Of a stretch of DNA of 38,671 nucleotides, positions 1-38,671 are shown one piece after another. Every line of letters begins with the position of its first letter. Positions within the stretch are counted from its first letter, which is position 1. The stretch spans positions 1 through 38,671 of the forward strand of contig QMNJ01000001.1 in NCBI GenBank assembly GCA_003647715.1. Reading direction: 5' to 3'. A program made the position numbers and the translations under genes. The notes beneath the pieces are model-generated. The model saw nothing but the letters and a program-made list of their open reading frames with translations, was not told the origin of the DNA and ran no database searches. Source of the DNA: Candidatus Coatesbacteria bacterium. GTDB taxonomy: Bacteria > RBG-13-66-14 > B26-G2.

Positions 1-126
1 AGATATTATTTGCCATATTAATTATTCGGTTATTGTGAATAGAATACAGATAACAATATAGGAGTTTTGACCGCAAGGGCTTTGAGATAGTATATAGATA
101 GTAAACTTCTATTGGCTAATATATAT

Positions 127-1875
127 TTAGTCAGATGATATAAGTTTCAGATTCTTCAGTGGGGTTTCATTTAGCAGATAGTTCTTAATTTCCATGGCAG
201 TTGCCATCTTAAGCGCTTTTAAGGCAATCTCTCTCAGCTCGCTGAACTCAACCGACCTTATGGCATATTTCACAGCGGGAATGTTTGTGGGGCTTGCTGA
301 TAGTTCATCTACTCCCATTCCCACAAGCAATAAAGTTGATATGGGGTCTCCCGCCATCTCGCCGCATACACCAACCCATATTCTGTTCTTGTGGGCGCTG
401 TCAATAACCCTGTGGATGAGGTTCAATACCGCAGGATGATAGGGGTCGTAGAGATAAGAGATACGCTCGTTTACTCTATCTACAGCAAGCGTGTATTGTA
501 TGAGGTCATTTGTGCCTATGGAGAAGAAGTCAACCTCCTTTGCGAACAGGTGGGCGAGGACAGCGGTTGAGGGCACCTCCACCATTATCCCTACCTCAAT
601 CTCTCTATTAAATTTTATACGCCTCTTCTTCAGTTCATCCTTGACCTCTTTCACTATCATCTTTGCTCTTCTCAGTTCGTGTATGTCGCTAACAAGTGGG
701 AACATAACTTTAGCATCTCCGAAGGCGCTTGCTCTCAGTATAGCCCTCAATTGTGCCTTGAAGATATCCGTCCGCTCCAGGCAGAACCTGATTGCTCTCC
801 AGCCGAGGAATGGGTTTAACTCCTTCGGGGTGTCTGCATAGAACATGAACTTGTCGCCGCCCAGGTCTATAGTCCTTATCACCGTGGGATGAGGGTTCAT
901 CTCCTCAACTACCATTTTGTATATCTCAAACTGCTCGTCTTCTGATGGTACATCGGTTCGGTTGAGGAATAAAAACTCGGTTCGGTATAGTCCAATACCT
1001 TCCCCACCACACTCCTTCACCTGTTTGACCTCCCGAGCAAGTTCAATGTTGCAAGATAGCGTTACCTTGTAGCCGTCTTTTGTGACTGCAGGTAGCTTTG
1101 ACTGTTCAATCAGGTCTTTTGTTATTTTATCGTAACGCTTCTTCTTACTCTTATATTTCCTCAACACCGGGGGTGATGGGTTTACAATTACCAGCCCCTC
1201 TTTACCGTCAATTATGACAGTGTCACCATCTTTTATGAATAGGGTTGCAGTTCTGGTCCCCACCACTGCAGGGATGCCCAGGGATTTTGCCATTATAGCG
1301 GTGTGGCTGGTCTTGCCACCTGCGTCAGTGACGAAACCCAATACCTTGTCTCTGGTGAATAGGGCTGTTTGAGATGGAGCAAGGTTCTTCGCAACGATTA
1401 TCTGTGGTTCATCGCCTCCAATAATATCCAAATCTTCGTTCTGGAGTTCTGCTATCAGAAGACGGGTTAAATCCTTTAAGTCCTGCATTCTCTCTAAAAA
1501 GAATCTATCATCCGATTGACTATAGTTCTTTATTATATCTGTAATGGTTGCGTGTATTCCCGCCTCTGCTTTTGTCTTTCCCTCTTTTATCTTATCTTTG
1601 CATATATTAATTATGCTATTATCCTCAAGCAATTCCAGATAGAAATCAAAAACAGAAAACGCAGGGGATGAGCTATCCATACTTTCTTTAATTGTGGTTA
1701 TTCTATTCTTAACTCCCTCTACCGCATCTTCAAATCTCTTTACCTCAATCTCGGGATTCTCTACCCTGCCTGCAAAATCCTCCATCTTCGTGTGGGTGGA
1801 TTTTACTATCGTTGCTTTACCGATAGTAATGCCGGGTGACGCTGGAATTCCTGATAATTTCTTCTCTCTTGGCAT
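127..1875 (-). CDS. ptsI: Phosphoenolpyruvate-protein phosphotransferase (PTS Enzyme I)
   Basis: 582-aa ORF with EI hallmarks: GGKTSHTAIMAKSLGIPAVVG (phospho-His loop), GTNDLIQYTLAVDR and VGVCGEMAGDP (PEP-binding domain). The ATG at 1875 abuts the ptsH stop (TAA, 1876-1878). Confidence 0.97.
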   Translation of the reverse strand: MPREKKLSGIPASPGITIGKATIVKSTHTKMEDFAGRVENPEIEVKRFEDAVEGVKNRITTIKESMDSSSPAFSVFDFYLELLEDNSIINICKDKIKEGKTKAEAGIHATITDIIKNYSQSDDRFFLERMQDLKDLTRLLIAELQNEDLDIIGGDEPQIIVAKNLAPSQTALFTRDKVLGFVTDAGGKTSHTAIMAKSLGIPAVVGTRTATLFIKDGDTVIIDGKEGLVIVNPSPPVLRKYKSKKKRYDKITKDLIEQSKLPAVTKDGYKVTLSCNIELAREVKQVKECGGEGIGLYRTEFLFLNRTDVPSEDEQFEIYKMVVEEMNPHPTVIRTIDLGGDKFMFYADTPKELNPFLGWRAIRFCLERTDIFKAQLRAILRASAFGDAKVMFPLVSDIHELRRAKMIVKEVKDELKKRRIKFNREIEVGIMVEVPSTAVLAHLFAKEVDFFSIGTNDLIQYTLAVDRVNERISYLYDPYHPAVLNLIHRVIDSAHKNRIWVGVCGEMAGDPISTLLLVGMGVDELSASPTNIPAVKYAIRSVEFSELREIALKALKMATAMEIKNYLLNETPLKNLKLISSD

Positions 1876-2148
1876 TTATTCAACTCCAAATTTATCGTTT
1901 ATAAGATTTACAAGTTCTTCAATTGCAATATCAGCATCATCACCATCAGCAATCAGTTTTATTTTATGCCCCTTTGCACAGGCAAGCATCAACACGCCCA
2001 TAATAGATTTGGCATCAATGCGCTCACCGTCTTTCTCCACAAATATATCACTTTTGAACTTCTTTGCGGTCTGGACAAACTTGGCTGCTGGTCTGGCGTG
2101 AAGACCATACCTATTAAGTATCTCTACTTCTCGCTCTTTTATGGTCAT
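1876..2148 (-). CDS. ptsH: Phosphocarrier protein HPr
   Basis: 90 aa. GLHARPA (His15 site) and KSIMGVLML (Ser46 site for HprK) are both present. GGAGGA SD lies upstream of the ATG at 2148. Confidence 0.95.
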   Translation of the reverse strand: MTIKEREVEILNRYGLHARPAAKFVQTAKKFKSDIFVEKDGERIDAKSIMGVLMLACAKGHKIKLIADGDDADIAIEELVNLINDKFGVE

Positions 2149-2169
2149 TAAAAATCCTCCGTCTGTTAA

Positions 2170-2658
2170 TCAACCGAACAGTATTTCCCTTATCAGCCCC
2201 TCTATCTGCAACATTGATATTCTTCTTATGGGGTCAAGAAATATCTTTGTTCCTGTCTGCCTTAATAACAACAGTTTTTGGTAATCAAGTGGTGATATGT
2301 TGACCTTTTCCATTAATTGTTTTCGTGTTCCAATATCGGGCATCCTGGCAATGTATAATTGCTTAAGGGGCATTCCCCTATATATCAGTTCAATTATGTC
2401 TTCTAAACTCTCAAAAATAATCAGTGTTCTTTCCTCAATATCTCTTTTAAGAGACATTATTGGCACCTGCTCCGGGGACATTATTTTGATGTTAAGAAAT
2501 TGGGGGACCCTGAACCTCCATATGAATTCAGCTATTCTGTTTCTTGATAGGGTCTTACTTACTATTACCAAACTTCTGGCGTTGAATATATCAACCCATG
2601 GCAGAGCACTTTGTATCTCACTCGCCAATTCATCCAGTATGTAATATACCTTCATCAT
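2170..2658 (-). CDS. PTS EIIB(mannose/sorbose family)-like protein, apparently lacking the phosphorylatable His
   Basis: 162 aa. It aligns by eye along the full length of EIIB-Man/SorB: ILDELASEIQ versus IDDRLIHGQV, RTLIIFESLEDIIELIYRGMPLKQLYIARM versus the ..F.nP.D.l.lv..Gv.i..lNiGgM core, and KQLMEKVNISPLDYQKLLLLRQTGTKI versus KQl.kavsld..d..a...L...Gv.l. The canonical His position is Ser. Confidence 0.7.
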   Translation of the reverse strand: MMKVYYILDELASEIQSALPWVDIFNARSLVIVSKTLSRNRIAEFIWRFRVPQFLNIKIMSPEQVPIMSLKRDIEERTLIIFESLEDIIELIYRGMPLKQLYIARMPDIGTRKQLMEKVNISPLDYQKLLLLRQTGTKIFLDPIRRISMLQIEGLIREILFG

Positions 2659-2678
2659 ATAAATATATCTAAATCTGT

Positions 2679-3104
2679 CTAAATAATCTTGGTCGCATCT
2701 AAATGACTCATCTTACCTACCTCAATTACCTTTTTTACGAGGTCCTGGATGTTCATCTCTCTGTGATATGCAATAGCAGATATCAACATAGGTAAATTCA
2801 AGCCGGTAACTAATGCGGTTTCTATGTTATTTGACCTGAGATTCTTTACCGCCTCTACTGCTGAGTTTGCCGGACTGGCTCCCCACATATCGGTTAATAT
2901 GAGAATTGCTTCACATCTGCTTTTAAGTTCATCTGCCTCATGTTTTATCACCTCAACAACCTCTTCCAATTTATCCTTTGACCTCACCGATACACAACGA
3001 ATCAGATTGGTTCTGCCAAGTATTAACTCCGCTGCCTCCATCATATCTCTGCCAATCGTGTTGTGGCTTACTAATAGTAACCCTATGCTATGGTTATTCT
3101 TCAT
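2679..3104 (-). CDS. PTS EIIA component, mannose/fructose family
   Basis: IGLLLVSHNTIGRDMMEAAELILG matches the EIIA-Man N-terminus, including the active-site His. I prefer the ATG at 3104 (MKNNHSIGLL..), which overlaps the hprK stop as ATGAAGAATAA. The track ORF starts at a TTG at 3134. Confidence 0.85.
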   Translation of the reverse strand: MKNNHSIGLLLVSHNTIGRDMMEAAELILGRTNLIRCVSVRSKDKLEEVVEVIKHEADELKSRCEAILILTDMWGASPANSAVEAVKNLRSNNIETALVTGLNLPMLISAIAYHREMNIQDLVKKVIEVGKMSHLDATKII

Positions 3105-4053
3105 TTTTATTACTTTCTTTAAGCATCTTTTCAATAAGCATTCTGTTGAACTCCTTTGCAGAGTGATAGCCCTTCTGTTTAAGAATCTGGTTCAGAACTG
3201 CAACCTCAATGAGGGTTGCAATATTCTTGCCGGGGAATACGGGAATGGTCACATAGGGGAGTTTCACATCCAGAATGTCATAAATCTGCTCATATAGACC
3301 TGTTCTGTCATATTCCTTGGACTTATCAAACTCTTCAAGATTTATTATCAATTCAATTCTCTTTGATTCCTTTATAGCGCTTGCTCCGAAAAGTCGTGCA
3401 ATGTTCACTATGCCCAATCCCTGTATCTCCATATGGTTCTGTATATTGGTGTCTGACCTTCCTACGAGTTCACCCCCTATCAGCCGTTTTGCATATATCT
3501 GGTCATCGGATATCAACCTATGCCCCCTGGAGACGAGTTCAAGGGCGCACTCACTCTTACCTATTCCACTCTTGCCGAGAATCAGTGTTCCCACACCATA
3601 TATGTCAACTAAAACACCGTGAATGAGTTTTTCCTTAGACATGGTATCCCAGAGGAAATAACTGAGGTTAGCGACCAATATTCCAGTGGGGTGAGGAGAA
3701 GCAAAGACAGGTATTCTCTTGTGGTCTGCTGATTCCAGCAGTTCCTGCGGGCAGGGTAGAGAGCGGGAGATTATGAAACAGGGTATGTCATAGGTGACTA
3801 TTTTCTCAAAGACCTCTTTTTTATACTTTTTATCTTTTGTCTTGAGGTAATCATGCTCCGTCTTGCCAAGGACTTGAATTCTCTTGGAAGCAAAGGTGTC
3901 AAAGAAACCAGCGATAGCAAGTGATGGTCTATTAACCTCTTTTTTCGCAATTTCTCTATCTAGGTCAGCATTGGAATTTAGAAGTATGAGGTTGTCGTTC
4001 TCACCGAACTCAGAATACAATCTCTCTACCGTGAGCTTGTTTACCTTAACCAT
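3094..4053 (-). CDS. hprK: HPr kinase/phosphorylase
   Basis: Matches Bacillus HprK along its length: HGVLVDIYGVGTLILGKSGIGKSECALELVSRGHRLISDD (Walker A plus signature) and MEIQGLGIVNI. The ATG at 4053 (MVKVNKL, compare MAKVRTK) is preferred. An alternative TTG lies at 4068. Confidence 0.95.
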   Translation of the reverse strand: MVKVNKLTVERLYSEFGENDNLILLNSNADLDREIAKKEVNRPSLAIAGFFDTFASKRIQVLGKTEHDYLKTKDKKYKKEVFEKIVTYDIPCFIISRSLPCPQELLESADHKRIPVFASPHPTGILVANLSYFLWDTMSKEKLIHGVLVDIYGVGTLILGKSGIGKSECALELVSRGHRLISDDQIYAKRLIGGELVGRSDTNIQNHMEIQGLGIVNIARLFGASAIKESKRIELIINLEEFDKSKEYDRTGLYEQIYDILDVKLPYVTIPVFPGKNIATLIEVAVLNQILKQKGYHSAKEFNRMLIEKMLKESNKNEE

Positions 4054-4087
4054 ATTTGGTAATGACAACTTATAGTAATAATTAAAT

Positions 4088-4555
4088 CTAACTCAATTCT
4101 TCTTCTCTCTTTGATATGAGTTTTAATACATCATCAGGGGTTTTTGCCTTATTCAACTCCTCTCTGAATTCCTCCTTTTTTAGCATTCTTGAGAGTCGTG
4201 CCAGTGCCCTTAGATGTTCTTGGTCATTTGGGGCGGCTAGCATAAAGAATATATATACCGGTTCTTCATCCAGCGCCTCAAAGTCCACTCCATTCTTTGA
4301 CGAACCAAATGCAATGGTTAGGTTCTCCACTATATCCGGCTGACCCTGTCTTGGATGTGGAATTGCTACTCCATGCTCAAAGCCGGTGGAACATAGTCGC
4401 TCTCTTTCCACCACCGCTTCGTATATCCTGTTCGGGTCTTTGATGTTTCCTGAATTGGATAGAACCTCAACCATCTCTTTCAGGATTTCATCTTTTGTTT
4501 TACCTGTCAGACCAATCTTAATGGTCTTACTTGAGATGTGGTCAGCAATACGCAT
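4088..4555 (-). CDS. ptsN: PTS EIIA-Ntr (nitrogen regulatory IIA)
   Basis: 155 aa with a fructose/mannitol-type EIIA fold and GVAIPHPR (phospho-His motif). Sits in the typical position next to hpf and rpoN. GGAGG SD before the ATG at 4555. Confidence 0.9.
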   Translation of the reverse strand: MRIADHISSKTIKIGLTGKTKDEILKEMVEVLSNSGNIKDPNRIYEAVVERERLCSTGFEHGVAIPHPRQGQPDIVENLTIAFGSSKNGVDFEALDEEPVYIFFMLAAPNDQEHLRALARLSRMLKKEEFREELNKAKTPDDVLKLISKREEELS

Positions 4556-4579
4556 ATTATTCCTCCCTGTAAAAATATG

Positions 4580-5095
4580 TTATAATGGTTTTAACAAACA
4601 AATCCTACCGTCAGTTCTTCTGTATAATACATTAACCCTGTCGGTATGAGCATCTATAAATGCAAAAAACTCGTGATTAGATGACCTGAAATGCTGTAGT
4701 GCTTCTTCCATCGTCATCGGTTTGTATTGTATATTATGAATAATAATCTCCTCTTCAGCAATGGTGGTTGTTTCCTCCTCAACGGTTGGTTCCGTTGCCG
4801 GTCGCTTTGATGATAAGTATCTATCCTTCTGGCGTCTTATCTGCTTTTCAATCTTATCAAATGCATTATTAATTGAGGTTCTGAGGTCGTTGGAATCATC
4901 AGTTCCCCTATAGGAATGACCTTTGGATTTTAGAGATACCTCAACGATATATCTGTGCTTTTCTAAACTTATCACCATATTTAGATTATCATAACCAAAT
5001 TTTAACATTCTCTCAATTTTAGATAACCTCTTATTTATATATTTCTCGGTTGATGGTGAAATTTCAATATTTTTACTCTGAATGTTTATAGCCAT
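4580..5095 (-). CDS. hpf: Ribosome hibernation promoting factor (long HPF)
   Basis: The N-terminus MAINIQSKNIEISPSTEKYINKRLSKIER is typical of sigma-54 modulation protein/HPF. The C-terminal FFAFIDAHTDRVNVLYRRTDGRICLLKP is the long-HPF dimerisation domain. GGAGG SD present. Confidence 0.9.
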   Translation of the reverse strand: MAINIQSKNIEISPSTEKYINKRLSKIERMLKFGYDNLNMVISLEKHRYIVEVSLKSKGHSYRGTDDSNDLRTSINNAFDKIEKQIRRQKDRYLSSKRPATEPTVEEETTTIAEEEIIIHNIQYKPMTMEEALQHFRSSNHEFFAFIDAHTDRVNVLYRRTDGRICLLKPL

Positions 5096-5116
5096 ATTAA
5101 CCTCCTTACCTTCTGT

Positions 5117-5995
5117 TCATACAGTCGCATGGTATGATGTTCTGGCTAATGGTTCTGATAATACACTTTCAAACCCCATCTCTTTCGCCCTCTCACCCCA
5201 TTCTTTAAATTCTTCTTCTGTATAGTATCTGCTTACTGGAACATTCGCATGTGACGGTCTTAAATATTGACCTATAACCAACTTCTTAACCTTCACATCT
5301 CTCAGGTCATACATCAGTTCCTCAATTTCTTCGTTTTTTTCACCCAATCCTAACATAAAGCCCGACTTTGTGGATATACCATCTTTCCTGCTGTTTATTT
5401 TTCGCAATATCTCAAGAGACCTATCGTAGTCAGCGCCAGGGCGAATGCTTTTATATAATCTTCTCACCGTCTCAATATTATGAGAGATACAGTATGGCTC
5501 ACTGTCTATGACCCTATTGAGGGCATCTTCATCACCATTGAAGTCAGGAATCAGTATCTCAACCTTTGTAGCAGGCGAGTGTTTTCTTATCATCTTTACG
5601 GTCTCGTAGAAGACCCCGGCGCCGCCATCCTGCAGGTCGTCTCTGGTAACTGATGTAATAACCACATAGTCCAGATTTAGCTCCCTTAGGGCTAATCCTA
5701 CCCTCTCGGGCTCATCTGGTTCAACTGGTAGTGGTATGCCACCGGTTACACCGCAGAAAGCACACCCTCTGGTGCATATATTCCCGAGTATCATAATAGT
5801 CGCTACGCCGGCGCTGAAGCACTCGCCCTTATTAGGACACTTCGCCTCCTCACATACCGTGTGAAGGCGGTATCGCTTCAATATATTGAGTATCCTTTTT
5901 GTGGAACCCGCCTCTGGCAATCCCGTCTTCTTATATCTTGGGGGTCTTCTCATATTATTCAAAGCGAGTGTATCATTCTTTCTGATAAGCCCCAT
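5117..5995 (-). CDS. lipA: Lipoyl synthase
   Basis: CEEAKCPNKGEC (auxiliary cluster, CX4CX5C) and CTRGCAFC (radical-SAM CX3CX2C). The ATG at 5995 has a GGTGAGG SD and overlaps the lpdA end by 37 nt. An alternative ATG lies at 5953. Confidence 0.95.
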   Translation of the reverse strand: MGLIRKNDTLALNNMRRPPRYKKTGLPEAGSTKRILNILKRYRLHTVCEEAKCPNKGECFSAGVATIMILGNICTRGCAFCGVTGGIPLPVEPDEPERVGLALRELNLDYVVITSVTRDDLQDGGAGVFYETVKMIRKHSPATKVEILIPDFNGDEDALNRVIDSEPYCISHNIETVRRLYKSIRPGADYDRSLEILRKINSRKDGISTKSGFMLGLGEKNEEIEELMYDLRDVKVKKLVIGQYLRPSHANVPVSRYYTEEEFKEWGERAKEMGFESVLSEPLARTSYHATV

Positions 5996-7326
5996 AATGC
6001 CTCACCTGTTGCCTCTGACAGGGTAGGGTGACTATGGACAAGGTCTTTGAACTCATCTGCTTTCATCTCAGAGAGTATTGCCAGTGAAATCTCACCAATC
6101 AATTCGCCAGCAGATAGACCGACTATGGTTCCCGATAGAATCCTTCCATCAGCACCTGAGATTATTTTAACGAAACCATCTGTCTCTCCCATCGCAAGTG
6201 CCCTTCCAAGCGCTCTAAAATGAAATGTGCTTGTTGTGTATTCATACCCGCTCTCTTTCAATTCATCCTCAGTGGGTCCCACTTGGGCTATTTCAGGTAT
6301 TGTATATACCACACTTGGAATAATATCATATCTCACCTTTCTTTTGTATCCAAGTATATTCTCTACCGCTATTACGCCTTCGTAGAATGCCTTGTGAGCC
6401 AGCATGGGGCGGGGAAGAATGTCGCCAATAGCATAGATATTGCCACAGCCAGTGTGGAGGTATTCATCGGTCTCCACAAAGCCACCGTTATTCAGCTTTA
6501 TACCACCTATATTGCTGAAACTATCGGTATTGGGAACCCTGCCAACCGATAGTAAGATACATTCTGCTTCAATCACTATGCCGTCCTCTAAGGTCGCTTC
6601 CAGACAGCCGTCCTTCTTTGTCCATCTCTTGATAGTAGTTTCTGTTGAAAGTTTTACTCCAAGTGATTTCAATTTTGATGCGATGACCCTTGAGGCGCGT
6701 TTATCACTGCCAGGAATTGCTCTATCAAGCAGTTCAACAAGATAAACCTTGACACCTATATTTGCGAATATATATGCAAACTCACATCCGATTGCACCCG
6801 CTCCAACCACTATCAATCTCGCTGGTGGTTTTTCTAGTTCAAGTATATCATCACTGGTCAGAATGTATTTGTTATCTATCTCAAGACCAGGTAATGAAGA
6901 AGGTTTTGAACCAGTAGCAAGAATTATATTGTTCGCCCTGATTTCCTCTACTCCATCAACCATAATTGTGTTCTCTGATGTAAGCTCTCCATATCCCTCT
7001 ATCAAGTCAACCTTTAACTTCTTCAAAAGGTGCAGAACACCATCCCTCAATGTTTTCACCACCTCTTCTCTCGTCTTCAACATGCGTTTGTAGTTGAATT
7101 CAGCATCTCTGATATCAACGCCGTATTCGCTTGAATTTAATGCTATGTTGTATCTGTGCCCTGCTTCTATCATCACCTTGGTAGGTATACAGCCCCGATT
7201 AAGGCAGGTGCCACCTACCTTATCCTTCTCTATTAGGGCTACACTCACTCCCATCTTCGCCGCCCTTATCGCTGCTACATATCCACCCGACCCTCCTCCC
7301 AGAATTGCTATATCATATTCCCTCAA
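5959..7326 (-). CDS. lpdA: Dihydrolipoyl dehydrogenase (E3)
   Basis: GGGSGGY FAD motif, redox disulfide GGTCLNRGCIPTK, second dinucleotide fold VVGAGAIGCEFA, and C-terminal HSHPTLSE. TTG start at 7326 with GGAGG 8 nt upstream. Confidence 0.93.
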   Translation of the reverse strand: MREYDIAILGGGSGGYVAAIRAAKMGVSVALIEKDKVGGTCLNRGCIPTKVMIEAGHRYNIALNSSEYGVDIRDAEFNYKRMLKTREEVVKTLRDGVLHLLKKLKVDLIEGYGELTSENTIMVDGVEEIRANNIILATGSKPSSLPGLEIDNKYILTSDDILELEKPPARLIVVGAGAIGCEFAYIFANIGVKVYLVELLDRAIPGSDKRASRVIASKLKSLGVKLSTETTIKRWTKKDGCLEATLEDGIVIEAECILLSVGRVPNTDSFSNIGGIKLNNGGFVETDEYLHTGCGNIYAIGDILPRPMLAHKAFYEGVIAVENILGYKRKVRYDIIPSVVYTIPEIAQVGPTEDELKESGYEYTTSTFHFRALGRALAMGETDGFVKIISGADGRILSGTIVGLSAGELIGEISLAILSEMKADEFKDLVHSHPTLSEATGEALWGLSERMIHSL

Positions 7327-7344
7327 ATCTCATACCTCCATTAT

Positions 7345-8685
7345 CTATATCCTCTTATTCCTTCTTACTACTCCAGATAATCTTTTTCTCTTCCACAACG
7401 ACGGTATATTAAGCATATCTCTGTATTTCGCTACTGTTCTGCGGGCAATATCATAACCATCCGCCTTGAGTTTTGCAAGTATCTCTTCATCCGATAGGGG
7501 ATTTCTGGGGTCTTCATCAGCGATTATCTCTTTTATCGCCTCCAGTATCTCCCTCTGTGATTTATCCCTGACCTTCTTGGTGAAGAATATCTTCATGGGA
7601 AGTATGCCATGCGGTGTCTTTATATACTTTGATGATACTGCTCTGCTTATCGTAGAGATTGATGTGCCCAGTTTGTCTGCTATATCCTCCATCTTCAGGG
7701 GTCTTATTCCCTTGAGACCCTCTTTTAAGAAGCGGGGTTGTGCGTCCAGCACCGCCTGAGATACCTCAAGGACTGTCTCCAGGCGCCGGTTCACCGTCCA
7801 GCGCATATCCTTTGCCTGCCTGAATAACCCTCTGATGAACCTCAAATCATCTTTCGTTACTCCCTCCGAATTCATAATTGTGTTATAGTATTCGCGCTTA
7901 ACTATCAGATTGGGACAAGCCCTGGGGTTAAGTCGCACCTTAAGACCACCATTTGCGGGCACTGCCTCCAGTTCCCACTCTCCAACCCGCTCAATGTCAT
8001 CCATACCCTCAGCCGGATATGGTCTGGCATTTCTTATCAGTATCTTAAACTCTTCAAACTTTTCCTCTGTAAGTTTGTATCTCTTTGAGATATCTGTGTA
8101 TTCAATTCCAGGATTCTTGATGTATGTTTTAACCAGTTGTTTCAAATTCTTTATCCTGAAACCCGCCTCACGCAACTGTATTTCAATTGCCTCCTCAACG
8201 CTCTCGGCACCTACTCCTGTCGGCTCCATCCTCTGTATCACCCTTTTGAGCACATCTCTAAGTTTGCTCTCCTCAATACCATACCACTTTGAGAGTTCAG
8301 TCACGGAGGCGGTAAAGAGACCCCGCTCATCTATCTCGCCTATAAGTATTTCGCCAATCTTTTTCTCCTCTTCACTTTCAACTAAAAGGTTTAACTGATT
8401 GAGAAGGTGACTCTGGAGGGAGGGCTTTCTATTAGCGATTTTTGCCTCCATCACCACTCGCCTATTGGGCTCGTAATCGGAGGTCGGCGCTGTTTCATCG
8501 GGATAATCCTCCTCTGTTGATTCATCAGAAACATCCACGAAAGGGTTCTGCTCAGCTGACTGCCTGAGGTAGGTTCTCAACTCCTGAGCCGGCATTCTGA
8601 GTATCTTGATGTATTCAAGAACCCTCGGCGCCATCTTCAATTTCTGCTTTATCTTCTGCTCGCTTTTCTGTGCTCTATCAACCAT
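7345..8685 (-). CDS. rpoN: RNA polymerase sigma-54 factor
   Basis: 446 aa with RpoN box ARRTVAKYR, HTH LGTSISTISRAV and region I-like QKLKMAPRVLEYIKILRMPAQEL. Confidence 0.93.
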   Translation of the reverse strand: MVDRAQKSEQKIKQKLKMAPRVLEYIKILRMPAQELRTYLRQSAEQNPFVDVSDESTEEDYPDETAPTSDYEPNRRVVMEAKIANRKPSLQSHLLNQLNLLVESEEEKKIGEILIGEIDERGLFTASVTELSKWYGIEESKLRDVLKRVIQRMEPTGVGAESVEEAIEIQLREAGFRIKNLKQLVKTYIKNPGIEYTDISKRYKLTEEKFEEFKILIRNARPYPAEGMDDIERVGEWELEAVPANGGLKVRLNPRACPNLIVKREYYNTIMNSEGVTKDDLRFIRGLFRQAKDMRWTVNRRLETVLEVSQAVLDAQPRFLKEGLKGIRPLKMEDIADKLGTSISTISRAVSSKYIKTPHGILPMKIFFTKKVRDKSQREILEAIKEIIADEDPRNPLSDEEILAKLKADGYDIARRTVAKYRDMLNIPSLWKRKRLSGVVRRNKRI

Positions 8686-9124
8686 AGTTATTCTATATAG
8701 TTTATTATAACTTGCGGTGCAGATTGTAGAACTATTATATGAGAATATATTTTGAAGAGTAAGGGTGTTTTCGCCAGGATTTTGATGTTCAGTAAATTCA
8801 ACTGTAGAATTAGTTATTGTTGGATAATTTTATGCCTTTAGAATTTATCTGTTTATCTTATTACTTTGAACGATTCTCTGAATACTTCATTCGCTCCTTC
8901 CATATATCTCAGTCTAAAAGATTCTTAACTCTTAGAGAGGTCTAATGATTGTTATTTTTATTTGTTAGCACGGTTTCTATTATGTCCATATACAATATTT
9001 CATTTTTGCTTAATATTGTTTAATTTGCCTTGAAAATAATGTTATTATTATGTAGAAAAACCGAGTGTTTTTTAACTATAATTTTGGCATAAAATAGTGT
9101 ATTATTAAAGAGATAAGAGATGTT

Positions 9125-12100
9125 ATGAAAGACCCGGGAAGAATAACCCTGGTTGTGGCGATAGGATTGGTTTTGTGTTTATCTATTACCTTCTCATATA
9201 CAGAAGAGTGGGTAGTAGATTATGCAGGTGTTAAGGCAACTATATCCAGCCCTGCCATTGGCGATGTCAATGGTGATGGCAGGAAAGAGGTAGTAATTGG
9301 CTCAGGAACCGGTGAGCTGTATGTATTTACCGGCTCGGGGAGTATTGCCACTGGTTTCCCAATTGACCTCGGTAGTTCAGTCATTTCGTCCCCAGTTCTT
9401 GCGAATATTGACTCCGATTCAGCACTTGAGATAATCATAGGAACAACCGATGGAAAATTGTATGCCTACAATGGCAATGGCTCAATTGTGTCGGGATTCC
9501 CTGTGGTTGCGGATGATGGAATAGTAGCAACACCCGCAGTAATTGACCTTGATAAAGACGGCAGGAACGATATTATAGTCCCCGCAGTTGATGGAAAACT
9601 CTATGCCTGGTCTGGTAGCGGTGGATTGTTGCCTGGCTTCCCTGAGAAGATCTCAAAGACAGGCAACCCAAGGGTAGAATCATCGCCTGCGGTTGGTGAT
9701 GTTGATGGCGATGGTAACATAGAGATTGCATTTGGTGCTGACGATGGTCGTGTTTACTTTTGCAGGTATGCTTCAGGTGTTCTATCGGTGATATGGTCTA
9801 GAAAGACCGGTTACTATGTAAGGTCAAGCCCCGCCATCGGTGATATTGATGGAGATGGTCTTTACGAGATTGTTGTGGGCAGTGATGACTACTCTGTCTA
9901 TGCCTTTGAACTATCTGGCTCGCCAGTTAGGGGTTTTCCTGTAAGCACCGGTTATAAACTGCGATATGTCTCACCCGCTCTTGCGGATATTGATTTTGAC
10001 ACTGTAGTAGAAGTGGTGGTTGCCAGTGGTGATGGTAATGTCTATGTCATAGATGAAGATGGGACATTTCTTCCTGGTTTTCCTGTAAATCTGAACAGTA
10101 AGGTTCTTTATTCCTCTCCGGTGGTTTCGGACATAGACGGAGATGGCAAGCTGGACATAATAGTCGGGTGTGAGAACGGGAATGTCTATGCTGTCTCAGG
10201 GGATGGCACCATAATGCCTGGCTATCCATATGTTCTGGGTGGAGCAGCTTATACCTCACCTGCGGTTGGTAACATAGATGCTGATTCAAGTTTAGAGATG
10301 GTGATAGGTGGAAAGGATGGGTTTTTATACTGTGTGGATGTTGGGGGGATGGAGTCGAGAGCCAACATGCCCTGGTCGCAGTTCAAGAAGGATAATTACA
10401 GAGATTCGGTATTTGGATTTGTAGGTGGTGTAGCTGAGTTGCCATCGGTCACCGTCTCGGATATAAATGATGAGGTCTCTGGTGATGTAACCATCAATTA
10501 TGTTCTCTCGGATAAGCAGGGTGATTACTTAAGCATTCAGGCAATGTATTCAGATGACGCAGGCAGGACCTGGCATGAGGCGAGTATTATTGGAAGGACT
10601 GAAAACATAGGTCCTTCCGAATACAAGGGCAGTTTATTGTGGAAGTCAAATGATGACCTCATAGGTCCGCTGGAGAAGAAGGGCGAGGCAGACCCCGTGC
10701 TCATCGCTGAGGAGAGGAGGGAATATAGAGAGCAGAAGGATATCAAGTTCAAGATTATACCATCTGATTCAAGTGGGATAGGAACCAGTGGTGAAACAAT
10801 ATTATTTCATGTTGATAATAATGTTGCACCATCAATAACAATTGAACCCATAGAGGGCGAGAAGACCGGGGATGTGGTATTCAATTATACAATATCTGAT
10901 GAAGAGCAAGACCTGATAGGTTTACAGTTTGAGTATTCTCTTGACAGTGGTGAGACATGGAAACCCGCCACTGTTTCGGGTGCGACTACATCTATACGCC
11001 CAGCCAGGTATTCCGGACAATGCACATGGGATTCGGTGGCTGATTGTCAGGCGATTGATTCAGAGAATGTGATGTTCAGGATAATCGCATATGATAACGA
11101 CCCTGGACCTCCCGGTTTCTCAAACAAATTTCACCTTGATAACAATACACCTCCCAGGGTCATTGTTGAGGATATCCTTGAAGAGGTAGGGGGAGACATT
11201 GTAATTAATTATCAATTGCAGGACAGGGAGGAGGATAAGCTGTCACTTGACTGCTTCTATTCACTTGATAGCGGCGAGAACTGGGAGAAGGCAACGGTGG
11301 AGGGGAACATAACCGATATAACCTCTACCGATTATAAGAGTAATCTGGTGTGGAAGAGTTTGGATGACACCAGAGGTGTTGATATAAGGACGACGCAGTT
11401 CAAGATAGTTCCTATGGACAATGACGAGGGAAAGATAGATACCACCAGTAATTTCCACCTTGATAATAACAATCCGCCTGCGGTCAAGGTTGCAGAGGTG
11501 GTAGGTGAGCAGACGGGCGAGTTTCCCATTGGCTTTACAATCAGTGATGATGAGGGTGACGAGGTGTCGTTGTTATGTGAGTATTCCAAGGATAAAGGGC
11601 AGTCGTGGATAAACGCTACGGTCAGTGGACGCTTAAGCGGTATAAAACCTGCTGATTATTCCAGTGAATTGATGTGGGACTCAATAATTGACCTTCTTGG
11701 AGTGGATTCTGCAGAGATACTGTTCAGGATAACGCCTTCCGACGCAGATGTTGGTGAGCCGGGTGTAAGCGGAATGATTTATGTAGATAATAACAAACCA
11801 CCATCAATATTACTGTCAGATTTCACTGAGGAGCAGAGTGGTGATATAGATGTCTATTTCACCGTCTCTGACCTTGAGAGGGATACTGTGAGTTTATACT
11901 GTGAGTATTCACCTGATGCCGGCACAACCTGGTATGAGGCGACAGTGTCAGGTAATACTGATTTCGGGGAGGAAGGATATATTGGGCATATTACCTGGAA
12001 TTCACTTGTTGATGTTCCTGACCAATATCTTGAAAAAACCAGGTTCAGAATAACACCTTCTGATAATGATGAGGGTGAGCCGGGGACGACCAATAACTTC

Positions 12101-15100
12101 ATCGTTGATAACGACAATCCACCAACCGTTGTCGTTATGGGTGTCAGCGGTGAACAAGCAGGAGATATAACTATTCCTTATGAGATAAGCGATAAAGAAG
12201 GCGACCCGGTCTCGTTATTTGTTGAATATTCAGTTGATGGGGGTGAAAACTTCTATCCAGCAACTATAACCGGCTCTTTGGAGGGCATCACCGTAGGCAG
12301 TTACAGAGGCGCCTTTACCTGGGAATCAGAGCGTGATATTAAGGGTGTTGATTCAACTCAAGTCCTGGTGAGAGTGACCCCATCTGACCTTGATGCGGGT
12401 GAACCAGGGATATCGCCTCCCATCTGGGTGGACAATAATACGCCTCCGACAATCTCTCTTTCAGATGTTTCAGGCGAACAGTATGAGGATGTTGTCATTG
12501 ATTACTCCATAGATGATATGGAATCAGACCTGGTGAGTTTGATATGTGAGTTTAGTGAGGACGGTGGTTTGAACTGGAAACCCGCTACGGTTGAGGGCTT
12601 TATTGAGGAGATAGACAGCACCGGTTATTTAGGCTCTGTGATATGGAGAAGCGATTCTGACCTGCCTGGCACTGACCAGATGGATATTAGGTTCAGGATA
12701 ACACCAGTTGATAATGATACTGGAACCCCTGGGGAGACAGAGAACTTCCATCTTGATAATAACGAACTTCCATCTATTATAGTTGAGGATATCACAGAAG
12801 AGCAGAGTGGTAATGTCTCTGTCTCATATAAACTGGAGGATGCTGAGTATGATGCCAGTATGATAAAGGTTGAATACTCAAGTGATGGTGGTTTCACCTG
12901 GCACCCCGCAACTGTTGCCACAAAACTGGAGATTGACCCCGCCCGATATGCTGGAACAGTTATGTGGACATCGGAGGCGGATTTACCAGCGATTGACAGC
13001 CACGATGTTATGGTGAGAATTACACCATTTGATAACGACGAGGGCTTCCCCGATGAGACCGACCCATTCCACCTTGACAATAATCAACCACCTGTTGCAG
13101 TGGTTGACGATATACTGGAAGAGGTATCTGAGGATGTGAGAATCTCGTTCTCGCTTGATGATAATGATGGGGATATACTGTCAATAGATGCTGAATACTC
13201 AACCGATGGAGGAGAAACATGGAACACGGCGACTATAACGGGTGACACCGTCAATCTACGACCTCCATATTCAGGCAGTATAATATGGAACTCTACACTT
13301 GATGTTCTGGGGTTAGACAGCGACGATGTGGTATTTAAGATAATACCATCGGATAATGATGTCGGTGAGGCGAAAGTGAGCAATAGTTTCCACCTGGACA
13401 ACAACAGTTTGCCCATATCCTTCGTGGCGGATATTCATGACGAGAGCTCGGGGGATATAGATATTGAATATTCACTTCAGGATGACGAGAGAGACCCGTT
13501 GAGTATCACCTGTTTCTACTCAGATGATGGTGGCTCTACCTGGCGAGAGGCAACCGTTTCGGGAACCACCACCGGTATAACCGAGGTGGGATATGAGGGC
13601 TCTGTAATATGGCATTCTAAAGAAGACCTATTAGGTGTAGATAGAGATGACATTATGTTCAAGGTGGTTGCCAGCGATAATGATACTGGTGAGAGAGCAA
13701 GTCCAGGTCTTGTAGTGCTTGACAACAATAACACACCGAGGGTTGAGGTCAATGCACCTGAGGGTGAGAGTTCAGGAATTGTCAGGGTTCCGGTTGATAT
13801 CTCGGATGATGAGGGTGATATGATTGAACTGGTATGTGAGTTTTCCATAGATGGTGGACAGGTATATCAGCCGGCAACAGTGATAAGTCCAAAGGGTCAG
13901 ATACACACCTCGGAGTATTCAACATTCATTGAATGGGATTCAATGAATGACATAGAGGGACTTGATGTTGAGGATGTGAGATTTAAGGTTATACCATGGG
14001 ATGAGGATGAGGGAGAGGCATCTGTGTCACCACCATTCCATGTTGATAACAATATTCCGCCGATGGTTGAAGTAGCAGGTATTACCGAAGAGGTTTCAGG
14101 TGAGGTCTTTGTTGACTTCACTATTGAGGATGTTGAGAATGATAATGTAAGTATGAAGGTTGAATATTCAATTGATGGTGGAAGAACATGGGCACCTGCT
14201 ACAATAGATGGCAATATGAATAATATAACAAGTTTGATGTATGCTAATACATTTGTGTGGAGAAGCGACCAGGATGTTCCATCAGCCGATTTGACCGATG
14301 TCGCCTTACGGCTCACCCCTAGCGATAGAGATGTTGGAGAGCCGGCTATTGTCTCGCCCATTCACCTTGATAATAACATACCTCCCGAGGTCACTGTTAC
14401 TATTCCCTCTGGTGAACTCACGGGTGATGTGGATATTGGCTATACAATCAGTGACCCCGAGGGAGACACTGTATCATTGATGATGGAGTATTCAGTAGAT
14501 GGTGGAATAACCTATAACGAGGCGACCATAAGTGGACAGATAAGCGGTATTACCCCTGCGAGATACTCTGGAGTTATAAAGTGGGATTCAGGTGCGGATA
14601 TTGCCGGTGTGGATTCAGGGGATATAAGATTACGGGTGGTTGCAATGGATGCGGATGAGGGTAAACCGTTTGAGAGCGAACTAATAAGTGTGGACAATAA
14701 CATTCCACCAGATGTATCTCTTGGTAGTTATGAATTCTCACCCACCGGTGATATAATATTGCTCTATCATCTCTCTGATAATGAGGGTGACAGTTTGAGT
14801 TTGGTGTGTGAATACTCGGAGGATGGAGGTTCCACATTCAAGAATGCAACCATTATGGGGCTTACCACCGATATAACACCAAAGGAGTATGATGGTGAAC
14901 TTATATGGGCAGTGGGAACCGACCTTCCGGGGAAGGTCCTATCAGATGTGCTATTCAGGATAACTCCGTATGATACAGAAGCGGGTCAGCCGGAGACATT
15001 GGCAATAGGTAAACTTGATACCAATATTCCACCTACCTTGAATGTTATTGAACCGTTTGAGGAGGTGTCTGGTGATGTGGCAATAAGTTACTCAATTTAT

Positions 15101-15658
15101 GACCCGGAAGAGGATACAGTGGATTTGAAGGTTGAATATTCGGTGGATGGTGGGATGACATTTAAGGAAGCGACTATAAGGTCTGGTAGCACGGGGATTA
15201 GTTCGTCTGGATATCTGGGCAAGTTTGTATGGGATACAAGGGCAGACCTTGATAATAAGGAATTTAATGTCGTTTTAAGGGTTACAGCAAGCGATATAAA
15301 AGAAGGCGAGGAGATAATAACGCCTTCATTTCCTGTTGATAATAACAGACCACCGAAGATATCAATAAAGAGTTATGCATTGAGCGAAGATAAGGAGACG
15401 GTATCTATTGAATTCACCATTCTGGATGATGAAAGGGACAAGGCGAGAATTAAGTGTCAGTTCAGCGAGGATGGGGGGGTCACATGGAACGATGCTACAG
15501 TTGAGGGAATGACCACCGACCTTGTTCCGGATGGATTATATAAGCTTATATGGAAGAAGTCAGAAGACATCCCAACCATTCTTGAGGGGGCGAGAATCAA
15601 GTTTAAGATAATTCCATTTGATTATGATGAGGGAACATCAAGTGAATTAGAGTTATAA
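9125..15658 (+). CDS. Giant (2177 aa) predicted cell-surface/adhesin-like protein: N-terminal signal/anchor, 8 FG-GAP-like propeller blades, 16 tandem Asp-box modules
   Basis: A single uninterrupted ORF. The hydrophobic N-terminus is MKDPGRITLVVAIGLVLCLSITF. The internal repeat structure is listed separately below. No paralogue or known gene name recognised. Confidence 0.9.
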   Translation: MKDPGRITLVVAIGLVLCLSITFSYTEEWVVDYAGVKATISSPAIGDVNGDGRKEVVIGSGTGELYVFTGSGSIATGFPIDLGSSVISSPVLANIDSDSALEIIIGTTDGKLYAYNGNGSIVSGFPVVADDGIVATPAVIDLDKDGRNDIIVPAVDGKLYAWSGSGGLLPGFPEKISKTGNPRVESSPAVGDVDGDGNIEIAFGADDGRVYFCRYASGVLSVIWSRKTGYYVRSSPAIGDIDGDGLYEIVVGSDDYSVYAFELSGSPVRGFPVSTGYKLRYVSPALADIDFDTVVEVVVASGDGNVYVIDEDGTFLPGFPVNLNSKVLYSSPVVSDIDGDGKLDIIVGCENGNVYAVSGDGTIMPGYPYVLGGAAYTSPAVGNIDADSSLEMVIGGKDGFLYCVDVGGMESRANMPWSQFKKDNYRDSVFGFVGGVAELPSVTVSDINDEVSGDVTINYVLSDKQGDYLSIQAMYSDDAGRTWHEASIIGRTENIGPSEYKGSLLWKSNDDLIGPLEKKGEADPVLIAEERREYREQKDIKFKIIPSDSSGIGTSGETILFHVDNNVAPSITIEPIEGEKTGDVVFNYTISDEEQDLIGLQFEYSLDSGETWKPATVSGATTSIRPARYSGQCTWDSVADCQAIDSENVMFRIIAYDNDPGPPGFSNKFHLDNNTPPRVIVEDILEEVGGDIVINYQLQDREEDKLSLDCFYSLDSGENWEKATVEGNITDITSTDYKSNLVWKSLDDTRGVDIRTTQFKIVPMDNDEGKIDTTSNFHLDNNNPPAVKVAEVVGEQTGEFPIGFTISDDEGDEVSLLCEYSKDKGQSWINATVSGRLSGIKPADYSSELMWDSIIDLLGVDSAEILFRITPSDADVGEPGVSGMIYVDNNKPPSILLSDFTEEQSGDIDVYFTVSDLERDTVSLYCEYSPDAGTTWYEATVSGNTDFGEEGYIGHITWNSLVDVPDQYLEKTRFRITPSDNDEGEPGTTNNFIVDNDNPPTVVVMGVSGEQAGDITIPYEISDKEGDPVSLFVEYSVDGGENFYPATITGSLEGITVGSYRGAFTWESERDIKGVDSTQVLVRVTPSDLDAGEPGISPPIWVDNNTPPTISLSDVSGEQYEDVVIDYSIDDMESDLVSLICEFSEDGGLNWKPATVEGFIEEIDSTGYLGSVIWRSDSDLPGTDQMDIRFRITPVDNDTGTPGETENFHLDNNELPSIIVEDITEEQSGNVSVSYKLEDAEYDASMIKVEYSSDGGFTWHPATVATKLEIDPARYAGTVMWTSEADLPAIDSHDVMVRITPFDNDEGFPDETDPFHLDNNQPPVAVVDDILEEVSEDVRISFSLDDNDGDILSIDAEYSTDGGETWNTATITGDTVNLRPPYSGSIIWNSTLDVLGLDSDDVVFKIIPSDNDVGEAKVSNSFHLDNNSLPISFVADIHDESSGDIDIEYSLQDDERDPLSITCFYSDDGGSTWREATVSGTTTGITEVGYEGSVIWHSKEDLLGVDRDDIMFKVVASDNDTGERASPGLVVLDNNNTPRVEVNAPEGESSGIVRVPVDISDDEGDMIELVCEFSIDGGQVYQPATVISPKGQIHTSEYSTFIEWDSMNDIEGLDVEDVRFKVIPWDEDEGEASVSPPFHVDNNIPPMVEVAGITEEVSGEVFVDFTIEDVENDNVSMKVEYSIDGGRTWAPATIDGNMNNITSLMYANTFVWRSDQDVPSADLTDVALRLTPSDRDVGEPAIVSPIHLDNNIPPEVTVTIPSGELTGDVDIGYTISDPEGDTVSLMMEYSVDGGITYNEATISGQISGITPARYSGVIKWDSGADIAGVDSGDIRLRVVAMDADEGKPFESELISVDNNIPPDVSLGSYEFSPTGDIILLYHLSDNEGDSLSLVCEYSEDGGSTFKNATIMGLTTDITPKEYDGELIWAVGTDLPGKVLSDVLFRITPYDTEAGQPETLAIGKLDTNIPPTLNVIEPFEEVSGDVAISYSIYDPEEDTVDLKVEYSVDGGMTFKEATIRSGSTGISSSGYLGKFVWDTRADLDNKEFNVVLRVTASDIKEGEEIITPSFPVDNNRPPKISIKSYALSEDKETVSIEFTILDDERDKARIKCQFSEDGGVTWNDATVEGMTTDLVPDGLYKLIWKKSEDIPTILEGARIKFKIIPFDYDEGTSSELEL
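9245..10342 (+). repeat. Eight FG-GAP/VCBS-like beta-propeller blade repeats (coding, aa 41-406 of the giant protein)
   Basis: Eight copies at roughly 47-50 aa spacing of the pattern SSPA(I/V)GD(I/V)(D/N)GDG..E(I/V)(I/V)(I/V)G..DG.(L/V)Y(A/V)..(G)..G...GFP. Examples: SSPAIGDVNGDGRKEVVIGSGTGELYVF, SSPAVGDVDGDGNIEIAFGADDGRVYF, SSPVVSDIDGDGKLDIIVGCENGNVYAV. Confidence 0.8.
10436..15655 (+). repeat. 16 tandem in-frame coding modules of 321/324 nt (107-108 aa). Module 1 is 129 aa with an insertion and module 16 is 103 aa.
   Basis: Module starts counted from the sequence: about 10436, then 10823, 11147, 11471, 11795, 12116, 12440, 12764, 13085, 13406, 13730, 14054, 14378, 14702, 15026 and 15347. 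Consensus: xPPxvxVxdixgEqsGDvxIxYxlsDxEgDxvSLxcEYSxDGGxTWxxATvxGxxxxIxxxxYxGxxxWxSxxDlxGvDsxdvxFRItPsDnDxGxPgxsxxFhlDNN. The copies are diverged at the nucleotide level. Confidence 0.9.
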
Positions 15659-15668
15659 AGGATTCTAT

Positions 15669-16826
15669 ATGGCTGAGGAAAAGAAACTGTATCTGAGAGT
15701 AAAAGGTGTTGAGCACGGACCCTTCACTGTGGAAGAGGTAAAGACCTGGATTGAGGGTGGGAAGTTCAAGCCAACCGACTATATAAGAATGGAGGGGATG
15801 AAGCACTGGGTGATGGCTAAGAACCTGGTTCACCTCAAGGAATATTTTGATGCCAAGAAGGAGGAGGATAGAAAGGGAGCATTTGCTTCATGGCTGGGAC
15901 AGGTTAGAGAAGGTAAGCCACCTATTGTGTTGACTCCCACTGGTGTAACGGAGGAGCATACAAGGATTGCAGAGGCAAGGAAGCAACTTGAAGAGGATGC
16001 GAAGCGACTTGAAGAGAGAGAAGCGGAGTTAAGGGAGCAGATAGAGAGGGAGTTAACCAAGAAGCAGGAGGAGGAGTTTGAGAGATTGCGTAAGGAGAGA
16101 GAGCGTCTTGAGGAACATCGGATGGAGTTAGAAGAAGCCGAGATAGAGATAAAACAGATGGAGAAGACGGTGAGGAGGAGAAGGAGAATACCCTTGATAA
16201 TAGCAGGGGCTGTTATAGTTGCAGTTATTGCGGTCAGCACTCCAATTGTTATTAATTACTACAAGAGCACGAAGGAGTTGCAGGAGGCAATCAATAGAAT
16301 AGACATAATTGACAATGAGATTAAGAACCTGATGGCTAAATTAGAAGATGCAGAGACAACGATGGAGAGAGAAGCAATAATGGAGAAGATAGAGGAGTTG
16401 AAGAAGGAGAGGGAGGAATTGGTCAAAGAGGTTGAGAAGAAAGGCGGAGGGGAACCAATTGAAAATATTGAGACCACCCTCGGTAGTGTCAGTATTACAG
16501 GTCCGTTAAGCATTATCGGTCCAGGGTCTGATGACCCATCAAGGAGCTCTTCTACGGTGGATTCCATCATCAGAGGTAGAATGGGTGCAATCAATAGTGT
16601 TTACAACCGAGAATTAAGGAGCAATCCATCGCTAGAGGGAAAGGTAGTAGTATCGTTTACTGTATCCTCTGATGGGACGGTTACCCGAGCTAATGTAATA
16701 TCCTCCACACTCAGCAACTCCAAACTTGAGAATGCAATTGTCTCTAATATTATGCTCGCTAGATTCCCAAGCACCAGCAGTGGTGATATTACGGTTACTT
16801 ATCCGTTTACCTTTGAAACAAAATAA
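15669..16826 (+). CDS. GYF_2 domain / coiled-coil / single TM / AgmX-PglI-type (TonB_C-like) C-terminal domain protein (GltJ-like architecture)
   Basis: N-terminus GPFTVEEVKTWIEGGKFKPTDYIRMEGMKHWVMAKNL has the GYF_2 pattern. An E/K/R-rich coiled coil follows, then RRRRR and the TM IPLIIAGAVIVAVIAVSTPIVINYY (aa 174-197). The C-terminus GRMGAINSVYNRELRSNPSLEGKVVVSFTVSSDGTVTRANVISSTLSNSKLENAIVSNIMLARFPSTSSGDITVTYPFTF fits the AgmX/PglI / TonB_C pattern. AAGGA SD present. The start lies 10 nt after the giant gene stop. Confidence 0.7.
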   Translation: MAEEKKLYLRVKGVEHGPFTVEEVKTWIEGGKFKPTDYIRMEGMKHWVMAKNLVHLKEYFDAKKEEDRKGAFASWLGQVREGKPPIVLTPTGVTEEHTRIAEARKQLEEDAKRLEEREAELREQIERELTKKQEEEFERLRKERERLEEHRMELEEAEIEIKQMEKTVRRRRRIPLIIAGAVIVAVIAVSTPIVINYYKSTKELQEAINRIDIIDNEIKNLMAKLEDAETTMEREAIMEKIEELKKEREELVKEVEKKGGGEPIENIETTLGSVSITGPLSIIGPGSDDPSRSSSTVDSIIRGRMGAINSVYNRELRSNPSLEGKVVVSFTVSSDGTVTRANVISSTLSNSKLENAIVSNIMLARFPSTSSGDITVTYPFTFETK

Positions 16827-16839
16827 TATGTAGTAATCT

Positions 16840-17970
16840 TTACCTTACAAGGTTTAATTTCTCTTTTACAAATTGCATTATCTCTTCGGGGTCTATATCC
16901 TCCCAACATATCATCCTAACGCAGTTCTCAAGGTATCCATCTCTATAACAGGGAGCACATTTTACACGGGGGCTGATAATAATTGAATTATCGTTTTTAT
17001 ATGGTCCATATCTAACTGGATTAGTCGGTCCAAAGATTACAATGGTGGGTGTCTTGAACGCAGACGAAATATGGAGGGGGAGGGAGTCATTAGTTATCAA
17101 TAGGCGAGAGCACTTTATTACTGCCGATACCTCTGGGATGGTAGTTTTACCAGTAATGTCCGTGATATTTGAAGATAGAGAGGCAAGTATTCTAGCCCTT
17201 TTTCTATCACTTTTGCTACCAATGATTAAAATTGGAATACTTAATGAACAAAGTTTCTGAACGAGTGCATTCCATTTGTTAATTGGCATTAATTTATTAG
17301 GCATCTTTGTCTTTGGGTTGTCGCCACCACCAGGTGCTATGACTATGTATTTCTCTGAGATGCCCGCATCCTTTAATTGCTTTTCTACTTTATTGGTCAC
17401 TTTCTCTGTGAGGAATATCTCAAGCCCTTTATCCTCAGGTTTACCACCGAGTGAGAGAACCACATTGAGGTATTCATCTGCCTGATGTATTGTCTCATCA
17501 TATTCAGTTGAGTAGTTCAGAAGTGCTCCCTCACCCCTGCGGTTTATTCCTGCCAGGATACCAGAGCAGATAATTCTAAATATCAGCGCGAAGGCAAATG
17601 AGTGATGAAATAGAATACAGAGGTCGTAGTCCTGTTTTCTTATGTCAAGCATTAGTTGCATTATTTTAATTGGGTTGAGAGAGATAAATATAGATTCATC
17701 CACTGTCAATATTCTGTTAATGTTAGGATTGGTAGCAATGATTGGTGATGACCTAATCCCTGTCAGGTAGTTAATCTCTGCATTGGGGAATAATCTTCTC
17801 AGGGTTCTCAGGGCGGGTGTGGTAAGAAGGACCTCACCAGTAGCCCATATTTTGACCACGAGTATCTTTTTAACCTTCTGAGGTCTTTTAGTTCTATTCT
17901 TAAAAGGACTTATGAGAGGAGATATTGCTCTACCGGCAAGTGAACTCAGATTTTCAATCATGAACGGCAT
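16840..17970 (-). CDS. Glycosyltransferase family 9 (heptosyltransferase-like)
   Basis: KILVVKIWATGEVLLTTPALRTLRRLFPNAEINYLT (GT9 N-terminal motif) and LITNDSLPLHISSAFKTPTIVIFGPTNP (GT9 C-terminal motif). Confidence 0.85.
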   Translation of the reverse strand: MPFMIENLSSLAGRAISPLISPFKNRTKRPQKVKKILVVKIWATGEVLLTTPALRTLRRLFPNAEINYLTGIRSSPIIATNPNINRILTVDESIFISLNPIKIMQLMLDIRKQDYDLCILFHHSFAFALIFRIICSGILAGINRRGEGALLNYSTEYDETIHQADEYLNVVLSLGGKPEDKGLEIFLTEKVTNKVEKQLKDAGISEKYIVIAPGGGDNPKTKMPNKLMPINKWNALVQKLCSLSIPILIIGSKSDRKRARILASLSSNITDITGKTTIPEVSAVIKCSRLLITNDSLPLHISSAFKTPTIVIFGPTNPVRYGPYKNDNSIIISPRVKCAPCYRDGYLENCVRMICWEDIDPEEIMQFVKEKLNLVR

Positions 17971-19363
17971 ATATCTCTACCTCCCCTATCTCTTTGAATA
18001 AATAGTAATCATCTTTGATTAAGACCTTTATCTTGTCAGGACTATCAATACCCAGGATGACCCATTGTGGTTTCTGATTCAGTATTATCTGGCACTGTTC
18101 TTCGTGTGAGGGCAGGTGATATTTAGTTCTCTCCTCCTCAGTCAGCAGGTCTGATATTCTTCTGGAGAACTCGCCCAGAAGTAGGTCAGGGTGAGGTATG
18201 CCACTGGTGACATATCCGCTCCACCAGGTTGCGACCACATCATCTTCGTCAACATATTCATCTGTGAAGTCCTGGACTTTCACTATTTCGCTGATTCCAA
18301 CCATAGGTTTAGCATAGTAATTCATAGCAACCCTCCCCAAAGGTCTAACAAGCCCTGTTATGATGAAAAAGAGCATTACAGTTGTTATCAAAATAGATTT
18401 CTTTCGTGATGCTGTTAAATGGTGGATTAAATGGTTGGATGAGATGGCGGTAAATGGAACCAATAATACCAGATACTGGAGTGAAGCAGATATGGGTATA
18501 ATACTGATAATAAGGATGACCAGGACATATAGAGATGATATGCGCTCTATCATTTCAGTTCTTCTGCGGAATAATCTAAATATAGCGATTACTGCGAGTA
18601 TGACTATTATCGCTGAGTTGGGGTCTAATGCCATTTCTTTCACTATGCTAAATCTCGTCATCTGCGACTTATAACCACTGAGTGCGGTGGTGTGAATGCC
18701 GATTACATTGAACAGTAGATAATCGGTGTATTTGAGTGTATAAAATATGATAGGTATTATGCCCGCTATTAATCCGGAGAGAAATGGATAGATATTCCAA
18801 CGATTATTAGTTCTATTGAAGCAGTATATAGGGATGATTATTATGGGTATTAGGATGATTCGTGAAGATATAACAAGACCTGTGAAGAATCCGGACAGAA
18901 GCGCAAATATCAATCGTTTGTTATTGATAGAAAGTATCAAAAACATTATTGAGATAATCAGTAGTAGTATGGTCAGTGAATAGACCTTGACAGGTGATAA
19001 CCAGTTGATTGTTAGATATGAGAAACTGAATATATAGAGTGGTAAACTGCTTGCTTCATTGGTTGTTCTGATTAGCAGGTATAAGATGGTAAGTGAGGTT
19101 ATTGCAAGGGCAACACTGAGGAATCTTCCGGCAATCAGAGATGTCCCGGTAACCTTGAAGAGCAGGGCATATAATAGTGTAGTTAGGGGTGTGTGTGGCA
19201 ATGGAATGTCTCTGTATAATTCATACCCTCTGTTCAAGAGATGTGCTGAGCCAATCCAGAATCCCTCGTCCCTATCCACCGGTCTGTTATATATCTGAGT
19301 TATTAATATAATAGAGAATATGATTAAGATGACTGCAAATGTTCTATTAAGGTTTTTTAACAT
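17954..19363 (-). CDS. Polytopic GT-C glycosyltransferase, PMT_2/ArnT (GT39/GT83)-like
   Basis: 469 aa with about 10 or more hydrophobic helices. The first loop DRDEGFWIGSAHLLNRGYELYRDIPLPHTPL resembles the acidic DE loop of ArnT/PMT enzymes. There is a soluble C-terminal domain. Its end overlaps the GT9 start by 17 nt. Confidence 0.65.
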   Translation of the reverse strand: MLKNLNRTFAVILIIFSIILITQIYNRPVDRDEGFWIGSAHLLNRGYELYRDIPLPHTPLTTLLYALLFKVTGTSLIAGRFLSVALAITSLTILYLLIRTTNEASSLPLYIFSFSYLTINWLSPVKVYSLTILLLIISIMFLILSINNKRLIFALLSGFFTGLVISSRIILIPIIIIPIYCFNRTNNRWNIYPFLSGLIAGIIPIIFYTLKYTDYLLFNVIGIHTTALSGYKSQMTRFSIVKEMALDPNSAIIVILAVIAIFRLFRRRTEMIERISSLYVLVILIISIIPISASLQYLVLLVPFTAISSNHLIHHLTASRKKSILITTVMLFFIITGLVRPLGRVAMNYYAKPMVGISEIVKVQDFTDEYVDEDDVVATWWSGYVTSGIPHPDLLLGEFSRRISDLLTEEERTKYHLPSHEEQCQIILNQKPQWVILGIDSPDKIKVLIKDDYYLFKEIGEVEIYAVHD

Positions 19364-19378
19364 AACCGATTTTTTCTG

Positions 19379-20593
19379 TTATTTCTTACTTCTTTGCCTT
19401 TTATGGTAATTATAGACATTGGTCAGGATTTTCTCTAATGCTTCAGCGTGTTTACCCCATGACTGCTCTTCTTGAATGTATCGGGTAGCATTATCAGATA
19501 GTTTCTGTCTTAATGATGAGTTGTCTCTTATCATCTTGATTGCCTGTGCATATTCATCCGGTTTATCGGGATTGACCAGAATTCCTCTCTCACCATAGCC
19601 GACTATCTTCTCCAGGGTGTCATATTTACTCACTACCACGGGGAGTCCACTTGCCAGGTATTCCATCAATTTTGCCGGTGCCCAGAAGAACCCAAATTCC
19701 TCCAGTGGTTTGTAATAGGAGGCATTGAACGGTGCAAGCCCCACATCGCTTATTGCCATAAGGTAGGGAATTGTTTTGTAGGGCTGGGGACCAAGATAGA
19801 GACAGTATCTCCCGAGACCATTAGAGTGGATGTATTCCATCAATCTTGCCTCTTCGCCCCCTCCACCCACGAGCAAGAAAAGTGCATCTGGAATAATCCT
19901 AGAGGTGTGATAGATAATATCAGGAAGGTCATATATTCCCTGCCATTCTCTGAATGAGCCGACGAATAAGATGAGAAACCTGTTATTTAGATTGTATTTT
20001 TCTATTATTTCTCTGGCGGTGTTAGTATTTCTTAGGTTCTTGTTAAATCTTGAGTGGTCTGCACCCCAGAAAAGTAGGTAGGTTCTGTCTCGTGCGAAGT
20101 CAGGAACTACAGTAGATATTGTGGTAATATTTGCACTTGACTGTCTAAACTGAAAGTTGACCCAGGATTTGAGGGGTGCTTTAATGATGGGCGATTTTAT
20201 CTTCCAGCGGTGTATAATCTCATCAACATGTGGACTGTTCACTTCCAGAACCAGAGGTGTTCTCTTCAGAAATGAGTATATTGCACCAAGACCCCCTGCA
20301 GTTATATATCTCTCCATAACTATATCAAAGTTCTTGTTAAGAAGTGATGGGAGATAGGGGATGGATATCAGTGGGAGTTTTATGCTAATGACCTTCTGCC
20401 AGACCCTGATGACCTTGACGCCATCAACATTTTCAAGGGCACGCTGGTCGTTGCGCCTTAAAGAGAACAGCGTTACCTGGTGTCCAAGTCGGACCAGATT
20501 CCTGGCGACCTCAAAGGTATGAACCGCACCAGCGTGGCTTGCGGGAACATCCTCACATGAGAAGTATAGTATTTTCAATGAGTGGTTATTCAT
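19379..20593 (-). CDS. Glycosyltransferase family 4 (GT-B, group 1)
   Basis: N-terminus HAGAVHTFEVARNLVRLGHQVTLFS and C-terminal E..FG.....KLMEYLASGLPVVVS (EX7E-type region). ATGA start/stop overlap with the upstream gene at 20590-20593. Confidence 0.85.
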   Translation of the reverse strand: MNNHSLKILYFSCEDVPASHAGAVHTFEVARNLVRLGHQVTLFSLRRNDQRALENVDGVKVIRVWQKVISIKLPLISIPYLPSLLNKNFDIVMERYITAGGLGAIYSFLKRTPLVLEVNSPHVDEIIHRWKIKSPIIKAPLKSWVNFQFRQSSANITTISTVVPDFARDRTYLLFWGADHSRFNKNLRNTNTAREIIEKYNLNNRFLILFVGSFREWQGIYDLPDIIYHTSRIIPDALFLLVGGGGEEARLMEYIHSNGLGRYCLYLGPQPYKTIPYLMAISDVGLAPFNASYYKPLEEFGFFWAPAKLMEYLASGLPVVVSKYDTLEKIVGYGERGILVNPDKPDEYAQAIKMIRDNSSLRQKLSDNATRYIQEEQSWGKHAEALEKILTNVYNYHKRQRSKK

Positions 20594-22230
20594 TCCGTTA
20601 TATATATCAATACCTCTGGACCCCTGGTTATTTTACCATCAGGTGAGAAATTTTTTATGAGTTTGTATTTCTCTTTGAGTATTCGGTGGTATTCATTCTC
20701 ACAGGGATATGTCTCCACGCCATAGTCAAGGCATTGGTCAATATAGAATTCTTTATCCCCAAAGACAGAGGTAATAACATATTTGATGTTATTACCTTCA
20801 ATAAATGATACAACATCTTTTATCGCCATGGATACCAGATAAAGGTTGTATTTCCTTCTGTTTTTTATCTCTTTTGACACGCTTATTAATATTCTAAACC
20901 TGATATTGCCCCGCCCCCAGATTGATAGTCGCTCTGCTGATTCAGGGTTCGGAATGAGTTGTGGTGATTCCACATCCGGTATCACCCGGTCAATGAGGAT
21001 GGCAGAATTTTCAGTAAGGTTCTCTTCTATCCACTGTCGTGCCATCTCTCTGGTGTCTGTCATCGCTGATTTTCTAACAGCAATGAAAGTGGGTATTGCA
21101 ATAAATAACCCAATAAAAGATATGAATAAAATTCCAATGTATTTATTCTTCCTCTTTATTTTGGAGAATAAATATTGAAGACCATTTCCTCCGATAATAG
21201 CTATGGGTGGGAGGGAAACAATAAGGTAGTGAGGTGGCACATACCTTCCAACTATGATTGCTATATTAAGTAATACTAATAGTATCAGAGGAATGAGTTT
21301 TCTTTCTCTGGATGCCATCATAAAGCCGAGAAGGGCAAATGGTATTATCACCGGGGTAATCAATCTTGGTGAGATGTTCACTGCAAACCAGCGGAGTGAG
21401 CTCATCAACTGGAATCCCACCTCTCTTGCTCTATCTATCTGTGTTTTTATATCCCCAATAGCGCTGTGATGGTCAATCACAATGAATGGTGAGAATATAA
21501 GGAACGATAGTGTAGTAATTACAACAAACATCAATGATAACCTGATATGAGATTTTACATCTGTTTTCTGTATGAAAATATATGCTATTACTGCGGGTAT
21601 TATCAGGAGGGCGTTGTATTTTGTTGATATAGCAGTGCCTGTGAAGATTGCTGATAGGATGATATTTTGTTTTGACAGATTATGGTTTCGGTAGATAAAG
21701 AATAATGCCATTGAGGTGAAGAGCAGAAGATATGCCTCTGGCTTTGCAAGGTGTGAGTAGCGTATAAACAGCGGTGATGTTATGAGTATTACCGAGGCGA
21801 ATATAGCAGTAGTGCGATTTGCTATCCTTGAAGCCATCAGGTATATAAAGGGTATAGAAAGAGTAGAGAGTATTATGCTGAAAAGACGGGATGTAATATA
21901 TATAACGGTTGGATTCTCAAGGTAGAGGAGCATATAATCGTGTGTAGTTATCACAACATTCAAAACTTTTAGAACCACGAATAGAATTCCAAGAACTATG
22001 AAGAGCATATATACAGGTAGTTGTGCTGGCCAGGTGAAAAGGTGTGGATTGAAATCGCCGGTTCCACAGTGGAGGGCTCGCTCCACAATCTGGAATTCAT
22101 CGCTCACCGTTAAACTAGGAAGATTACCTTTCAAACCAGGTAATGTGAGCGCAAGAGATGAGATGATAAGAATCAGTATAATATATCTGTCTCTCAAGGT
22201 TCTCTCCTCATTCTGAGAACTGCATTGCAT
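20590..22230 (-). CDS. Polytopic GT-C glycosyltransferase, PMT_2/ArnT-like (second copy)
   Basis: 546 aa with many TM helices, an early acidic loop (TVSDEFQIVERALH) and a soluble C-terminal domain. An alternative TTG start at 22197 would form a TTGA overlap with the YfhO stop. Confidence 0.6.
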   Translation of the reverse strand: MQCSSQNEERTLRDRYIILILIISSLALTLPGLKGNLPSLTVSDEFQIVERALHCGTGDFNPHLFTWPAQLPVYMLFIVLGILFVVLKVLNVVITTHDYMLLYLENPTVIYITSRLFSIILSTLSIPFIYLMASRIANRTTAIFASVILITSPLFIRYSHLAKPEAYLLLFTSMALFFIYRNHNLSKQNIILSAIFTGTAISTKYNALLIIPAVIAYIFIQKTDVKSHIRLSLMFVVITTLSFLIFSPFIVIDHHSAIGDIKTQIDRAREVGFQLMSSLRWFAVNISPRLITPVIIPFALLGFMMASRERKLIPLILLVLLNIAIIVGRYVPPHYLIVSLPPIAIIGGNGLQYLFSKIKRKNKYIGILFISFIGLFIAIPTFIAVRKSAMTDTREMARQWIEENLTENSAILIDRVIPDVESPQLIPNPESAERLSIWGRGNIRFRILISVSKEIKNRRKYNLYLVSMAIKDVVSFIEGNNIKYVITSVFGDKEFYIDQCLDYGVETYPCENEYHRILKEKYKLIKNFSPDGKITRGPEVLIYITE

Positions 22231-24626
22231 ATTATTAGGATTATTATAATAGTGCCAGTCAGAGAAATGTATAGACCTGTGGCGAATGTCGCTGGAAGAA
22301 ATTCAAGGACTATTAGGTGTTCACCCGGTTGGATGGGGATAGCCATAAGTCCGCCAAATGCCTCCTCTACTCCAACCTCAACTCCATCTATAAAACACCG
22401 CCAGCCCGGATATGAGAGTATGGATGTGGCTATATAACCACCTTCTCCAATGTAGGTCATCTCAATTTGGTTGTCTTTTATAGCATCTATAATGACTTCT
22501 CCACCATCTGTATATTCAGCAAGTGACCTACTTCCTGTGATAATCAGGTCATATTCAGGTATGAAGTTGTTGTCGGTAATATATTCTTCCATCTCGTCTA
22601 TGTCTTTGACATATATAAATCTTGATGGAGTGTAGATTAGAGGTGGGGAGTTAATAAGTTCATATAAATAGATTGTAAATGATTCTCTATCTATTTTACT
22701 TATCAGTTTCACTTCTTCACTAATAATTTGATGGGTAGTGAGTAGATACTTAATGGATAGCATCTCCAGGGGTTTGAGGGAGACGGGTTTGGTGGTTGGA
22801 GTGTATCGTGATAATGGGTAGGTGCCCCTGCCTCTCTCATGGAGGTTGGTCCAGACCAATCTTCTCATCAATGCTGTATATTGGTGTTCAAAGGACAGTC
22901 GGGGTATAGGGGTGCGAAGACCAAATAGTATATTTGTGTTTGGAACCAACAGTTCTGTTGAGAATCTTTCATCTGCTAAGTCCCAGCCCGACGAGAAGAT
23001 AGAATAGTTTTCAGCACTTTTAAGAGATGTGATACATTCAGGTGATTTGAATTGAGTATATGGTATAACCCTCTCTCTAAAAACTGAACTCTGAGCAATA
23101 TCTATGAGAGTAATGATTGATACCAGCAATAGAGGCATAATGGTTCTCTTTTTTCTGCTCCTGATGGCTATTGTGGATACACCGATAAACATAGCCACCA
23201 TTACTATCGTCCTCAATCGCCCACTGTTGGTAATGTTAAGGCATTCACCAGCCCTTTCAAGCATAATGGTTATCTTCTCCCGATAAGCATCAGTTGACAG
23301 TTGGTCAGCCGAGCCGTCTCTTTCTCCATACCTCATCGTTAAGTAGTTTGTTATGCGGTTGCCTTCCTCGGTTATAAGGAGATTTAGGATGATAATTGTG
23401 ATGATAAAGGCAATCTGTGTGATGACAAGCAGATTGATAAATGATTTCTTTATCTTTTCTCTATTCAGGGCATCTACACCCATGGCGGATAGGACTGATA
23501 GGGAGACCAAAGTGAGGAACATGTATCTTGCCGGCATTCTAAAAAAAGATAAGGGAGGTATTTTAAGAATGAGTTTTGCAAGTGGGTTGAACTTCCCCAG
23601 AGCCAAGAAGATGCCTATAAGGGTCATCAACACGAAGAACCATTTTATTCTGTTAAGTCGCTTATGATGGATGGCAAATACTGCAAGCATAGCGAAGAGA
23701 AATGGGATAAGCCCAATGGAGTAAGTGGATTCAAAGTATGAGCCAGAACCCCAGTATGTTTCTTTCACATTTCTCAGTGCGATATTGCCTGTGGTATTAT
23801 ATGCGGGTGGGTGAGGAGAAGAGCCAAATAGTGAATTGTCAAAGAAGGTTATCAAGTGTATGGGATTATATGATTGTTCAAGCCGATTGAAACCCGATTT
23901 TAACCTATCGGAGTGTAGAGCGAGTTCAAGTGAGGGCAGGAGTTGTATGGATGATACCACAAATATACCTGATATCAGTATGAAAGTAATTATCAATCTT
24001 CTTAGAAATTTTCGGTTTGAGGTGAACAATATGTAAAGTAGCGAGAGTGCAATACCCATTGAAGCGAACTGGAAGTGACCGCAGAGAAGCGATAGACCCC
24101 CAACCAGTATAAATAAACCATACCAGATTATCTCATTGCCTCTCTTTGCCTTTTCCGCGAGAAACAACAGAAGTGGTGTATATGAAGCACCTTCAATGAA
24201 AGGCATTATTCCAAGATGGAGGGAGAACTGGCTGGATGAGGCGAAGGCGAGACCGCCTATAACGGATGAAATTCTTGATAGACCTATGAGACGGATGAAG
24301 GCATACAGAGATAATCCAGCGAGTAGAAGGTGGACAAGTATGGTGATATTGTGGGCAAGCCAGGGAGGTAATAGGTATGAAAGAATAATATGCAAGGGAT
24401 GGGCAAAACCACCCTGACTCTCAGCAAAGGCGGGGTAGTTCAGAAGATGAGACCAGAGAGGAAACTCACCATTCTTGAGACCATTCTTCAATATTGTGAA
24501 ATATGGGTAGGAGAATGTTATGGCATCCTTGGCATTCAGGGGACCTAAGAGGAGTGGGAGATTCAGTATAGTTATGAAAAGAGCGATGAAAAGGTATGTT
24601 GTTAACTCTTTAGTTCTTTCGCTCAA
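22194..24626 (-). CDS. YfhO-family polytopic membrane protein (GT-C glycosyltransferase)
   Basis: 810 aa. The N-terminal FPLWSHLLNYPAFAESQGGFAHPLH loop is typical of YfhO. It has more than 10 TM helices plus a large extracytoplasmic C-terminal domain and a final TM. The TTG start forms a TTGA overlap with the ATPase stop (24623-24626). Confidence 0.72.
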   Translation of the reverse strand: MSERTKELTTYLFIALFITILNLPLLLGPLNAKDAITFSYPYFTILKNGLKNGEFPLWSHLLNYPAFAESQGGFAHPLHIILSYLLPPWLAHNITILVHLLLAGLSLYAFIRLIGLSRISSVIGGLAFASSSQFSLHLGIMPFIEGASYTPLLLFLAEKAKRGNEIIWYGLFILVGGLSLLCGHFQFASMGIALSLLYILFTSNRKFLRRLIITFILISGIFVVSSIQLLPSLELALHSDRLKSGFNRLEQSYNPIHLITFFDNSLFGSSPHPPAYNTTGNIALRNVKETYWGSGSYFESTYSIGLIPFLFAMLAVFAIHHKRLNRIKWFFVLMTLIGIFLALGKFNPLAKLILKIPPLSFFRMPARYMFLTLVSLSVLSAMGVDALNREKIKKSFINLLVITQIAFIITIIILNLLITEEGNRITNYLTMRYGERDGSADQLSTDAYREKITIMLERAGECLNITNSGRLRTIVMVAMFIGVSTIAIRSRKKRTIMPLLLVSIITLIDIAQSSVFRERVIPYTQFKSPECITSLKSAENYSIFSSGWDLADERFSTELLVPNTNILFGLRTPIPRLSFEHQYTALMRRLVWTNLHERGRGTYPLSRYTPTTKPVSLKPLEMLSIKYLLTTHQIISEEVKLISKIDRESFTIYLYELINSPPLIYTPSRFIYVKDIDEMEEYITDNNFIPEYDLIITGSRSLAEYTDGGEVIIDAIKDNQIEMTYIGEGGYIATSILSYPGWRCFIDGVEVGVEEAFGGLMAIPIQPGEHLIVLEFLPATFATGLYISLTGTIIIILIICNAVLRMRREP

Positions 24627-26344
24627 CTCAAACCTCTATGAAGATGGGAGAGTTTGTCTTTTCCTCTCCACTCAAAGTTCTCAAAGAAATCACCAGCACT
24701 TCTGGCAAAACCACCAAAGCGGATGGCAAGTGAGGTTATGTCTGGTCTAATTACCCCACTTTCATTGAGTGCATCGTCATCGGTAAAGACCGTCTCTGGA
24801 GCGCCAACCTTCACAATTCTACCACCCTTCATAAGCGCAATTCTATCTGAATACTTGAGGGCAAGCCATATAGAGTGTGTTATGCAGATTACTGTAATAC
24901 CTCTCTCTCTTAACTCAATGACCGTTTTCATAAGCGAGGTGACCTCATTATAATCAAGTCCGGTGGATGGCTCATCCAGTATAAGTATCGCCGGTTCAAG
25001 AGCCAGGATAGATGCCAGAGCAAGACGCTGTCTCTCACCCTTGTTCAACGAGTATGGGTCTTCACCCTCAAGTCCCGAGAGGTTGAGGTAGTTAAGGTAG
25101 GTCTTAACTTTTCTATCAATCTCTTTCTGTTTTAGTTTCTGTATTTTCAAGCCAAAGGCGACCTCTTCAAAAAGTGTCTCGGAGAATATCTGGTGGTCGG
25201 GGTCCTGAAATAGATATCCTATTATCCTGCACATCTTCTCCGGCTCAATATCAGACGGATTTACGCCAAGGACTTCAATTTTACCCTTCTGTGGTTTTAG
25301 AAAACCGGTGATGAGACCTGCCAGGGTGGTCTTTCCACTACCGTTGGGACCGAGTAAGGTGAATATCTCGCCTTTTCTGATGGTTAGTGATACATCTTTT
25401 ACAACATCTGTTTTACCATCATACGAGAAGAATACACTACTAATGTTAATAACAGGACGAAGGTTGGGTTCTTTTCTACTCTTTTTATTCTTATACTTTA
25501 TATCGCTTGCTTTTAGATAGTCATAAAGGTCTTCCAGGTTATGTATATTATTTTCTGGTGATAACAATGTGAGGTCAGGTGGTTTTACACCCGATTCTAT
25601 CAGTTTGAGTGGATAGTTAAGTATTGTATTCGCCCTCCCCTGATTTATTATCTTGCCATCTTTCAATACGAAGACCCAGTCATATCTTTCTGGTAGGATG
25701 ACCTCTTCATCGGCGATGATTACTGTCTTATCATTCTTGCTTAGGTTATGAAGCATATTGATAATCTCCACCCTACTGCTACTATCTATATCTGTGAAGG
25801 GTTCGTCCAGCCCGATTATATCTGTTCCTCCAGATAGAACTGAAGCGATAGAAAGCCGTTGTTTCTCCCCTCCTGATAAACTGGATGGGGTTCTATCTGA
25901 TAGGTGCTCAATTCCAAGCATTCTCAATGACTTTTTTGCTCTCTTAATTGTTTCATCCCTGGATATTCCCAGGTTAGAGGGGTAGAAGGCGGATTCATAT
26001 AAAGCATTAGTAGAGAATAACTGGTATTTGAAGTCCTGAAAGACCACACCATATAAAGCCGGTATTTCCTTCTGTTCAAGTTTATGGATGTCTCTGCCAG
26101 AGATGAGAATCTTACCCTTAATATCTCCTGGTATAAACCTGGGTATTAGACCCGCTATGGAAAGGAGCAGAGTTGATTTCCCCGAACCACTTCCACCGAG
26201 TATGAGGTTTATTGTTGAGTAGTTGATTTGCATATTAATGCCAGAGAGTGCAGGCGTTGTAGAACCTTCATATTGGAATGAGAGGTCTTTTATCTGTAAT
26301 GCTGGTATATGTTTTTGTGATGTGTATTGAGCCGGTTCTGTCAT
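24623..26344 (-). CDS. Fused double ATPase of the ECF/CbiO type (EcfA-EcfA')
   Basis: Two ABC cassettes: GGSGSGKST / LSGGEKQR / IGLDEP, and GPNGSGKTT / LNKGERQR / LILDEPS. Both carry the EcfA-type Q-loop regions VFQDFKYQLF and LFQDPDHQIF. Confidence 0.9.
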   Translation of the reverse strand: MTEPAQYTSQKHIPALQIKDLSFQYEGSTTPALSGINMQINYSTINLILGGSGSGKSTLLLSIAGLIPRFIPGDIKGKILISGRDIHKLEQKEIPALYGVVFQDFKYQLFSTNALYESAFYPSNLGISRDETIKRAKKSLRMLGIEHLSDRTPSSLSGGEKQRLSIASVLSGGTDIIGLDEPFTDIDSSSRVEIINMLHNLSKNDKTVIIADEEVILPERYDWVFVLKDGKIINQGRANTILNYPLKLIESGVKPPDLTLLSPENNIHNLEDLYDYLKASDIKYKNKKSRKEPNLRPVINISSVFFSYDGKTDVVKDVSLTIRKGEIFTLLGPNGSGKTTLAGLITGFLKPQKGKIEVLGVNPSDIEPEKMCRIIGYLFQDPDHQIFSETLFEEVAFGLKIQKLKQKEIDRKVKTYLNYLNLSGLEGEDPYSLNKGERQRLALASILALEPAILILDEPSTGLDYNEVTSLMKTVIELRERGITVICITHSIWLALKYSDRIALMKGGRIVKVGAPETVFTDDDALNESGVIRPDITSLAIRFGGFARSAGDFFENFEWRGKDKLSHLHRGLS

Positions 26345-27123
26345 AAGAAAAGTATGGAGAGTAAGACCATTACAATGGCAGGTGATAAACTTAAACCGAT
26401 TATTAAAGAGGAATTAGTATTGGTTGTGGCAACAATCTTCATAGGGGTATAGTCCATTACACCGATAGAGAGAAGGTTGCCCATAATATAACCCCCAATG
26501 GCGCCTATGAGAAGGAGCGTTAAACCGACCCAGAAGGTTTTCTTCCTATTGTAATGCTCTTCTCCTAGAATCTGAGGGTATAGGAGATTCCATCGTCTTA
26601 TTCTCTTGAATATGAGTTTTACTATGATGGGTGCAAGAATGCAGGAGGCGATGGCATTATTGAAAGCAATGATGTTTGATAGTGCTGCAAATGGTGCCAG
26701 ACCAATGATATCTGCTCCCCAGCCGATTATCATCCCGCAGGTTATACTTGCAAGTATGGAAGAGAAGATAAGAAGGATTATCCTTCTGGTTCCAATATCT
26801 GAATCAAAACGCGGTGGTTTTACAATTTTGTAGGGAATATAGGCAAACATGAAGTTACCAATGAACCCAAACAGAGAACCCCAGCCAAGCATACCACCGA
26901 ATATATCGCCCACAAGATTTCCTATTGCTGAGCCCCAGGCGGCTGCTGGTCCAAAAACAAATGATAGTGCAATGGGAATAGAAACAGCGGGTCTTATCTC
27001 GGTCACGCCGGGGATGAGAACAAGTGCCTTGAATGGAATCATAAGACCTGCGTATAGTGCGGCTGTGGTTGCTGTTAGAACTACCATTCTGGTGTCTCGC
27101 CACATGTGTATTAATTCACGCAT
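26341..27123 (-). CDS. ECF transporter S-component-like membrane protein (QueT-like) with an extra C-terminal 2-TM extension
   Basis: TAALYAGLMIPFKALVLIPGVTEIRPAVSIPIALSFVFGPAAAWGSAIGNLVGDIFGG resembles QueT/ECF S components. ATGA overlap with the ATPase gene. I prefer the ATG at 27123, because the track start (TTG at 27201) would run through both intergenic promoters. Confidence 0.5.
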   Translation of the reverse strand: MRELIHMWRDTRMVVLTATTAALYAGLMIPFKALVLIPGVTEIRPAVSIPIALSFVFGPAAAWGSAIGNLVGDIFGGMLGWGSLFGFIGNFMFAYIPYKIVKPPRFDSDIGTRRIILLIFSSILASITCGMIIGWGADIIGLAPFAALSNIIAFNNAIASCILAPIIVKLIFKRIRRWNLLYPQILGEEHYNRKKTFWVGLTLLLIGAIGGYIMGNLLSIGVMDYTPMKIVATTNTNSSLIIGLSLSPAIVMVLLSILFL

Positions 27124-27180
27124 AATATTCGTTCTCGGTAAGGTGTTAATATGATAACAAATTGGCACAGGTTTTTGAAC

Positions 27181-27189
27181 ATTATAGCA
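27181..27189 (-). promoter_or_regulatory. Extended -10 element (TGCTATAAT) for the minus-strand ECF/glycosyltransferase operon
   Basis: The reverse complement of 27181-27189 reads TGCTATAAT, about 58 nt upstream of the ATG at 27123. No convincing -35 element. Confidence 0.3.
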
Positions 27190-27190
27190 G

Positions 27191-27220
27191 TTGACATACA
27201 ATGGATGTAGAAAGTATAAT
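27191..27220 (+). promoter_or_regulatory. Near-consensus sigma-70 promoter of tRNA-Lys
   Basis: TTGACA (27191-27196), an 18-nt spacer, then TATAAT (27215-27220). The tRNA 5' end lies 11 nt downstream of the -10. Confidence 0.7.
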
Positions 27221-27230
27221 AAGTTGTATA

Positions 27231-27303
27231 GAGCCGCTAGCTCAGTAGGTAGAGCAACGGCCTTTTAAGCCGTGGGTCGAAGGTTCGATTCCTTCGCGGC
27301 TCA
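27231..27303 (+). tRNA. tRNA-Lys (anticodon UUU)
   Basis: A perfect 73-nt cloverleaf folded by hand: acceptor GAGCCGC/GCGGCTC, D arm GCTC-AGTAGGTA-GAGC, anticodon arm ACGGC-CTTTTAA-GCCGT, variable loop GGGTC, T arm GAAGG-TTCGATT-CCTTC, discriminator A. CCA is not encoded. A T7 run follows. Confidence 0.96.
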
Positions 27304-27340
27304 TTTTTTTATTTTACATTCATTTGCTTTATTTTATCCT

Positions 27341-29029
27341 ATGTCTATCCCTATGGCAAAGGCAGTCGTAATCTATGTAAGAGGACTTGGACAGAACACT
27401 CTGAAGTGGGCACTCAAAAGAAAATTTCTTCCATATCTGAAGTCAACTATCAATGAAGGAACCATAAAGAGGGTAAAGCCATTTCTCCCTCTTGACCATT
27501 GGGTGAATGAGCTCTCCTTTTTGAGAGGTGATAACCCCGGTGTTTTCTCATACTCTGGTTATACCGGCTGGAACTGGGAAGAGATGAGACCTGAGAACTC
27601 CGGAATAGAAAGAATTGAGAGATTGTTCTTCAGAGATATTTTCTCTAACAGGGTGTATCCCATAGGAGATTTCAAGCATAGAATATTTACCATAGGTTTT
27701 GAGCAGACATTTACACCGAACTCAATGGGGATTAACTCTGTATCTATACCTCCAGTCAGGTTTTTAAATGGCTATGGAGAACCGGTTCTCTTTACCACTC
27801 AGGAGGAAGCGCTTGAAGTAAACGACACCGGCAAGGTTGTTCCCATAAAGGTGGCGGAGAATAGGGTTAAAACCGTTCTGGAAGGTATGATGGGGACAAA
27901 GTCGCATCTCTTATTTGAGGTTAGAGAGAACAATTTAATTATGTTAAGAACTGATAGGGATGAGGTTGAGGTCAGAAAGGGTGAGGTATCAAGACCTATT
28001 GAGATATTATTCAAAAACAGGTTGTTAAGAAGAATTAGAGGTTACTACCAATTTTATATCAGGTCAATAACCCCACACCTTATTGTAAGCGCCAGCCCCC
28101 TCTCTGTCCAACTTGAATCGCAGTTTGTTAAGCATACCAGACCAGGTGGTGTGTTCGCTAAGCTGGAAAGGGATGCAGGACCCATTATTCTTAGAAATCC
28201 ATATGCTATTCTTAATTCATTCATCAGTGGGTGGATAGACAGGAGAGCAATGTTAAGGTTATTAGAGTGGGATATAATGGGCTTGACTCAAATATTGATG
28301 AGGTCTACTTCTTGGAATAGCGAAGATGTGATAGTTGTTATGTTTCCCCATCTGGATATCGCCTATCACTGTATGGGGGGGGATGGTATATTATGGGCTG
28401 TTAGGGAGTTGGACTGGATTATTGGGTGGTTAAACCATATCTATGGAATAAGACCATTTGTGGTGGGAGATTTTTCTATGTCTAGGGTTAGGAAAGTGGT
28501 TGACCTTAACAGATATTTTTTGTCCCGTGGTATTATCAATCTAAAGAATATAGATAGAGTTCCTTATTCTGGCATTCATAATTTCTGGGATGATGTTGAT
28601 TGGGATAACACAATTGCGTTCTCACTTGGTGGTGGTAGGGTTTTCGTAAATAGGAAGAATTCTCAATTTAAAGATGGTGCAATAAAGAGAGAGATGGAGG
28701 ATAAGATTATTAGTGTAGTTAATGGATTGAATAGAATCTATGGAGGAGGGGTGAAGAGGGTAGTGAGAAAGTATGAGATATATTCAGGGGAACTCTTTCA
28801 CGAGATGCCAGATTTACTGGTATGCTTTGGTGGTGGTCTATTTAATGGTTATATGGATTTCACCGATTTGAATAACAGAATATTCAATGAGAAAGATGCA
28901 GTACAGTATGAACACTTATCGCAGGATAATGAGAGAAATGATGGTGTAATGCTCTCACCTGTGAAGACATCTAAGGATGCTATTTCAATAGATAGAGTAA
29001 TGGAAGATATAATGTCATTATTGGAATAA
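27341..29029 (+). CDS. Alkaline-phosphatase-superfamily (type I phosphodiesterase/nucleotide pyrophosphatase-like) protein, probably catalytically inactive
   Basis: Colinear by eye with the roughly 500-aa bacterial/archaeal AlkP-family proteins. VVIYVRGLGQNTLKWALKRKFLPYLKSTINEG matches ViviGlDG....l...g.lPnLk.l...G. VDWDNTIAFSLGGGRVFVNRK, VVRKYEIYSGELFHEMPDLLV and the C-terminal NDGVMLS...ISIDRVMEDIMSLL also fit. Start moved to the ATG at 27341, because the track ORF starts at a GTG inside the tRNA. No obvious SD. Confidence 0.45.
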   Translation: MSIPMAKAVVIYVRGLGQNTLKWALKRKFLPYLKSTINEGTIKRVKPFLPLDHWVNELSFLRGDNPGVFSYSGYTGWNWEEMRPENSGIERIERLFFRDIFSNRVYPIGDFKHRIFTIGFEQTFTPNSMGINSVSIPPVRFLNGYGEPVLFTTQEEALEVNDTGKVVPIKVAENRVKTVLEGMMGTKSHLLFEVRENNLIMLRTDRDEVEVRKGEVSRPIEILFKNRLLRRIRGYYQFYIRSITPHLIVSASPLSVQLESQFVKHTRPGGVFAKLERDAGPIILRNPYAILNSFISGWIDRRAMLRLLEWDIMGLTQILMRSTSWNSEDVIVVMFPHLDIAYHCMGGDGILWAVRELDWIIGWLNHIYGIRPFVVGDFSMSRVRKVVDLNRYFLSRGIINLKNIDRVPYSGIHNFWDDVDWDNTIAFSLGGGRVFVNRKNSQFKDGAIKREMEDKIISVVNGLNRIYGGGVKRVVRKYEIYSGELFHEMPDLLVCFGGGLFNGYMDFTDLNNRIFNEKDAVQYEHLSQDNERNDGVMLSPVKTSKDAISIDRVMEDIMSLLE

Positions 29030-29135
29030 TGACTATGAGGTAAAAAGAAATTGAGGGTATTGTATTCAATTATTTAAACAATATTGATTATGTATTCCAG
29101 AATTTTAGGTATTCATTACATATATTCTTTAATAC

Positions 29136-29164
29136 TTGACTTAATATAAAAATGCATTTAGAAT
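29136..29164 (+). promoter_or_regulatory. Sigma-70-type promoter for the TPR-Roadblock-efp-acc operon
   Basis: TTGACT (29136-29141), a 17-nt spacer, then TAGAAT (29159-29164). AGAGGT SD at 29191-29196 lies 8 nt before the TTG start at 29205. Confidence 0.6.
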
Positions 29165-29204
29165 ATTACAGTTAATAAGGATATTTGGTCAGAGGTAGAA
29201 GAAT

Positions 29205-30281
29205 TTGACTGAAAGAGATGAAAAAATCCTTAAGATGGTAGAGTTCTATAGAGGTCTTTTGATGGAAGACCCCACTCTACCTATCTTTGTCAAACTTGCA
29301 GGTGCATTACTTGATTTGAATAGAGTTAATGAAGCAAAGGAGGTAGTGAAAGGGGGTATTGAGCACAACCAAAAACTCCCGGAGGGTTATATATTGCTTT
29401 CAAGAATTCAGAGGATACAGGGTGAACTTAAGAATGCCAGTGAGAGTATAAATCGGGCTCTTCAATTAGACCCCTTTAATGTAGAAGCACTGATGGAAGA
29501 GGCGTTGTTGATGATGGATTTTGGGGATGCGGAGAAAGCGATAGCATCTCTGGAGAAGGCGCTTGATATTGAACCGGAGGATATGGAGATAAAGCGATTA
29601 AGAGCAACAATAAGAGCAAAGACCAGATTTGAGGAGATGAAGAAATATGTTGGCACCAGGAGGGGTCGGGAAATTCCAGAGGAAGAGTTGGTTGAGACCA
29701 CTGAAGAGGCAAAGACAGCCACACCATCACTTGCGGAGTTGTATCTCAAGCAGGGTTATCTGAAGAAGGCGAGAGATATATGCAAAACAATTCTAGCAAG
29801 ACAGCCAGAGAACGAAAGGGTTGTCAGGATTATGGCGCAGATAGAACAGATTGAATCTGCCAGAGATAAGATGCATGGTGAGTTTGAGTTTGAGATTGCT
29901 CCCGTTCCGACACTTACTTCGGGGGAGAGGGGTGAGTATGAGTTCAAATTAAGCGATGAGATTGACAAGGCATTCAGGGACCTTGAACTAGAAGATGTTG
30001 TCATTGAGGAACCTATACCTCCCGATAGGTTTATTGGATTTGATTTTGACCAGTTTTATATCAGGGAGGGGGAAGAGGAGGGTAAACCACCCCCTTTTGA
30101 GGGGCGAGTAGAACTTATGGGACCTGGAGCAGTAAAGCCAGAGTCCCACCTTGGGAAGAAAGAATTGGCAGGTGCGCCGGAGCTTGAATTGCCTGAGAGT
30201 ATTGATATATCAGACCTTGACGAAGAGGTGGATGATATATCAAAATTCCAGGATTGGCTTGATAAGTTGATTTCAGAGTAG
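29205..30281 (+). CDS. TPR-repeat protein with an acidic C-terminal tail
   Basis: TPR-like helices (EAKEVVKGGIEHNQKLPEGYILLSRIQRIQGELKNASESINRALQLDPFNVEAL; TPSLAELYLKQGYLKKARDICKTILARQPEN). The C-terminal third is E/D/P-rich and low in complexity. TTG start with a good SD. Confidence 0.7.
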   Translation: MTERDEKILKMVEFYRGLLMEDPTLPIFVKLAGALLDLNRVNEAKEVVKGGIEHNQKLPEGYILLSRIQRIQGELKNASESINRALQLDPFNVEALMEEALLMMDFGDAEKAIASLEKALDIEPEDMEIKRLRATIRAKTRFEEMKKYVGTRRGREIPEEELVETTEEAKTATPSLAELYLKQGYLKKARDICKTILARQPENERVVRIMAQIEQIESARDKMHGEFEFEIAPVPTLTSGERGEYEFKLSDEIDKAFRDLELEDVVIEEPIPPDRFIGFDFDQFYIREGEEEGKPPPFEGRVELMGPGAVKPESHLGKKELAGAPELELPESIDISDLDEEVDDISKFQDWLDKLISE

Positions 30282-30287
30282 GTGTAT

Positions 30288-30644
30288 ATGGATTTCAGAG
30301 GGATACTGCTTGAGATGATACATAATGTAGAGGGTTCAATAGCATCAAGTTTTTGTGGAATTGATGGTATAGGAGTTGAGACAGTAGTTCTGGATAAAGA
30401 TATAGATGCAAATGAAGCTGAAGTAGAGATTTCAACAATGTTGAAGGTTATTGGAGAGATAGCTAATAATCTGCAAGCGGGAAATATCAGGTCGTTCATA
30501 TTTGAAGCAGAGAAATTCAATGGTTTATTGGAGAAATGCGGTAATGACTACTTTATATGTATATTGTTGAAGCCAGAATCAAATATTGGTAAGGCAAGAT
30601 ATGTATTGAGGAAATACGCAAAGATGATAGAGAAAGAGATATAG
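30288..30644 (+). CDS. Roadblock/LC7 (MglB-like) domain protein
   Basis: VEGSIASSFCGIDGIGVETV and YFICILLKPESNIGKARYVLRKYAKMIE fit the Robl_LC7 pattern. ATG at 30288 with AGGTG just upstream. An alternative GTG at 30282 lies immediately after the TPR stop. Confidence 0.7.
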   Translation: MDFRGILLEMIHNVEGSIASSFCGIDGIGVETVVLDKDIDANEAEVEISTMLKVIGEIANNLQAGNIRSFIFEAEKFNGLLEKCGNDYFICILLKPESNIGKARYVLRKYAKMIEKEI

Positions 30645-30682
30645 TTTCTTAAAACCGGATGGTGTATTCTTAGAAATGAATT

Positions 30683-31033
30683 ATGGTGTTGAATGAGATA
30701 TTAGTCAAGTTGGTAGAAGAGGGACCCTTGAAGAAAGTTATTTTGGTTGACTATGATGGCTTTCTCATAGAGAAGGTAGGTGTTGAGGATAAAGAAGATG
30801 ATTTAGTAGCAGCAATAGTGAGAGACCTTCTAGAAAAGATTAAGAAAATAACCAGGTCATCATCTAATTCATTACCAATACAAGGTATATTTGAGACCAC
30901 CTCTGGATTGGTTGCCTTCTCTTTCTTCCCAAACAATCTGGCTTTATTTGGTGTATCAAAGGATGGTGTTAAGATAAGGGATGTGTGGAACTCACTATCA
31001 AAGATGTATAAAACAATAGCAGAGGCATTGTGA
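30683..31033 (+). CDS. Roadblock/LC7 (MglB-like) domain protein, second copy
   Basis: LKKVILVDYDGFLIEKVG, an internal helix DLVAAIVRDLLEKIKKI and NLALFGVSKDGVKIRDVWNSLSKMYKTI fit the Robl_LC7 pattern. Confidence 0.65.
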   Translation: MVLNEILVKLVEEGPLKKVILVDYDGFLIEKVGVEDKEDDLVAAIVRDLLEKIKKITRSSSNSLPIQGIFETTSGLVAFSFFPNNLALFGVSKDGVKIRDVWNSLSKMYKTIAEAL

Positions 31034-31045
31034 TTCAAGGATTAT

Positions 31046-31612
31046 ATGATTTCTTCAAATGATATACGGTCAGGAATGGTTATTGAGCTGAATGGAACTC
31101 TGTTTGAAGTGGTATTCGCAGAGCATTGCAAGCCGGGTAAGGGTTCTGCATTTGTGAGAACACAGTTGAGGAATCTTGACACGGGTGCAATAATTGACCA
31201 TAAGTTCAGAGCCGGTGAGAAGTTGGAACTGGTCAAACTGGAGGAAAGAAGAGCACAATTTCTATATAGTGAAGGAGAGAACTACTATTTTATGGATGAA
31301 GAGACATTTGAGCAGGTATTGGTAAAGGTAAATCAGCTGGGAGATGGCATCAAATTCTTAAGCACTGATGCAGTATTTATAATAGTATATAGAGATAAAA
31401 CCCCTTTGATGGCTAAACCGCCAATATTCATAAATCTCAGGGTTGAAAAGGCAGAACCAGGCGTTAAAGGTGATACACAATCAGGTGCAACAAAACCAGT
31501 TGTTATGGAGACCGGCTATACTTTGCAGGTTCCTTTATTTATTGAAGAGGGTGACATACTGAAGATAGACACAAGGACAGGGGAATATGTAGAAAGGGTT
31601 AAGGATAGTTGA
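31046..31612 (+). CDS. efp: Translation elongation factor P
   Basis: MISSNDIRSGMVIELNGTLFEVVFAEHCKPGKGSAFVRTQLRNL, with the conserved KPGKG loop. 188 aa. Confidence 0.97.
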   Translation: MISSNDIRSGMVIELNGTLFEVVFAEHCKPGKGSAFVRTQLRNLDTGAIIDHKFRAGEKLELVKLEERRAQFLYSEGENYYFMDEETFEQVLVKVNQLGDGIKFLSTDAVFIIVYRDKTPLMAKPPIFINLRVEKAEPGVKGDTQSGATKPVVMETGYTLQVPLFIEEGDILKIDTRTGEYVERVKDS

Positions 31613-31641
31613 TATAATTACCATGATTAAGGAGTAGTAAG

Positions 31642-32163
31642 GTGAACATAAAAAAGATAAAGGAATTGATGGATAAGTTGGAACAGACAGACCTTGCTGA
31701 GATTGAAATATCAGGTATATTCAGCAAGGTTGTGATAAGAAAAACTACATCCGGCGCTGTTACCTCTTTCTCTACATTCCAACCTGTTTATCAACCTCCT
31801 TCCTTGCCACAGGGGGAGCAACAGGACTTAGCCAGTGGAGTTTCAAAGCAGGTGCTGGAGAAAAATTTGACAGAGCCGACCATAGAAGTTGAAAAGGCAA
31901 AAGAAGAGGAGAAGGTGGAGAATATCGCTCATATAACTTCACCTATGGTAGGCACCTTTTATCGTGCTCCTGCTCCAGGTGCAGAACCATATGTAAAAGA
32001 AGGCGATAGAGTTACAAAAGGAACTATCGTATGTATCATTGAGGCAATGAAATTGATGAACGAGATTGAGAGCGAACAAAACGGAATAATAAAAGAGATA
32101 CATGTGGAGAACGCAAAGCCGGTTGAATATGGTCAGATTCTATTTACAATTCAGCTAGATTAA
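31642..32163 (+). CDS. accB: Acetyl-CoA carboxylase biotin carboxyl carrier protein
   Basis: [21 protein letters not shown] and the biotinyl-lysine motif [16 protein letters not shown] start with AAGGAG SD 7 nt upstream. Confidence 0.95.
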
Positions 32164-32200
32164 TATTCCATAAAGAATATGATAATTTTAACATCACCCG

Positions 32201-33847
32201 TTGAATATTGACATGTTCGGACTGCTTACCAGAGCATTGTTGGTTCTTGTCCTGCTATTTGGTGTTCTATTCGCAGTGGTAATGGCACTTGGTTACTACT
32301 TAGAGTGGAGCACTATGACCATTGTCTTAATTACTGTTGGAATTGTTGCCCTTCAGTATCTTCTTGGACCTTTCATTATACAGACCGTATATAGAATAAG
32401 ATGGATTAATTTGGATGAGTTGCCGATGGAGGTGAGGAATTTTATCGTATCATCTTGCCAGAAAGATAGAATAAAACTACCCAGAATCGGTATAATTGAT
32501 GATGGCAATCCCAATGCCTTCACCTTCGGTCATTATCCATCCAATGCGAGATTAGTTTTGACCAGAGGTCTGCTTGAAAGATTAAATACCGATGAGGTCA
32601 ATGCAGTTGTGGGACATGAATTGGGTCACATCGTCCATTGGGATTTTGTGGTGATGACCCTGGCGTCAGTGGTTCCACTCTTCTTCTACATCATATTCAT
32701 AACGATGTTATGGTCTAGAGGTGGAAACAGGAGAAGTCGTGGAGGGACTATAATTGTGGGGCTTGCATCTTTTCTTCTTTATATTATAACTCAATATGTT
32801 GTGCTTCTGCTCTCAAGGATTAGAGAATATTATGCCGATGAACACTCGGCAGAGTTGACCCAGAATCCCAACCTGCTCGCCTCATCACTGGTCAAGATAG
32901 CATATGGTCTGGCTGAGAAAAAACGGGAGACCGAGGAGAGTGTTATTTTCAGCAGAAAATTAAATGCTATAAAGTCGTTAGGTATATTTGACCCTTCAAG
33001 TGCAAGGAACCTCGCAGTTGCCAGTGCAGGCACAGAAGGTTTTACACTGGAGAATATGGGGAATGCAATGAAGTGGGACCTGTGCAATCCCTGGGCTTCT
33101 ATGTTTGAATTGAGGTCAACTCACCCACTTCCAGCGAAGAGAATAAAGCGACTTGGGAATATGTCAAAGAGAATGGGCAAAGCGCCATTGTATGACTTTG
33201 TTACACAGAAGCAGGAGTCATTCTTTGGCGAATTTATGGTTGATGTAATGGTAAAGTATGCACCCTTTATAACATTCGTCATTATATTCATCGCATCCGT
33301 TATCTTTATCCCCTATTACTATGTAATAGACACAATCCCCCTTATCGCATTCTCTCTCGGTAATGCTCTTGCGGTAGCGATGATATTCTCCCTGCTGAAG
33401 ACGAGATTCAAATATCCAGTGCGTGGTTTCCCTGAGAGGAAGATAGAAGACCTTCTCGGTGAGGTCAAGGTCTCGGGAATGAGGCCGGTTCCTGCAACAT
33501 TGAAGGGAGAGATTATTGGAAGGGGTATTCCAGGTCTGTTCTTAAGCGAGGATATGGTTCTTGAGGACGAGACCGGTTTTATAGTAATAGATTACAAACA
33601 GCCATTGTCTATTGCCAATATGCTCTTTGGTCTGGTTGTCACTGAGAGGATGATTGGAAGGAGTGTAGTTGCTGAGGGCTGGTATAGGCGTGCACCTACT
33701 CCTCACCTTGAGATGTATCACCTCAGGTCCGATGGCGATGTGTGGAAAGGATACACTCGTATGGTAAGGATTATCCTTGCTATTATTGGTTTGATTACTG
33801 GTATAGCAATATCGGGTTATATATTTATCCATATGAATGTTTTCTAA
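32201..33847 (+). CDS. M48-family (HtpX-like) zinc metalloprotease with a long C-terminal membrane plus beta-rich extension
   Basis: [10 protein letters not shown] zinc motif, downstream [11 protein letters not shown]-terminal TM pair, additional TM helices around aa 330-400 and a terminal TM. The start is either the TTG at 32201 or the ATG at 32213. Confidence 0.85.
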
Positions 33848-33864
33848 ATGATACATTTGGCAGG

Positions 33865-35241
33865 ATGATGTTTGAGAAGATATTAATAGCAAATAGAGGG
33901 GAGATTGCAGTAAGGATTATCAGGGCTGCAAGGGAGATGGGAATAAAGACGGTGATTGCTTGTTCGGAGGCAGACAGGAATTCCCTCGCTTCACGACTTG
34001 CAGATGAGGTAATATGTATAGGTCCGCCTGAATCGGCTAAGTCATATCTCAATATACCCAGGATTATCAGTGCAGCAGAAATTACAGGCGTGGATGCTAT
34101 TCACCCTGGATATGGCTTCCTCGCCGAAAACTCCTACTTCGCAGAGGCGGTTGAGGCATCAAATATTGTGTTCATTGGTCCGCCGTATAGGGCAATAGGT
34201 CTTATGGGGGATAAGGCGTTCGCCAGAAGCACAATGCGTGAGCACAGAGTTCCGATACTACCGGGTAGCGATGGTGGTCTTACTGACCAGAAGACCGCTC
34301 TCAAGGTGGCTCACGATATTGGCTACCCCATTATGGTAAAAGCGGTGGCGGGTGGTGGTGGTAGAGGAATGAGGATTGTTCATAATGATGATACAATGAG
34401 GAAGGCGGTTGAGATGGCTTCATCAGAGGCGAATGTTGCATTCGGCAACCCTGAGATATATCTTGAGAAATACCTTATTGAGCCAAGACATATAGAGATA
34501 CAGGTCATTGCTGATAAGCACGGTAATACCGTCTATCTGGGTGAACGCGAGTGCTCAATTCAGAGAAGGCACCAGAAACTGCTTGAGGAGGCGCCGTCAA
34601 TCGCTATTGATGAGGAGACCAGAAAGAGGATGGGTGAGGCGGCAGTCAGAGCATGCAAGGCGGTTGGTTACTACAGCGCCGGAACGGTGGAATTCCTTTT
34701 AGACAAGGATGGCAATTTCTACTTTATGGAGATGAACACCAGAATTCAGGTTGAACATCCTGTTACCGAGATGATTACGGGTATTGACCTCATCAAGTCA
34801 CAGATACTTGTCGCTATGGGAGAGAAATTACCCTTTAAGCAGAAAGACATAAGCATAGACGGTCATGCCATAGAGTGTCGGATAAATGCTGAAGACCCCG
34901 AGAGGGGATTTGCCCCATCTCCTGGAACCATAAAAGGTCTCATACTCCCTGGAGGTCTGGGAGTGAGGGTTGATACCCATATCTATCAGGGCTATACCGT
35001 CCCACCATATTACGATTCGCTGGTGGCAAAGTTGATATGCTGGGGCAGGGACAGGGAAGAGGCGAGGATTAGGACTGCTCGTGCTCTTGATGAATTCGTG
35101 ATTGAGGGTATTAAGACCACCATTCCATTCCAGAAGCGTGTTGTGGTCTCTGACCTGTTTAAGTCGGGAGACCTTTCAACCTCATTTATTGAACGACTTG
35201 AAAAGAATGAAAAATCTATTGGGGTAGATAAATCAGAGTAA
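33865..35241 (+). CDS. accC: Acetyl-CoA carboxylase biotin carboxylase subunit
   Basis: [61 protein letters not shown]. The start is set at the ATG at 33865. The track ORF start (33742) would add 41 aa and overlap the M48 gene. Confidence 0.97.
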
Positions 35242-35266
35242 TTGAAGTAGAAAAGGGGATGCATTT

Positions 35267-36004
35267 ATGAGGATTGATGTTACCTTCACTCCTGGTGAAT
35301 TAAAAGCATACCTTGCGAATTCTGATAGAAATCATAGGAGATTAATTGTAATTATTGATGTTCTGAGAGCCACCACAACAATAATCACAGCGTTGAAGAA
35401 TAAGGCGATATGGGTTCTACCTGTATTAGCACCTGAAGAAGCATTTGAGATGAAGAAGGTATATGGCGACGCAATCCTTGCCGGTGAGAGAGACGGTGAG
35501 AAGATTGATGGTTTTGACCTTGGGAATTCACCGTTTGAATTTACGGAGGAAGTAGTTGCAGGCAGGGGCATCATACAATCTACCACAAATGGAACGGTCA
35601 ACATCAGGTATGCTATGGGGTATGGAGAGGTGATAATCTGTTCATTCATCAACATCAACGCTGTAAGAAGGTTTTGCCTTGATTATAATGCGGATATACT
35701 TGTTGCATGTTCAGGAAGGTATAACATTATGTGTCTGGAGGATGCGGTGTGTGCTGGAATTTTAGTTGAGGGCATTATTGAGCAATCAGATTGTTACCGT
35801 TATGAGATGGATTCAGTTATAATATCAATGCACTTATATGATGAATGTAGGAATGAGATACTTGGTATGCTTAAGAAATCTCAGCATGGAAGGTATTTAA
35901 CCTCACTTGGGTATGGAAGGGACCTTGAGTTTTCAGCCAAGGTTGACAGCACAGATATTGTTCCGTATATTGCAGATGACAGAGTGGTAATAGGTTTACA
36001 ATGA
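35267..36004 (+). CDS. 2-phosphosulfolactate phosphatase (ComB) family protein
   Basis: IIDVLRATTTIITAL and LAGERDGEKIDGFDLGNSP are the ComB-family signature regions. AAAGGGGA SD present. Confidence 0.85.
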   Translation: MRIDVTFTPGELKAYLANSDRNHRRLIVIIDVLRATTTIITALKNKAIWVLPVLAPEEAFEMKKVYGDAILAGERDGEKIDGFDLGNSPFEFTEEVVAGRGIIQSTTNGTVNIRYAMGYGEVIICSFININAVRRFCLDYNADILVACSGRYNIMCLEDAVCAGILVEGIIEQSDCYRYEMDSVIISMHLYDECRNEILGMLKKSQHGRYLTSLGYGRDLEFSAKVDSTDIVPYIADDRVVIGLQ

Positions 36005-36013
36005 TGTTAATAT

Positions 36014-37357
36014 ATGGTTATGGATGATATTAAGAGTGATGAAAGAGATAGTTTAAAAAAGAGGGCTGATAATTACCTCAGAAGGGCGATAGAATACGAG
36101 AGGGATGGGTATGTAGAGATGGCGAGTTTGGAGTATGTCCACTATGCAGATATTTTATGGCAGATGGGTAATAAGGAAGAATCAATCAAATATTATGAGA
36201 CCGCTGACCGCCTTTCTCCATTGAGTTCTCATTTCAGAAATAACCTGGGAGATATGTATTACGACCTGGGGAAGAGGGAGCTGGCGGCGAGGGAGTATGC
36301 CAAGGTGGTGGGGCTTTATGCCGAACAGGGTCTTCTTGATTCAGCGATAAGATTATGCAGGTCGTTTTTAGAGAAACTACCTGGCAATATTACTCTTATG
36401 TATGAACTGGCAGAATTGTATATGAAATCAGAGAGAACTCAGAAAGCGGTTAATGAGTATCAGAGAATTATTGACGAGGAGGGCGAGGGTATCGCATTGG
36501 CACACGAACGGCTTGGAGATATCTATGCCAGGCGTGGTTCTACTAAGGAGGCGCTTCACAACTACCTCAAAGCGGCGAATGAGTATTTCAAGGAGAGAGA
36601 ATTATCAGAAGCGATAGAGCAGTATAGGAACATTCTGAAGTTGAAACCTGAGAGTGTCGCCGCAAGACAGCGACTGGTGGAGCTTCTGGCAATGAAGAAG
36701 GACAAGAAATCGCTGACGGAGGAGTTGCTTGCTCTCGCTGACATTCTGATGAAGCAAGGCAAGAAAGAGATGGCGTTATCCACCTACACAAAAGTGAGAG
36801 AGATTGAACCGTCTAATCTTCAAGCACAAAAGAGGTTGAGCGAGGCATTACGACTGGCAACGGTGGAGGAGGCAACGGGTGGACTGGAAATTGACGAGAG
36901 GATGAGTAATGAAGTGATGTCAAGTTTGGATTCCATAGTAAAGGAATTAGGGGGGACGGATACTGAAGAGGCGGAAGAGACCATAAAGGATGCAGAGACC
37001 CATTATAACCTTGGGACTGGGTATCTTGAGATGGATTTGTATGACGATGCGATAAGGGAATTGCAAATGGCGAGCAGGAATAAACGGTTGAGAGCAAAGG
37101 CGTGCAATATTCTGGGCTTGTGTTTTATGGAGAAAGGTGATGTGGAGATGGCAATAAGGGAGTATATACGGGGTTTAAAGGCGGTGGAGAATGAGTATGA
37201 AGAATTGGGTTTGAGGTATAATCTTGCGAGTGCCTATGAGTATGCTGGTGAGTTGAAAAAGGCACTAGACCAGCTTATAGATATATATGTAGTGGATGTG
37301 AACTATCTGGATGTGAAGGAGAAGATTGAATCAATAAAGAATAGATTATCTAAATAG
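36014..37357 (+). CDS. TPR-repeat protein
   Basis: 447 aa with repeated 34-aa TPR-like units (e.g. LGDMYYDLGKRELAAREYAKVVGLYAEQG; LGDIYARRGSTKEALHNYLKAANEY; YNLGTGYLEMDLYDDAIRELQMA). Confidence 0.75.
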   Translation: MVMDDIKSDERDSLKKRADNYLRRAIEYERDGYVEMASLEYVHYADILWQMGNKEESIKYYETADRLSPLSSHFRNNLGDMYYDLGKRELAAREYAKVVGLYAEQGLLDSAIRLCRSFLEKLPGNITLMYELAELYMKSERTQKAVNEYQRIIDEEGEGIALAHERLGDIYARRGSTKEALHNYLKAANEYFKERELSEAIEQYRNILKLKPESVAARQRLVELLAMKKDKKSLTEELLALADILMKQGKKEMALSTYTKVREIEPSNLQAQKRLSEALRLATVEEATGGLEIDERMSNEVMSSLDSIVKELGGTDTEEAEETIKDAETHYNLGTGYLEMDLYDDAIRELQMASRNKRLRAKACNILGLCFMEKGDVEMAIREYIRGLKAVENEYEELGLRYNLASAYEYAGELKKALDQLIDIYVVDVNYLDVKEKIESIKNRLSK

Positions 37358-37377
37358 TTTAAAACATTTTTTGTAAT

Positions 37378-37422
37378 AAGCCCTGAAGTATATCACTATA
37401 ATCGGGGCTTGTATTCTTTATT
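37378..37422 (+). terminator. Probable intrinsic terminator between convergent genes
   Basis: Hairpin AAGCCCTGA (37378-37386) / TCGGGGCTT (37402-37410): 9 bp including one G-U, with an inner TATA/TATA stem. GTATTCTTTATT follows on the plus strand. The T-tract is imperfect. Confidence 0.45.
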
Positions 37423-37441
37423 GGTATAAATATAACTCTAA

Positions 37442-38671
37442 TTACATCCCATACTTCTCTATTATCTCTTCCCTGCTCTTGCCGAGTATGTCATACTTCT
37501 TACCAACCTTAATAAACGCTTCAATCGCCTTGTCAAGATGCTCCTTCTCGTGCGCCGCAGATAGTTGCACCCTTATCCTCGCCTGCCCCTTTGGAACAAC
37601 CGGGAAGAAGAAACCTATGACATATATACCCTCATCATAGAGGTCCTTTGCCATATTCTGTGCAAGTTGCGCATTATACAGCATTATCGGCACTATCGGG
37701 TGGACACCTGGACGGATGTCAAAGCCCGCCTCTGTCATCTTCTCGCGGAAGTACTTGGTATTCCACTCTAATTTATCTCTCCTCTCTGTGGTTTCTGAAA
37801 GAATGTCAATAACCCTGCTCGCTGCGTTGATAATGACGGGTGGGACAGTATTGGAGAATAGATATGGGCGTCCCTTCTGACGGTAAATCTCTATCAGTTC
37901 CTTTCTCCCACTTATGCAACCACCACTTGCACCACCCAGTGCCTTTCCCAGCGTGGTAGTAATGAGGTCTATACGACCCACAACCCCACAGTGCTCGTGT
38001 GTCCCACGCCCGGTCTTACCCATAAATCCCGTTGCGTGTGAGTCGTCAACCATAACCATTGCGTCGTATTTTTCTGCAAGGTCACATATCTTATCAAGTG
38101 GTGCTATATCACCATCCATTGAAAAGACACCATCTGTTGCTATAACCCTGAAGCGCTTGTCTTGATGCATATCCAGTTTCTTCTCCAGATGCTTCATATC
38201 AAGGTGTTTGTATGAATCCTGCTGAGCAGAGGCAAGACGGATACCGTCTATGATAGATGCGTGGTTTAATCGGTCAGAGATGATGATGTCATCTTTGGTG
38301 AAAGCTGCTTCAAAGACCGCCGCATTGGCATCCATACAGGAAGAAAACAATATTGTATCCTCAGTGCCGAGGAACTCGCTCAGTTTTTTCTCTAATTCGC
38401 GGTGAATATCCTGGGTTCCACAGATGAAACGCACCGAGCTCATGCCATAGCCCCTCTTATCCAACCCTTCACGTGCTGCTTTCATAACCTCCGGGTGGCT
38501 TGAGAGACCCAGATAGTTGTTGGCGCACAAGTTGATTACCTTTCGTGGCTCTGCACCCTCAGGGAACTCAACCTCAATGTCGGCGGACTGAGGCGAGTGA
38601 ATATATCGCTCCTCCTTGAATAGACCCTGCTCCTTTAAGTCGTTTAGTTCGTTTGCAAAAAACTCTCTTGC
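37442..38671 (-). CDS. kbl: 2-amino-3-ketobutyrate CoA ligase (glycine C-acetyltransferase), 5'-truncated by the window edge
   Basis: Colinear with E. coli Kbl: CANNYLGL, SVRFICGTQDIHRELE, ATDGVFSMDGDIAPL, VDDSHATGF, PLP-lysine region TTLGKALGGASGG, PVVPKGQARIRVQLSAAH. The frame stays open from 38530 to 38671 (..LKEQGLFKEERYIHSPQSADIEV..), so the real start lies outside the window. Confidence 0.95.
   Translation of the reverse strand, partial: AREFFANELNDLKEQGLFKEERYIHSPQSADIEVEFPEGAEPRKVINLCANNYLGLSSHPEVMKAAREGLDKRGYGMSSVRFICGTQDIHRELEKKLSEFLGTEDTILFSSCMDANAAVFEAAFTKDDIIISDRLNHASIIDGIRLASAQQDSYKHLDMKHLEKKLDMHQDKRFRVIATDGVFSMDGDIAPLDKICDLAEKYDAMVMVDDSHATGFMGKTGRGTHEHCGVVGRIDLITTTLGKALGGASGGCISGRKELIEIYRQKGRPYLFSNTVPPVIINAASRVIDILSETTERRDKLEWNTKYFREKMTEAGFDIRPGVHPIVPIMLYNAQLAQNMAKDLYDEGIYVIGFFFPVVPKGQARIRVQLSAAHEKEHLDKAIEAFIKVGKKYDILGKSREEIIEKYGM

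Follow-up and report, generated by a model that had tools for sequence, protein, structure and literature searches.

Very long acidic arrays of Ig-like domains of ~100 aa, with acidic residues at their junctions, are found in RTX adhesins of the LapA/MpIBP type, and in cadherins and SiiE/RTX adhesins such arrays are stiffened by Ca2+ at the module junctions. Integrin alpha chains begin with an N-terminal Ca-binding FG-GAP propeller, which is followed by Ig-like 'leg' domains. The propeller of Vibrio cholerae Bap1 binds exopolysaccharide, and the protein has an adhesive or matrix role (PMC10102183). Asp-box beta-hairpins are embedded in beta-sandwich domains (PMC2716378). GltJ, whose architecture has been described (PMC11761067, PMC11135422), is a component of the Agl-Glt 'focal adhesion' machinery by which Myxococcus xanthus glides. 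Here we describe a locus of a Candidatus Coatesbacteria bacterium in which a giant gene, encoding a predicted propeller and Ig-like stalk, is followed by a gene encoding a GltJ-like partner.

Results

The features identified in the window, which is the whole 38,671-nt stretch of DNA that was analysed, are listed in Table 1.

Table 1. Features of the giant gene and its surroundings (positions in the window)
Feature	Position	Strand	Basis or remarks
AT-rich divergent intergenic region, 439 nt, 26.7% GC	8686..9124	.	Between rpoN and the giant gene
Giant gene, 2177 aa, stop codon included	9125..15658	+	ATG start; 23 full-length homologues, 38-72% identity
Predicted Sec-type signal peptide, aa 1-~24/26	9125..9202	+	Hydropathy, -3/-1 rule, homologues
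Predicted eight-bladed FG-GAP/VCBS-type beta-propeller, aa 29-410	9209..10354	+	DxDxDGxxE-type Ca-loop in each blade
Low-confidence linker with PWSQFKKDNYRDS, aa 411-439	10355..10441	+	pLDDT <50; W417, F420, G431 invariant
Module 1, Asp-box Ig-like, aa 440-567	10442..10825	+	Charged helical insertion of ~21 aa
Modules 2-16, aa 568-2177	10826..15655	+	Fifteen 102-108-aa Asp-box Ig-like modules, DNNxPP linkers
Partner gene, 385 aa, GltJ-like architecture	15669..16826	+	10 nt 3' of the giant gene; AAGGA before ATG

The uninterrupted 6.5-kb ORF behind an AT-rich intergenic region noted in the initial annotation is confirmed as a real gene, and no DNA tandem repeats were found inside it. The region separating it from its divergent neighbour rpoN (7345-8685, minus strand), which is AT-rich compared with the 42.3% GC of the window, presumably contains its promoter. 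The best sigma-70-like match in this region lies at 9053-9082. No sigma-54 -24/-12 match and no Rfam family were found in it, and its single copy of TAnnTTTG, at 9079, corresponds to chance level.

The only strongly hydrophobic 19-aa windows of the giant protein are those at aa 3-27, in agreement with the hydrophobic N-terminus described before. This segment, of which aa 4-23 are modelled as a helix by AlphaFold, has the layout of a Sec signal peptide, with an n-region MKDPGR, an h-region from I7 to F23 and candidate SPase I sites after S20 or S24. Signal peptides are present in all homologues, and most of these have a short h-region followed by canonical AxA-type sites (e.g. ASA/L, ARA/Q and AQG/A, with cleavage at the slash); no lipobox Cys is conserved among them. 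Moreover, conservation of the giant protein is lowest over its first 26 aa (19% identity), as expected for a signal peptide. In the sub-clade of the window protein the h-region comprises 17 residues and the -1/-3 sites are of the S/T type only, and in P0002 one candidate -1 position is occupied by Pro. The predicted cleavage site of the window protein itself is thus non-canonical, and we infer removal of its signal peptide from its orthologues. These comparisons indicate that the N-terminus is most probably a Sec signal peptide rather than an anchor. As AxA sites occur in most of the ~23 full-length homologues, the view that the propeller is anchor-proximal is unsupported, and the alternative of secretion after signal cleavage, raised in the same annotation, fits the family.

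Downstream of the signal peptide, eight [DN]x[DN]xD[GST]xx[DE] loops are present (at aa 47, 94, 141, 192, 240, 288, 336 and 383), and both Pfam FG-GAP_3 (84.4 bits, cut-off 26.9) and FG-GAP (63.6 bits, cut-off 22.1) were matched above their cut-offs. Modelled by AlphaFold, aa 1-567 (pLDDT 81.7) superimposed on the designed 8-blade propeller Cake8 (6tjg) with a TM-score of 0.93 and an rmsd of 2.3 A at 28% identity. Profiles and model hence agree with the eight FG-GAP-like blades proposed initially, conservation being strongest in blades 4-5. The segment PWSQFKKDNYRDS had been taken as the closure of the propeller; we rejected this assignment because the segment is modelled with low confidence and reads as a linker, although its W417 and F420 are, like G431, invariant across the family. 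The best NCBIfam match of the propeller repeats was NF052323, a T9SS-dependent M6-like inactivated metalloprotease, but its 135 bits are far below the cut-off of 600, and the giant protein has neither the protease domain nor a T9SS C-terminal domain. Vibrio cholerae Bap1/RbmC (6mlt, among the fold matches) likewise combine an N-terminal Sec signal peptide and an 8-bladed FG-GAP/VCBS-type Ca-binding propeller with the absence of a C-terminal sorting signal. The similarity to Bap1 is however at the fold level only (14% identity, TMq 0.50), and these proteins are <1000 aa, lack a GltJ-like partner and, instead of 16 Ig modules in a stalk, carry beta-prism lectin domains. Both models had integrin alphaIIb as one of their fold matches. 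Once the signal peptide is removed, the predicted order of propeller first and Ig-like stalk next would be that of integrin alpha chains, and the unusual polarity proposed earlier is not supported. Integrin alpha chains differ in that they have seven blades rather than eight and three leg domains rather than 16, are anchored by a C-terminal transmembrane segment and pair with a beta subunit, and beyond the FG-GAP repeat sequence homology to them is undetectable.

The acidic 16-module stalk running to the last residues was borne out by several lines of evidence. Sixteen SxDxGxx[WFY] Asp-boxes are spaced by 107-108 aa, except for a first spacing of 129 aa, and are separated by 15 [VLI]D[NT][ND]..P linkers; these readings come from P0001, whose sequence departs from that of the window protein at 7 residues. 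The longer module 1 contains a charged insertion, AEERREYREQKD, of ~21 aa that includes a helix (524-535) and is conserved in the family. Modules 2-16 each contain the conserved acidic motifs DxExD, SxDxGxTW, WxS..D and PxDxDxG, and the last strand of module 16 is the end of the protein. The stalk has a pI of 4.05 and 20% D+E. Its modules, of ~108 aa, are modelled as tandem Ig-like domains (modules 2-4: pLDDT 96.6, pTM 0.77), and the fold matches of this model are tandem Ig arrays. The module type is widespread (about 4000 representative proteins), and yet no Pfam model exists for it. The Pfam families weakly touched are Asp-box-bearing Ig-like/beta-sandwich domains, but no single module reaches any Pfam cut-off and the alignment is confined to a hairpin region of ~10-25 residues. 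These families, namely the chitobiase C-terminal domain, the sulfite-oxidase dimerisation domain and reelin subrepeat B, likewise have a single Asp-box hairpin within a beta-sandwich.

The number of modules is conserved. Sixteen modules are present in 22 of the 23 full-length homologues, and number and module-length pattern are kept down to ~40% identity, with the spacing 129/108/108/108/107... recurring in homologues at 45-50% identity. Modules of the same index are 46-51% identical between orthologues versus 37-38% for modules of different index, and within the protein they are ~38% identical to one another; the modules are hence orthologous by position. A fixed module number together with positional orthology indicates that length itself is under selection. 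The stalk therefore appears to be a rod of fixed length rather than a variable adhesin array. Salmonella SiiE (2yn3, among the fold matches) likewise has a very long acidic array of ~100-aa Ig-like domains whose junctions carry conserved acidic residues. However, SiiE and LapA/MpIBP-type adhesins are exported by a T1SS, bear C-terminal signals or RTX repeats and have no Sec signal peptide, whereas the giant protein has a predicted signal peptide and lacks GGxGxD; in those adhesins, moreover, near-identical repeats in varying number are common.

Sequence scans of the giant protein revealed no LPxTG, GGxGxD or C-terminal hydrophobic stretch, Pfam and NCBIfam gave no match to T9SS, autotransporter (barrel) or T1SS models, and the profile of the last module aligned to the T9SS type-A CTD profile with an hhalign probability of 0.3%. 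This agrees with the earlier statement that the protein has no recognisable C-terminal sorting signal. No outer-membrane translocation signal or secretion system was recognised within the window. By default, a Sec substrate remains periplasmic. Many propeller homologues carry a Por_Secre_tail, and the same propeller and module types are found with T9SS tails in other proteins. T9SS cargo is present in the lineage, because Por_Secre_tail genes adjoin the P0005 homologue.

The partner gene lies directly 3' of the giant gene in seven lineages (window/L089, L090, L001/L002/L091/L092, L093, L009, L007 and L097). Its predicted product consists of a cytoplasmic GYF_2 domain (aa 8-53; 33.2 bits, cut-off 25.8), a charged coiled coil, RRRRR followed by a TM helix (aa ~174-197), a periplasmic coiled coil and an AgmX/PglI-type TonB-C-like domain (aa 293-383; TonB_C 27.4 bits, cut-off 24.6; NF033768 87 bits, cut-off 40). 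Structure comparison matched TonB (E 2.4e-5) and the GltJ GYF structure 7z3c (E 0.14). Myxococcus GltJ (AgmX) and GltG (PglI) are likewise bitopic inner-membrane proteins in which a cytoplasmic GYF adaptor domain, a single TM helix and a long spacer in the periplasm precede this type of C-terminal domain, and the partner accordingly looks like the GltJ architecture minus the zinc finger. It differs from GltJ in length (385 versus 674 aa), in lacking the N-terminal zinc-finger and the MglA-binding linker, and in having coiled coils where the GltJ spacers are Pro-rich and disordered. Against the full-length equivalog models the partner scores far below cut-off (GltJ 29.5 versus 450, GltG 65 versus 650). 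No AglRQS or GltD/E/C genes were recognised within the window. Adjacency spans 39-78% identity of the giant protein and gaps of 10-92 nt, which argues for a functional link, and with the partner as query the giant gene was adjacent in five of the six metagenome loci found. In the P0005 lineage and in a GC-rich clade labelled Zixibacteria the partner does not lie next to the giant gene, so that any coupling would not be universal. In the window an LPS glycosyltransferase cluster follows downstream of the giant gene, and in the other clade an LpxL-like acyltransferase gene lies directly upstream of it.

Discussion

We tentatively favour, at somewhat below an even chance, a Sec-exported, Ca-stiffened surface or envelope rod of fixed length that would be coupled across the envelope to the partner, a reading for which we infer both route and function. 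It retains part of the original proposal of a surface adhesin, namely export, an adhesin-like character, a Ca-binding FG-GAP propeller and a long beta-sandwich stalk, but not the anchor-proximal arrangement, given the signal peptide. The conserved gene directly downstream supports the proposal of a partner protein, but not that this partner holds the distal (C-terminal) end.

An uncleaved inner-membrane signal anchor, with the propeller beside the membrane and the C-terminus of the stalk free, would suit the 17-residue h-region without AxA site of the window's sub-clade and the Pro of P0002. We consider it very improbable, since orthologues at 40-50% identity have short h-regions with canonical AxA sites, the N-terminal residues are conserved as poorly as in a signal peptide, and in a diderm the outer membrane would trap a 2150-aa ectodomain beneath it. 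The giant protein might instead be a periplasmic scaffold that follows the membrane or the peptidoglycan, with the TonB-C-like domain of the partner as its tether, and that serves envelope architecture or outer-membrane/LPS organisation. The lack of any recognisable outer-membrane sorting signal, the periplasmic C-terminal domain of the partner, the LPS and outer-membrane biogenesis genes neighbouring it in both clades and a fixed length suggestive of a structural ruler are all consistent with this; yet a ~70 nm rod would exceed the usual periplasmic width several times, the combination of FG-GAP propellers with Ca-dependent Ig arrays is typically extracellular, and other proteins pair these propeller and module types with T9SS tails, so that we regard a scaffold as unlikely.

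A matrix protein, released by a T2SS like Vibrio Bap1/RbmC and cross-linking exopolysaccharide or particles in a biofilm matrix, would not be stably attached to the cell that makes it, and the GltJ-like neighbour would be functionally unrelated. Bap1 indeed has this head fold with signal-peptide-only targeting and no C-terminal signal (PMC10102183), and the partner is unlinked in several lineages. Strict conservation of module number is however unexpected for a matrix glue, and partner adjacency is kept across divergent giant proteins and varying gaps, which makes this quite improbable.

For the preferred, partner-coupled rod, we envisage that the mature protein would start with the propeller, with a predicted Ca2+-loop per blade, which, like integrin alpha heads and the polysaccharide-binding propellers of Bap1/RbmC, may be the ligand- or glycan-binding end. 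A flexible linker of ~30 aa would then lead into the 16 modelled Ig-like beta-sandwich modules, whose junction motifs (DxExD, PxDxDxG, DNNxPP) are most likely sites at which Ca2+ binds and rigidifies the array. At the general Ig-domain dimension of ~4-4.5 nm, the rod would measure roughly 70 nm. To cross or join the outer membrane, the protein would use neither T9SS, T1SS, T5SS nor lipidation, T2SS-like export as for Bap1 being the simplest guess. In the clade of the window it would be co-transcribed with the bitopic partner, whose most likely role would be to tether the rod or link it to envelope and cytoplasm. For this small, uncharacterised family of uncultured Coatesbacteria/Zixibacteria-type bacteria, the 16 fixed modules point to a protein that would behave as a spacer or strut of selected length rather than as a freely expanding adhesin.

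Structure, conservation and phyletic distribution of the giant protein

The coordinates of the features described are collected in the table at the end of this section. The gene for the giant protein is the only long ORF of its stretch, and the initial annotation described the product accurately as a protein of 2177 aa with a hydrophobic N-terminus and 16 modules running to the last residues. The 439-nt intergenic region upstream (26.7% GC, against 42.3% for the window) divides the gene from a divergent minus-strand string, rpoN-…-hpf-ptsN-hprK-PTS, a regulatory cluster of the nitrogen-PTS/HPrK type in which two lipoate-related genes are inserted behind rpoN. No sigma-54 promoter was found upstream of the giant gene, despite the divergent rpoN, and the intergenic region contains no Rfam element.

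About 23 full-length homologues were found, sharing 38-72% identity. A scan covering one genome per species placed the full-length members exclusively in MAGs that bear the label Candidatus Coatesbacteria, Candidatus Zixiibacteriota or unclassified 'bacterium', and the GC content of the loci ranges from 37% to 66%. Homologues are 2174-2268 aa long in all cases but one (P0020, 2398 aa, with two extra modules), and none is extended at the C-terminus beyond a short acidic tail. Database names are limited to 'FG-GAP-like repeat-containing protein' or 'hypothetical protein'; we found no literature on the family, and the few Coatesbacteria papers appear, from their accessible parts, to be metagenomic surveys. 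The family is real, conserved and uncharacterised.

The spacing of the modules (129, 108, 108, 108, 107, ...) is shared by homologues of 45-50% identity. Between orthologues, modules of the same index are 46-51% alike, versus 37-38% for modules of different index, and in the closest distant homologue the same-index module is the best match in 13 of 16 cases. A DNA-level tandem repeat is absent from the giant gene. Together, the recurrent spacing, the index-specific likeness and the lack of a DNA repeat indicate, at the level of sequence, that the 16-module array is old and fixed. Conservation along the protein is fairly even, with peaks at blades 4-5 (55-65% mean pairwise identity) and modules 7-8 (55-57%), about 45% elsewhere, and the lowest values in the signal peptide and module 16 (38% for the latter).

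Several ORFs take the place of a single giant gene at three loci (L013, L019 and L097), of which two lie in chromosome-level MAGs of Coatesbacteria and one on a long contig; long-read frameshift errors, not pseudogenes, are the likely cause. Directly after the giant homologue P0023, at locus L008, lies an ORF with a signal peptide and at least four near-identical Asp-box Ig modules that is cut off by the end of the contig; its array was amplified recently, unlike the old, diverged one of the giant.

Eight FG-GAP repeats, each with a [DN]x[DN]xD[GST]xx[DE] loop, make up the head. In the test for the FG-GAP/VCBS beta-propeller class (PF13517, PF01839), the models FG-GAP_3 (84.4 bits, cut-off 26.9) and FG-GAP (63.6 bits, cut-off 22.1) both scored above the Pfam gathering thresholds, and the giant belongs to the FG-GAP propeller class. 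An AlphaFold2 model of aa 1-567, built from a 7-sequence alignment (mean pLDDT 81.7), contains an all-beta domain, and its top PDB match is the designed eight-bladed Cake8 (6tjg; TM 0.93 on target, rmsd 2.3 Å, 28% identity). The Cake8-like model, together with a predicted DxDxDGxxD/E Ca-loop in 8/8 repeats, is that of a closed propeller, and the eight blades that had been counted from the sequence are upheld by this match. The model also matches BBSome propellers, integrin alphaIIb and, from V. cholerae, the Bap1 propeller with its eight blades (6mlt). A PDB sequence search with the whole giant returned only two marginal matches, to 80-aa propeller fragments. The segment PWSQFKKDNYRDS, previously proposed to close the propeller, is not supported in that role; it is a linker modelled at low confidence (pLDDT below 50). 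W417 and F420 are invariant across the giant family.

By itself the propeller is widespread in bacteria and archaea (one genome per species). The head of the giant resembles Bap1/RbmC or an integrin alpha chain. Vibrio polysaccharide is the ligand of the propeller in Bap1/RbmC (PMC10102183) and, by analogy, that of the giant may bind a glycan or another ligand.

After the propeller follow sixteen Asp-boxes (SxDxGxx[WFY]) at a spacing of 107-108 aa (129 aa for the first), with fifteen DNNxPP-type linkers between the modules, and the protein ends where the last module ends. The motif positions come from the representative of the cluster, P0001, a protein with 7 residue differences from the window protein. 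The stalk is acidic (pI 4.05; Asp+Glu 20%), and besides the Asp-box every module retains the same acidic positions (DxExD, PxDxDxG, DNN). Modules 2-4, modelled from a 90-row alignment, are all-beta (pLDDT 96.6, pTM 0.77) and match tandem Ig-type arrays, namely titin I65-I70, contactins and SiiE, all at ≤14% identity. An Asp-box (BNR) propeller of the sialidase-like type was rejected for the stalk, since it requires one box per blade at a spacing of ~40-70 aa and the boxes lie 107-108 aa apart in modules modelled as Ig-like sandwiches.

None of the single modules reached the gathering score of a Pfam family. The best match, CHB_HEX_C (18.2 bits, cut-off 23.6), covers the Asp-box hairpin only, as do Reelin_subrepeat-B and BNR, which is consistent with the single Asp-boxes known within Ig-like and beta-sandwich domains (PMC2716378). 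Cadherin or cadherin-like families are not among the Pfam matches, and the similarity to them is confined to the logic of acidic junction motifs. On these points Pfam and structure prediction bear out the initial annotation: the FG-GAP repeats score above cut-off and the N-terminal region is modelled as a propeller, followed by Ig-like sandwiches for which there is no named Pfam domain.

An exhaustive search of representative proteins with the module profile gave 3998 proteins at E <= 1e-3, of which 588 reach E <= 1e-30, ranging from ~360 to 5900 aa; a three-module profile searched through a limited word index gave 8 fragments. Domains that accompany the module elsewhere include a C-terminal RCC1 propeller, Big_5 and FlgD_ig. 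One such protein (P0159, 3618 aa) has ~30 stalk modules and an RCC1 propeller at its C-terminus, and other module-built giants reach 5918 aa. Present in thousands of proteins and without a Pfam model, the stalk module merits definition as a family. In the giant of the window, the acidic junction motifs would bind Ca2+ and stiffen a rod of roughly 70 nm, and the protein would work like the giant Ca-dependent Ig-repeat adhesins.

Coordinates of features in the window, in the giant and partner proteins, and at homologous loci
Feature	Position	Strand	Remarks
Regulatory string	127-8685	-	rpoN, dihydrolipoamide dehydrogenase-like, lipoyl synthase-like, hpf, ptsN-like EIIA, HPr kinase, EIIA-man, EIIB-sorbose, HPr, enzyme I
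Giant gene	9125-15658	+	2177 aa
Blades 4-5	9680-9970	+	
Modules 7-8	12443-13087	+	
Partner gene	15669-16826	+	385 aa
Tandem repeat in partner gene	15967-16016		21 nt, 2.4 copies, 83% matches; cytoplasmic coiled-coil region
Envelope-glycan cluster	16840-24626	-	GT9 heptosyltransferase, PMT_2/ArnT-like proteins, GT4/GT1, PMT-like, YfhO-like membrane protein
Three-gene group	29205-31033		TPR protein, 120-aa unknown ORF, Roadblock/LC7 (MglB-type fold) protein
M48 peptidase ORF	32201-33847		
Biotin carboxylase ORF	33742-35241		GTG start; overlaps the M48 peptidase ORF end by 106 nt (33742-33847)
Giant, hydrophobic segment	aa 3-27		modelled as helix, aa 4-23
Giant, strand before propeller	aa 29-32		
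Giant, all-beta domain	aa 29-409		loops at aa 47, 94, 141, 192, 240, 288, 336, 383
Giant, linker	aa 411-439		
Giant, module 1	aa 441-563		helical insertion aa 524-535
Partner, GYF_2	N-terminal		33.2 bits, cut-off 25.8
Partner, coiled coils			charged one between GYF_2 and RRRRR; second after TM helix
Partner, TM helix	aa ~174-197		single, after RRRRR
Partner, AgmX/PglI C-terminal domain	C-terminal		NF033768, 87 bits, cut-off 40, E 7e-25
Second modular ORF, locus L008	14639-16177		
Barrel and 436-aa partner genes, locus L095	9352-11311		
Barrel and 436-aa partner genes, locus L096	9337-11314		
Robl_LC7 gene, locus L007	1072-1440		6.5 kb upstream of the giant gene

Signal peptide and sorting signals

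The hydrophobic segment at the start is the only strongly hydrophobic one of the giant. All homologues begin with a signal peptide, most with a canonical AxA site; the sub-clade of the window protein has a 17-residue h-region and S/T-type sites only. We infer from these sequences that the signal peptide is cleaved, less certainly so in the window's own sub-clade. After cleavage the polarity would be that of integrin alpha, head first and stalk second. For the start of the mature protein (EEWVVDY; KWVVTA in P0023), a TonB-box-like stretch is a candidate reading only; in the model this strand immediately precedes the propeller, so that it may belong to the propeller fold.

Signal peptide, propeller and 16 modules cover the sequence fully. 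In agreement with the initial annotation, no LPXTG, T9SS C-terminal domain, autotransporter barrel or C-terminal hydrophobic tail was found, and the T9SS, T5SS and T1SS signal models of Pfam and NCBIfam did not match. Specifically, a T9SS CTD (PF18962/TIGR04183/TIGR04131) gave no Pfam or NCBIfam match at E <= 0.1, and the possibility that the last module doubles as a type-A CTD was rejected on a profile-profile hhalign probability of 0.3%. A T1SS RTX adhesin was rejected because GGxGxD is missing and an N-terminal signal peptide is present, an autotransporter or other T5SS protein because there is no barrel or TPS Pfam match, and a sortase substrate because there is neither LPxTG nor a C-terminal hydrophobic window. 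A lipoprotein (lipobox [LVI][ASTVI][GAS]C) was likewise rejected, as position -1 of 'LVLC' is a Leu and the homologues P0003 and P0004 lack the Cys. The defining tests place the giant outside T9SS cargo, RTX/T1SS adhesins, autotransporters, lipoproteins, cadherins and Asp-box propellers. To leave or decorate the outer membrane it would use some means of export that is not T9SS, T1SS or T5SS.

A GltJ-like protein encoded directly downstream

The partner ORF begins ten nt past the stop codon of the giant gene and is preceded by AAGGA. A generic TonB C-terminal model also matches the product (36.6 bits, cut-off 27.1), and NF033768 scores better; NCBI applies the AgmX/PglI name to a 65%-identical homologue. 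Against structures, the partner profile matched TonB C-terminal domains (E 2.4e-5) and, weakly, the GltJ GYF domain 7z3c (E 0.14). AgmX is GltJ of the Myxococcus Agl-Glt gliding machinery, with the layout ZnR, linker and GYF in the cytoplasm, TM, long periplasmic spacer and TonB-CTD-like domain (PMC11761067, PMC11135422, PMC3169522). The partner has the NF033768 domain and a cytoplasmic GYF N-terminal to one TM helix, the same layout minus the zinc finger and the MglA-binding linker; neither a zinc finger nor a Cys-rich N-terminus was found. Orthology to GltJ was rejected, because the full-length GltJ equivalog NF033761 gives 29.5 bits against a cut-off of 450 and the GltG model is also far below its cut-off.

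The partner gene directly follows the giant gene at the window locus and L089, and at L090, L001/L002/L091/L092, L093, L009 (a Coatesbacteria MAG), L007 and L097, in the last of which frameshifts split both genes. Over these paired loci the giants are 39-78% identical to the window protein, and a metagenome search with the partner as query found a giant immediately upstream in 5 of 6 loci. The partner protein that the initial annotation had suggested thereby gains a concrete candidate, which may tether the giant; of the synteny, the pairing recurs in several lineages, and that beyond the partner gene is not kept across the whole family. In the lineage of P0005, three T9SS-cargo paralogues precede the partner in place of a giant.

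At two loci (L095, L096) a 436-aa form of the partner is encoded ~80 nt after the gene for a ~190-aa OMP_b-brl barrel, with no giant nearby. L096 and the giant-bearing locus L006 come from the same sample and correlate in tetranucleotide composition (r = 0.97), which suggests, without being proof, that giant and 436-aa partner both persist unlinked in a GC-rich clade. At six loci of this clade, labelled Zixibacteria (L005, L006, L010, L011, L014, L018), an LpxL-like lipid A acyltransferase gene always precedes the giant on the same strand, and after the giant, beyond variable inserts (toxin-antitoxin-like pairs, methyltransferase), come multi-zinc-ribbon paralogues (216-241 aa), one or two per locus.

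Within the 38.7-kb window we recognised no AglRQS (TolQR-like) motor and no GltD/E/C TPR proteins; a look for other Glt/Agl or secretion-system genes yielded no more than generic TPR proteins and a single Roadblock/LC7 protein. The latter belongs to the three-gene group with a TPR protein and an unknown ORF that lies ~13 kb downstream of the pair. A Robl_LC7 gene also lies at locus L007. These genes are possibly relevant to a GltJ-like system, or a coincidence. The envelope-glycan cluster convergent with the pair is kept at the 72%-identical locus L001. Further downstream, the Pfam match of the biotin carboxylase starts at residue 43, so the true start is probably downstream of the GTG.

Discussion

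The giant is an exported protein composed of an 8-blade FG-GAP propeller, a flexible linker and Ig-like modules fixed at 16; it has no known outer-membrane sorting signal and a conserved GltJ-like neighbour. Three features are new: the fixed 16-module rod, built from an Asp-box Ig module that is widespread yet has no name; the lack of any known signal for sorting to the surface; and the conserved association with a membrane protein of GltJ-like GYF/TonB-C type. The reading we prefer, held tentatively and put somewhat short of an even chance, is that of a cleaved, Sec-exported, Ca-stiffened surface rod of ~70 nm whose partner would tether it or couple it to the envelope.

The Sec signal peptide and the lack of a known outer-membrane sorting signal would also suit a periplasmic scaffold, which we consider unlikely. 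A freely released matrix protein with an unrelated neighbour would suit the loci at which giant and partner are not adjacent; given that the pairing recurs between giants as far apart as 39% identity, it appears quite unlikely. The 'anchor-proximal' polarity of the initial annotation, with the giant anchored N-terminally, finds its best case in the S/T-type sites of the window's sub-clade; it is unsupported in a family with signal peptides and mostly AxA sites, and very improbable.

Building on the surface rod coupled through its partner, gene adjacency and domain architecture allow a more speculative proposal, which we regard as a long shot: rod and GltJ-like protein might together make up a minimal 'focal-adhesion-like' device across the envelope of Coatesbacteria-type bacteria. 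On the cytoplasmic side a GYF adaptor would be joined, by way of a single TM helix and a coiled coil in the periplasm, to the TonB-C-like domain. This domain would hold one end of the surface rod, 70 nm long and fixed in length, through beta-strand augmentation. Inputs from the cytoplasm or driven by the PMF could then shift the rod, put it under tension or let it go, in the service of gliding, of control over attachment or of the spacing between cells.

Uncultured bacteria commonly have giant surface proteins with repeats, for which the dismissive label "adhesins" is usual; three testable traits set this family apart. A constant set of 16 non-interchangeable modules, in lineages of 37% to 66% GC, implies a function as ruler or strut. 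Carrying a Sec signal peptide only, despite T9SS cargo genes beside a homologue, points to an unrecognised export or retention of a 230-kDa rod. The genetic coupling to a GltJ-like GYF/TonB-C protein offers a possible handle on the rod's link to the cell interior. If the focal-adhesion-like proposal is true, Glt-type surface coupling would extend past Myxococcota and Bdellovibrionota, with a completely different adhesin.

Follow-up and report, generated by a model that had tools for sequence, protein, structure and literature searches.

Asp-boxes are best known from glycosidases, and their role has been concluded to be structural rather than sugar-binding (PMC2716378). Single Asp-boxes have already been documented in Ig-like domains, where they support contacts between domains (PMC2716378). 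Mo-co_dimer (sulfite oxidase/dehydrogenase dimerisation) and CHB_HEX_C (chitobiase C-terminal) are Ig-like (E-set) sandwiches of this kind with one Asp-box, and occur as single C-terminal appendages of enzymes. In reelin, the Asp-box of subrepeat B supports a rod-like superstructure, in which the subrepeats are jelly-roll beta-sandwiches forming a three-part repeat with an EGF module (PMC2716378). RTX adhesin repeats, rigidified by Ca2+, serve as extenders on which ligand-binding domains are displayed (PMC7493085, PMC4083281). Those of MpIBP (RII), SiiE, MhLap and AhLap form long arrays of ~100-aa beta-sandwiches with conserved Asp, Asn and Glu in the linkers; RTX adhesins are exported by T1SS, lack an N-terminal signal peptide, bear RTX nonapeptide repeats at the C-terminus and often have near-identical extender repeats. 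Cadherin extracellular repeats (PF00028; bacterial Cadherin-like, Cadherin_4 and Cadherin_5) are tandem beta-sandwiches of ~108-110 aa with a DxNDNxP linker.

The protein described here carries 16 tandem modules that have the single Asp-box of the first group and acidic linkers resembling those of the second. We see in the module an unnamed variant of a familiar type of extender repeat. Our preferred explanation, which we hold to be probable though well short of certain, is that a Sec-exported propeller head sits on a 16-module rod with Ca2+-type junction pockets, which would serve as a spacer of fixed length.

Architecture of the 2177-aa protein

The window (the whole stretch of DNA analysed, 38,671 nucleotides from Candidatus Coatesbacteria) contains an ORF of 2177 aa on the forward strand (9125..15658), the translation of which comprises a signal peptide, an FG-GAP head and a 16-module stalk, with the module array making up ~80% of the protein. 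The N-terminus (9125..9199, +), MKDPGR followed by the hydrophobic stretch ITLVVAIGLVLCLSITF, is a probable Sec signal peptide as read from the sequence; AxA-type cleavage sites are clearer in the orthologs than in this protein. Sec export would make this a cell-surface or extracellular protein. The head (9200..10435, +) consists of eight FG-GAP/VCBS repeats with a DxDxDG-type loop in each (aa 41-396 by regular expression), and is recognised by Pfam as FG-GAP_3 (84.4 bits, cut-off 26.9) and FG-GAP (63.6 bits, cut-off 22.1), placing it among the FG-GAP/VCBS beta-propellers (PF13517/PF01839). It is the likely binding end of the molecule.

The 16 modules are in frame on the same strand and are 132, then 107 or 108, and finally 100 aa long. 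Module 1 (10436..10831, 132 aa) carries a charged 21-aa insert, GPLEKKGEADPVLIAEERREYREQKD, in the loop after strand E (10664..10741, +), and the longer first inter-module spacing is retained in six of seven orthologs (127-143 aa). Modules of 108 aa are module 2 (10832..11155), 3 (11156..11479), 4 (11480..11803), 6 (12125..12448), 7 (12449..12772), 10 (13415..13738), 11 (13739..14062), 12 (14063..14386), 13 (14387..14710) and 14 (14711..15034), the last with the junction LDTNIPP; modules 5 (11804..12124), 8 (12773..13093), 9 (13094..13414) and 15 (15035..15355) have 107 aa. Module 16 (15356..15655, 100 aa) is cut after its DxDEG turn, lacks DNNxPP and ends in FDYDEGTSSELEL, directly followed by the stop codon. 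This truncation is common to all seven orthologs, in each of which the profile match stops at position 96-97.

Using the expression [SK]x[DK]xGx[TSNVI][WFY], an Asp-box is found in 16/16 modules (aa 476, 605, 713 ... 2114), and (V/L)D(N/T)(N/D)x(1-2)P identifies 15 junctions (nt 10811, 11135 ... 15335), so that 15 of the 16 modules have a DNNxPP-type end. The combination of the two motifs in one module, as described in an earlier sequence-only reading, is thus confirmed. The module starts given there (10823 ... 15347, at steps of 321/324 nt) equal the junction positions plus 12 nt, all seven Asp-box strings it quoted occur in the translation, and the charged insert of module 1 and the stop after DxDEG in module 16 are where it placed them. 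The Pfam BNR family (PF02012) matches the whole protein with 68.7 bits against a 27-bit cut-off, identifying the motif as a BNR/Asp-box. Across the family its conservation is 76% for S36, 67% for D38, 73% for G40 and 75% for W43.

Fold and family of the module

AlphaFold2 predicts an Ig-like beta-sandwich with high confidence (pLDDT 90-92). The single-module model, made from module 2, has eight strands (pLDDT 90.4) and shows the two-sheet Greek-key arrangement of 7-9 strands in ~100 aa that characterises Ig-like folds; the two-module model (modules 6 and 7) is extended and confident (pTM 0.72). In these models, one Asp-box hairpin intrinsic to the fold would staple strands C and C' of each module. 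The acidic SDxExD segment, which the sequence-only reading took for a strand, is predicted to be the loop after strand B (residues 23-28). All top Foldseek matches are Ig-like, with probabilities of 0.98-1.0, weak E-values and TM-scores of 0.38-0.55. The nearest solved folds, themselves weak matches, are those of Ig V domains and of the dimerisation domain of sulfite oxidase, a known Ig-like domain with one Asp-box; the best non-antibody matches are sulfite oxidase 2a9b/1sox, SorT 5k3x and SoxCD 2xts (TM-scores 0.38-0.47, E of at least 4e-3).

An Asp-box propeller of the sialidase/GH33, GH74 or Vps10 type was rejected, given one Asp-box per 107-108 aa, the two-sheet sandwich and the extended two-module model. 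Matches to sialidase PDB sequences cover the hairpin only and are not significant per domain. The description of the Asp-box as sialidase-type therefore stands for the motif and fails for the fold, which is predicted to be an Ig-like sandwich and not a propeller blade.

The 16 modules and a 95-sequence profile with its modules were compared with Pfam-A (2025 copy), NCBIfam 20.0 and PDB sequences, and none of these libraries gives a name to the module, in agreement with the suggestion that it may be an unnamed domain family. Pfam does not assign it to a described family, and the matches in all three libraries, also with the 95-sequence profile, are local to the Asp-box and below threshold. Recurrent weak Pfam/NCBIfam matches to Mo-co_dimer and CHB_HEX_C cover ~25 residues of the Asp-box region; membership of these families was rejected (best single-module score for CHB_HEX_C 18.3 bits versus 23.6; Mo-co_dimer E 0.09), and they lack a tandem array, the DNNxPP linker and the set of acidic loops. 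Whole-protein scores for E-set Asp-box families are raised only by summation over 16 Asp-boxes. Reelin subrepeat B (PF21471) is the second commonest weak Pfam match (18/95 modules, best E 0.0026), and reelin 3a7q is the best PDB sequence match of the broad profile (E 0.0015, profile positions 3-45), although single modules stay below the Pfam threshold and reelin is eukaryotic. No BIg family of Pfam matches any of the 16 + 95 modules.

The HMM of the 16 modules, the search for which had been proposed from the sequence alone, retrieves 2974 representative proteins at E<=0.001 (50%-identity clusters). The module is a real and widespread family of uncultivated bacteria and archaea, with members in Coatesbacteria, Zixibacteria, Marinimicrobia, KSB1, Rifleibacterium and archaea. 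Since the orthologs score E=0 with 16 matches each, the periodicity is not due to chance. Some family members also carry beta-helix and 3-keto-disaccharide-hydrolase-like domains. Like the array described here, long stretches of modules in thousands of other very large proteins from candidate phyla and archaea now carry no label but "hypothetical" or take their name from a terminal domain. With the module defined as a family, these stretches could be annotated, and its repeated Asp-boxes would no longer be mistaken for sialidase-like propellers.

The junctions and the comparison with cadherins

Residues of the module that are analogous to acidic positions of the cadherin repeat fall in the same register: E10 corresponds to cadherin E11, D23-D27 to D26-D28, D71 to D67-E69, D88 to D87 and D103-N105 to D100-N104. 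In a test of neighbour context on 1125 modules, a statistic that counts related sequences as independent, modules that are first in an array lose D23/D27/D88/D90 and those that are last lose E10/N105/P108. The contribution of residues to cadherin junctions is direction-specific in the same manner. This loss at array ends fits an acidic pocket between adjoining modules, to which the upstream module would supply E10 and the D103-N104-N105-x-P-P linker, and the downstream module its B-C loop (D23, E25, D27) and F-G turn (D88, D90). The pocket geometry, deduced from strand topology, would follow the layout of the cadherin XEX / DXNDN / DXD / XDX calcium sites. The likeliest ligand of the pocket would be Ca2+, or else another divalent cation. 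A bound cation would stiffen the linkers, so that 16 tandem Ig-like modules would form a rod of ~60-70 nm carrying the head, and the array would act as a spacer of fixed length. A Ca-stiffened stalk is supported indirectly by the direction-specific losses at array ends, the net charge of the stalk (~ -245) and the confident two-module model.

Several residues of the register, D23, D88, D71, D103 and N104, keep 54-91% conservation in modules without the relevant neighbour, and may thus have roles within the module. This favours a stalk without metal, in which acidic and Asn residues are loop caps and inter-domain hydrogen-bond partners, and the negative charge maintains an extended, non-sticky polyanionic rod by repulsion. 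Such a stalk also fits a linker that ends in PP, as proline-rich linkers can stiffen without calcium (PMC7493085, on invasins), and that, as (V/L)DNNxPP, lacks the central Asp of cadherin DxNDN. However, the end losses of E10/N105 and D23/D27/D88/D90 reproduce the layout of the cadherin ligands, and five to seven carboxylate/amide side chains converging on a single junction are typical of the Ca2+ sites of every solved tandem extender. We therefore consider a metal-free stalk unlikely, if still deserving of attention, and prefer metal-bound junctions.

The likeness to cadherins does not extend to detectable homology. The hhalign probability against E-cadherin EC1-2 (PDB-verified sequence) is 0.1, PF00028 does not match any of the 16 + 95 modules at E<=1-10, Cadherin_5 reaches E ~0.05 in only 1/95 and 1/16 modules, and the top 50 Foldseek matches include no cadherin. 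The counterpart of the cadherin DRE motif is a single Asp, D71, which is not neighbour-dependent, and the Asp-box is absent from cadherins. Membership of the cadherin family was rejected on profile and sequence matches (PF00028 and the bacterial cadherin-like Pfam families). The DNNxPP linker called cadherin-like in the sequence-only reading is retained as part of a set of analogous positions, with the central Asp missing. It is quite improbable, in our estimation, that the module is a true prokaryotic cadherin relative, sharing an ancestor with the cadherin repeat instead of having converged on it, with an Asp-box staple gained in addition. On that reading, the complete five-motif Ca junction would be an ancient design found broadly among uncultivated bacteria and archaea, and this ortholog group would use it as a molecular ruler fixed at 16 units, possibly with the adjacent TonB-like membrane protein. 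As we understand it, the family would be a clear natural case of cadherin-style chemistry at the junctions of another Ig-like scaffold; it does not overturn current understanding, and adds to the tandem beta-sandwich extenders with acidic linkers that are already known.

Copy number, export and neighbouring genes

Compared in pairs, the modules are on average 39% identical at the amino-acid level and 49% at the nucleotide level (maximum 59%), and Tandem Repeats Finder calls nothing in the array region. With the longest exact nucleotide match between modules at ~14 nt, the array is old, as had been suggested. The accompanying proposal that copy number could vary by recombination is not supported by these short exact stretches or by the relatives: all seven orthologs (36-72% identity) have exactly 16 modules, and full-length proteins that share a 90%-identity cluster differ in length by one residue at most. 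Conservation as strict as this points to selection on the length of the spacer.

Instead of forming a passive spacer, the modules might themselves bind ligands, for example as an array with multivalent affinity for carbohydrate. Points in favour are the association of Asp-boxes with glycan-active proteins, the carbohydrate binding of some bacterial cadherin-like domains, and the beta-helix and 3-keto-disaccharide-hydrolase-like domains, mentioned above, that co-occur with the module. Nevertheless, we find this very unlikely, as the role of the Asp-box is a structural one (PMC2716378) and the conserved positions of the family are core, loop-end and junction residues, the remainder being poorly conserved; the low identity between modules, alongside their fixed number, also suggests selection on length and not on a binding site. 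The spacer remains our preferred reading of the array.

Many other module-bearing proteins are T9SS cargo with a Por_Secre_tail or FlgD_ig domain, which Pfam does not find in this protein or in its seven orthologs. Neither an outer-membrane export signal nor an anchoring signal such as LPXTG is recognised in the 2177-aa protein, which weighs against the preferred surface stalk, and its whole-length Pfam scan contains no RTX-type family. Identity as an RTX adhesin exported by T1SS was rejected on this last result, together with the truncated module at the C-terminus and the signal-peptide-like N-terminus; the protein also differs from RTX adhesins in its diverged modules.

The adjacent gene (15669..16826, +) encodes GYF_2, a coiled coil, one transmembrane helix and TonB_C (Pfam and sequence). 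It starts 10 nt downstream of the stalk ORF, and 10-92 nt downstream across three genomes; the genes on either side encode envelope glycosyltransferases. This neighbourhood, the lack of a T9SS or T1SS signal and the shared truncation of the last module would all suit a structural part of the envelope, such as an S-layer-like or periplasm-associated fibre for which the GYF_2/TonB_C membrane protein would be the tether, in place of a head-presenting stalk of adhesin type. We think a fibre of this kind highly doubtful: neighbouring genes need not interact, those beside the Zixibacteria ortholog are different, and T9SS cargo occurs elsewhere in the family. A 16-module beta-sandwich rod would, moreover, far exceed the width of a typical periplasm. 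For the exported stalk that we favour, the GYF_2/TonB_C protein may, judging from gene order, be a partner or operon-mate.

The 16-module stalk and its age

The whole repeat region lies within one giant ORF (9125-15658, plus strand) that encodes a protein of 2177 aa. A pattern scan of this protein finds 16 Asp-box motifs and 15 junctions of the (V/L)DNNxPP type, spaced by 107 or 108 residues with the sole exception of the first interval, which measures 129 residues and contains the charged insert quoted in the sequence-only reading. The module starts that this reading had counted at exact 321/324-nt steps correspond to the junction coordinates plus 12 nt, all of the motif strings it quoted are found in the ORF, and module 16 does end early, its last residues being FDYDEG followed by TSSELEL. 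Protein identity between modules averages 39% (range 20-53%) and nucleotide identity 49% (maximum 59%), the longest exact nucleotide match shared by modules is about 14 nt, and Tandem Repeats Finder reports no repeat in 10436-15655 of the DNA. The repeats are thus detectable solely at the protein level.

The stalk is preceded by a putative Sec signal peptide (residues 1-25), read from the sequence, with AxA-type sites that are clearer in orthologs, and by a head (residues ~26-437) whose eight FG-GAP/VCBS repeats occupy window 9245-10312 (aa 41-396). The head scores 84 bits against FG-GAP_3 and 64 bits against FG-GAP of Pfam, both above threshold. It differs from integrin alpha propellers, which have seven repeats. 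The 16 modules make up the remaining 1740 residues, where Asp and Glu (351) outnumber Lys and Arg (106), so that the net charge is about -245. A Pfam scan of the window protein shows neither a T9SS C-terminal domain nor RTX repeats, and no anchoring signal of another kind. The charged insert of module 1 (10664-10741, ...AEERREYREQKD...) stands in place of the loop after strand E, and its sequence is largely conserved across an alignment of five orthologs; the insert lies at the end of the stalk next to the head, which suggests that it acts as a hinge or in docking.

Seven distinct orthologs, including those of a Candidatus Coatesbacteria MAG (locus L001) and a Candidatus Zixiibacteriota MAG (L002), share pairwise identities of 36-72%. 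All seven carry exactly 16 modules, the last one truncated in the same way, and in six the first spacing is longer (127-143 aa). Modules are orthologous one-to-one between the window protein and P0002, a family member with 72% identity to it, each P0002 module matching its positional counterpart at 62-84% vs 37-50% for the next-best module. Where full-length proteins share a 90%-identity cluster, their lengths differ by one residue at most. The array is ancient, as had been proposed from its divergence at the DNA level, and its length seems to be under selection. The further proposal that copy number could vary by recombination is not supported, given the constant 16 modules and the uniform cluster lengths, and a recent amplification or contingency locus is rejected on nucleotide divergence and fixed copy number. 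Strict conservation of the 16-unit length in this ortholog group is new. A search for related loci with the single window protein found no relative; with the five-ortholog alignment it returned 80 loci, most matching the propeller only, and of the 80 the module profile matches only L001-L004.

An unnamed Ig-like domain family

Single modules give only sub-threshold matches to Pfam-A, centred on the Asp-box (BNR, Reelin_subrepeat-B, CHB_HEX_C, Tli3 and Mo-co_dimer), and scores of the whole protein exceed threshold because 16 Asp-boxes are summed. The only NCBIfam match to the stalk is to SoxC and is confined to the Asp-box. Sequences of the PDB, compared with the narrow profile of the 16 modules and with a broad one built from 95 sequences of diverse family members, are matched only around the Asp-box, in sialidases and in reelin, the latter being the best match of the broad profile (E 0.0015); in Pfam, no member of the 95 gains a hit below E about 0.001. 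Homologs are publicly named “hypothetical protein”, “FG-GAP-like repeat-containing”, “VCBS repeat-containing”, “T9SS type A sorting domain-containing” or “HEAT repeat domain-containing”, names that refer to parts of the proteins other than the module. No description of the module was found in the literature on the Asp-box with cadherin or on Coatesbacteria. The suggestion that the module may be an unnamed family is therefore borne out for Pfam-A, NCBIfam and the PDB sequences tested.

Exhaustive HMMER searching of 1.84 billion representative proteins with the profile of the 16 modules confirmed that the family is real, with 2974 proteins matched at E<=1e-3, 1135 at E<=1e-10 and 392 at E<=1e-30. 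A word-index homolog search with the same profile yielded a single match of 211 aa, which, given the 2974 representatives, reflects the index and not rarity. Array size reaches 37 matched stretches, each a module copy, and the proteins are as long as 5918 aa. The organisms named as sources include Marinimicrobia, KSB1, Rifleibacterium, Thermoplasmata and Aenigmatarchaeota. In 765 full-length modules, drawn from the top 150 proteins, the consensus is preserved, with W66 (numbered, as below, within one module) invariant, D23 conserved at 92%, D27 at 73%, S68 at 78%, D71 at 87%, R/K83 at 88%, P86 at 74%, D88 at 91%, G92 at 85%, F100 at 71%, D103 at 77% and N104 at 88%, and the Asp-box residues S36, D38, G40 and W43 at 67-76%.

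In other family proteins, arrays are placed between head-type domains (Kelch or FG-GAP propellers, right-handed beta-helices, or a 3-keto-disaccharide-hydrolase-like domain) and T9SS sorting tails, and are accompanied by Big_5, PKD_6, CUB and cohesin domains. Such surroundings are usual for an extracellular spacer domain. In six members (P0022, P0025, P0029, P0039, P0043 and P0053) the module recurs every ~470-490 aa, not ~108 aa. Kelch repeats fill the space between modules in P0053, suggesting a super-repeat of one Kelch propeller and one module.

From an alignment of the 16 modules alone, AlphaFold2 confidently predicts module 2 to be all-beta (pLDDT 90.4, pTM 0.82), with predicted strands at 2-4, 14-22, 29-36, 48-50, 59-67, 76-87, 91-96 and 100-103 and a one-turn helix at 68-71. 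The pair of modules 6 and 7 was modelled with pLDDT 91.8 and pTM 0.72, which suggests that the two would adopt a defined relative orientation; in the two-module alignments MAFFT shifted overlapping pairs by one module, and these were kept in use because each shifted row is still correctly aligned, to one or other module of the query. Foldseek retrieved no closely similar solved structure for either the one-module or the two-module model, and cadherins are absent among the best 50 matches listed. The predicted fold is Ig-like. Single Asp-boxes are known in the Ig-like domains of sulfite oxidase and chitobiase as well as in reelin, where the motif lies exposed on the surface and helps to sustain contacts between domains or a rod-like shape (Quistgaard and Thirup, PMC2716378), so the module's motif represents a known use of the Asp-box outside propellers. 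Of the earlier label “sialidase-type Asp-box”, the motif itself stands, but the repeat period and the predicted fold lead us to reject a reading of the modules as sialidase or propeller.

Module junctions and the cadherin comparison

The linker had also been called cadherin-like; analogous junction residues do lie in the same register, but no homology is detectable. The modules have no significant match to Pfam cadherin families, and hhalign finds no similarity (probability 0.1) between the module profile and mouse E-cadherin EC1-2, a weak test as the target is a single sequence (100% identical to PDB entries 3q2v and 1edh). Membership of the module in the cadherin family is not supported by these sequence comparisons. 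The Ca2+ ligands of EC1-2 given in the structural literature, whose positions agree with the residues of its sequence, share their register in the ~108-residue repeat with conserved module residues. E10 of the module corresponds to E11 of the XEX motif, D23, E25 and D27 to D134 and D136 of DXD (repeat positions 26 and 28), S68 and D71 to D67 and E69 of DRE, D88 and D90 to D195 of XDX (repeat position 87), and D103-N104-N105 with P107-P108 to the DXNDN linker (D100-N104, P106).

Residues forming inter-module sites should depend on which neighbour is present. We compared 1125 module instances from the top 150 proteins (637 internal, 135 first and 140 last of an array), noting that the p-values are optimistic as the sequences compared are related. 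Array-first modules are depleted of D23 (frequency 0.81 vs 0.96 internally, p 4e-8), D/N27 (0.73 vs 0.83, p 0.01), D88 (0.85 vs 0.95, p 1.5e-4) and D/N90 (0.26 vs 0.47, p 4e-6), and retain E/D10 (0.58), N/D105 (0.68) and P108 (0.66). Array-last modules are depleted of E/D10 (0.20 vs 0.44, p 7e-8), N/D105 (0.06 vs 0.58, p 2.5e-33) and P108 (0.20 vs 0.59, p 9.5e-18), and largely retain D/N27 (0.81), D88 (0.96), D/N90 (0.53) and, with a slight drop, D23 (0.91, p = 0.02). The B-C loop and F-G turn thus face the preceding module, and E10 and the linker the following one, a division of labour that matches that of cadherin junctions. The Asp-box, W66, D71 and F100 are unchanged in first and last modules alike; the Asp-box is intrinsic to the fold and no junction element. 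D23, D88, D103 and N104 stay common even without the relevant neighbour and so probably also have roles within the module.

We propose a secreted or surface protein in which an FG-GAP propeller would be carried on a rod of 16 Ig-like modules, about 60-70 nm long if each module contributes the 4-4.5 nm that is general for such domains. At the junctions, the acidic pockets would most likely be Ca2+ sites that keep the rod stiff, and the head may likewise depend on Ca2+, since each of its repeats has a DxDxDG-type loop. Ca2+-stiffened junctions occur in cadherins and RTX-adhesin extenders (PMC7493085, PMC4083281). That the array is a tandem Ig-like extender we consider highly probable; that its junctions bind Ca2+ seems somewhat favoured. 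Tandem acid-linked beta-sandwich extenders and the singlet Asp-box within an Ig-like domain are already known; what is new is an unnamed family with thousands of members that combines an Asp-box staple with the full cadherin-style set of junction motifs. The family is well suited to a domain-family entry of its own and tractable as a target for structure determination, with no surprise that alters current understanding.

Genomic neighbourhood

The window setting is one of ordinary chromosomal genes. Starting 10 nt past the stop codon of the giant gene, a gene at 15669-16826 (+) encodes GYF_2, a long charged coiled coil, one transmembrane helix and a C-terminal TonB_C. It recurs in L081 (12559-13716), the locus of a 72%-identity ortholog, and in L001 (16699-17871), the distance to the giant gene being 10-92 nt in the three genomes. 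The Zixibacteria locus is without it, and two zinc-ribbon proteins follow instead. It may be an operon partner or an anchor.

Just downstream of this gene pair is a run of envelope glycosylation genes (16840-24626, minus strand), encoding a GT9 heptosyltransferase, two PMT_2/ArnT-like transferases, a GT4 and a YfhO-like membrane protein; its first two genes are syntenic in L081 too. Upstream, 127-8685 (-) contains a cluster of genes for PTS enzyme I, HPr kinase, lipoyl synthase, dihydrolipoamide dehydrogenase and sigma-54, without synteny to L081. An ORF of 585 aa (27272-29029, +) has no Pfam match at E<=1e-5. The ORFs of an M48 peptidase (32201-33847, +) and a biotin carboxylase (33742-35241, +) overlap by ~105 nt, and the GTG start of the latter is probably called too far upstream.

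Follow-up and report, generated by a model that had tools for sequence, protein, structure and literature searches.

A giant exported protein and its GltJ-like neighbour in Candidatus Coatesbacteria, a possible two-gene envelope-spanning tether

Two adjacent genes on a contig of a Candidatus Coatesbacteria MAG, both annotated as coding for a 'hypothetical protein', raise the question of whether they act together at the cell envelope and, if so, as what kind of structure. They lie within a contig stretch of 38,671 nucleotides that was analysed as a whole and is referred to here as the window. A preliminary description had seen in them an adhesion module, composed of a giant adhesin and a GltJ-like coupler, that might belong to a gliding system outside the Myxococcota, and the taxonomic placement does put the organism outside that phylum. 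The reading that we favour, with a probability of about 0.45, is that the pair is a cassette of two genes specific to this lineage, Candidatus Coatesbacteria, whose products could tether an exported fibre across the envelope.

The giant gene (gene 1, 9125-15658, plus strand; RLC43875.1) codes for 2177 aa and gene 2 (15669-16826, plus strand; RLC43876.1) for 385 aa. The 10-nt gap between them (15659-15668, plus strand) contains AGGA, and no terminator-like site is found between the two genes; the region 8500-17200 as a whole has five such sites, which is the count expected in shuffled sequence. Gene 1 and gene 2 are probably co-transcribed. Upstream, the giant gene diverges from the leftwards-transcribed rpoN across an AT-rich spacer of 439 nt (8686-9124; 26.7% GC, compared with 42.3% for the whole window), in which a sigma-70-like promoter candidate at 9053-9082 matches the consensus (TAGAAA-18-TATAAT) and a search for the sigma-54 -24/-12 consensus, allowing 2 mismatches, gives no match. 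Downstream, a GT9 gene (16840-17970, minus strand) is convergent with gene 2, with just 13 nt (16827-16839) separating the stop codons. This GT9 gene begins, as counted from gene 2, an envelope-glycosylation operon (16840-27201, minus strand) that continues with PMT_2, GT4/GT1, a second PMT_2 and a YfhO-like GT-C gene, and then with an ECF-type ABC ATPase and QueT. The ORFs, the gap and the terminator scan agree with the preliminary description of two same-strand genes lying 10 nt apart without an intervening terminator, and the large AT-rich upstream region and the convergence on a glycosylation operon that it reported are likewise seen. Lipid A acyltransferase and heptosyltransferase-family genes nearby point to a diderm envelope, which would have to be spanned.

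The product of gene 1 is a giant protein whose predicted mature form is ~233 kDa with a pI of ~4.05. A Sec-type signal peptide (aa 1 to ~24; 9125-9196, plus strand) is read from the hydrophobic N-terminus; a lipoprotein signal was considered and rejected, Cys18 not being kept in a 70%-identical orthologue (L001; ...LLYSLAFS/IKEEW). A beta-propeller head of the FG-GAP/VCBS type (aa ~30-430; 9212-10414, plus strand) is recognised both by Pfam matches (FG-GAP_3, 84 bits; FG-GAP, 64 bits; Beta-prop_ACSF4, 92 bits) and by about eight D-x-D-x-D-type repeats spaced at 47-50 aa, located by computed positions and by eye, and a match to NF052323 is confined to the FG-GAP part of that model. The remainder of the protein consists of 16 tandem Ig-like beta-sandwich repeats (10424-15655, plus strand) with a period of 107-108 aa, apart from a first repeat of ~130 aa; they start at aa 434, 564, 672, 780, 888, 995, 1103, 1211, 1318, 1425, 1533, 1641, 1749, 1857, 1965 and 2072, and the C-terminus of the protein is the exact end of repeat 16. 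Every repeat contains an Asp-box (S-x-D-x-G-x-T-W), which accounts for Pfam matches to BNR and Reelin_subrepeat-B, and finishes with an acidic DNNxPP linker. An AF2 model of two repeats (pLDDT 91.8, pTM 0.74) recovers only generic Ig tandems with Foldseek, and among curated families only Asp-box fragments match the Ig-like repeat with its internal Asp-box. Cadherin, BIg and RTX (HemolysinCabind) domains give no Pfam match at E <= 0.01, the match to Cadherin-23 reaching only E 0.25. The repeat count is exactly 16 in all lineages, in proteins of 2177-2225 aa, and 13 of the 16 repeats show same-position orthology with the giant of L009, which fits a structural element of defined length.

No membrane anchor or known sorting signal is found in the giant. 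Its C-terminus does not match models for a T9SS tail (Por_Secre_tail/TIGR04183-type), and these models are able to detect such a tail in this lineage, since neighbouring genes in relatives match them. Searches with Pfam, NCBIfam and of the sequence itself likewise reveal no RTX/T1SS motif, autotransporter domain or lipobox, and an N-terminal Sec signal is not usual for T1SS substrates. We infer that the giant is located on the cell surface, and 'adhesin' is a name that it carries by analogy.

Gene 2 is predicted to encode a bitopic inner-membrane protein with a GltJ-like domain composition, as judged from Pfam, NCBIfam, alignment and AF2. A cytoplasmic GYF_2 domain (aa 8-53; 15690-15827, plus strand; Pfam GYF_2, 33.2 bits) is also apparent from the family profile, which finds the solved GYF domain of GltJ (7z3c) with E 2e-3, and from a fold match (TMt 0.57). 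It is followed by a helix at aa 65-80, in and just beyond which A71, F72, W75, V79 and G82 are invariant in the alignment, and by a long helical stretch (aa 90-173) that from its secondary structure is probably a coiled coil. The single transmembrane helix (aa ~175-197; 16191-16259, plus strand; from sequence and alignment) has RRRRR just before it and conserved prolines at P175 and P192, and in the AF2 model it continues as far as aa 259, so that ~60 residues form a periplasmic helix. A conserved linker motif (aa 269-292) precedes a periplasmic C-terminal domain of TonB/TolA fold (aa 293-384; 16545-16820, plus strand), which model matches and fold assign to the AgmX/PglI (GltJ/GltG) subtype: NF033768 scores 87 bits (cut-off 40), the profile matches a TonB C-terminal domain in PDB (6sly, E 1.7e-5), and the fold matches 6sly, 7zc8 and 6fip with TMt 0.5-0.63. 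Conservation runs along the whole protein; the cytoplasmic helix, RRRR-TM segment and linker motif are among the parts that are kept. The equivalog models give only 29.5 bits for GltJ (NF033761, cut-off 450) and 65 bits for GltG (NF033760, cut-off 650), in both cases on the C-terminal domain alone. No FHA domain is present in gene 2, and because the protein has no cysteine and its GYF domain begins at residue 8 there is neither a zinc ribbon nor a ZnR-GYF linker. The domain-level account of both proteins given previously thus stands on Pfam, NCBIfam and fold evidence, and the label GltJ-like is apt for the domain composition (GYF_2, TM helix, NF033768) but not for the GltJ and GltG equivalogs or for the zinc ribbon.

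The C-terminal fold also invites the explanation that gene 2 is an ordinary TonB paralogue, energising TonB-dependent outer-membrane receptors for nutrient uptake. Two TonB models score above their cut-offs (Pfam TonB_C PF03544, 27.4 bits against 24.6; TIGR01352 tonB_Cterm, 36.6 bits against 27.1), the fold fits TonB C-terminal domains, and some sources call homologues of gene 2 'TonB family protein'. The AgmX/PglI model, however, scores far above both of these, and TonB has no counterpart to the cytoplasmic GYF and coiled-coil module of ~170 residues. A proline-rich spacer is missing (14 of the 385 aa are Pro), the periplasmic part being helical, and the membrane helix has no His and lacks the Ser/His (SHLS-type) motif, which has a role in the membrane helix of TonB and TolA. 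Moreover, neither ExbB/ExbD nor a TonB-dependent receptor occurs within 10 kb in any annotated context. A generic TonB paralogue, which the preliminary description had set against its own proposal, is not borne out by these contexts and seems very improbable.

Comparison with related loci bears on whether the two genes belong together. Six lineages (the window and L018; L019; L001, L020 and L021; L005; L009; L023) carry the two genes side by side in an unchanged order, with identity between the lineages falling to 49-50% for gene 2 and to 49% for the giant. The flanking genes differ between clades. The glycosylation block is kept with the pair only in the closest clade (L001/L002 and L019) and is absent in L009 and L023; in L009, L023 and L006 gene 2 is directly followed by a Phosphodiest gene, whose product is homologous to a divergent 558-aa alkaline-phosphatase-superfamily protein encoded further along the window (27353-29029, plus strand, start from gene calls; BLASTP 27% identity over the full length, E 2e-52). 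Adjacency and order that are maintained at ~49% identity and among differing flanks outlast the usual randomisation of gene order, and intergenic gaps of 5-25 nt in three lineages suggest an operon. Furthermore, almost all lineages have, upstream of gene 2, a gene whose product is exported or located in the outer membrane: a small OMP beta-barrel gene is directly upstream of the homologue at at least nine Zixibacteria-type loci, and in L006 the homologue is directly downstream of genes for T9SS-tailed repeat proteins. Small OMP genes accompany a distant 436-aa subfamily. The adjacency and order of the pair, and the exported or outer-membrane protein encoded upstream of gene 2 elsewhere, count in favour of a tether.

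The pairing is obligate in neither direction. For the full-length giants of L022, L024, L025 and L026, the 5-10 kb downstream contain no homologue of gene 2; conversely, homologues of gene 2 are encountered with no giant in L016 and in the 436-aa subfamily, and at about ten loci the homologue adjoins other genes, which elsewhere are those for a small OMP, T9SS cargo or PMT_2. Neither the N- nor the C-terminus of the giant shows a difference by which partnered and unpartnered orthologues could be told apart. These three observations count against a tether, and the concern raised beforehand, that the pairing might not be conserved, is answered in part: it is kept in six lineages, but four giants lack the partner and the partner exists without the giant. 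Together with a gap of 92 nt in L009, they are what would be expected if the genes were independent neighbours, the giant being an adhesin or S-layer-like fibre that stands alone, secreted or on the surface, and gene 2 a general tether or TolA-like connector with some other partner, in an inherited order without functional coupling. Given the persistence of the pair across six lineages, its short gaps, and the nature of the upstream gene, we regard this as possible but on the unlikely side.

The likeliest scenario for the tether that we favour is as follows. Gene 1 would supply a Sec-exported, very acidic protein of fixed length, with an integrin-alpha-like FG-GAP head carried on a stalk of 16 Ig domains. 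The acidic DNNxPP junctions probably bind Ca2+, which would stiffen the stalk into a rod some 70 nm long, a rough estimate that assumes 4-4.5 nm per domain. Gene 2 would supply a bitopic inner-membrane protein, probably dimeric by means of its coiled coils, in which the periplasmic helix and the linker extend the TonB/TolA-fold domain toward the outer layers and the GYF domain could dock a proline-rich or other cytoplasmic partner. The TonB-like domain may then engage, through beta-strand augmentation like that of the TonB, TolA, GltG and GltJ domains, a partner that is exported or sits in the outer membrane, and in this clade the partner contacted would be the giant fibre or its outer-membrane conduit. 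The outcome would be an envelope-crossing physical link between the cytoplasm and a surface fibre, serving anchoring, positioning or signalling.

Beyond the glycosylation operon lies a gene cluster in which the preliminary description had placed a TPR gene and two Roadblock/LC7 genes ~12.4 kb downstream of the pair. The TPR gene (29205-30281, plus strand) does start 12,379 nt after gene 2, and one Roadblock/LC7 protein of 116 aa is confirmed (30683-31033, plus strand; Pfam Robl_LC7, 25.5 bits, cut-off 23), but the other gene (30288-30644, plus strand; 118 aa) has no Pfam or NCBIfam match, and its product aligns end to end with M. xanthus MglC, a homologue that has the Roadblock fold (PDB 7ct3; 60 bits, E 1.8e-15). 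UniRef names both small proteins 'Roadblock/LAMTOR2 domain-containing'. At the position of the FDI surface of M. xanthus MglC (PMC4719450) residues D26, G27 and I28 are kept and F25 is replaced by Ile. A full-length MglC homologue on the same contig is a new lead. The Roadblock gene is directly followed by efp, accB, an M48 peptidase gene and accC, and in another assembly of the same species (L035) the cluster is parted from the pair at a breakpoint at tRNA-Lys(UUU) (27231-27303, plus strand), the similarity of L035 to the window beginning at the tRNA 3' end. Proximity is thus not evidence of shared function, and we treat the cluster as separable from the pair and as context only.

These genes bear on the proposal that the pair forms the core of a simplified machine for gliding or focal adhesion, similar to Agl-Glt, in which a proton-driven stator would move the GltJ-like protein and drag the adhesin along under the control of MglA, MglB and MglC. 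The GltJ domain set of gene 2 (GYF, membrane helix, AgmX/PglI C-terminal domain) and the MglC homologue beside Roadblock and TPR proteins are consistent with it, and a propeller is likewise present in CglB, an adhesin of M. xanthus (PMC11761067). Several observations argue against it, beginning with the equivalog scores. In GltJ the cytoplasmic ZnR-linker-GYF switch binds MglA-GTP, MglB and AglZ, the MglA-binding linker lying between the zinc ribbon and the GYF domain (PMC11135422), and this MglA/MglB-binding switch is missing from gene 2; beyond the Myxococcales, ZnR-GYF proteins show no correlation with MglAB or AglZ (PMC11135422). As previously noted, the window contains neither the motor nor a small GTPase: there is no stator gene (MotA/ExbB/TolQ-type, AglRQS) in it or within 10 kb in five annotated contexts, and a search with an approximate MglA query finds no MglA-like ORF either in the window or across related loci totalling 474 kb. 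MglB (~160 aa, with a C-terminal helix) and RomR are not found, nor are homologues of GltA/B/H/K, CglB or VWA proteins, and the window has no OMP beta-barrel, VWA protein or CglB-type lipoprotein. The Roadblock cluster is embedded in housekeeping genes at a distance of 12-13 kb, and since type IV pilus motility likewise makes use of MglC and MglA, gliding does not follow from the presence of MglC. We consider such a machine improbable, and give equally little credence to the related proposal of a minimal non-myxobacterial relative of focal adhesions, in which a GltJ-type GYF/TonB-C connector would hold an integrin-like fibre through the envelope and would be engaged at its cytoplasmic end by a polarity system of MglC-like, Roadblock and TPR proteins with MglA encoded elsewhere. 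Were it true, Candidatus Coatesbacteria would attach to surfaces or glide in a regulated and possibly force-bearing manner.

Each component can be set against its known counterparts. The MglC-like protein resembles MglC/MglB_orphan1 in its end-to-end alignment and retained D-G-I, but its gene lies in a TPR-Roadblock-efp-accB cluster and F25 is Ile, unlike in the M. xanthus polarity module. Gene 2 resembles TonB and TolA in having a membrane helix, a periplasm-spanning segment (helical, as is TolA domain II) and a C-terminal TonB/TolA alpha/beta fold, but differs in its large cytoplasmic GYF and coiled-coil module, in lacking an SHLS-type motif and Pro-rich spacer, and in that the Coatesbacteria loci have no adjacent ExbBD/TolQR, TonB-dependent receptor or Pal/TolB genes. 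It shares with GltJ, the architecture of which has been described (PMC11135422), and with GltG a bitopic organisation with a cytoplasmic adaptor (GYF in GltJ), one TM helix and an AgmX/PglI TonB-C-like domain (PMC11135422, PMC11761067). However, at 385 aa compared with 671 positions in the GltJ model it is shorter than GltJ and is without the N-terminal zinc ribbon and ZnR-GYF linker, its periplasmic segment is a helix rather than the long disordered region of GltJ and GltG, it has no Agl or Glt partners nearby, and its host belongs to a different phylum. The giant recalls the integrin alpha ectodomain and bacterial FG-GAP/VCBS-Ig giant adhesins in combining a propeller head, with D-x-D-x-D-G Ca2+-type loops, and an Ig-like stalk; it is very acidic, as are the bacterial FG-GAP/VCBS-Ig surface proteins, and its junction motifs recall Ca2+-stiffened cadherin or BIg linkers. 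It departs from integrin alpha and the giant adhesins in having no membrane anchor, T9SS tail, RTX/T1SS signal or autotransporter domain, and while the number of repeats usually varies in adhesins, here it is 16 in every lineage.

Two adjacent genes, each annotated as encoding a hypothetical protein, lie on the forward strand at 9125-15658 (the giant gene; RLC43875.1, DRH49_00055, 2177 aa) and 15669-16826 (gene 2; RLC43876.1, DRH49_00060, 385 aa). The ORF table and a terminator scan agree with the preliminary description of this DNA in that the two are co-oriented and only 10 nt apart, with an AGGA within the gap and no terminator-like site between them. The region upstream of the giant gene is AT-rich, as had been described, with a 439 nt spacer (8686-9124) of 26.7% GC compared with 42.3% for the window, and contains a sigma-70-like site at 9053-9082. 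A sigma-54 promoter for the giant gene, beside rpoN, was considered and rejected, a consensus search of the same spacer giving no match. Gene 2 is convergent with a GT9 gene, and the 13 nt reported between their stops is correct; the GT9 gene belongs to a reverse-strand operon in which the order from 16840 is GT9, PMT_2, GT4/GT1, PMT_2 and a YfhO-like GT-C gene, followed by an ECF ABC ATPase and QueT. The most likely reading of the pair, to which we assign a probability of about 0.45, is a two-gene envelope-spanning tether, in which a bitopic GYF/TonB-C protein holds or positions an acidic, exported fibre of constant length.

The giant protein begins with a Sec-type signal peptide, followed at residues ~30-430 by an FG-GAP/VCBS propeller (Pfam FG-GAP_3, 84 bits; FG-GAP, 64 bits) in which about eight D-x-D-x-D-type loops recur every 47-50 residues. 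The remainder (residues 434-2177) consists of 16 tandem repeats (period 107-108 aa), and the C-terminus coincides exactly with the end of repeat 16. Among the invariant positions of the repeats are those of an Asp-box (S-x-D-x-G-x-T-W) and of a DNNxPP junction. The AF2 model of a repeat pair is confident (pLDDT 91.8, pTM 0.74) and contains two Ig-like beta-sandwiches, for which Foldseek recovers only generic Ig tandems; a PDB sequence search with the repeat gives only Asp-box fragments of sialidases and reelin, and no curated family covers it, the Pfam matches (BNR, Reelin subrepeat B and the like) being fragments that owe their scores to the Asp-box. The mature protein is ~233 kDa with a pI of ~4.05, and is 11% Asp and 16% Ser plus Thr. 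Searches of Pfam and NCBIfam reveal no T9SS tail, RTX, cadherin, autotransporter or anchor domains. We also considered whether it is a lipoprotein, but reject this because its single cysteine is absent from a 70%-identical orthologue. The acidic junction motifs suggest that the junctions are stiffened by Ca2+, and at an assumed 4-4.5 nm per Ig-like domain the rod would be ~70 nm long.

The repeat array is conserved by position. Full-length orthologues are all 2177-2225 aa, with repeat boundaries at matching positions (L001, L009, L019 and L022-L026 among the related loci compared with the window). When the 16 repeats are compared with the 16 repeats of the L009 orthologue, to which the giant protein is 49% identical, 13 of the 16 are closest to the repeat of the same number, and identity averages 51% on the diagonal against 39% elsewhere. 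The array of 16 was hence established before these lineages split, with no homogenisation afterwards. A fixed array of this kind is unusual among surface proteins with many repeats, and suggests selection acting on length itself. The distribution of the giant protein is taken from the metagenome scan and not from a word-indexed search with a two-repeat profile, which returned just three fragments and missed known orthologues, and hence carries little information on distribution.

Gene 2 encodes a GYF_2 domain (residues 8-53) and a TonB_C domain by Pfam, and matches the NCBIfam AgmX/PglI C-terminal domain at 87 bits (cut-off 40). Weak partial matches to GltG (65 bits, cut-off 650) and GltJ (29.5 bits, cut-off 450) are through the AgmX/PglI C-terminal domain only. 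The AF2 model (pLDDT 78) has a GYF fold, a conserved helix (residues 65-80) and long helices (90-173), then a membrane helix at residues ~175-197 that is preceded by RRRRR and extends to residue 259 as a periplasmic helix; a conserved linker then leads to an alpha-beta-beta-alpha-beta domain at 294-384. The family is conserved along its entire length (alignment A1). Full-length members form 14 clusters among 5.8 billion proteins, or ~9 when a profile is searched exhaustively against 1.84 billion representatives, while 3,897 clusters match the profile at E <= 1e-10, and in those of the listed matches that fall outside the full-length family it is the C-terminal domain that matches best. It follows that the C-terminal domain is a common module and that the whole architecture is rare. 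Foldseek and a PDB profile search recover TonB C-terminal domains (6sly, 7zc8, 6fip), as expected if gene 2 were a canonical TonB, together with the solved GYF domain of GltJ (7z3c); we regard a canonical TonB as very unlikely.

A more complex relationship is seen when the pairing is followed through related genomes. The two genes are adjacent and in the same order in L018 (100% identity), L019 (gene 2, 64%; giant, 73%), L001, L002, L020 and L021 (63% and 70%), L005 (52% and 57%), L023 (50% and 49%) and L009, a Candidatus Coatesbacteria MAG locus in which both are 49% identical and the giant protein is collinear over ~2200 aa. The genes flanking the pair vary among clades, and the glycosyltransferase operon is beside it in the closest clade only. 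The pairing is thus conserved among relatives down to 49% identity in both proteins, but is not obligate, so that the question posed in the preliminary description, whether relatives conserve the pairing, receives a mixed answer. Full-length giant orthologues of 2191-2213 aa in L022, L024, L025 and L026 (the last truncated 5' where the contig stops) have no adjacent gene 2 downstream, but instead T9SS-tailed proteins, an AAA ATPase, a zinc-ribbon protein or a symporter on the other strand. Conversely, gene 2 homologues are found without the giant gene in L006, after T9SS-tailed repeat proteins, in L016, directly after a PMT_2 gene, and as a 436-aa subfamily (L003, L004, L007, L008 and L010-L015, including one Candidatus Zixiibacteriota MAG locus) that always follows a small OMP beta-barrel gene of 188-202 aa. 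Beyond the OMP gene, wherever upstream sequence reaches far enough, lies a divergent 773-795-aa TPR gene; together the three genes bear a loose resemblance to TolA-Pal-CpoB, or to the GltJ, OM-barrel and TPR components. To judge from GC content, the 436-aa subfamily and the high-GC giant orthologues (L024, L025) may belong to similar organisms. We also note arrays of paralogous T9SS-tailed (Por_Secre_tail) repeat proteins beside the giant gene in L022 (11572-16603) and beside gene 2 in L006 (2-2293); these lineages seem to use T9SS cargo signals, though the giant protein itself lacks such a tail.

The main rival explanation, that the two genes are simply independent neighbours, fits the occurrence of each without the other, and no terminal docking motif was seen that separates giant orthologues with a gene 2 partner from those without one. 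The same-order adjacency maintained to 49% identity sits less easily with it, and gene 2 recurrently has, immediately upstream, a gene for an exported or outer-membrane protein. We consider independent neighbours a real possibility, though less likely than the tether.

Other genes near the pair provide further context. The gene at 27353-29029 encodes a 558-aa, divergent alkaline-phosphatase-superfamily protein with no Pfam match, which shares 27% identity along its full length (E 2e-52) with the product of a Phosphodiest gene (L009:11235-13109) that lies directly 3' of gene 2 in L009, L023 and L006. This homology suggests that genes adjacent in the other clade are separated here by the 10.4-kb glycosyltransferase/ECF block and the tRNA. 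By eye, the metal and nucleophile motifs of the 558-aa protein look degenerate. The tRNA-Lys(UUU) at 27231-27303, the sole match in an Rfam scan, overlaps the 5' end of a mechanical ORF (27272-29029), of which the real start is 27353. Three GT-C-type membrane glycosyltransferases are encoded within 16840-24626, two of them PMT_2 and the third an 810-aa YfhO-like protein with weak similarity to PgfM1/PgfM2 enzymes; these could glycosylate the Ser/Thr-rich giant protein, or modify the envelope.

The window is an entire 38,671-bp contig from a MAG that carries the name Candidatus Coatesbacteria bacterium, and its remaining genes are ordinary (PTS, HPr kinase, ptsN, hpf, rpoN, lipoate-related, efp, accB, accC, comB). 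An rpoN-hpf-ptsN-hprK cluster with mannose-family PTS EIIA/EIIB, HPr and enzyme I occupies 127-8685, divergent from the giant gene, and the same region contains lipoate synthase-like and dihydrolipoamide dehydrogenase-like genes. RpoN is 100% identical to proteins of Coatesbacteria MAGs, with the next relatives at ~60% and then a drop to 32%. The source is an isolated lineage, and the placement of this system outside the Myxococcota holds.

The preliminary description also drew attention to two Roadblock genes after a TPR gene, which starts 12,379 nt beyond the end of gene 2. Two small genes do follow it; that at 30683-31033 passes Pfam Robl_LC7 (25.5 bits, cut-off 23), whereas the 118-aa product of 30288-30644 has no Pfam or NCBIfam match, yet aligns end to end with M. 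xanthus MglC (PDB 7ct3, E 1.8e-15) and retains D26, G27 and I28 of the FDI surface. The order is TPR, MglC-like, Roadblock, efp, accB, M48 peptidase and accC, and TPR look-ups extend the contig end by only ~2 kb (an aminotransferase, a 91-aa ORF and an AMP-binding enzyme), where all assemblies break. PtsI, HPr and the truncated aminotransferase, looked up for the same purpose, gave no records. A group-1 MglA is predicted elsewhere in this genome, because an MglC homologue is present and the association has been reported (PMC4719450); this provides a concrete and testable prediction. A tblastn search of the window and related loci (474 kb) with an MglA query gave no MglA-like match.

An Agl-Glt-like gliding machine would accommodate both the MglC homologue and the GltJ-like features of gene 2. 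However, type IV pilus motility in M. xanthus is likewise under the control of MglA and MglC (PMC4719450), and the homologue is hence no specific pointer to gliding. Another assembly from this species, L035, matches the window from the exact 3' end of tRNA-Lys onwards, and to the left of this junction (1-863) are different, DegT-type genes. The junction is either a strain-level breakpoint or island junction, or else an assembly chimera, and the different genes to its left imply that the pair and the Roadblock cluster are probably separable within the species. Gliding is possible but improbable, and is unsupported at present.

The pair is best described as a hypothetical operon, well described but a predicted system, of a TonB/TolA/GltJ-type connector and a giant Ig-repeat surface protein. 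If the two proteins form one assembly, the envelope-spanning tether would be a very compact link between the cytoplasm and a surface fibre with a length of tens of nanometres, made of one bitopic TonB/TolA-fold protein with a GYF adaptor and one exported protein. A literature search on the candidate phylum returned only metagenomic surveys, and such a tether would offer an initial clue to the cell-surface biology of Candidatus Coatesbacteria, besides carrying the GltJ-type domain design beyond the Myxococcota. GltJ consists of a ZnR domain (1-42), an MglA-GTP-binding linker, a GYF domain (138-222), a membrane helix, a disordered periplasmic region and TonB-C, and an N-terminal GYF domain with a membrane module behind it is common in bacteria (PMC11135422). 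Of the GltJ parts, gene 2 has the GYF domain, the membrane helix and TonB-C, but it lacks the ZnR-linker switch, since it has no cysteine and its GYF domain starts at residue 8.

What the first reader, a model, noticed from the sequence alone, without database searches (positions are those of the whole stretch)
15669..16826. GltJ/AgmX-like bitopic protein (cytoplasmic GYF domain, TM, periplasmic TonB_C-like domain) encoded 10 nt after the giant gene
Seen: the 385-aa ORF starts 10 nt after the giant gene stop and has its own AAGGA SD. It has a GYF_2-like N-terminus (GPFTVEEVKTWIEGGKFKPTDYIRMEGMKHWVMAKNL) and long E/K/R coiled coils on both sides of a single TM. RRRRR precedes IPLIIAGAVIVAVIAVSTPIVINYY, so the N-terminus is predicted inside. 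The C-terminus matches the AgmX/PglI C-terminal (TonB_C-related) pattern and ends in VTYPFTF. Established: in Myxococcus xanthus the gliding (Agl-Glt) complex contains GltJ (AgmX) and GltG (PglI), which are bitopic inner-membrane proteins with TonB_C-like periplasmic domains. The GltJ cytoplasmic part contains a GYF domain involved in the MglA-controlled assembly switch (my recollection of published work). Inference: this protein could couple a cytoplasmic signal or motor to the envelope or to the adjacent giant adhesin. I see no zinc-ribbon domain in this protein.
Basis: partly seen in the sequence, partly recalled or inferred. Interest (0 to 1): 0.8.

Follow-up and report, generated by a model that had tools for sequence, protein, structure and literature searches.

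The report
GYF–TonB-like envelope connector beside giant gene
This gene from an uncultured Coatesbacteria bacterium encodes a single-pass membrane protein with a GYF adaptor domain inside the cell and a TonB-like docking domain in the periplasm; it looks like a stripped-down relative of the Myxococcus gliding protein GltJ that probably ties the giant secreted protein encoded just upstream to partners inside the cell, but it is not a true GltJ.

Summary
ORF 15669..16826 (+) encodes 385 aa with this layout: GYF_2, a conserved linker, a charged helical rod, one TM helix (N-terminus inside), a periplasmic coiled coil, a β-hairpin, and an AgmX/PglI-type TonB_C domain. It contains no cysteine, so it has no zinc ribbon.

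It belongs to a small family of about 9 clusters at 50% identity. The family is found in Candidatus Coatesbacteria and in MAGs labelled Zixibacteriota. In at least five diverged Coatesbacteria lineages the 2,177-aa FG-GAP/Asp-box gene lies directly upstream, although the flanking genes differ. That link is not universal.

It is not a GltJ or GltG orthologue. The NCBIfam equivalog scores are 29.5/450 and 65/650. It has helical rods where GltJ has disordered linkers, and no glt or agl genes lie nearby.

Related Coatesbacteria genomes, one of them on the same 1.85-Mb contig as an orthologous pair, carry a separate operon: TolQ/ExbB, ExbD, ExbD, a GltG-like protein and a 2×GYF GltJ-like protein. 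The C-terminal domains of those two proteins are 43–48% identical to this one. The finding is therefore a lineage-specific paralogue of a stator-linked GYF–TonB-like protein.

The window also encodes an MglC homologue.

My best reading is a GltJ-style passive envelope connector. It is a new variant of a known kind and of moderate interest.

The parts
15669..16826 (+). Gene for the 385-aa bitopic GYF / TM / TonB_C-like protein (stop codon included)
   Evidence: ORF list and translation. Fourteen full-length homologues. The exact sequence is in NCBI as a hypothetical protein of Candidatus Coatesbacteria MAGs.
15657..15661 (+). AAGGA Shine-Dalgarno-like motif, overlapping the giant gene's stop codon and 7 nt before the ATG
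   Evidence: Read directly from the sequence. No terminator-like site lies between the genes.
15687..15851 (+). Cytoplasmic GYF domain (aa 7-61)
   Evidence: Pfam GYF_2, 33.2 bits against a gathering score of 25.8. PDB profile hit to the GltJ GYF 7z3c, E=0.002. Foldseek hits to 3fma and 7z3c.
15855..15962 (+). Family-specific conserved linker (aa 63-98): helix GAFxSWLxxV followed by GxPPxxLTPxG
   Evidence: Invariant A71, F72, W75, V79, G82 and L88 in alignment A1. Predicted helix 65-80 with pLDDT above 80. An HMM of this segment finds only the core family.
15948..16187 (+). Cytoplasmic charged helical rod (aa 94-173, 62% D/E/K/R), ending in RRRRR
   Evidence: Composition. Predicted helices 90-173. 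Only about one conserved hydrophobic residue per heptad. It is 54 aa longer in the 436-aa clade.
16188..16262 (+). Single transmembrane helix (aa 174-198), IPLIIAGAVIVAVIAVSTPIVINYY, with no His and no SxxxH motif
   Evidence: Hydropathy and flanking charges. Conserved P175 and P192. Contrast with the TM helices of the stator-operon paralogues.
16263..16445 (+). Periplasmic helical rod (aa 199-259); residues 204-225 carry a clean a/d heptad seam
   Evidence: Its length is nearly constant across the family.
16476..16544 (+). Conserved pre-CTD beta-hairpin (aa 270-292), motif ETxLGSVxIxGPLSIxGxGxxDPxRS
   Evidence: Alignment A1. Strands 272-276 and 281-283 in the model. The motif is shared with the stator-operon paralogues.
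16545..16823 (+). Periplasmic AgmX/PglI-type TonB_C domain (aa 293-385), single copy, no Cys
   Evidence: NF033768, 87 bits against a cut-off of 40. Pfam TonB_C, 27.4 against 24.6. PDB TonB 6sly, E=1.7e-5. Foldseek hits to TonB and FusB CTDs.
9125..15658 (+). Upstream giant gene (2,177 aa): Sec signal peptide, FG-GAP beta-propeller, then 16 tandem ~108-aa Asp-box Ig-like repeats. It is the probable operon partner.
   Evidence: Pfam. Sequence and repeat spacing. Co-conserved adjacency in L001/L019, L017, L018, L020, L008, L010 and L021.
27272..29029 (+). Phosphodiesterase-like (alkaline-phosphatase superfamily) gene. Its homologue is the gene directly downstream of the GYF/TonB_C gene in other Coatesbacteria loci.
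   Evidence: tblastn gives 26-28% identity over about 570 aa to the downstream gene in L009, L010, L021 and L022. Pfam Phosphodiest on the L009 copy.

Best explanation
The gene encodes a GltJ-style envelope connector, not a motor-bound TonB.

Shown:
- It is a bitopic inner-membrane protein with its N-terminus inside the cell.
- The cytoplasmic part is a GYF adaptor domain, a family-specific conserved helix/PP motif, and a charged helical rod of about 12 nm.
- The periplasmic part is a helical rod of about 9 nm whose membrane-proximal half is a heptad coiled coil, then a beta-hairpin and one AgmX/PglI-type TonB-like C-terminal domain.
- It is translated from the same transcription unit as the 2,177-aa secreted FG-GAP/Asp-box repeat protein.

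Inferred:
- The protein oligomerises through the periplasmic coiled coil.
- Its C-terminal domain docks by beta-strand augmentation, as TonB, TolA and GltG/GltJ CTDs do, onto a periplasmic partner. In Coatesbacteria that partner is the giant protein or something bound to it. In the 436-aa clade it is the small outer-membrane barrel or the periplasmic TPR protein encoded next to it.
- Its GYF domain binds a proline-rich cytoplasmic ligand. The extracytoplasmic giant protein is thereby tied to a cytoplasmic landmark or regulator.
- It arose as a paralogue of the 2xGYF-TM-Gly-rich-CTD protein encoded in the TolQ/ExbB-ExbD-ExbD operon of the same lineages. It kept both end domains but swapped the flexible spacers and the stator-type TM for rigid rods.
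For: - Domains and topology.
- Operon: a 10-nt gap, an SD-like motif and no terminator.
- Co-conservation: the giant gene lies 5-92 nt upstream in the window/L017, L001/L002/L019, L018, L020, L008, L010 and L021. The identities of the two proteins fall in parallel (giant/GYF protein: 72/64, 70/63, 57/52, 49/49 %). The outer flanks differ: rpoN cluster, HIT/DUF3467, or an HD-domain protein plus a transporter upstream; a glycosyltransferase block or a phosphodiesterase-like gene downstream.
- In the other clade the gene directly upstream is again an exported envelope protein: an OMP_b-brl barrel of 188-202 aa, next to a divergently transcribed TPR protein of 773-795 aa that has a signal peptide.
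- Paralogy: the CTD including the pre-CTD hairpin (aa 272-384) is 43-48% identical to the CTDs of the two proteins in the stator operon. It is 34-35% identical to Bdellovibrio AgmX/PglI-type and FHA-type proteins.
- One 1.85-Mb contig carries both loci.
- Passive-connector precedent: in the published Agl-Glt model the GltJ TM helix is not predicted to bind AglR, while its CTD binds periplasmic GltD and its GYF binds the proline-rich region of AglZ (PMC11761067; PMC11135422).
- The periplasmic rod has a clean a/d seam at 204-225 and its length is conserved. The cytoplasmic rod varies by 54 aa.
Against: - No physical interaction was tested or modelled; the partner assignment rests on gene order.
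- Adjacency to the giant gene is broken in several cases. L009 and L022 have T9SS-cargo genes upstream. Giant homologues in L042/L043 and L044 are not followed by this gene. P0035 in L040 has a PMT_2 gene upstream.
- The route of the giant protein beyond the periplasm is unknown. It has no T9SS C-terminal domain, and the Cys near its signal peptide is not conserved.
- The closest paralogues sit in a stator operon, which argues that this protein could also be energised.
- The GYF ligand is unidentified.
Confidence: 0.5

Rival explanations
1. It is a PMF-energised TonB/GltG-type transducer. On this view its TM helix plugs into the TolQ/ExbB-ExbD-ExbD stator encoded elsewhere in the genome. The helical rod then transmits force to the CTD, which pulls on the giant protein. 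This would make it an extra output arm of an Agl/Glt-like motor, for example for gliding or surface transport.
For: - The TonB_C superfamily domain is present.
- The nearest paralogues (43-48% CTD identity) are the two proteins encoded directly after MotA_ExbB-ExbD-ExbD in L041, L045 and L046.
- The same contig carries both loci.
- An MglC homologue is in the window.
Against: - The TM helix has no His and no SxxxH motif, it has conserved prolines, and it is preceded by RRRRR. The stator-operon paralogues have acidic N-flanks, and some carry SFLLH-type motifs.
- Rigid helical rods replace the Gly- or Pro-rich flexible spacers.
- No MotA/ExbB or ExbD gene lies within 8-10 kb in any of about 25 loci of this family.
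Confidence: 0.27
2. It is a general envelope or division scaffold, unrelated to the giant protein. On this view the adjacency is inherited synteny within one phylum. The protein would tether the inner membrane to the peptidoglycan or outer-membrane layer (TolA/CpoB-like) or act at the septum. JGI names one family member FtsB.
For: - Adjacency is absent in several members, and contexts vary: OM barrel, PMT_2, T9SS-cargo genes.
- Envelope-glycan genes (GT9, PMT_2, GT4, YfhO) lie next to it in the window and in L001, and a PMT_2 gene lies next to it in L040.
- The JGI name 'cell division protein FtsB' is given to a member of the P0034 cluster.
Against: - The pair survives rearrangement of both flanks down to 49% identity, with gaps of 5-92 nt.
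- The FtsB name is most likely a coiled-coil artefact; no FtsB or DivIC family appears.
- No tol-pal or division genes lie nearby.
Confidence: 0.15
3. It is a transmembrane signalling receptor, an anti-sigma-like or FecR-like relay. On this view the CTD senses an envelope ligand, and the GYF domain releases or recruits a cytoplasmic regulator.
For: - Attia et al. propose that bacterial N-terminal-GYF membrane proteins signal between compartments (PMC11135422).
- An ECF sigma / zf-HC2 anti-sigma pair lies 3-4 genes away in the 436-aa clade.
Against: - No sigma or anti-sigma domain is present in the protein.
- The ECF pair is on the opposite strand and is absent from all Coatesbacteria loci.
Confidence: 0.06

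Closest known systems
GltJ (AgmX, MXAN_4862) of the Myxococcus xanthus Agl-Glt gliding machinery
   Same: - Bitopic inner-membrane protein with the N-terminus in the cytoplasm.
- Cytoplasmic GYF domain: profile hit to PDB 7z3c (E=0.002) and a fold match.
- Periplasmic AgmX/PglI-type TonB-like CTD.
- Plausibly the same logic of linking a cytosolic platform to a periplasmic or outer-membrane partner without binding the stator (PMC11761067).
   Different: - 385 aa against 674 aa.
- No zinc ribbon (0 Cys) and no ZnR-GYF linker, so it lacks the published MglA-GTP/MglB switch.
- Helical rods in place of long disordered segments.
- The GltJ equivalog model scores 29.5 bits against a cut-off of 450, on the CTD only.
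- No glt/agl neighbours.
- Found in Coatesbacteria and Zixibacteria-labelled MAGs, not in Myxococcota.
The uncharacterised 2xGYF-TM-Gly-rich-CTD proteins (P0070, P0039, P0339) encoded after MotA/ExbB-ExbD-ExbD and a GltG-like gene, in Coatesbacteria, Zixibacteria-labelled and related MAGs
   Same: - Same end domains.
- The CTD including the pre-CTD hairpin is 35-43% identical (P0070 43%), and the GYF domain is 27-40% identical.
- Same lineages, and even the same contig.
- No Cys pair in the CTD.
   Different: - Those proteins have two GYF domains, a TonB-like TM helix, and Gly-rich flexible spacers of about 150 aa. They sit in a stator operon.
- The finding has one GYF domain, a unique conserved linker, rigid rods and an Arg-flanked TM helix, and it sits next to the giant gene.
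TonB (ExbB-ExbD-TonB energy transduction)
   Same: [quoted passage not shown]
- Single N-proximal TM anchor and a periplasm-spanning spacer.
   Different: - A cytoplasmic extension of 173 aa.
- No SHLS/His TM signature.
- No Pro-rich rod (0 Pro in aa 199-259).
- No adjacent exbBD genes.
- No TonB-dependent receptor nearby.
TolA
   Same: [quoted passage not shown]
- Weak Foldseek hits to TolA domain III.
   Different: - No tol-pal context.
- The NCBIfam TolA model gives only E=0.17.
- The periplasmic helix is much shorter.
- A cytoplasmic GYF module is present.
The class of bacterial N-terminal-GYF membrane proteins described by Attia et al. 2024
   Same: N-terminal cytoplasmic GYF domain followed by a membrane-associated extracytoplasmic module (PMC11135422).
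   Different: It belongs to the roughly 56% of such proteins that lack an adjacent ZnR. The specific combination with an AgmX/PglI CTD, helical rods and a giant FG-GAP neighbour is not mentioned in the parts of that paper read here.

Membership tests
GltJ (NF033761 equivalog) | Full-length match to the equivalog model above its cut-off of 450 bits | tested here: not met
   29.5 bits. The match covers only aa 293-382 against model positions 582-671.
GltJ | N-terminal zinc-ribbon domain and a flexible linker of about 95 aa before the GYF domain (the MglA-GTP/MglB switch) | tested here: not met
   The protein has no Cys at all, and the GYF domain starts at residue 7. The definition of the switch is from PMC11135422.
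GltJ | Cytoplasmic GYF domain | tested here: met
   Pfam GYF_2, 33.2 bits against 25.8. Profile hit to 7z3c, E=0.002. Foldseek hit to 7z3c, TM-score 0.57.
GltJ | Periplasmic AgmX/PglI-type TonB-like CTD after a single TM helix | tested here: met
   NF033768, 87 bits against 40. TM helix at about 175-197 with the N-terminus inside.
GltJ | Genomic or functional association with glt/agl genes (GltD/E/G/I, AglRQS, AglZ) | tested here: not met
   None in the 38.7-kb window. None within 8-10 kb in the related loci of this family. The rest of the genome could not be read.
GltJ | The GYF domain binds a proline-rich partner (AglZ PRS), and MglA controls assembly | not testable with these tools
   No binding assay or complex prediction was available. 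The only indirect sign of an Mgl module is an MglC homologue at 30282..30644.
GltG (NF033760 equivalog) | Full-length match above 650 bits, with cytoplasmic FHA domains | tested here: not met
   65 bits on the CTD only. No FHA hit.
AgmX/PglI C-terminal domain family (NF033768) | Domain model match above the cut-off of 40 bits over the whole model | tested here: met
   87 bits, model positions 2-92 of 92. NCBI gives this name to the 65%-identical homologue P0002. This protein lacks the Cys pair seen in the superfamily consensus.
TonB energy transducer | TonB_C domain | tested here: met
   Pfam 27.4 against 24.6; TIGR01352 36.6 against 27.1.
TonB energy transducer | TM helix with the S-x3-H (SHLS) signature that couples to ExbB/ExbD | tested here: not met
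   The TM helix is IPLIIAGAVIVAVIAVSTPIVINYY. No His or Ser is conserved in the TM across the family. The motif itself is from my own knowledge of E. coli TonB.
TonB energy transducer | Pro-rich periplasmic spacer | tested here: not met
   0 Pro in aa 199-259. That segment is predicted to be a continuous helix.
TonB energy transducer | Encoded with, or dependent on, ExbB/ExbD | tested here: inconclusive
   Not adjacent in any locus of this family. A MotA_ExbB-ExbD-ExbD operon does exist on the same contig as the L018 orthologue and in a complete Coatesbacteria genome. Dependence cannot be tested here.
GYF_2 (PF14237) bacterial N-terminal GYF membrane proteins | N-terminal GYF_2 domain followed by a TM helix and an extracytoplasmic module | tested here: met
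   The class is described in PMC11135422.

The most novel reading that the evidence does not exclude
Coatesbacteria, and the MAGs labelled Zixibacteriota, may possess an Agl-Glt-like trans-envelope machine that is independent of Myxococcota. Its parts would be:
- a TolQ-TolR-TolR stator;
- a GltG-like protein (FHA-like domain, TM helix, Gly-rich spacer, CTD);
- a GltJ-like protein (2xGYF, TM helix, Gly-rich spacer, CTD);
- an MglC/Roadblock polarity module.

On this reading, the protein in this finding is the dedicated adaptor that hooks a 2,177-aa propeller/Ig-repeat adhesin to that machine and to a cytoplasmic proline-rich platform. That would amount to a gliding or surface-conveyor apparatus in uncultured FCB-related phyla.
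Probability: 0.13. Interest if true: 0.85.

Novelty: new variant of a known kind. Interest (0 to 1): 0.5.

Why it matters
GltJ is the only GYF-plus-TonB-like protein that has been studied. In 2011 it was thought to be confined to Myxococcales and Bdellovibrionales (PMC3169522).

This work shows that the same two end domains recur in uncultured Coatesbacteria and Zixibacteria-labelled lineages in two forms. One form sits in a TolQ-TolR-TolR operon beside a GltG-like gene. The other, which is this finding, has rigid rods and sits beside a giant secreted propeller/Ig-repeat protein.

If the connector model is right, it offers a minimal version of the GltJ principle without the zinc-ribbon switch: a cytoplasmic adaptor domain joined across the membrane to a periplasmic docking domain. 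It also gives a concrete candidate for how a giant envelope protein is anchored or positioned in a phylum with no cultured member.

Together with the MglC homologue in the window, it makes the question of whether Agl-Glt-like machines exist outside Myxococcota directly testable. The tests would be complex prediction, heterologous interaction assays, and imaging of enrichment cultures.

Tried and rejected
1. Stator, Glt or MglA genes in the window. Every large ORF was scanned against Pfam, and selected ones also against NCBIfam. None was found. The only related item is an MglC-like ORF found by a PDB sequence search.

2. A T9SS C-terminal sorting domain or lipobox on the giant protein. NCBIfam and Pfam show no Por_Secre_tail, and the last 110 aa are another Asp-box repeat. 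The Cys near the signal peptide is not conserved: the L044 homologue has an ASA-type cleavage site.

3. A sigma-54 promoter upstream of the giant gene. TGGCAT-N-...GTG at about 9085 does not have the GG-N10-GC spacing. I read this by eye and dropped it.

4. Linkage of the TPR/MglC-like/Roadblock genes to the GYF gene in other genomes. tblastn found no hits within +/-8-10 kb of any homologue.

5. Whether the giant gene lies directly upstream of the T9SS-cargo array in L022. There is no match within 8 kb. L042 and L043 carry the same giant protein with differing downstream genes, possibly because the tandem cargo paralogues disturb assembly.

6. An FHA domain in the ~445-aa protein of the stator operon. 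Pfam finds none. The AF2 model (pLDDT 55.6 overall, 70-77 in the N-domain) gives only weak Foldseek FHA hits with E=0.02-0.3. This is inconclusive.

7. A Pfam scan of all 150 representatives exceeded the residue limit. It was repeated on 125.

8. Complex prediction of the CTD with the giant protein was not possible. The structure tool takes single window proteins only, and the two genes are in different frames.

9. The JGI name 'FtsB' for a family member is not supported by any family hit.
Full report
**Observation.** It starts 10 nt after the stop of the 2,177-aa ORF 9125..15658. AAGGA lies 7 nt before its ATG, and no terminator-like site lies between the genes.

The domain matches are all above their curated cut-offs:
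- Pfam GYF_2, aa 8-53, 33.2 bits (gathering score 25.8).
- Pfam TonB_C, aa 322-383, 27.4 bits (gathering score 24.6).
- NCBIfam AgmX/PglI C-terminal domain model NF033768, over its whole length, 87 bits (cut-off 40).

There is one hydrophobic segment at about aa 175-197. Seven K/R residues lie on its N-side and three on its C-side, so the N-terminus is predicted inside. The protein has no cysteine, so it cannot have a zinc ribbon.

An AlphaFold2 model built on the 14-sequence family alignment has mean pLDDT 78. It shows:
- a GYF-type fold at aa 7-61;
- a helix at 65-80;
- long helices at 90-173 and 199-259 on either side of the TM helix;
- a beta-hairpin at 272-283;
- a TonB-CTD-like helix-plus-sheet domain at 294-384.

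Foldseek against the PDB returns TonB and FusB C-terminal domains and GYF domains, including the GltJ GYF 7z3c. A profile search of PDB sequences gives TonB 6sly (E=1.7e-5) and 7z3c (E=0.002).

**The family.** The exact protein is deposited as a hypothetical protein of Candidatus Coatesbacteria MAGs. A 99%-identical member of its cluster is named a 'TonB family protein'. A word-indexed search of 5.8 billion proteins found only 14 full-length homologues at 38-99% identity. A profile search of 1.84 billion representatives found about nine full-length clusters at 50% identity. By contrast, the C-terminal domain alone has 3,897 relatives at E<=1e-10.

Named sources are Coatesbacteria, Zixibacteriota-labelled MAGs and unnamed MAGs.

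The alignment shows several conserved features:
- an invariant segment after the GYF domain, GAFxSWLxxV...GxPPxxLTPxG, which is specific to this family;
- an RRRR-IP...P...YY transmembrane segment with no conserved His or Ser;
- a periplasmic rod of nearly constant length;
- a cytoplasmic rod that is 54 aa longer in one clade.

The periplasmic rod has a clean a/d heptad seam at residues 204-225. The cytoplasmic rod has only about one conserved hydrophobic residue per seven, so it may be a weak coiled coil or a single alpha-helix.

**Gene neighbourhood.** I fetched 46 loci in all, about 40 of them carrying a member of this family.

In the Coatesbacteria-type clade (385-392 aa), the orthologue of the giant gene lies 5-92 nt upstream on the same strand in the window/L017, L001/L002/L019, L018, L020, L008, L010 and L021. 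The identities of the two proteins fall in parallel (giant/GYF protein: 72/64, 70/63, 57/52, 49/49 %).

The outer flanks differ between these loci:
- Upstream: the rpoN-hpf-ptsN-hprK cluster in the window, HIT/DUF3467 genes in L001, and an HD-domain protein plus a transporter in L010.
- Downstream: a shared 10-kb block of GT9, PMT_2, GT4, YfhO, ABC and QueT genes on the opposite strand in the window and its closer relatives (seen in full in L001/L002; L018-L020 were checked only for the GT9 gene), but a phosphodiesterase-like gene in L010 and L021. The homologue of that gene in the window sits at 27272..29029, just beyond the block.

The pair is therefore the conserved unit, which argues for a functional link.

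The link is not universal:
- In L009 and L022 (46% identity) the upstream genes are tandem repeat proteins of about 560 aa with T9SS-type C-terminal domains. No giant gene lies within 8 kb.
- Giant homologues in L042/L043 and in a Zixibacteriota-labelled MAG (L044) are followed by other genes.
- A distant member in L040 follows a PMT_2 gene.
- In the 436-aa clade the gene directly upstream is always a small OMP_b-brl barrel of 188-202 aa. A TPR protein of 773-795 aa with a signal peptide is transcribed divergently from it.
- One locus (L015) has two diverged copies of the GYF/TonB_C gene in tandem after the barrel gene.

The common theme is that the gene directly upstream usually encodes an exported envelope protein.

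**Is it GltJ?** No. The GltJ and GltG equivalog models score 29.5/450 and 65/650 bits, and the matches are confined to the C-terminal domain.

GltJ's regulatory switch consists of a zinc ribbon, a 95-residue linker that binds MglA-GTP, and a GYF domain that binds the proline-rich region of AglZ (PMC11135422). Here the GYF domain starts at residue 7, and there is no zinc ribbon and no preceding linker. GltJ's long disordered segments (PMC11761067) are replaced by helical rods. No glt or agl gene is in the window or next to any family member.

**What it is related to.** Among the 150 best representatives, 14 contain GYF domains. Besides the core family these include proteins with two GYF domains, a TM helix, a Gly-rich spacer of about 150 aa and the same CTD.

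In L041, L045 and L046 this protein is the last gene of a conserved operon: MotA/TolQ/ExbB, ExbD, ExbD, a ~445-aa protein, then the 2xGYF protein. The ~445-aa protein has this layout:
- a beta-rich cytoplasmic domain;
- a TM helix, SFLLH-type in some members;
- a Gly-rich spacer;
- an AgmX/PglI CTD.

The NCBIfam GltG model scores 108 bits on its C-terminal half. Pfam sees no FHA domain in it. A low-confidence model gives only weak Foldseek FHA hits, so its FHA nature is unresolved.

L045 lies on the same 1.85-Mb contig as L018, which carries an orthologous giant/GYF pair. L046 is from a complete Coatesbacteria genome.

The finding's CTD including the pre-CTD hairpin (aa 272-384) is 43-48% identical to the CTDs of both operon proteins. 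It is 34-35% identical to Bdellovibrio AgmX/PglI-type and FHA-type proteins. The finding is therefore best seen as a lineage-specific paralogue of a stator-linked GYF/TonB-like protein. It kept both end domains and changed the middle.

**Mechanism.** I favour a passive GltJ-style connector (confidence 0.5).

Shown: the topology, the domains, the operon with the giant gene, and the paralogy.

Inferred:
- oligomerisation through the periplasmic coiled coil;
- docking of the CTD by beta-strand augmentation to the giant protein or its partner (to the barrel or TPR protein in the other clade);
- binding of a proline-rich cytoplasmic ligand by the GYF domain.

The precedent is GltJ itself. In the published model its TM helix is not predicted to bind AglR, while its CTD binds periplasmic GltD and its N-terminus binds the cytosolic platform.

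The main rival (0.27) is a PMF-energised transducer that uses the TolQ-TolR-TolR stator encoded elsewhere. The paralogy favours this rival. Against it are the Arg-flanked TM helix without His, the rigid rods, and the constant absence of stator genes next to this family. A general envelope scaffold (0.15) and a signalling receptor (0.06) remain possible.

**Context in the window.** ORF 30282..30644 is a full-length homologue of M. xanthus MglC (PDB 7ct3, E=1.8e-15). It is followed by a Roadblock/LC7 ORF. It is preceded by a TPR protein with an acidic, proline-containing tail.

McLoon et al. reported that MglC-type orphans occur only in genomes with a group-1 MglA (PMC4719450). An Mgl-type polarity module in this organism is therefore likely, although no MglA gene is in the window. 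These genes are not linked to the GYF gene in other loci.

**Novelty and score.** N-terminal-GYF membrane proteins are a described class, and the domains are annotated in public records. The specific architecture is not covered by the papers I could search. That architecture is a single GYF domain, a unique linker, rods, an AgmX/PglI CTD, no zinc ribbon, and an operon link to a giant FG-GAP/Asp-box protein in Coatesbacteria.

I rate it a new variant of a known kind, with interest 0.5. The more novel reading is that it is the adaptor joining a giant adhesin to an Agl-Glt-like machine outside Myxococcota. I give that reading a probability of about 0.13.

Noticed in passing
window 29205..31033 (+): Three abutting genes. 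The first (29205..30281) is a TPR protein with an acidic, proline-containing C-terminal tail (EEPIPPDRF...GKPPPFEG). The second (30282..30644) is a 120-aa full-length homologue of M. xanthus MglC (PDB 7ct3, E=1.8e-15) that Pfam and NCBIfam miss. The third (30683..31033) is a 116-aa Roadblock/LC7 protein with no detectable similarity to the second. No MglA-like GTPase is in the window. The TPR tail is a speculative ligand for the GYF domain.
   Followed up: partly
L045:6842-11428, L046:6790-11395, L041:955-5773 (not in the window): A conserved five-gene operon in Coatesbacteria and related MAGs: MotA/TolQ/ExbB, ExbD, ExbD, a ~445-aa GltG-like protein (beta-rich and possibly FHA-like N-domain, TM helix, Gly-rich spacer, AgmX/PglI CTD), and a ~465-475-aa GltJ-like protein (2xGYF, TM helix, Gly-rich spacer, CTD). 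Its composition mirrors AglR-AglQ-AglS plus GltG plus GltJ of Myxococcus. In 2011 gltJ was reported only in Myxococcales and Bdellovibrionales.
   Followed up: partly
window 9125..15658 (+): The giant protein has a Sec signal peptide, an FG-GAP propeller (about aa 30-420) and 16 tandem 107-108-aa Ig-like repeats, each with an Asp-box (YSxDGGxTW) and a DNNxPP boundary. It has no T9SS C-terminal domain, although neighbouring surface proteins in related loci do. About 24 full-length homologue clusters exist, in Coatesbacteria and Zixibacteriota-labelled MAGs. How it leaves the periplasm is unknown.
   Followed up: partly
window 16840..27201 (-) and 27272..29029 (+): A 10-kb block on the opposite strand (GT9 heptosyltransferase, two PMT_2 genes, GT4/GT1, YfhO, tandem-ABC ATPase, QueT) separates the GYF gene from a phosphodiesterase-like gene. 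In L009, L010, L021 and L022 that phosphodiesterase-like gene lies directly downstream of the GYF gene. The window copy gets no Pfam hit and has VRGLGQ where L009 has the GIDGLD metal-site motif, so it may be catalytically degenerate.
   Followed up: partly
L015:1507-4586: An OM barrel gene is followed by two tandem, diverged copies (25% identity) of the GYF/TM/TonB_C gene. The second copy has Cys residues in its CTD. This pairing is reminiscent of GltG and GltJ.
   Followed up: no
L044:16660-18067: In a Zixibacteriota-labelled MAG the giant-protein homologue is followed by two paralogous cytoplasmic proteins (241 and 216 aa), each with several CxxC zinc-ribbon motifs, instead of the GYF/TonB_C gene.
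   Followed up: no
L003, L006, L012, L013, L025, L030 (436-aa clade): Conserved layout: a periplasmic TPR protein (773-795 aa, divergently transcribed), a small OM barrel, the GYF/TonB_C gene, and further downstream on the opposite strand two unknown genes plus a zf-HC2 anti-sigma / ECF sigma pair. TPR plus barrel plus TonB-like CTD loosely recalls GltD/E plus GltA/B plus GltG/J, but the TPR hits are generic.
   Followed up: partly
window 127..8685 (-): An ordinary rpoN-hpf-ptsN(EIIA-Ntr)-hprK-PTS(EIIA/EIIB-Man)-HPr-PtsI cluster. Lipoyl synthase and a dihydrolipoamide-dehydrogenase-like gene are inserted between rpoN and hpf. It is transcribed divergently from the giant gene across a 439-nt AT-rich spacer.
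   Followed up: no

Follow-up and report, generated by a model that had tools for sequence, protein, structure and literature searches.

The systems closest to the locus described here are the three-component transmembrane glycosylation systems, which combine a GT2 polyprenyl-phosphate-sugar synthase, a GtrA or Wzx flippase, and a GT-C glycosyltransferase. They are exemplified by CsbB-GtcA-YfhO, GtlA-GtcA-GtlB, GtrA/B/V, and ArnC-ArnE/F-ArnT (PMC8035078). In characterised systems of this kind, the GT2 gene usually adjoins that of the GT-C enzyme. The Pgf system of Streptococcus mutans comprises the GT2 enzyme PgfS, the YfhO-type GT-C enzymes PgfM1 and PgfM2, and the epimerase PgfE. Three other groups of proteins serve as references: ArnT (GT83; 5EZM/5F15, from Cupriavidus metallidurans), the GT9 heptosyltransferases WaaC, WaaF, and WaaQ, and the dedicated (group I) ECF transporters with a duplicated ATPase. 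QueT and QrtT are importers of queuosine precursors (PMC11130926).

The locus lies in a Candidatus Coatesbacteria contig, of which a 38.7-kb window (the whole stretch of DNA analysed, 38,671 nt) was studied. It consists of seven intact open reading frames on the minus strand (16840-27123), all recovered at the coordinates where a first-pass annotation had placed them, together with an upstream leader:

26341-27123, minus strand: ECF S-component of the QueT type, 260 aa, first gene of the operon (PF06177)
24623-26344, minus strand: fused EcfA-EcfA' ATPase with NBD1 and NBD2, 573 aa, ATGA overlap with the S-component gene (TIGR04520, TIGR04521, two ABC_tran domains)
22194-24626, minus strand: YfhO-type GT-C glycosyltransferase, 810 aa, TTGA overlap with the ATPase gene (PF09586 and structural model)
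20590-22197, minus strand: ArnT/PMT_2-type GT-C, 535 aa from the TTG (546 aa from the ATG at 22230) (PMT_2, PMT)
19379-20593, minus strand: GT4 (GT-B fold), cytoplasmic glycosyltransferase, 404 aa (PF00534, PF13439)
17954-19363, minus strand: ArnT-like GT-C, 469 aa (profile evidence)
16840-17970, minus strand: GT9 (heptosyltransferase-like) glycosyltransferase, 376 aa, 17-nt overlap with the 469-aa GT-C gene (PF01075)
27124-27230, no strand assigned: 107-nt leader and promoter region, common to a divergent tRNA-Lys gene (Rfam, promoter matches)

The junctions described earlier were reproduced to the nucleotide: ATGA (26341-26344), TTGA (24623-24626), TTGA (22194-22197), ATGA (20590-20593), a 15-nt gap (19364-19378), and a 17-nt overlap (17954-17970). 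For the third of them a 37-nt overlap had been offered as well, but it is the alternative TTGA that corresponds to the conserved junction: orthologues of the 535-aa protein align from the TTG at 22197, which is thus its conserved start. Likewise, the ATG at 27123 is the conserved start of the S-component, as orthologues share its length of 260 aa. The same seven genes recur in the same order in three further lineages, with proteins 47-77% identical and with overlaps kept (4, 4, 11-14, 4, a gap, and 17 nt). The whole operon, overlaps included, is therefore found in four lineages in all, at about 50% protein identity. Because order and overlaps recur at such divergence, the arrangement is not due to chance; judging from this conservation, the seven genes are a genuine, tightly coupled, and presumably co-transcribed operon of a Candidatus Coatesbacteria subclade. 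On the minus strand, the leader (27124-27230) shows two weak matches to sigma-70-type promoters, at 27179-27151 and 27149-27122, and the position of the tRNA upstream of the operon is kept in two relatives (L007 and L015). Rfam searches of the leader, both at the gathering threshold and at E<=1, returned the tRNA and no riboswitch.

That all three polytopic proteins are GT-C enzymes, as first proposed, is supported, and profile searches reassigned none of them to another family. The 810-aa protein matches YfhO (PF09586) above the gathering score (E 3e-16, 59 bits), the match being restricted to residues 714-788. It has about 13 transmembrane helices, a beta-sandwich domain outside the cytoplasm, and a further transmembrane helix at the C-terminus. 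Its AlphaFold model (pLDDT 85.8, pTM 0.89) agrees with the GT-C assignment, since the top Foldseek matches in the PDB are all GT-C enzymes: AftD (1e-7), ArnT (1.3e-4), AglB, PglB, STT3, Emb, and AftA. ArnT is the fourth-best structural match, with a TM-score of 0.54 normalised to ArnT. Orthologues of the YfhO-type protein, 53-56% identical, are found in the operon lineage only, and the next homologue is 25% identical. The 535-aa protein passes the gathering scores of both PMT_2 (E 9e-17, 62 bits) and PMT (E 6e-11, 43 bits), which upholds the PMT_2/ArnT-like label, and ends in a soluble domain. An invariant S-D-E-F-Q-I-V-E-R-A follows its first transmembrane helix directly in the four orthologues. 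In a metagenome scan this protein was again confined to the operon lineage, and its family gave no direct sequence match in the PDB.

The 469-aa protein was given the same PMT_2/ArnT-like label. Its own PMT_2 score falls below the cutoff (E 6e-5, 23.7 vs 26.1 bits), but the GT-C assignment stands on family profiles. PMT_2 is matched by 46 of 61 members of its family, and hhalign aligns this family with that of the 535-aa protein over 360 columns (probability 91.8%, E 7.5e-7). The family profile also finds ArnT 5EZM over residues 8-350 (E 8.5e-7) and TMEM260 (2.4e-6). Fourteen sequences share an invariant R-P-x-D-R-D-E-G-F-W after the first transmembrane helix, and the D-E-G of this motif aligns to the 'PDEGRY' of ArnT. 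Sequence identity to ArnT is nevertheless very low, and the operon has no arnABCDEF-type donor genes nearby. The family is broad, with proteins of about 500 aa and 712 cluster representatives at E<=1e-10. An AlphaFold model of the 469-aa protein, built from a four-sequence alignment, was poor (pLDDT 47) and was set aside.

The assignments of the two cytoplasmic enzymes to GT4 and GT9 were confirmed by Pfam. The GT9 protein has a full-length domain (PF01075, E 3e-34), and its nearest solved structures are 3TOV, a family 9 glycosyl transferase (9e-25), and WaaF 1PSW (3e-10). Like WaaC, WaaF, and WaaQ, it has the N-D-S-x-P-x-H motif and the overall GT-B layout. Unlike them, it scores below the NCBIfam equivalog cutoffs of heptosyltransferases III, II, and I, its best matches there (121 vs 170 bits for the top one), and it carries an invariant W-A-x-G-E where WaaF (1PSW) and 3TOV have G-D. 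Since it falls below all curated heptosyltransferase cutoffs and has Glu for Asp, the enzyme may use another donor or acceptor than the heptosyltransferases. The GT4 protein matches Glycos_transf_1 (PF00534, E 9e-22) and Glyco_transf_4 (PF13439, E 7e-11), with weak NCBIfam matches to the EPS, PEP-CTERM, and teichuronic-acid glycosyltransferase families. It is 75% identical within the operon lineage. A copy in a distant Coatesbacteria locus (L017) is 59% identical and lies 7 kb from a GT-C/GT9 pair, beside a MoxR ATPase.

Conservation of the operon together with its ECF genes in related MAGs had been named as a decisive check. It holds in the close syntenic relatives, but the link between ECF and glycosyltransferase genes is absent beyond them. 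Twelve distant loci with a 469-type GT-C were read, and none has ECF genes or the giant protein gene that flanks the operon nearby. Of these loci, 11 (25-35% identity; Coatesbacteria, Zixibacteria, and further MAGs) extend beyond the GT-C gene; GT9 lies directly downstream in all 11, and none has YfhO or the 535-aa GT-C nearby. This pair is usually followed by the gene for a 244-aa lipoprotein and then by that for a membrane-anchored sulfatase-family enzyme with four transmembrane helices. Beyond the operon subclade, only the 469-aa GT-C and GT9 stay together, an obligate pairing that is not known from waa clusters. The operon is thus not one unit of descent but a mosaic of four modules that differ in evolutionary range. 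The first would be the S-component and fused A-A' of a dedicated QueT-type micronutrient importer whose T gene was lost from the locus. The lineage-restricted pair of YfhO-type and ArnT/PMT_2-type GT-C enzymes would be the second and the well-conserved GT4 the third. The fourth would be an old pair of ArnT-like GT-C and GT9, common to Coatesbacteria, Zixibacteria, and related uncultured bacteria. It is a lineage-specific assembly of ordinary parts rather than a new kind of system.

The 'ECF-type transporter' of the first-pass annotation was confirmed for its S-component and ATPase. Neither the window nor the roughly 20 kb around the operon in relatives was found to contain an EcfT/CbiQ gene, and the ECF part is therefore not a full transporter. 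As in the dedicated (group I) transporters, a QueT-domain S-component (PF06177, E 8.5e-16, above cutoff) precedes a fused A-A' that passes both equivalog cutoffs (TIGR04520, 358 bits vs 315; TIGR04521, 355 bits vs 330) and has two ABC domains. Unlike them, the module has neither a T gene nor a preQ1 or other riboswitch at the locus, is translationally coupled to a GT-C gene, and has the NBD1 H-loop His replaced. In the S-component, a core of about 170 aa is extended at the C-terminus by two additional transmembrane helices. Its homologues of about 260 aa number more than 1000, are 42-58% identical, and come from many phyla, and one member of this subfamily sits in a cobalamin-biosynthesis cluster. 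Homologous modules elsewhere are ordered S-AA'-CbiQ or AA'-CbiQ-S. EcfT/CbiQ is present in four of the five contexts read in other phyla and glycosyltransferases in none.

The position of yfhO raises the alternative that a T-less ECF module was recruited into glycosylation, with YfhO or another GT-C replacing EcfT as membrane partner. Such a module could use ATP to take up or salvage a sugar or a cofactor that the transferases require, or could translocate the lipid-linked donor in place of the missing flippase. The yfhO gene occupies exactly the ecfT slot, directly after ecfAA' with a 4-nt overlap (compare the 4-nt AA'/CbiQ overlap in L032), and the junction is kept in the four lineages. The 4-nt overlaps joining S, AA', and YfhO there imply that expression of the ECF genes is obligatorily tied to that of the glycosyltransferases. 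CbiQ is missing, the operon has no flippase, and an alignment that includes homologues encoded in S-AA'-T loci shows that the operon lineage alone has lost the NBD1 H-loop His. Many QueT genes carry an upstream riboswitch, in contrast to this one. However, the same alignment shows that the degenerate NBD2 signature (LxKGERQR) is family-wide, T-containing homologues included, and CbiQ has no sequence similarity to any operon protein. The S-component is an ordinary family member without lineage-specific insertion that shares 77% identity with its orthologues in L007 and L015, and both S (77%) and AA' (56%) are still under purifying selection within the lineage. A TA06 locus encodes S-AA' with neither T nor glycosyltransferases, so local loss of T needs no glycosyltransferase partner. 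S-components import small molecules, and ECF modules are not known to function without the scaffold of a T-component. Recruitment is accordingly considered very unlikely. Most likely, S-AA' is a functionally separate importer, co-transcribed with the glycosyltransferases through a lineage-specific rearrangement rather than through a common pathway. It would work with an EcfT encoded elsewhere and have its promoter in common with the glycosyltransferases.

With three GT-C enzymes, a GT4, and a GT9, and with GT2 and flippase genes absent, the glycosyltransferase part is fairly read as an envelope or protein glycosylation line, of which we prefer the envelope branch. In the protein branch, the PMT_2-type and YfhO-type GT-C enzymes would O-glycosylate the neighbouring 2177-aa secreted FG-GAP/BNR-repeat protein, earlier put forward as a candidate substrate, or other surface proteins while these emerge into the periplasm. 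Protein O-mannosyltransferases include the PMT and TMEM260 relatives, and TMEM260 is among the best solved matches. Like Pgf, the operon has at least two GT-C enzymes, and PgfM1/PgfM2, from that streptococcal protein-glycosylation system, are the sole NCBIfam models matched by the 810-aa protein; these matches cover its last 70 residues only and score about 32 bits, where the cutoffs are 1400-1500. The operon differs from Pgf in having no PgfS-like GT2 or epimerase and no Ser/Thr-rich target found. The N-terminus of the giant protein is a signal anchor, its sequence is unusually conserved (72% identity, two gap positions over 2177 aa), and its gene adjoins the operon in all four lineages although the flank beyond it varies (rpoN in the window; a 291-aa gene and DUF3467 in L015 and L016). 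Its gene is, however, convergent to the operon and hence not co-transcribed, the adjacency is confined to a block in which everything is syntenic, and no homologue lies near the GT-C/GT9 pair in the 12 distant loci. Protein glycosylation by PMT- and YfhO-type enzymes targets Ser/Thr-rich disordered linkers, whereas the giant protein has none (at most 30% S+T in 40 aa). It contains 15 N-x-S/T sequons. Such a scheme also leaves GT9 and GT4 without an obvious role. Nothing beyond adjacency within one syntenic block supports this protein as the substrate, and protein O-glycosylation appears quite unlikely.

The reading we favour, with moderate confidence, is an envelope glycoconjugate line, probably acting on an LPS-like glycolipid, encoded by a four-module operon and co-transcribed with an unrelated and incomplete micronutrient importer. 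On the cytoplasmic face, GT4 and GT9 would use nucleotide sugars to lengthen an envelope glycan anchored to a lipid, most likely an outer-membrane glycolipid resembling LPS core. After export, the three GT-C enzymes would add further sugars on the periplasmic side, with polyprenyl-phosphate sugars as donors. The operon's GT-C enzymes resemble those of three-component systems in their YfhO and PMT_2 types, in the acidic motif of the first external loop, and in external C-terminal domains; by analogy, they are expected to use polyprenyl-phosphate sugars at the outer face of the inner membrane. The operon differs from those systems in chaining three GT-C enzymes with two cytoplasmic GT-B enzymes, and in its host, which belongs to an uncultured phylum and is probably diderm. 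The presence of an outer membrane is made likely by a TonB_C/AgmX-type protein encoded in the window and by a Por_Secre_tail protein encoded in L022. Since the window has none of the lpx, kdo, waaL, or ADP-heptose genes, the LPS assignment draws on analogy between families and on the gene neighbourhoods of distant homologues. Lipid A/core-modifying enzymes (ArnT, EptA, and heptosyltransferases) keep company like that of the GT-C/GT9 pair with its lipoprotein and sulfatase-family enzyme, and distant relatives of the 469-aa protein resemble ArnT in this association. Counting against an LPS-like acceptor, YfhO-family enzymes whose function is known have teichoic acids or proteins of Gram-positive bacteria as their acceptors, not LPS (PMC8035078).

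Alternatively, GT4 and GT9 could build a polyprenyl-linked oligosaccharide that the GT-C enzymes branch or ligate, yielding another envelope polymer such as an exopolysaccharide, a capsule, an S-layer anchor, or a peptidoglycan-linked glycan. The weak GT4 matches, the standing of GT9 outside the curated heptosyltransferases, and the best Foldseek match of the YfhO-type model, AftD, a cell-wall arabinan-branching enzyme, fit such a product. The lipoprotein and membrane sulfatase-family partners of the GT-C/GT9 pair, however, suit decoration of the lipid A/core type better, and the window lacks an initiating phosphoglycosyltransferase, Wzx/Wzy, an ABC exporter, and a chain-length regulator. Another polymer is an unlikely, if credible, product.

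For the favoured LPS-like line, the polyprenyl-phosphate donors would be made and flipped by a GT2 synthase and a flippase encoded elsewhere. As first reported, the operon encodes neither a GT2 nor a GtrA/Wzx-like flippase, and none was found anywhere in the 38.7-kb window, which sets the locus apart from three-component systems. In the Coatesbacteria chromosome CP070755, a GT2 of GtrB/ArnC architecture (a GT-A domain followed by C-terminal transmembrane helices) is encoded 3.8 kb from the GT-C/GT9 pair, and in Zixibacteria-type loci a ManC-like GDP-mannose pyrophosphorylase is encoded near it.

The main product of this analysis is a conserved, uncharacterised two-gene core, composed of an ArnT-like GT-C enzyme of about 500 aa (R-P-x-D-x-D-E-G motif) and a 'G-E' variant GT9, rather than the seven-gene operon as such. 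The operon consists of seven successive ORFs on the minus strand (16840-27201 in the window). Profile searches upheld the gene content proposed in the first-pass annotation, namely a YfhO protein, PMT_2 proteins, a GT4, a GT9, and ECF genes, and each junction string listed there was found in the sequence.

Junctions of the seven-gene operon
26341-26344 (-), S-component/AA' (fused EcfA-EcfA' ATPase), ATGA
24623-24626 (-), AA'/yfhO, TTGA
22194-22197 (-), yfhO/535-aa GT-C, TTGA
20590-20593 (-), 535-aa GT-C/GT4, ATGA
19364-19378 (-), GT4/469-aa GT-C, 15-nt gap
17954-17970 (-), 469-aa GT-C/GT9, 17-nt overlap

Comparison of orthologues placed the start of the S-component at the ATG at 27123 (260 aa) and that of the PMT_2 gene at the TTG at 22197 (535 aa). 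The junction upstream of the latter is thus the TTGA overlap, which had been considered as an alternative to a 37-nt overlap that is no longer retained. No convincing internal terminator was detected in the operon, terminator-like sites numbering 7 vs 7.8 expected from a shuffled control. A tRNA-Lys(UUU) gene, preceded by a sigma-70 promoter of perfect consensus (TTGACA, 18 nt, TATAAT; 27191-27220), lies divergently at 27231-27303 (+), a position kept in two loci from close lineages (L007 and L015). This leaves the operon a leader of only 107 nt, within which no Rfam family was matched. No riboswitch was found upstream of the S-component gene, either in the window or in five loci related or homologous to it; the sole matches were the tRNA and, in L014, an S-AA' locus of another phylum, a TwoAYGGAY element judged unrelated.

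The seven genes are found in the same order in three further lineages, represented by L007/L008, by L015, and by GCA_052745195.1 (split over L010 and L016); GCA_029932485.1 belongs to the same species as the window. The overlaps in these lineages measure 4, 4, 11-14, and 4 nt, followed by a gap and then by 17 nt; the gap, between the GT4 and 469-aa GT-C genes, spans 65-108 nt in relatives as against 15 nt in the window.

Identity of the operon proteins of the further lineages to those of the window
S-component, 77%
GT4, 75%
AA', 56%
YfhO, 54-56%
PMT_2 (535 aa), 55-57%
GT9, 54%
469-aa protein, 47-49%

Since gene order and 47-77% identity have been kept in the further lineages, none of the seven genes is disrupted, purifying selection acts on all of them, and the operon is real. 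Synteny in these lineages covers everything from the TPR gene through the gene for the 2177-aa protein, which is encoded convergently to the operon, so that conservation of the operon tells little about which of its genes cooperate.

Conservation of the joint ECF/glycosyltransferase operon holds for these three lineages, but not for distant loci. A scan with the 469-aa family, covering one genome per GTDB species, returned 12 loci at 25-35% identity, from other Coatesbacteria (including the complete chromosomes CP070755 and CP070633), Zixibacteria, and further MAGs. In all 11 loci reaching past the GT-C gene, a GT9 gene follows directly on the same strand. In most of these, the next genes in line encode a 244-aa lipoprotein and then a sulfatase-family protein of about 600 aa with four transmembrane segments. 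No YfhO, 535-type GT-C, ECF gene, or giant-protein homologue was found within 10 kb in these loci. The operon is a mosaic. Literature searches found neither the GT-C/GT9 pair nor the envelope biology of Coatesbacteria described; both Coatesbacteria and Zixibacteria are uncultured, and we know of nothing reported about their envelopes.

A conserved four-gene module recurs among the distant loci (L017-L028; e.g. L026, 9938-15132), in which the ArnT-like GT-C and the 'G-E' GT9 are accompanied by the lipoprotein, which has no family match, and by the 4-TM sulfatase-family enzyme. Just upstream of this module, loci of the Zixibacteria type encode a ManC-like nucleotidyltransferase and a GT-C that resembles TMEM260 and carries TPR repeats.

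All three polytopic proteins of the operon are GT-C enzymes, as proposed in the first-pass annotation: this is shown for the 810-aa protein by its Pfam match and a Foldseek comparison of its predicted structure, for the 535-aa protein by Pfam cutoffs and a motif, and for the 469-aa protein by clear evidence from its family profile. The 810-aa protein matches PF09586 (YfhO) at 59.2 bits (cutoff 28.5) over residues 714-788 only, and this domain is present in all but two of its 44 detectable homologues. Its AlphaFold model, obtained with a 36-sequence alignment (pLDDT 85.8, pTM 0.89), displays the polytopic N-terminal module and the extracytoplasmic domain expected of a GT-C fold. Every one of its top 18 Foldseek matches in the PDB is a GT-C enzyme, the best being AftD (1e-7) and ArnT (1.3e-4), followed by AglB, PglB, STT3, EmbC, and AftA. 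Residue D34 is located after the first transmembrane helix, and an Asp occurs in the same region of the 36-sequence consensus, a correspondence drawn by eye on a gappy alignment and lying outside the columns conserved at 90% or above. The YfhO enzymes characterised so far have teichoic acids or proteins as acceptors (PMC8035078).

The 535-aa protein, of the CAZy GT83/GT39 type, exceeds the cutoffs of both PMT_2 (62.2 bits, cutoff 26.1) and PMT (42.9 bits, cutoff 22.7). It contains about 8-11 hydrophobic segments, the first transmembrane helix being immediately followed by an S-D-E-F motif that is invariant in four orthologues. Direct sequence searches of the PDB with the 810-aa and 535-aa proteins gave no match. 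A metagenome scan with the 535-aa family returned matches from the same lineage only, and high-identity matches in word-index homologue searches with YfhO and the 469-aa protein were likewise confined to that lineage. Outside the subclade, neither YfhO nor the 535-aa GT-C has a relative above about 25% identity.

The 469-aa protein itself falls below the PMT_2 (PF13231) cutoff (23.7 vs 26.1 bits); 46 of the 61 sampled members of its family match this domain. A direct PDB sequence search with the protein gave a marginal TMEM260 match, whereas the 61-member profile, by which alone ArnT was reached, matched ArnT 5EZM (E 8.5e-7) and TMEM260 (2.4e-6). The near-invariant D-E-G of the family (D32, E33, and G34, each conserved at 90% or above) is aligned with P-D-E-G of ArnT, and hhalign relates the 469-aa and 535-aa families with 91.8% probability over 360 columns. 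The family is large: a full HMMER search at E<=1e-10 retrieved 712 cluster representatives, and almost all of these are full-length proteins (470-530 aa). The AlphaFold model computed with four orthologues reached a pLDDT of 47 and was therefore left unused.

The two remaining glycosyltransferases belong to broad families. The GT4 protein scores over cutoff for the C-domain Glycos_transf_1 (PF00534, 77.8 bits) and the N-domain Glyco_transf_4 (PF13439, 42.9 bits) and reaches no NCBIfam equivalog cutoff. A GT4 copy 59% identical to it is found in the distant Coatesbacteria locus L017, 7 kb from the GT-C/GT9 pair and adjoining a MoxR ATPase. The GT9 protein clearly matches PF01075 (E 3e-34, 118.7 bits, cutoff 22) and misses all curated heptosyltransferase cutoffs (TIGR02201, 121 vs 170; TIGR02195, 86 vs 135; TIGR02193, 84 vs 185). 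Of the models compared, it thus passes the general GT9 Pfam domain only, and none of the equivalogs of the LPS heptosyltransferases WaaC/WaaF/WaaQ. By contrast with WaaF (1PSW) and 3TOV, which harbor an N-terminal G-D with the catalytic Asp, the operon-type GT9 carries a W-A-x-G-E motif that is invariant in 14 orthologues. As a carboxylate is kept in place of the Asp, activity of this variant is plausible.

By family logic (PMC8035078), with which the ArnT structure matches agree, the three GT-C enzymes would use sugars from polyprenyl-phosphate donors at the periplasmic face, and the GT4 and GT9 would act in the cytoplasm on nucleotide sugars. The operon had been described as devoid of a GT2 polyprenyl-phosphate sugar synthase and of a flippase. 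This extends to the whole scanned window, in which an ORF profile scan and tblastn detected no such GT2, and no GtrA- or Wzx-type flippase was found among the scanned ORFs. The locus differs in both respects from a three-component transmembrane glycosylation system; in known systems of this type, the flippase is often encoded elsewhere (PMC8035078). On CP070755 (L022, 5086-6150, +), the region upstream of the GT-C/GT9 pair encodes a GT2 of GtrB/ArnC architecture (354 aa, transmembrane helices at the C-terminus), which has no counterpart in the window. A Por_Secre_tail (T9SS-type) protein is also encoded nearby in L022.

For the old GT-C/GT9 pair at least, the most likely acceptor is an LPS-core-type outer-membrane glycolipid. 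This assignment, made by analogy, is suggested by the distant partners of the pair (a lipoprotein and a membrane sulfatase-family enzyme), by the GtrB-architecture GT2 located 3.8 kb away in CP070755, by the ManC-like enzyme near the pair in Zixibacteria-type loci, and by two indications of an outer membrane, the TonB_C/AgmX-type protein of the window and the Por_Secre_tail protein of L022. No lipid A, Kdo, or ADP-heptose genes were found in the window. If the core modifies an LPS-like glycolipid, it would represent a new outer-membrane decoration pathway in these lineages. The findings open no long-standing question.

The first two genes of the operon are of the ECF type. The S-component matches QueT (PF06177, 59 bits vs a cutoff of 33.7), and the 573-aa protein is a fused double ABC ATPase (TIGR04520, 358 vs 315 bits; TIGR04521, 355 vs 330 bits). 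The locus thus encodes the S and A/A' parts of an ECF complex but not the T-component: Pfam identified no EcfT/CbiQ (PF02361) among the window ORFs, and two CbiQ proteins taken from homologous loci had no tblastn match in the window, L001, L007, L010, L015, L016, or L012. The idea of a hidden EcfT domain in YfhO or another operon protein was rejected, no similarity to CbiQ being detected. The first-pass annotation had joined an ECF-type transporter to the glycosyltransferases in one envelope or protein glycosylation line. The glycosylation line stands, as does the presence of S and AA' in the same operon, but the transporter is incomplete at this locus and its link to the glycosyltransferases is lineage-specific.

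The 260-aa S-component family is widespread (>1000 matches at 42-58% identity in many phyla), and none of the five S-AA' contexts read outside the subclade contains a glycosyltransferase. The gene order is S-AA'-CbiQ in L013, L032, and L033, AA'-CbiQ-S within a cobalamin-biosynthesis cluster in L014, and S-AA' without T in L012 (TA06). The yfhO gene stands in the place of ecfT with the same overlapping junction, its start, with a 4-nt overlap, lying exactly where cbiQ starts in L032. On the simplest account, a dedicated ECF operon would have been severed just behind ecfAA' by a rearrangement that placed glycosyltransferase genes there, with the T-component for S-AA' supplied from elsewhere. 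The ECF part would then exemplify an importer operon broken and spliced onto an unrelated pathway, and it cautions against inferring function from tight operon structure alone. The sole truly novel reading is that, in this Coatesbacteria subclade, the T-less module (S + AA') was recruited into the GT-C glycosylation pathway with the YfhO-type enzyme as membrane partner, either to energise translocation of a lipid-linked sugar donor, the role of the missing flippase, or to import a compound needed for glycosylation; we consider it very improbable.

AA' (24623-26344, -) also shows a change in its first nucleotide-binding domain. At residues about 213-220, I-I-A-D-E-E-V takes the place of the E-H-E-T-E that makes up the NBD1 H-loop in homologues from S-AA'-T loci, and the H-loop histidine is missing from the window-lineage AA' alone among the aligned homologues. 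One ATP site is probably non-catalytic, as judged from the NBD2 signature L-x-K-G-E-R-Q-R, which is degenerate across the whole AA' family.

The giant protein (9125-15658, +) combines a signal-anchor N-terminus, an FG-GAP propeller, and many BNR-like S-x-D-G-G-x-T-W repeats. Its length is 2177 aa in all four lineages, and it shows 72% identity with two gap positions to the L015 copy, which makes it more conserved than most of the operon glycosyltransferases. It had been put forward as a candidate substrate, an unlikely reading that is supported by adjacency only. The gene is convergent to the operon and missing from the distant loci, and the protein contains no Ser/Thr-rich linkers of the kind targeted by known PMT-/YfhO-type protein glycosylation. 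The following gene (15669-16826, +) encodes a protein with a single transmembrane helix, a GYF_2 domain, and, at its C-terminus, a TonB_C domain of the AgmX/PglI/GltJ type (NF033768, E 7e-25), resembling myxobacterial adventurous-gliding-motility proteins; the giant protein may be its functional partner.

Divergently from the operon, a 558-aa soluble protein (27353-29029, +) is encoded that the same lineages keep with an identity of about 51%. It lacks transmembrane segments and matches neither Pfam nor NCBIfam models; a role as the missing sulfatase-family partner or as EcfT was rejected, no tblastn similarity to fam2, fam3, or CbiQ being found. A housekeeping block at 127-8685 (-) comprises rpoN, a dihydrolipoyl-dehydrogenase-like oxidoreductase, lipoyl synthase, hpf, a ptsN-like EIIA, hprK, mannose-type EIIA/EIIB, HPr, and enzyme I; such an arrangement of regulatory PTS genes is typical of Gram-negative-type bacteria. 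Two small genes lie upstream of efp at 30282-31033 (+); the product of one has a Roadblock/LC7 domain (E 1e-5), that of the other has no family match, and both genes are kept in L007 after the TPR protein.

Follow-up and report, generated by a model that had tools for sequence, protein, structure and literature searches.

An S component and a fused EcfA-EcfA' ATPase (S and AA' below) are encoded side by side in the window, by which we mean the whole stretch of 38,671 nucleotides that was analysed. They very probably form an ordinary ECF importer whose T component is encoded elsewhere in the genome, and the contact of the pair with a YfhO gene is then a genus-specific operon fusion. The apparent oddity of an ECF pair that lacks T and sits in a glycan operon disappears on this reading: the importer is a normal one, and the gene for its scaffold has its place at another locus. 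A glycosylation role should not be annotated from this neighbourhood. The features concerned are listed in Table 1.

Table 1. Position and supporting evidence of the features of the S-AA' locus
Feature	Position	Strand	Evidence or remark
YfhO-family GT-C gene	22194..24626	minus	PF09586 at 3.4e-16; TTG start overlaps ATPase stop
Fused EcfA-EcfA' ATPase, 573 aa	24623..26344	minus	TIGR04520 and TIGR04521 above cut-offs, two ABC_tran stretches
S component, 260 aa	26341..27123	minus	PF06177 match, AlphaFold2 fold, homologue-supported start
Upstream region, 107 nt	27124..27230	minus	Between S start and divergent tRNA-Lys; promoter-like hexamers

The S component and its family

The minus-strand open reading frame that encloses S extends over 26341-27201 (286 aa) and contains the string PGVTEIRPAVSIPIALSFVFGPAAAWGSAIGNLVGD, which had been quoted in the earlier note as QueT-like. 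Alignment with homologues supports the ATG at 27123 as the start. In Pfam the core indeed scores best against QueT (PF06177; E 8.5e-16, 59 bits, cut-off 33.7), with a match that spans residues 41-197 of the 286-aa frame and leaves about 89 C-terminal residues outside it, while none of the NCBIfam models matched the protein. The AlphaFold2 model (pLDDT 89, pTM 0.89) has six core helices and two long additional ones, at 197-220 and 238-259. When this model was compared with the PDB using Foldseek, the best 11 matches were to ThiT, RibU, FolT and PanT, with probabilities of 0.97-1.0 and target-normalised TM-scores of 0.52-0.65. On the Pfam and Foldseek evidence the six-helix S-component fold is present. 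S is a QueT-family protein by Pfam, with a six-helix ECF core and a conserved two-helix C-terminal extension.

The extension is no peculiarity of this locus. It is present in more than 1000 homologues, which have 250-290 aa, and the extended, 8-helix S proteins make up a family of more than 1000 clusters in many phyla, of which the extension is the defining build. All 23 residues that are invariant over 78 homologues are retained in the S of the window.

In other phyla, 80 genome loci (L008-L087) were tabulated, and at 59 of them S, AA' and T occur together. The order is S>AA'>T in 43 of all the tabulated S-bearing loci (L002-L087) and AA'>T>S in 19. Nearer to the source genome, a relative from the same order (G001) has S-AA'-T contiguous, and class-level relatives have a lone S and a separate AA'-T module. 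Where S stands alone in the phylum or in Zixibacteria, the genes around it (PG_binding_1, bifunctional nuclease, MFS, methyltransferase, NHL and UxuA) follow no coherent theme. What is outlined here is a large family, found in many phyla, in which an 8-helix QueT-like S is combined with T and an asymmetric, fused ATPase.

The fused ATPase

Two EcfA-type nucleotide-binding domains are present in AA', as indicated by both ECF ATPase models (358 bits against TIGR04520, cut-off 315, and 355 bits against TIGR04521, cut-off 330) and by the two ABC_tran stretches. Its reading frame carries the strings VFQDFKYQLF and LFQDPDHQIF quoted in the earlier note, whose description of two EcfA/CbiO-type cassettes, a QueT-like S and about 90 extra C-terminal residues with two helices agrees with the quoted strings, Pfam and AlphaFold2. 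In a motif census of 62 family ATPases, NBD2 of AA' has consensus Walker A, Walker B and H-loop motifs and a degenerate signature (LNKGE), a degeneracy that is family-wide, and in NBD1 the switch His is replaced by Glu. The NBD1 His is also lost in G001, whose S-AA'-T operon is intact. Given the degenerate signature of NBD2 and the altered switch residue of NBD1, one of the two ATP sites of AA' is probably catalytic and the other degenerate. The next-best ABC ATPases of the genome have E >= 8e-35 and resemble LptB, MlaF and LivG.

The T component

No CbiQ/EcfT match was found within the window. The assembly has a single CbiQ/EcfT gene, on another contig (C66:4831-5625), where it lies between a gene for a secreted 330-aa protein on one side and an OsmC-like gene on the other. 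A profile was built only from T subunits of this S/AA' family, with the T on C66 left out. It scores the C66 protein at 227 bits, compared with 162-341 bits for other family T subunits and less than 26 bits for unrelated CbiQ paralogues. Judged by the profile, the C66 protein falls into the clade of T components whose partners are the S and AA' proteins of this family. This score, together with the conservation of the gene at 58 % identity in a sister genome, places a cognate T in the genome, which bears out the suggestion made earlier that T might be encoded elsewhere. S, ECF-type fused ATPase and T are found once each; since the assembly is 92 % complete, these counts of one are lower bounds.

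Of 26 near-invariant positions the C66 protein retains 19, and it has kept the AQxxRG coupling motif. Its first coupling-helix motif, [AS]FRL[VL]P in the family, has become SLMLLP or ALILLP in this genus, so that the Arg is lost; among 54 family T subunits this is seen in the two genomes of the genus only. Because this Arg is lost and NBD1 has Glu in place of its switch His, the coupling of S, AA' and T may be altered.

The sister genome (GCA_052745195.1) has S-AA'-YfhO-PMT_2-GT4 at one locus (L003), with gene order and 4-nt overlaps identical to those of the window, a recurrence that speaks against a chance arrangement, and an orphan T with the same neighbours at another (L156). Identity between the two species is 76 % for S, a higher value than for any other gene of the cluster, 55 % for AA' and 58 % for T, comparable to the 53-73 % of the neighbouring genes. 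S, AA' and T are intact in both, with no stops, and on the strength of this conservation a pseudogene reading was rejected. The same separation is seen in TA06 SM23_40, where S-AA' and a family-type T (354 bits) are on different contigs and T stands alone; there it arose independently. The split between S-AA' and T is stable in this genus, and recurrent.

Gene neighbourhood

The locus consists of seven co-directional genes. S and AA' overlap by ATGA and AA' and YfhO by TTGA, and there is a further 4-nt overlap between PMT_2 and GT4. Junction sequence and domain search confirm that no EcfT follows AA' and that YfhO comes next, as had been described; after YfhO (PF09586) come PMT_2, GT4 and a second PMT_2-like gene. 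Tight overlaps from S to GT4, kept in two species, are typical of a functional operon, and S-AA' may be linked functionally to the YfhO genes. The genome is compact, at 1.6 Mb.

Upstream of S there are promoter-like sites at 27179-27151 and 27149-27122 on the minus strand, and a divergent tRNA-Lys(TTT) at 27231-27303. The promoter and terminator scan gave counts near background and nothing decisive within the cluster. The tRNA-Lys was the only Rfam match both in the whole window at gathering scores and at E <= 10 over 26900-27400, with no riboswitch in either search. The 18 family loci searched at gathering scores (130 kb) were likewise free of riboswitches, whether preQ1 or vitamin. The earlier note had held that a canonical ecfT adjacent in relatives, together with a preQ1 or vitamin riboswitch, would indicate an ordinary vitamin importer; the adjacent ecfT is found and the riboswitch is not.

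The idea that orthologous S-AA' pairs lie regularly beside YfhO or other GT-C genes found no support. Among 86 S-bearing loci of other genomes S/AA' adjoins YfhO in one, the close relative at L003, and co-occurrence is not conserved across lineages (0/80 genome loci from other phyla and 0/11 phylum loci). YfhO in fact heads a YfhO-PMT_2 module, which occurs without S/AA' in all three relatives checked (G001, G002 and G009); GT4 is joined to it here and in G009. YfhO is a neighbour only, and not part of the transporter. As the adjacency to glycosyltransferases is confined to this genus, the locus probably does not represent a novel device for glycosylation.

Proposed mode of action

We propose that S and AA' are the membrane and ATPase parts of a dedicated importer, from a large and poorly characterised family of 8-helix QueT-like S, EcfAA' and EcfT proteins. 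In this genus T would have been separated from the operon, leaving the sole EcfT of the genome on C66, and a normal ECF complex is predicted to form from the three subunits in trans. The substrate would be captured by S, which would then topple against T, powered by the single consensus ATP site of AA'. The importer genes and the YfhO genes would be two modules, independent in every other relative examined, that were fused into one operon here.

Substrate

The most promising lead points to a 5'-deoxynucleoside, for instance 5'-methylthioadenosine (MTA) or 5'-deoxyadenosine, a putative substrate that we put forward as plausible but tentative. At 14 of the 80 family loci (in Clostridia, Spirochaetota and Chloroflexota) AA'-T-S lies inside a cluster for MTA/5'-deoxyadenosine salvage, with genes for GntR, an MtnA-like isomerase, MTA phosphorylase, a class II aldolase, an MTA/5'-dAdo-type deaminase and methionine gamma-lyase. 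The enzyme set of this cluster, from GntR to the gamma-lyase, is that of the 5-deoxyribose/DHAP-shunt pathway (PMC6079011). The genome of the window has scattered homologues of these enzymes; genes for MTA phosphorylase or MTR-1-P isomerase were found beside S neither in the window nor elsewhere in its phylum. Family context therefore suggests a 5'-deoxynucleoside, and since the S proteins of the MTA clusters form a separate clade that does not include the S of the window, the suggestion is one by family homology only. If it is correct, the family would be the missing uptake system of DHAP-shunt/5-deoxyribose pathways. A literature search on MtaT, QueT and fused ECF ATPases gave only a TCDB family list (PMC3654945) and a structure paper on YkoE.

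Alternative explanations

The locus could also be read, as in one option of the earlier note, as a repurposed pair that serves glycosylation. In this genus S and AA' would then act with or without T, for example by import of a precursor or by flipping of a lipid-linked sugar for YfhO and PMT_2. Such a role would fit the co-directional genes and their 4-nt overlaps, which a second species shares at 53-76 % identity, and also the physical removal of T and the loss of its first coupling Arg in these two genomes only. We nevertheless think it highly unlikely, in view of the near absence of YfhO adjacency outside the genus, the self-standing YfhO-PMT_2(-GT4) modules of the relatives, the retention by S of every family-invariant residue, and the intact family-type T in both genomes. 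In every structure known so far, a protein with the S-component fold takes a small soluble ligand, which also counts against it. It is very improbable, too, that the pair has been recruited to an envelope-glycosylation operon so that the separately expressed T, with its altered coupling helix (Arg to Met or Ile), limits and switches the importer. Were this true, T-limited switching would be an undescribed control of an ECF transporter through its scaffold subunit, and substrate import or transporter assembly would be co-regulated with glycan synthesis. The NBD1 His to Glu change, the degenerate NBD2 signature and the lost coupling Arg might instead be taken as signs of decay, in a transporter that became inactive after T was separated and whose genes are now drifting. 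This is extremely unlikely: the three genes are intact in two species at 55-76 % identity with S the best conserved, the degenerate signature is found throughout the family, and G001, with its intact operon, has lost the His too.

A genuine QueT, that is, an importer of the queuosine precursors preQ1, preQ0 or queuine, is what the Pfam name implies, and the PF06177 match above its gathering score, the NCBI homologue name 'QueT transporter family protein' and the presence of tgt in the genome are all in line with it. We consider this unlikely. The genome has QueC (156 bits) as well as tgt, so that de novo synthesis of preQ0 is likely and a dependence on salvaged queuosine precursors is not indicated. 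A typical QueT has about 160-170 aa, whereas the protein here has 260 aa and 8 helices. The riboswitch searches, at E <= 10 upstream of S and at gathering scores in the 18 family loci, gave no preQ1 riboswitch, and the informative family neighbourhoods are those of MTA/5'-deoxyadenosine salvage, with no queuosine genes. The family is labelled 'QueT' in databases, yet no preQ1 riboswitch was found for it, and its salvage context is in Bacillota, Spirochaetota and Chloroflexota. The reading that we prefer remains that of an ordinary S-AA'-T importer, and it is this that is compared with known systems below.

Comparison with known systems

YkoEDC is a Group I, or dedicated, ECF transporter of the thiamine-precursor type with a fused, duplicated ATPase, and the structure of its S component has been described (PMC5037267). 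The present system resembles it in the six-helix S fold, in having both NBDs in one polypeptide, in its CbiQ/EcfT-type T and, for most members of the family, in having the three genes in one operon. It differs in that S belongs to a QueT-like sequence family and has two extra C-terminal helices, and in that T is on another contig.

QueT and QrtT, the S components for queuosine precursors, are regulated by preQ1 riboswitches in Firmicutes. They share with the S of the window the best Pfam match of its core. They differ from it in that it is about 90 residues longer, has no preQ1 riboswitch and comes from a genome with QueC; its family, moreover, has a dedicated fused ATPase and T rather than a shared module.

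Rodionov et al. are said to have made the original prediction, in 2009, of MtaT as a methylthioadenosine ECF family. This predicted family is TCDB 3.A.1.33, whose membrane proteins have 6-7 predicted TMS (PMC3654945), a number compatible with the extended S. The likeness otherwise lies in gene context, through the 14 S-family members inside clusters with MTA phosphorylase, MTR-1-P isomerase and aldolase. In contrast, the locus of the window has no MTA genes, and its S is outside the MTA-cluster clade.

Group II ECF transporters have a shared EcfAA'T and scattered S components. As in these, the subunits here would come from different loci and assemble in trans, and the class-level relatives of the source genome, with their lone S and AA'-T module, show the same arrangement. 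Unlike in Group II, the split here falls between AA' and T, and the genome as assembled has a single S.

The locus

Every gene from 16840 to 27201 lies on the minus strand. Alignment with 21 homologues places the start of the S component at the ATG at 27123 (MRELIHMW...), giving a protein of 260 amino acids, and 107 nt separate this start from the divergent tRNA-Lys(TTT) gene upstream. The protein matches Pfam QueT (PF06177) over roughly its first 170 residues (59 bits, E = 8.5e-16), and no NCBIfam model matches it. The fused ATPase AA' passes the curated cut-off of each of the two ECF-ATPase equivalogs (TIGR04520, 358 bits, cut-off 315; TIGR04521, 355 bits, cut-off 330). S and AA' overlap by ATGA, and AA' and YfhO by TTGA; 3' of YfhO come PMT_2, GT4 and a gene resembling PMT_2. 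What the earlier note states about the sequence is correct throughout. Judged from the gene overlaps, AA' and YfhO are likely to be co-transcribed; a promoter and terminator scan of the locus was uninformative.

On the other side of the S gene, a 585-aa plus-strand ORF is listed with a GTG that falls within the tRNA-Lys gene, and its real start must therefore be downstream. As listed, it matches no Pfam or NCBIfam family.

Features of the locus and of the related loci discussed in the text
Feature	Location	Strand	Remarks
Putative GT9-like ORF	16840-17970	-	co-directional, after the PMT_2-like gene
YfhO gene	22194-24626	-	PF09586, directly after AA'
AA'	24623-26344	-	573 aa, two ABC cassettes
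S ORF	26341-27201	-	polytopic membrane protein
tRNA-Lys gene	27231-27303		divergent from S
585-aa ORF as listed	27272-29029	+	GTG start
CbiQ/EcfT match, own genome	C66:4969-5592		
Orphan T ORF	L001 1363-2154 (G000:C66)	-	263 aa
Sister-genome T	L156 8001-8795		
G001 S-AA'-T	L102 9056-12349		contiguous
AA'/T ORF	L067 8783-11287		834 aa
Two S paralogues	L107 9130-9924, 11655-12428		1.7 kb apart
AA'-T-S operon	L006/L007 9177-12801		Petroclostridium-like contig
Large co-directional salvage clusters	L036, L040, L041, L047, L049, L052-L055, L061, L080		around position 8000

The S component

The AlphaFold2 model of S, made from an alignment of 78 sequences, has high confidence (pLDDT 89, pTM 0.89), with six core helices followed by two long C-terminal helices, 197-220 and 238-259. 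A Foldseek search of the PDB with this model gave ECF S components (ThiT, RibU, FolT, PanT) as all of its first 11 matches, with probabilities of 0.97-1.0 and about 180 aligned columns that span the whole target. All 23 positions that are invariant among the 78 sequences are kept in the window's S. We conclude that this membrane protein is a genuine S component.

A database search returned 1090 clusters of homologues at E ≤ 1e-3, nearly all of them 245-295 aa long and aligned over 85-100% of the query, including the C-terminal extension. Because the homologues share this length and extension, the roughly 90 extra residues remarked on in the earlier note belong to the standard build of a large family and are nothing peculiar to this locus.

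The T subunit

The assembly (1.62 Mb, 196 contigs, 92% complete) contains exactly one CbiQ/EcfT match, on contig C66, together with a single S and a single ECF-type ATPase. The next ABC ATPases of the genome match at E ≥ 8e-35, and by their motifs read like LptB, MlaF and LivG. On its upstream side the orphan T gene shares 1 nt with a gene for a secreted protein of 330 aa, and on its downstream side 4 nt with an OsmC-like gene. Against a profile built from 65 T sequences of S/AA'/T loci, from which it was itself left out, it scores 227 bits (E = 2e-67); on the same profile the T proteins of the phylum that adjoin a fused AA' score 162-341 bits, and CbiQ-type paralogues adjoining single-domain ATPases score below 26 bits. 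The suggestion that T is encoded elsewhere is thus borne out.

The sister genome GCA_052745195.1 retains this arrangement, with the order 331-aa protein, T, OsmC, HIT. Identities between the two genomes are 76% for S, 55% for AA', 58% for T, 53% for YfhO, 54% for PMT_2 and 73% for GT4, and the three ECF genes drift no faster than the genes beside them. A second, independent split is found in TA06 bacterium SM23_40, where S-AA' (L034) and a family-type T scoring 354 bits are on different contigs, T alone on C79 (L164).

A single S, a single AA' and a single cognate T are each kept intact in two species, and for this reason the simplest reading is that they would assemble in trans into an importer. 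The assembly step is what we infer; the system is probably a dedicated ECF importer whose T is supplied in trans.

Motor and coupling motifs

Across 62 family ATPases the signature motif is LSGG[EQ] in NBD1 and L[STGN]KGE in NBD2, with consensus Walker A, Walker B and H-loop in NBD2. As far as motifs can tell, the family ATPase is asymmetric: one ATP site fits the consensus and the other looks degenerate. In 55 of the 62, NBD1 keeps its switch histidine; the window and its sister locus L003 have Glu there, the same-order relative G001 has Val, a WOR-3 genome Asn and NC10 genomes Pro. Since G001 lacks the histidine and has contiguous S-AA'-T, the histidine was lost before T was separated.

Both the orphan T and its sister protein have an intact second coupling motif, AQxxRG. 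The arginine of the first, [AS]FRL[VL]P, is invariant in 52 other family T proteins, and is Met in the orphan T (SLMLLP) and Ile in the sister T (ALILLP). These two, 58% identical orthologues, are the only ones of 54 to lack it, and their loss of it is the sole feature to follow the split layout of this genus.

Gene arrangements

We took 80 loci (L008-L087) from species genomes of many phyla, and scored their ORFs with the S, AA', YfhO, PMT_2, GT4 and GT9-like proteins of the window and with two T sequences. S, AA' and T occur together in 59 of the 80. Counted over all tabulated S-bearing loci (L002-L087, six of them fetched earlier), the order is S>AA'>T in 43 and AA'>T>S in 19; S accompanies AA' without T in 10, several of which end at a contig edge, and stands alone in 12. 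The S family thus normally has T adjoining the same fused ATPase.

A single 834-aa ORF from an uncultured deltaproteobacterium matches both the fused AA' (3e-109) and T (7e-41), and is possibly an AA'-T triple fusion or else a frameshift artefact. The same-class relative G007 has two S paralogues close together.

Within the phylum, S is present in 13 of 25 species genomes, and three layouts of S, AA' and T all occur. In the S tree, the window and L003 cluster with 100% support and are sister to G001, within a phylum clade of 98% support. Among the tabulated loci, YfhO or PMT_2 lies beside S only in L003, the sister-genome locus whose S is 76% identical, which repeats the order S-AA'-YfhO-PMT_2-GT4 with identical overlaps. 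G001 carries its YfhO-PMT_2 pair on a separate contig from S-AA'-T, while class-level relatives have S alone, a fused-AA'-T module elsewhere in the genome, and a free-standing YfhO-PMT_2 module, joined by GT4 in G009. Because relatives keep them apart, the ECF and glycosyltransferase genes are independent modules, adjacent only in this genus. The alternative that the pair has been repurposed to serve glycosylation has only that adjacency in its favor. Against it, S is unchanged, T has been retained, and in all relatives examined the two modules are independent of each other.

Substrate

Import of a queuosine precursor is unlikely. No riboswitch was found upstream of S, whether at Rfam gathering thresholds or at E ≤ 10, nor in 130 kb of sequence from 18 family loci. 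The genome encodes both tgt and QueC, so it is not obviously dependent on salvage of queuosine precursors.

Clustering of neighbours over the 80 loci gave a single coherent theme. In 14 loci (Clostridia, Spirochaetota and Chloroflexota), where the order is always AA'>T>S, the genes of the transporter are interspersed with a constant set of others: a GntR regulator, an MtnA-like S-methyl-5-thioribose-1-phosphate isomerase, an MTA phosphorylase (TIGR01694, 273.5 bits), a class II aldolase, an MTA/5'-deoxyadenosine deaminase-type amidohydrolase and a methionine gamma-lyase. The large co-directional clusters in the table have the order GntR, MtnA-like, AA', T, MTA phosphorylase, S, class II aldolase, methionine gamma-lyase, deaminase. 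Phosphorylase, isomerase and class II aldolase make up a disposal route for 5-deoxyribose and 5'-deoxyadenosine (PMC6079011), and these clusters are candidate uptake-plus-salvage regulons for MTA/5'-deoxyadenosine. The S proteins of the 14 loci fall within a 96%-supported clade of 20, with the window's S outside it. Homologues of the phosphorylase, isomerase, aldolase and deaminase do occur, dispersed, in the genome of the window, and the neighbours of lone S genes in the phylum are uninformative. A 5'-deoxynucleoside is our tentative suggestion for the substrate.

One AA'-T-S operon lies about 2.4 kb upstream of CobD, CbiC and CbiD; this proximity to cobalamin genes is probably coincidental, because it is not seen elsewhere.

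Significance

The interest of these results is modest. It lies in the size of the "QueT-like, 8-helix" S family, which is probably mislabelled, in one phylum displaying all three splits of the S, AA' and T genes, in the first coupling arginine of T having been lost in this genus only, and in the association, in three phyla, of the family with MTA/5'-deoxyadenosine salvage. Among its ECF systems TCDB names a "Methylthioadenosine (MTA) family, MtaT" (PMC3654945).
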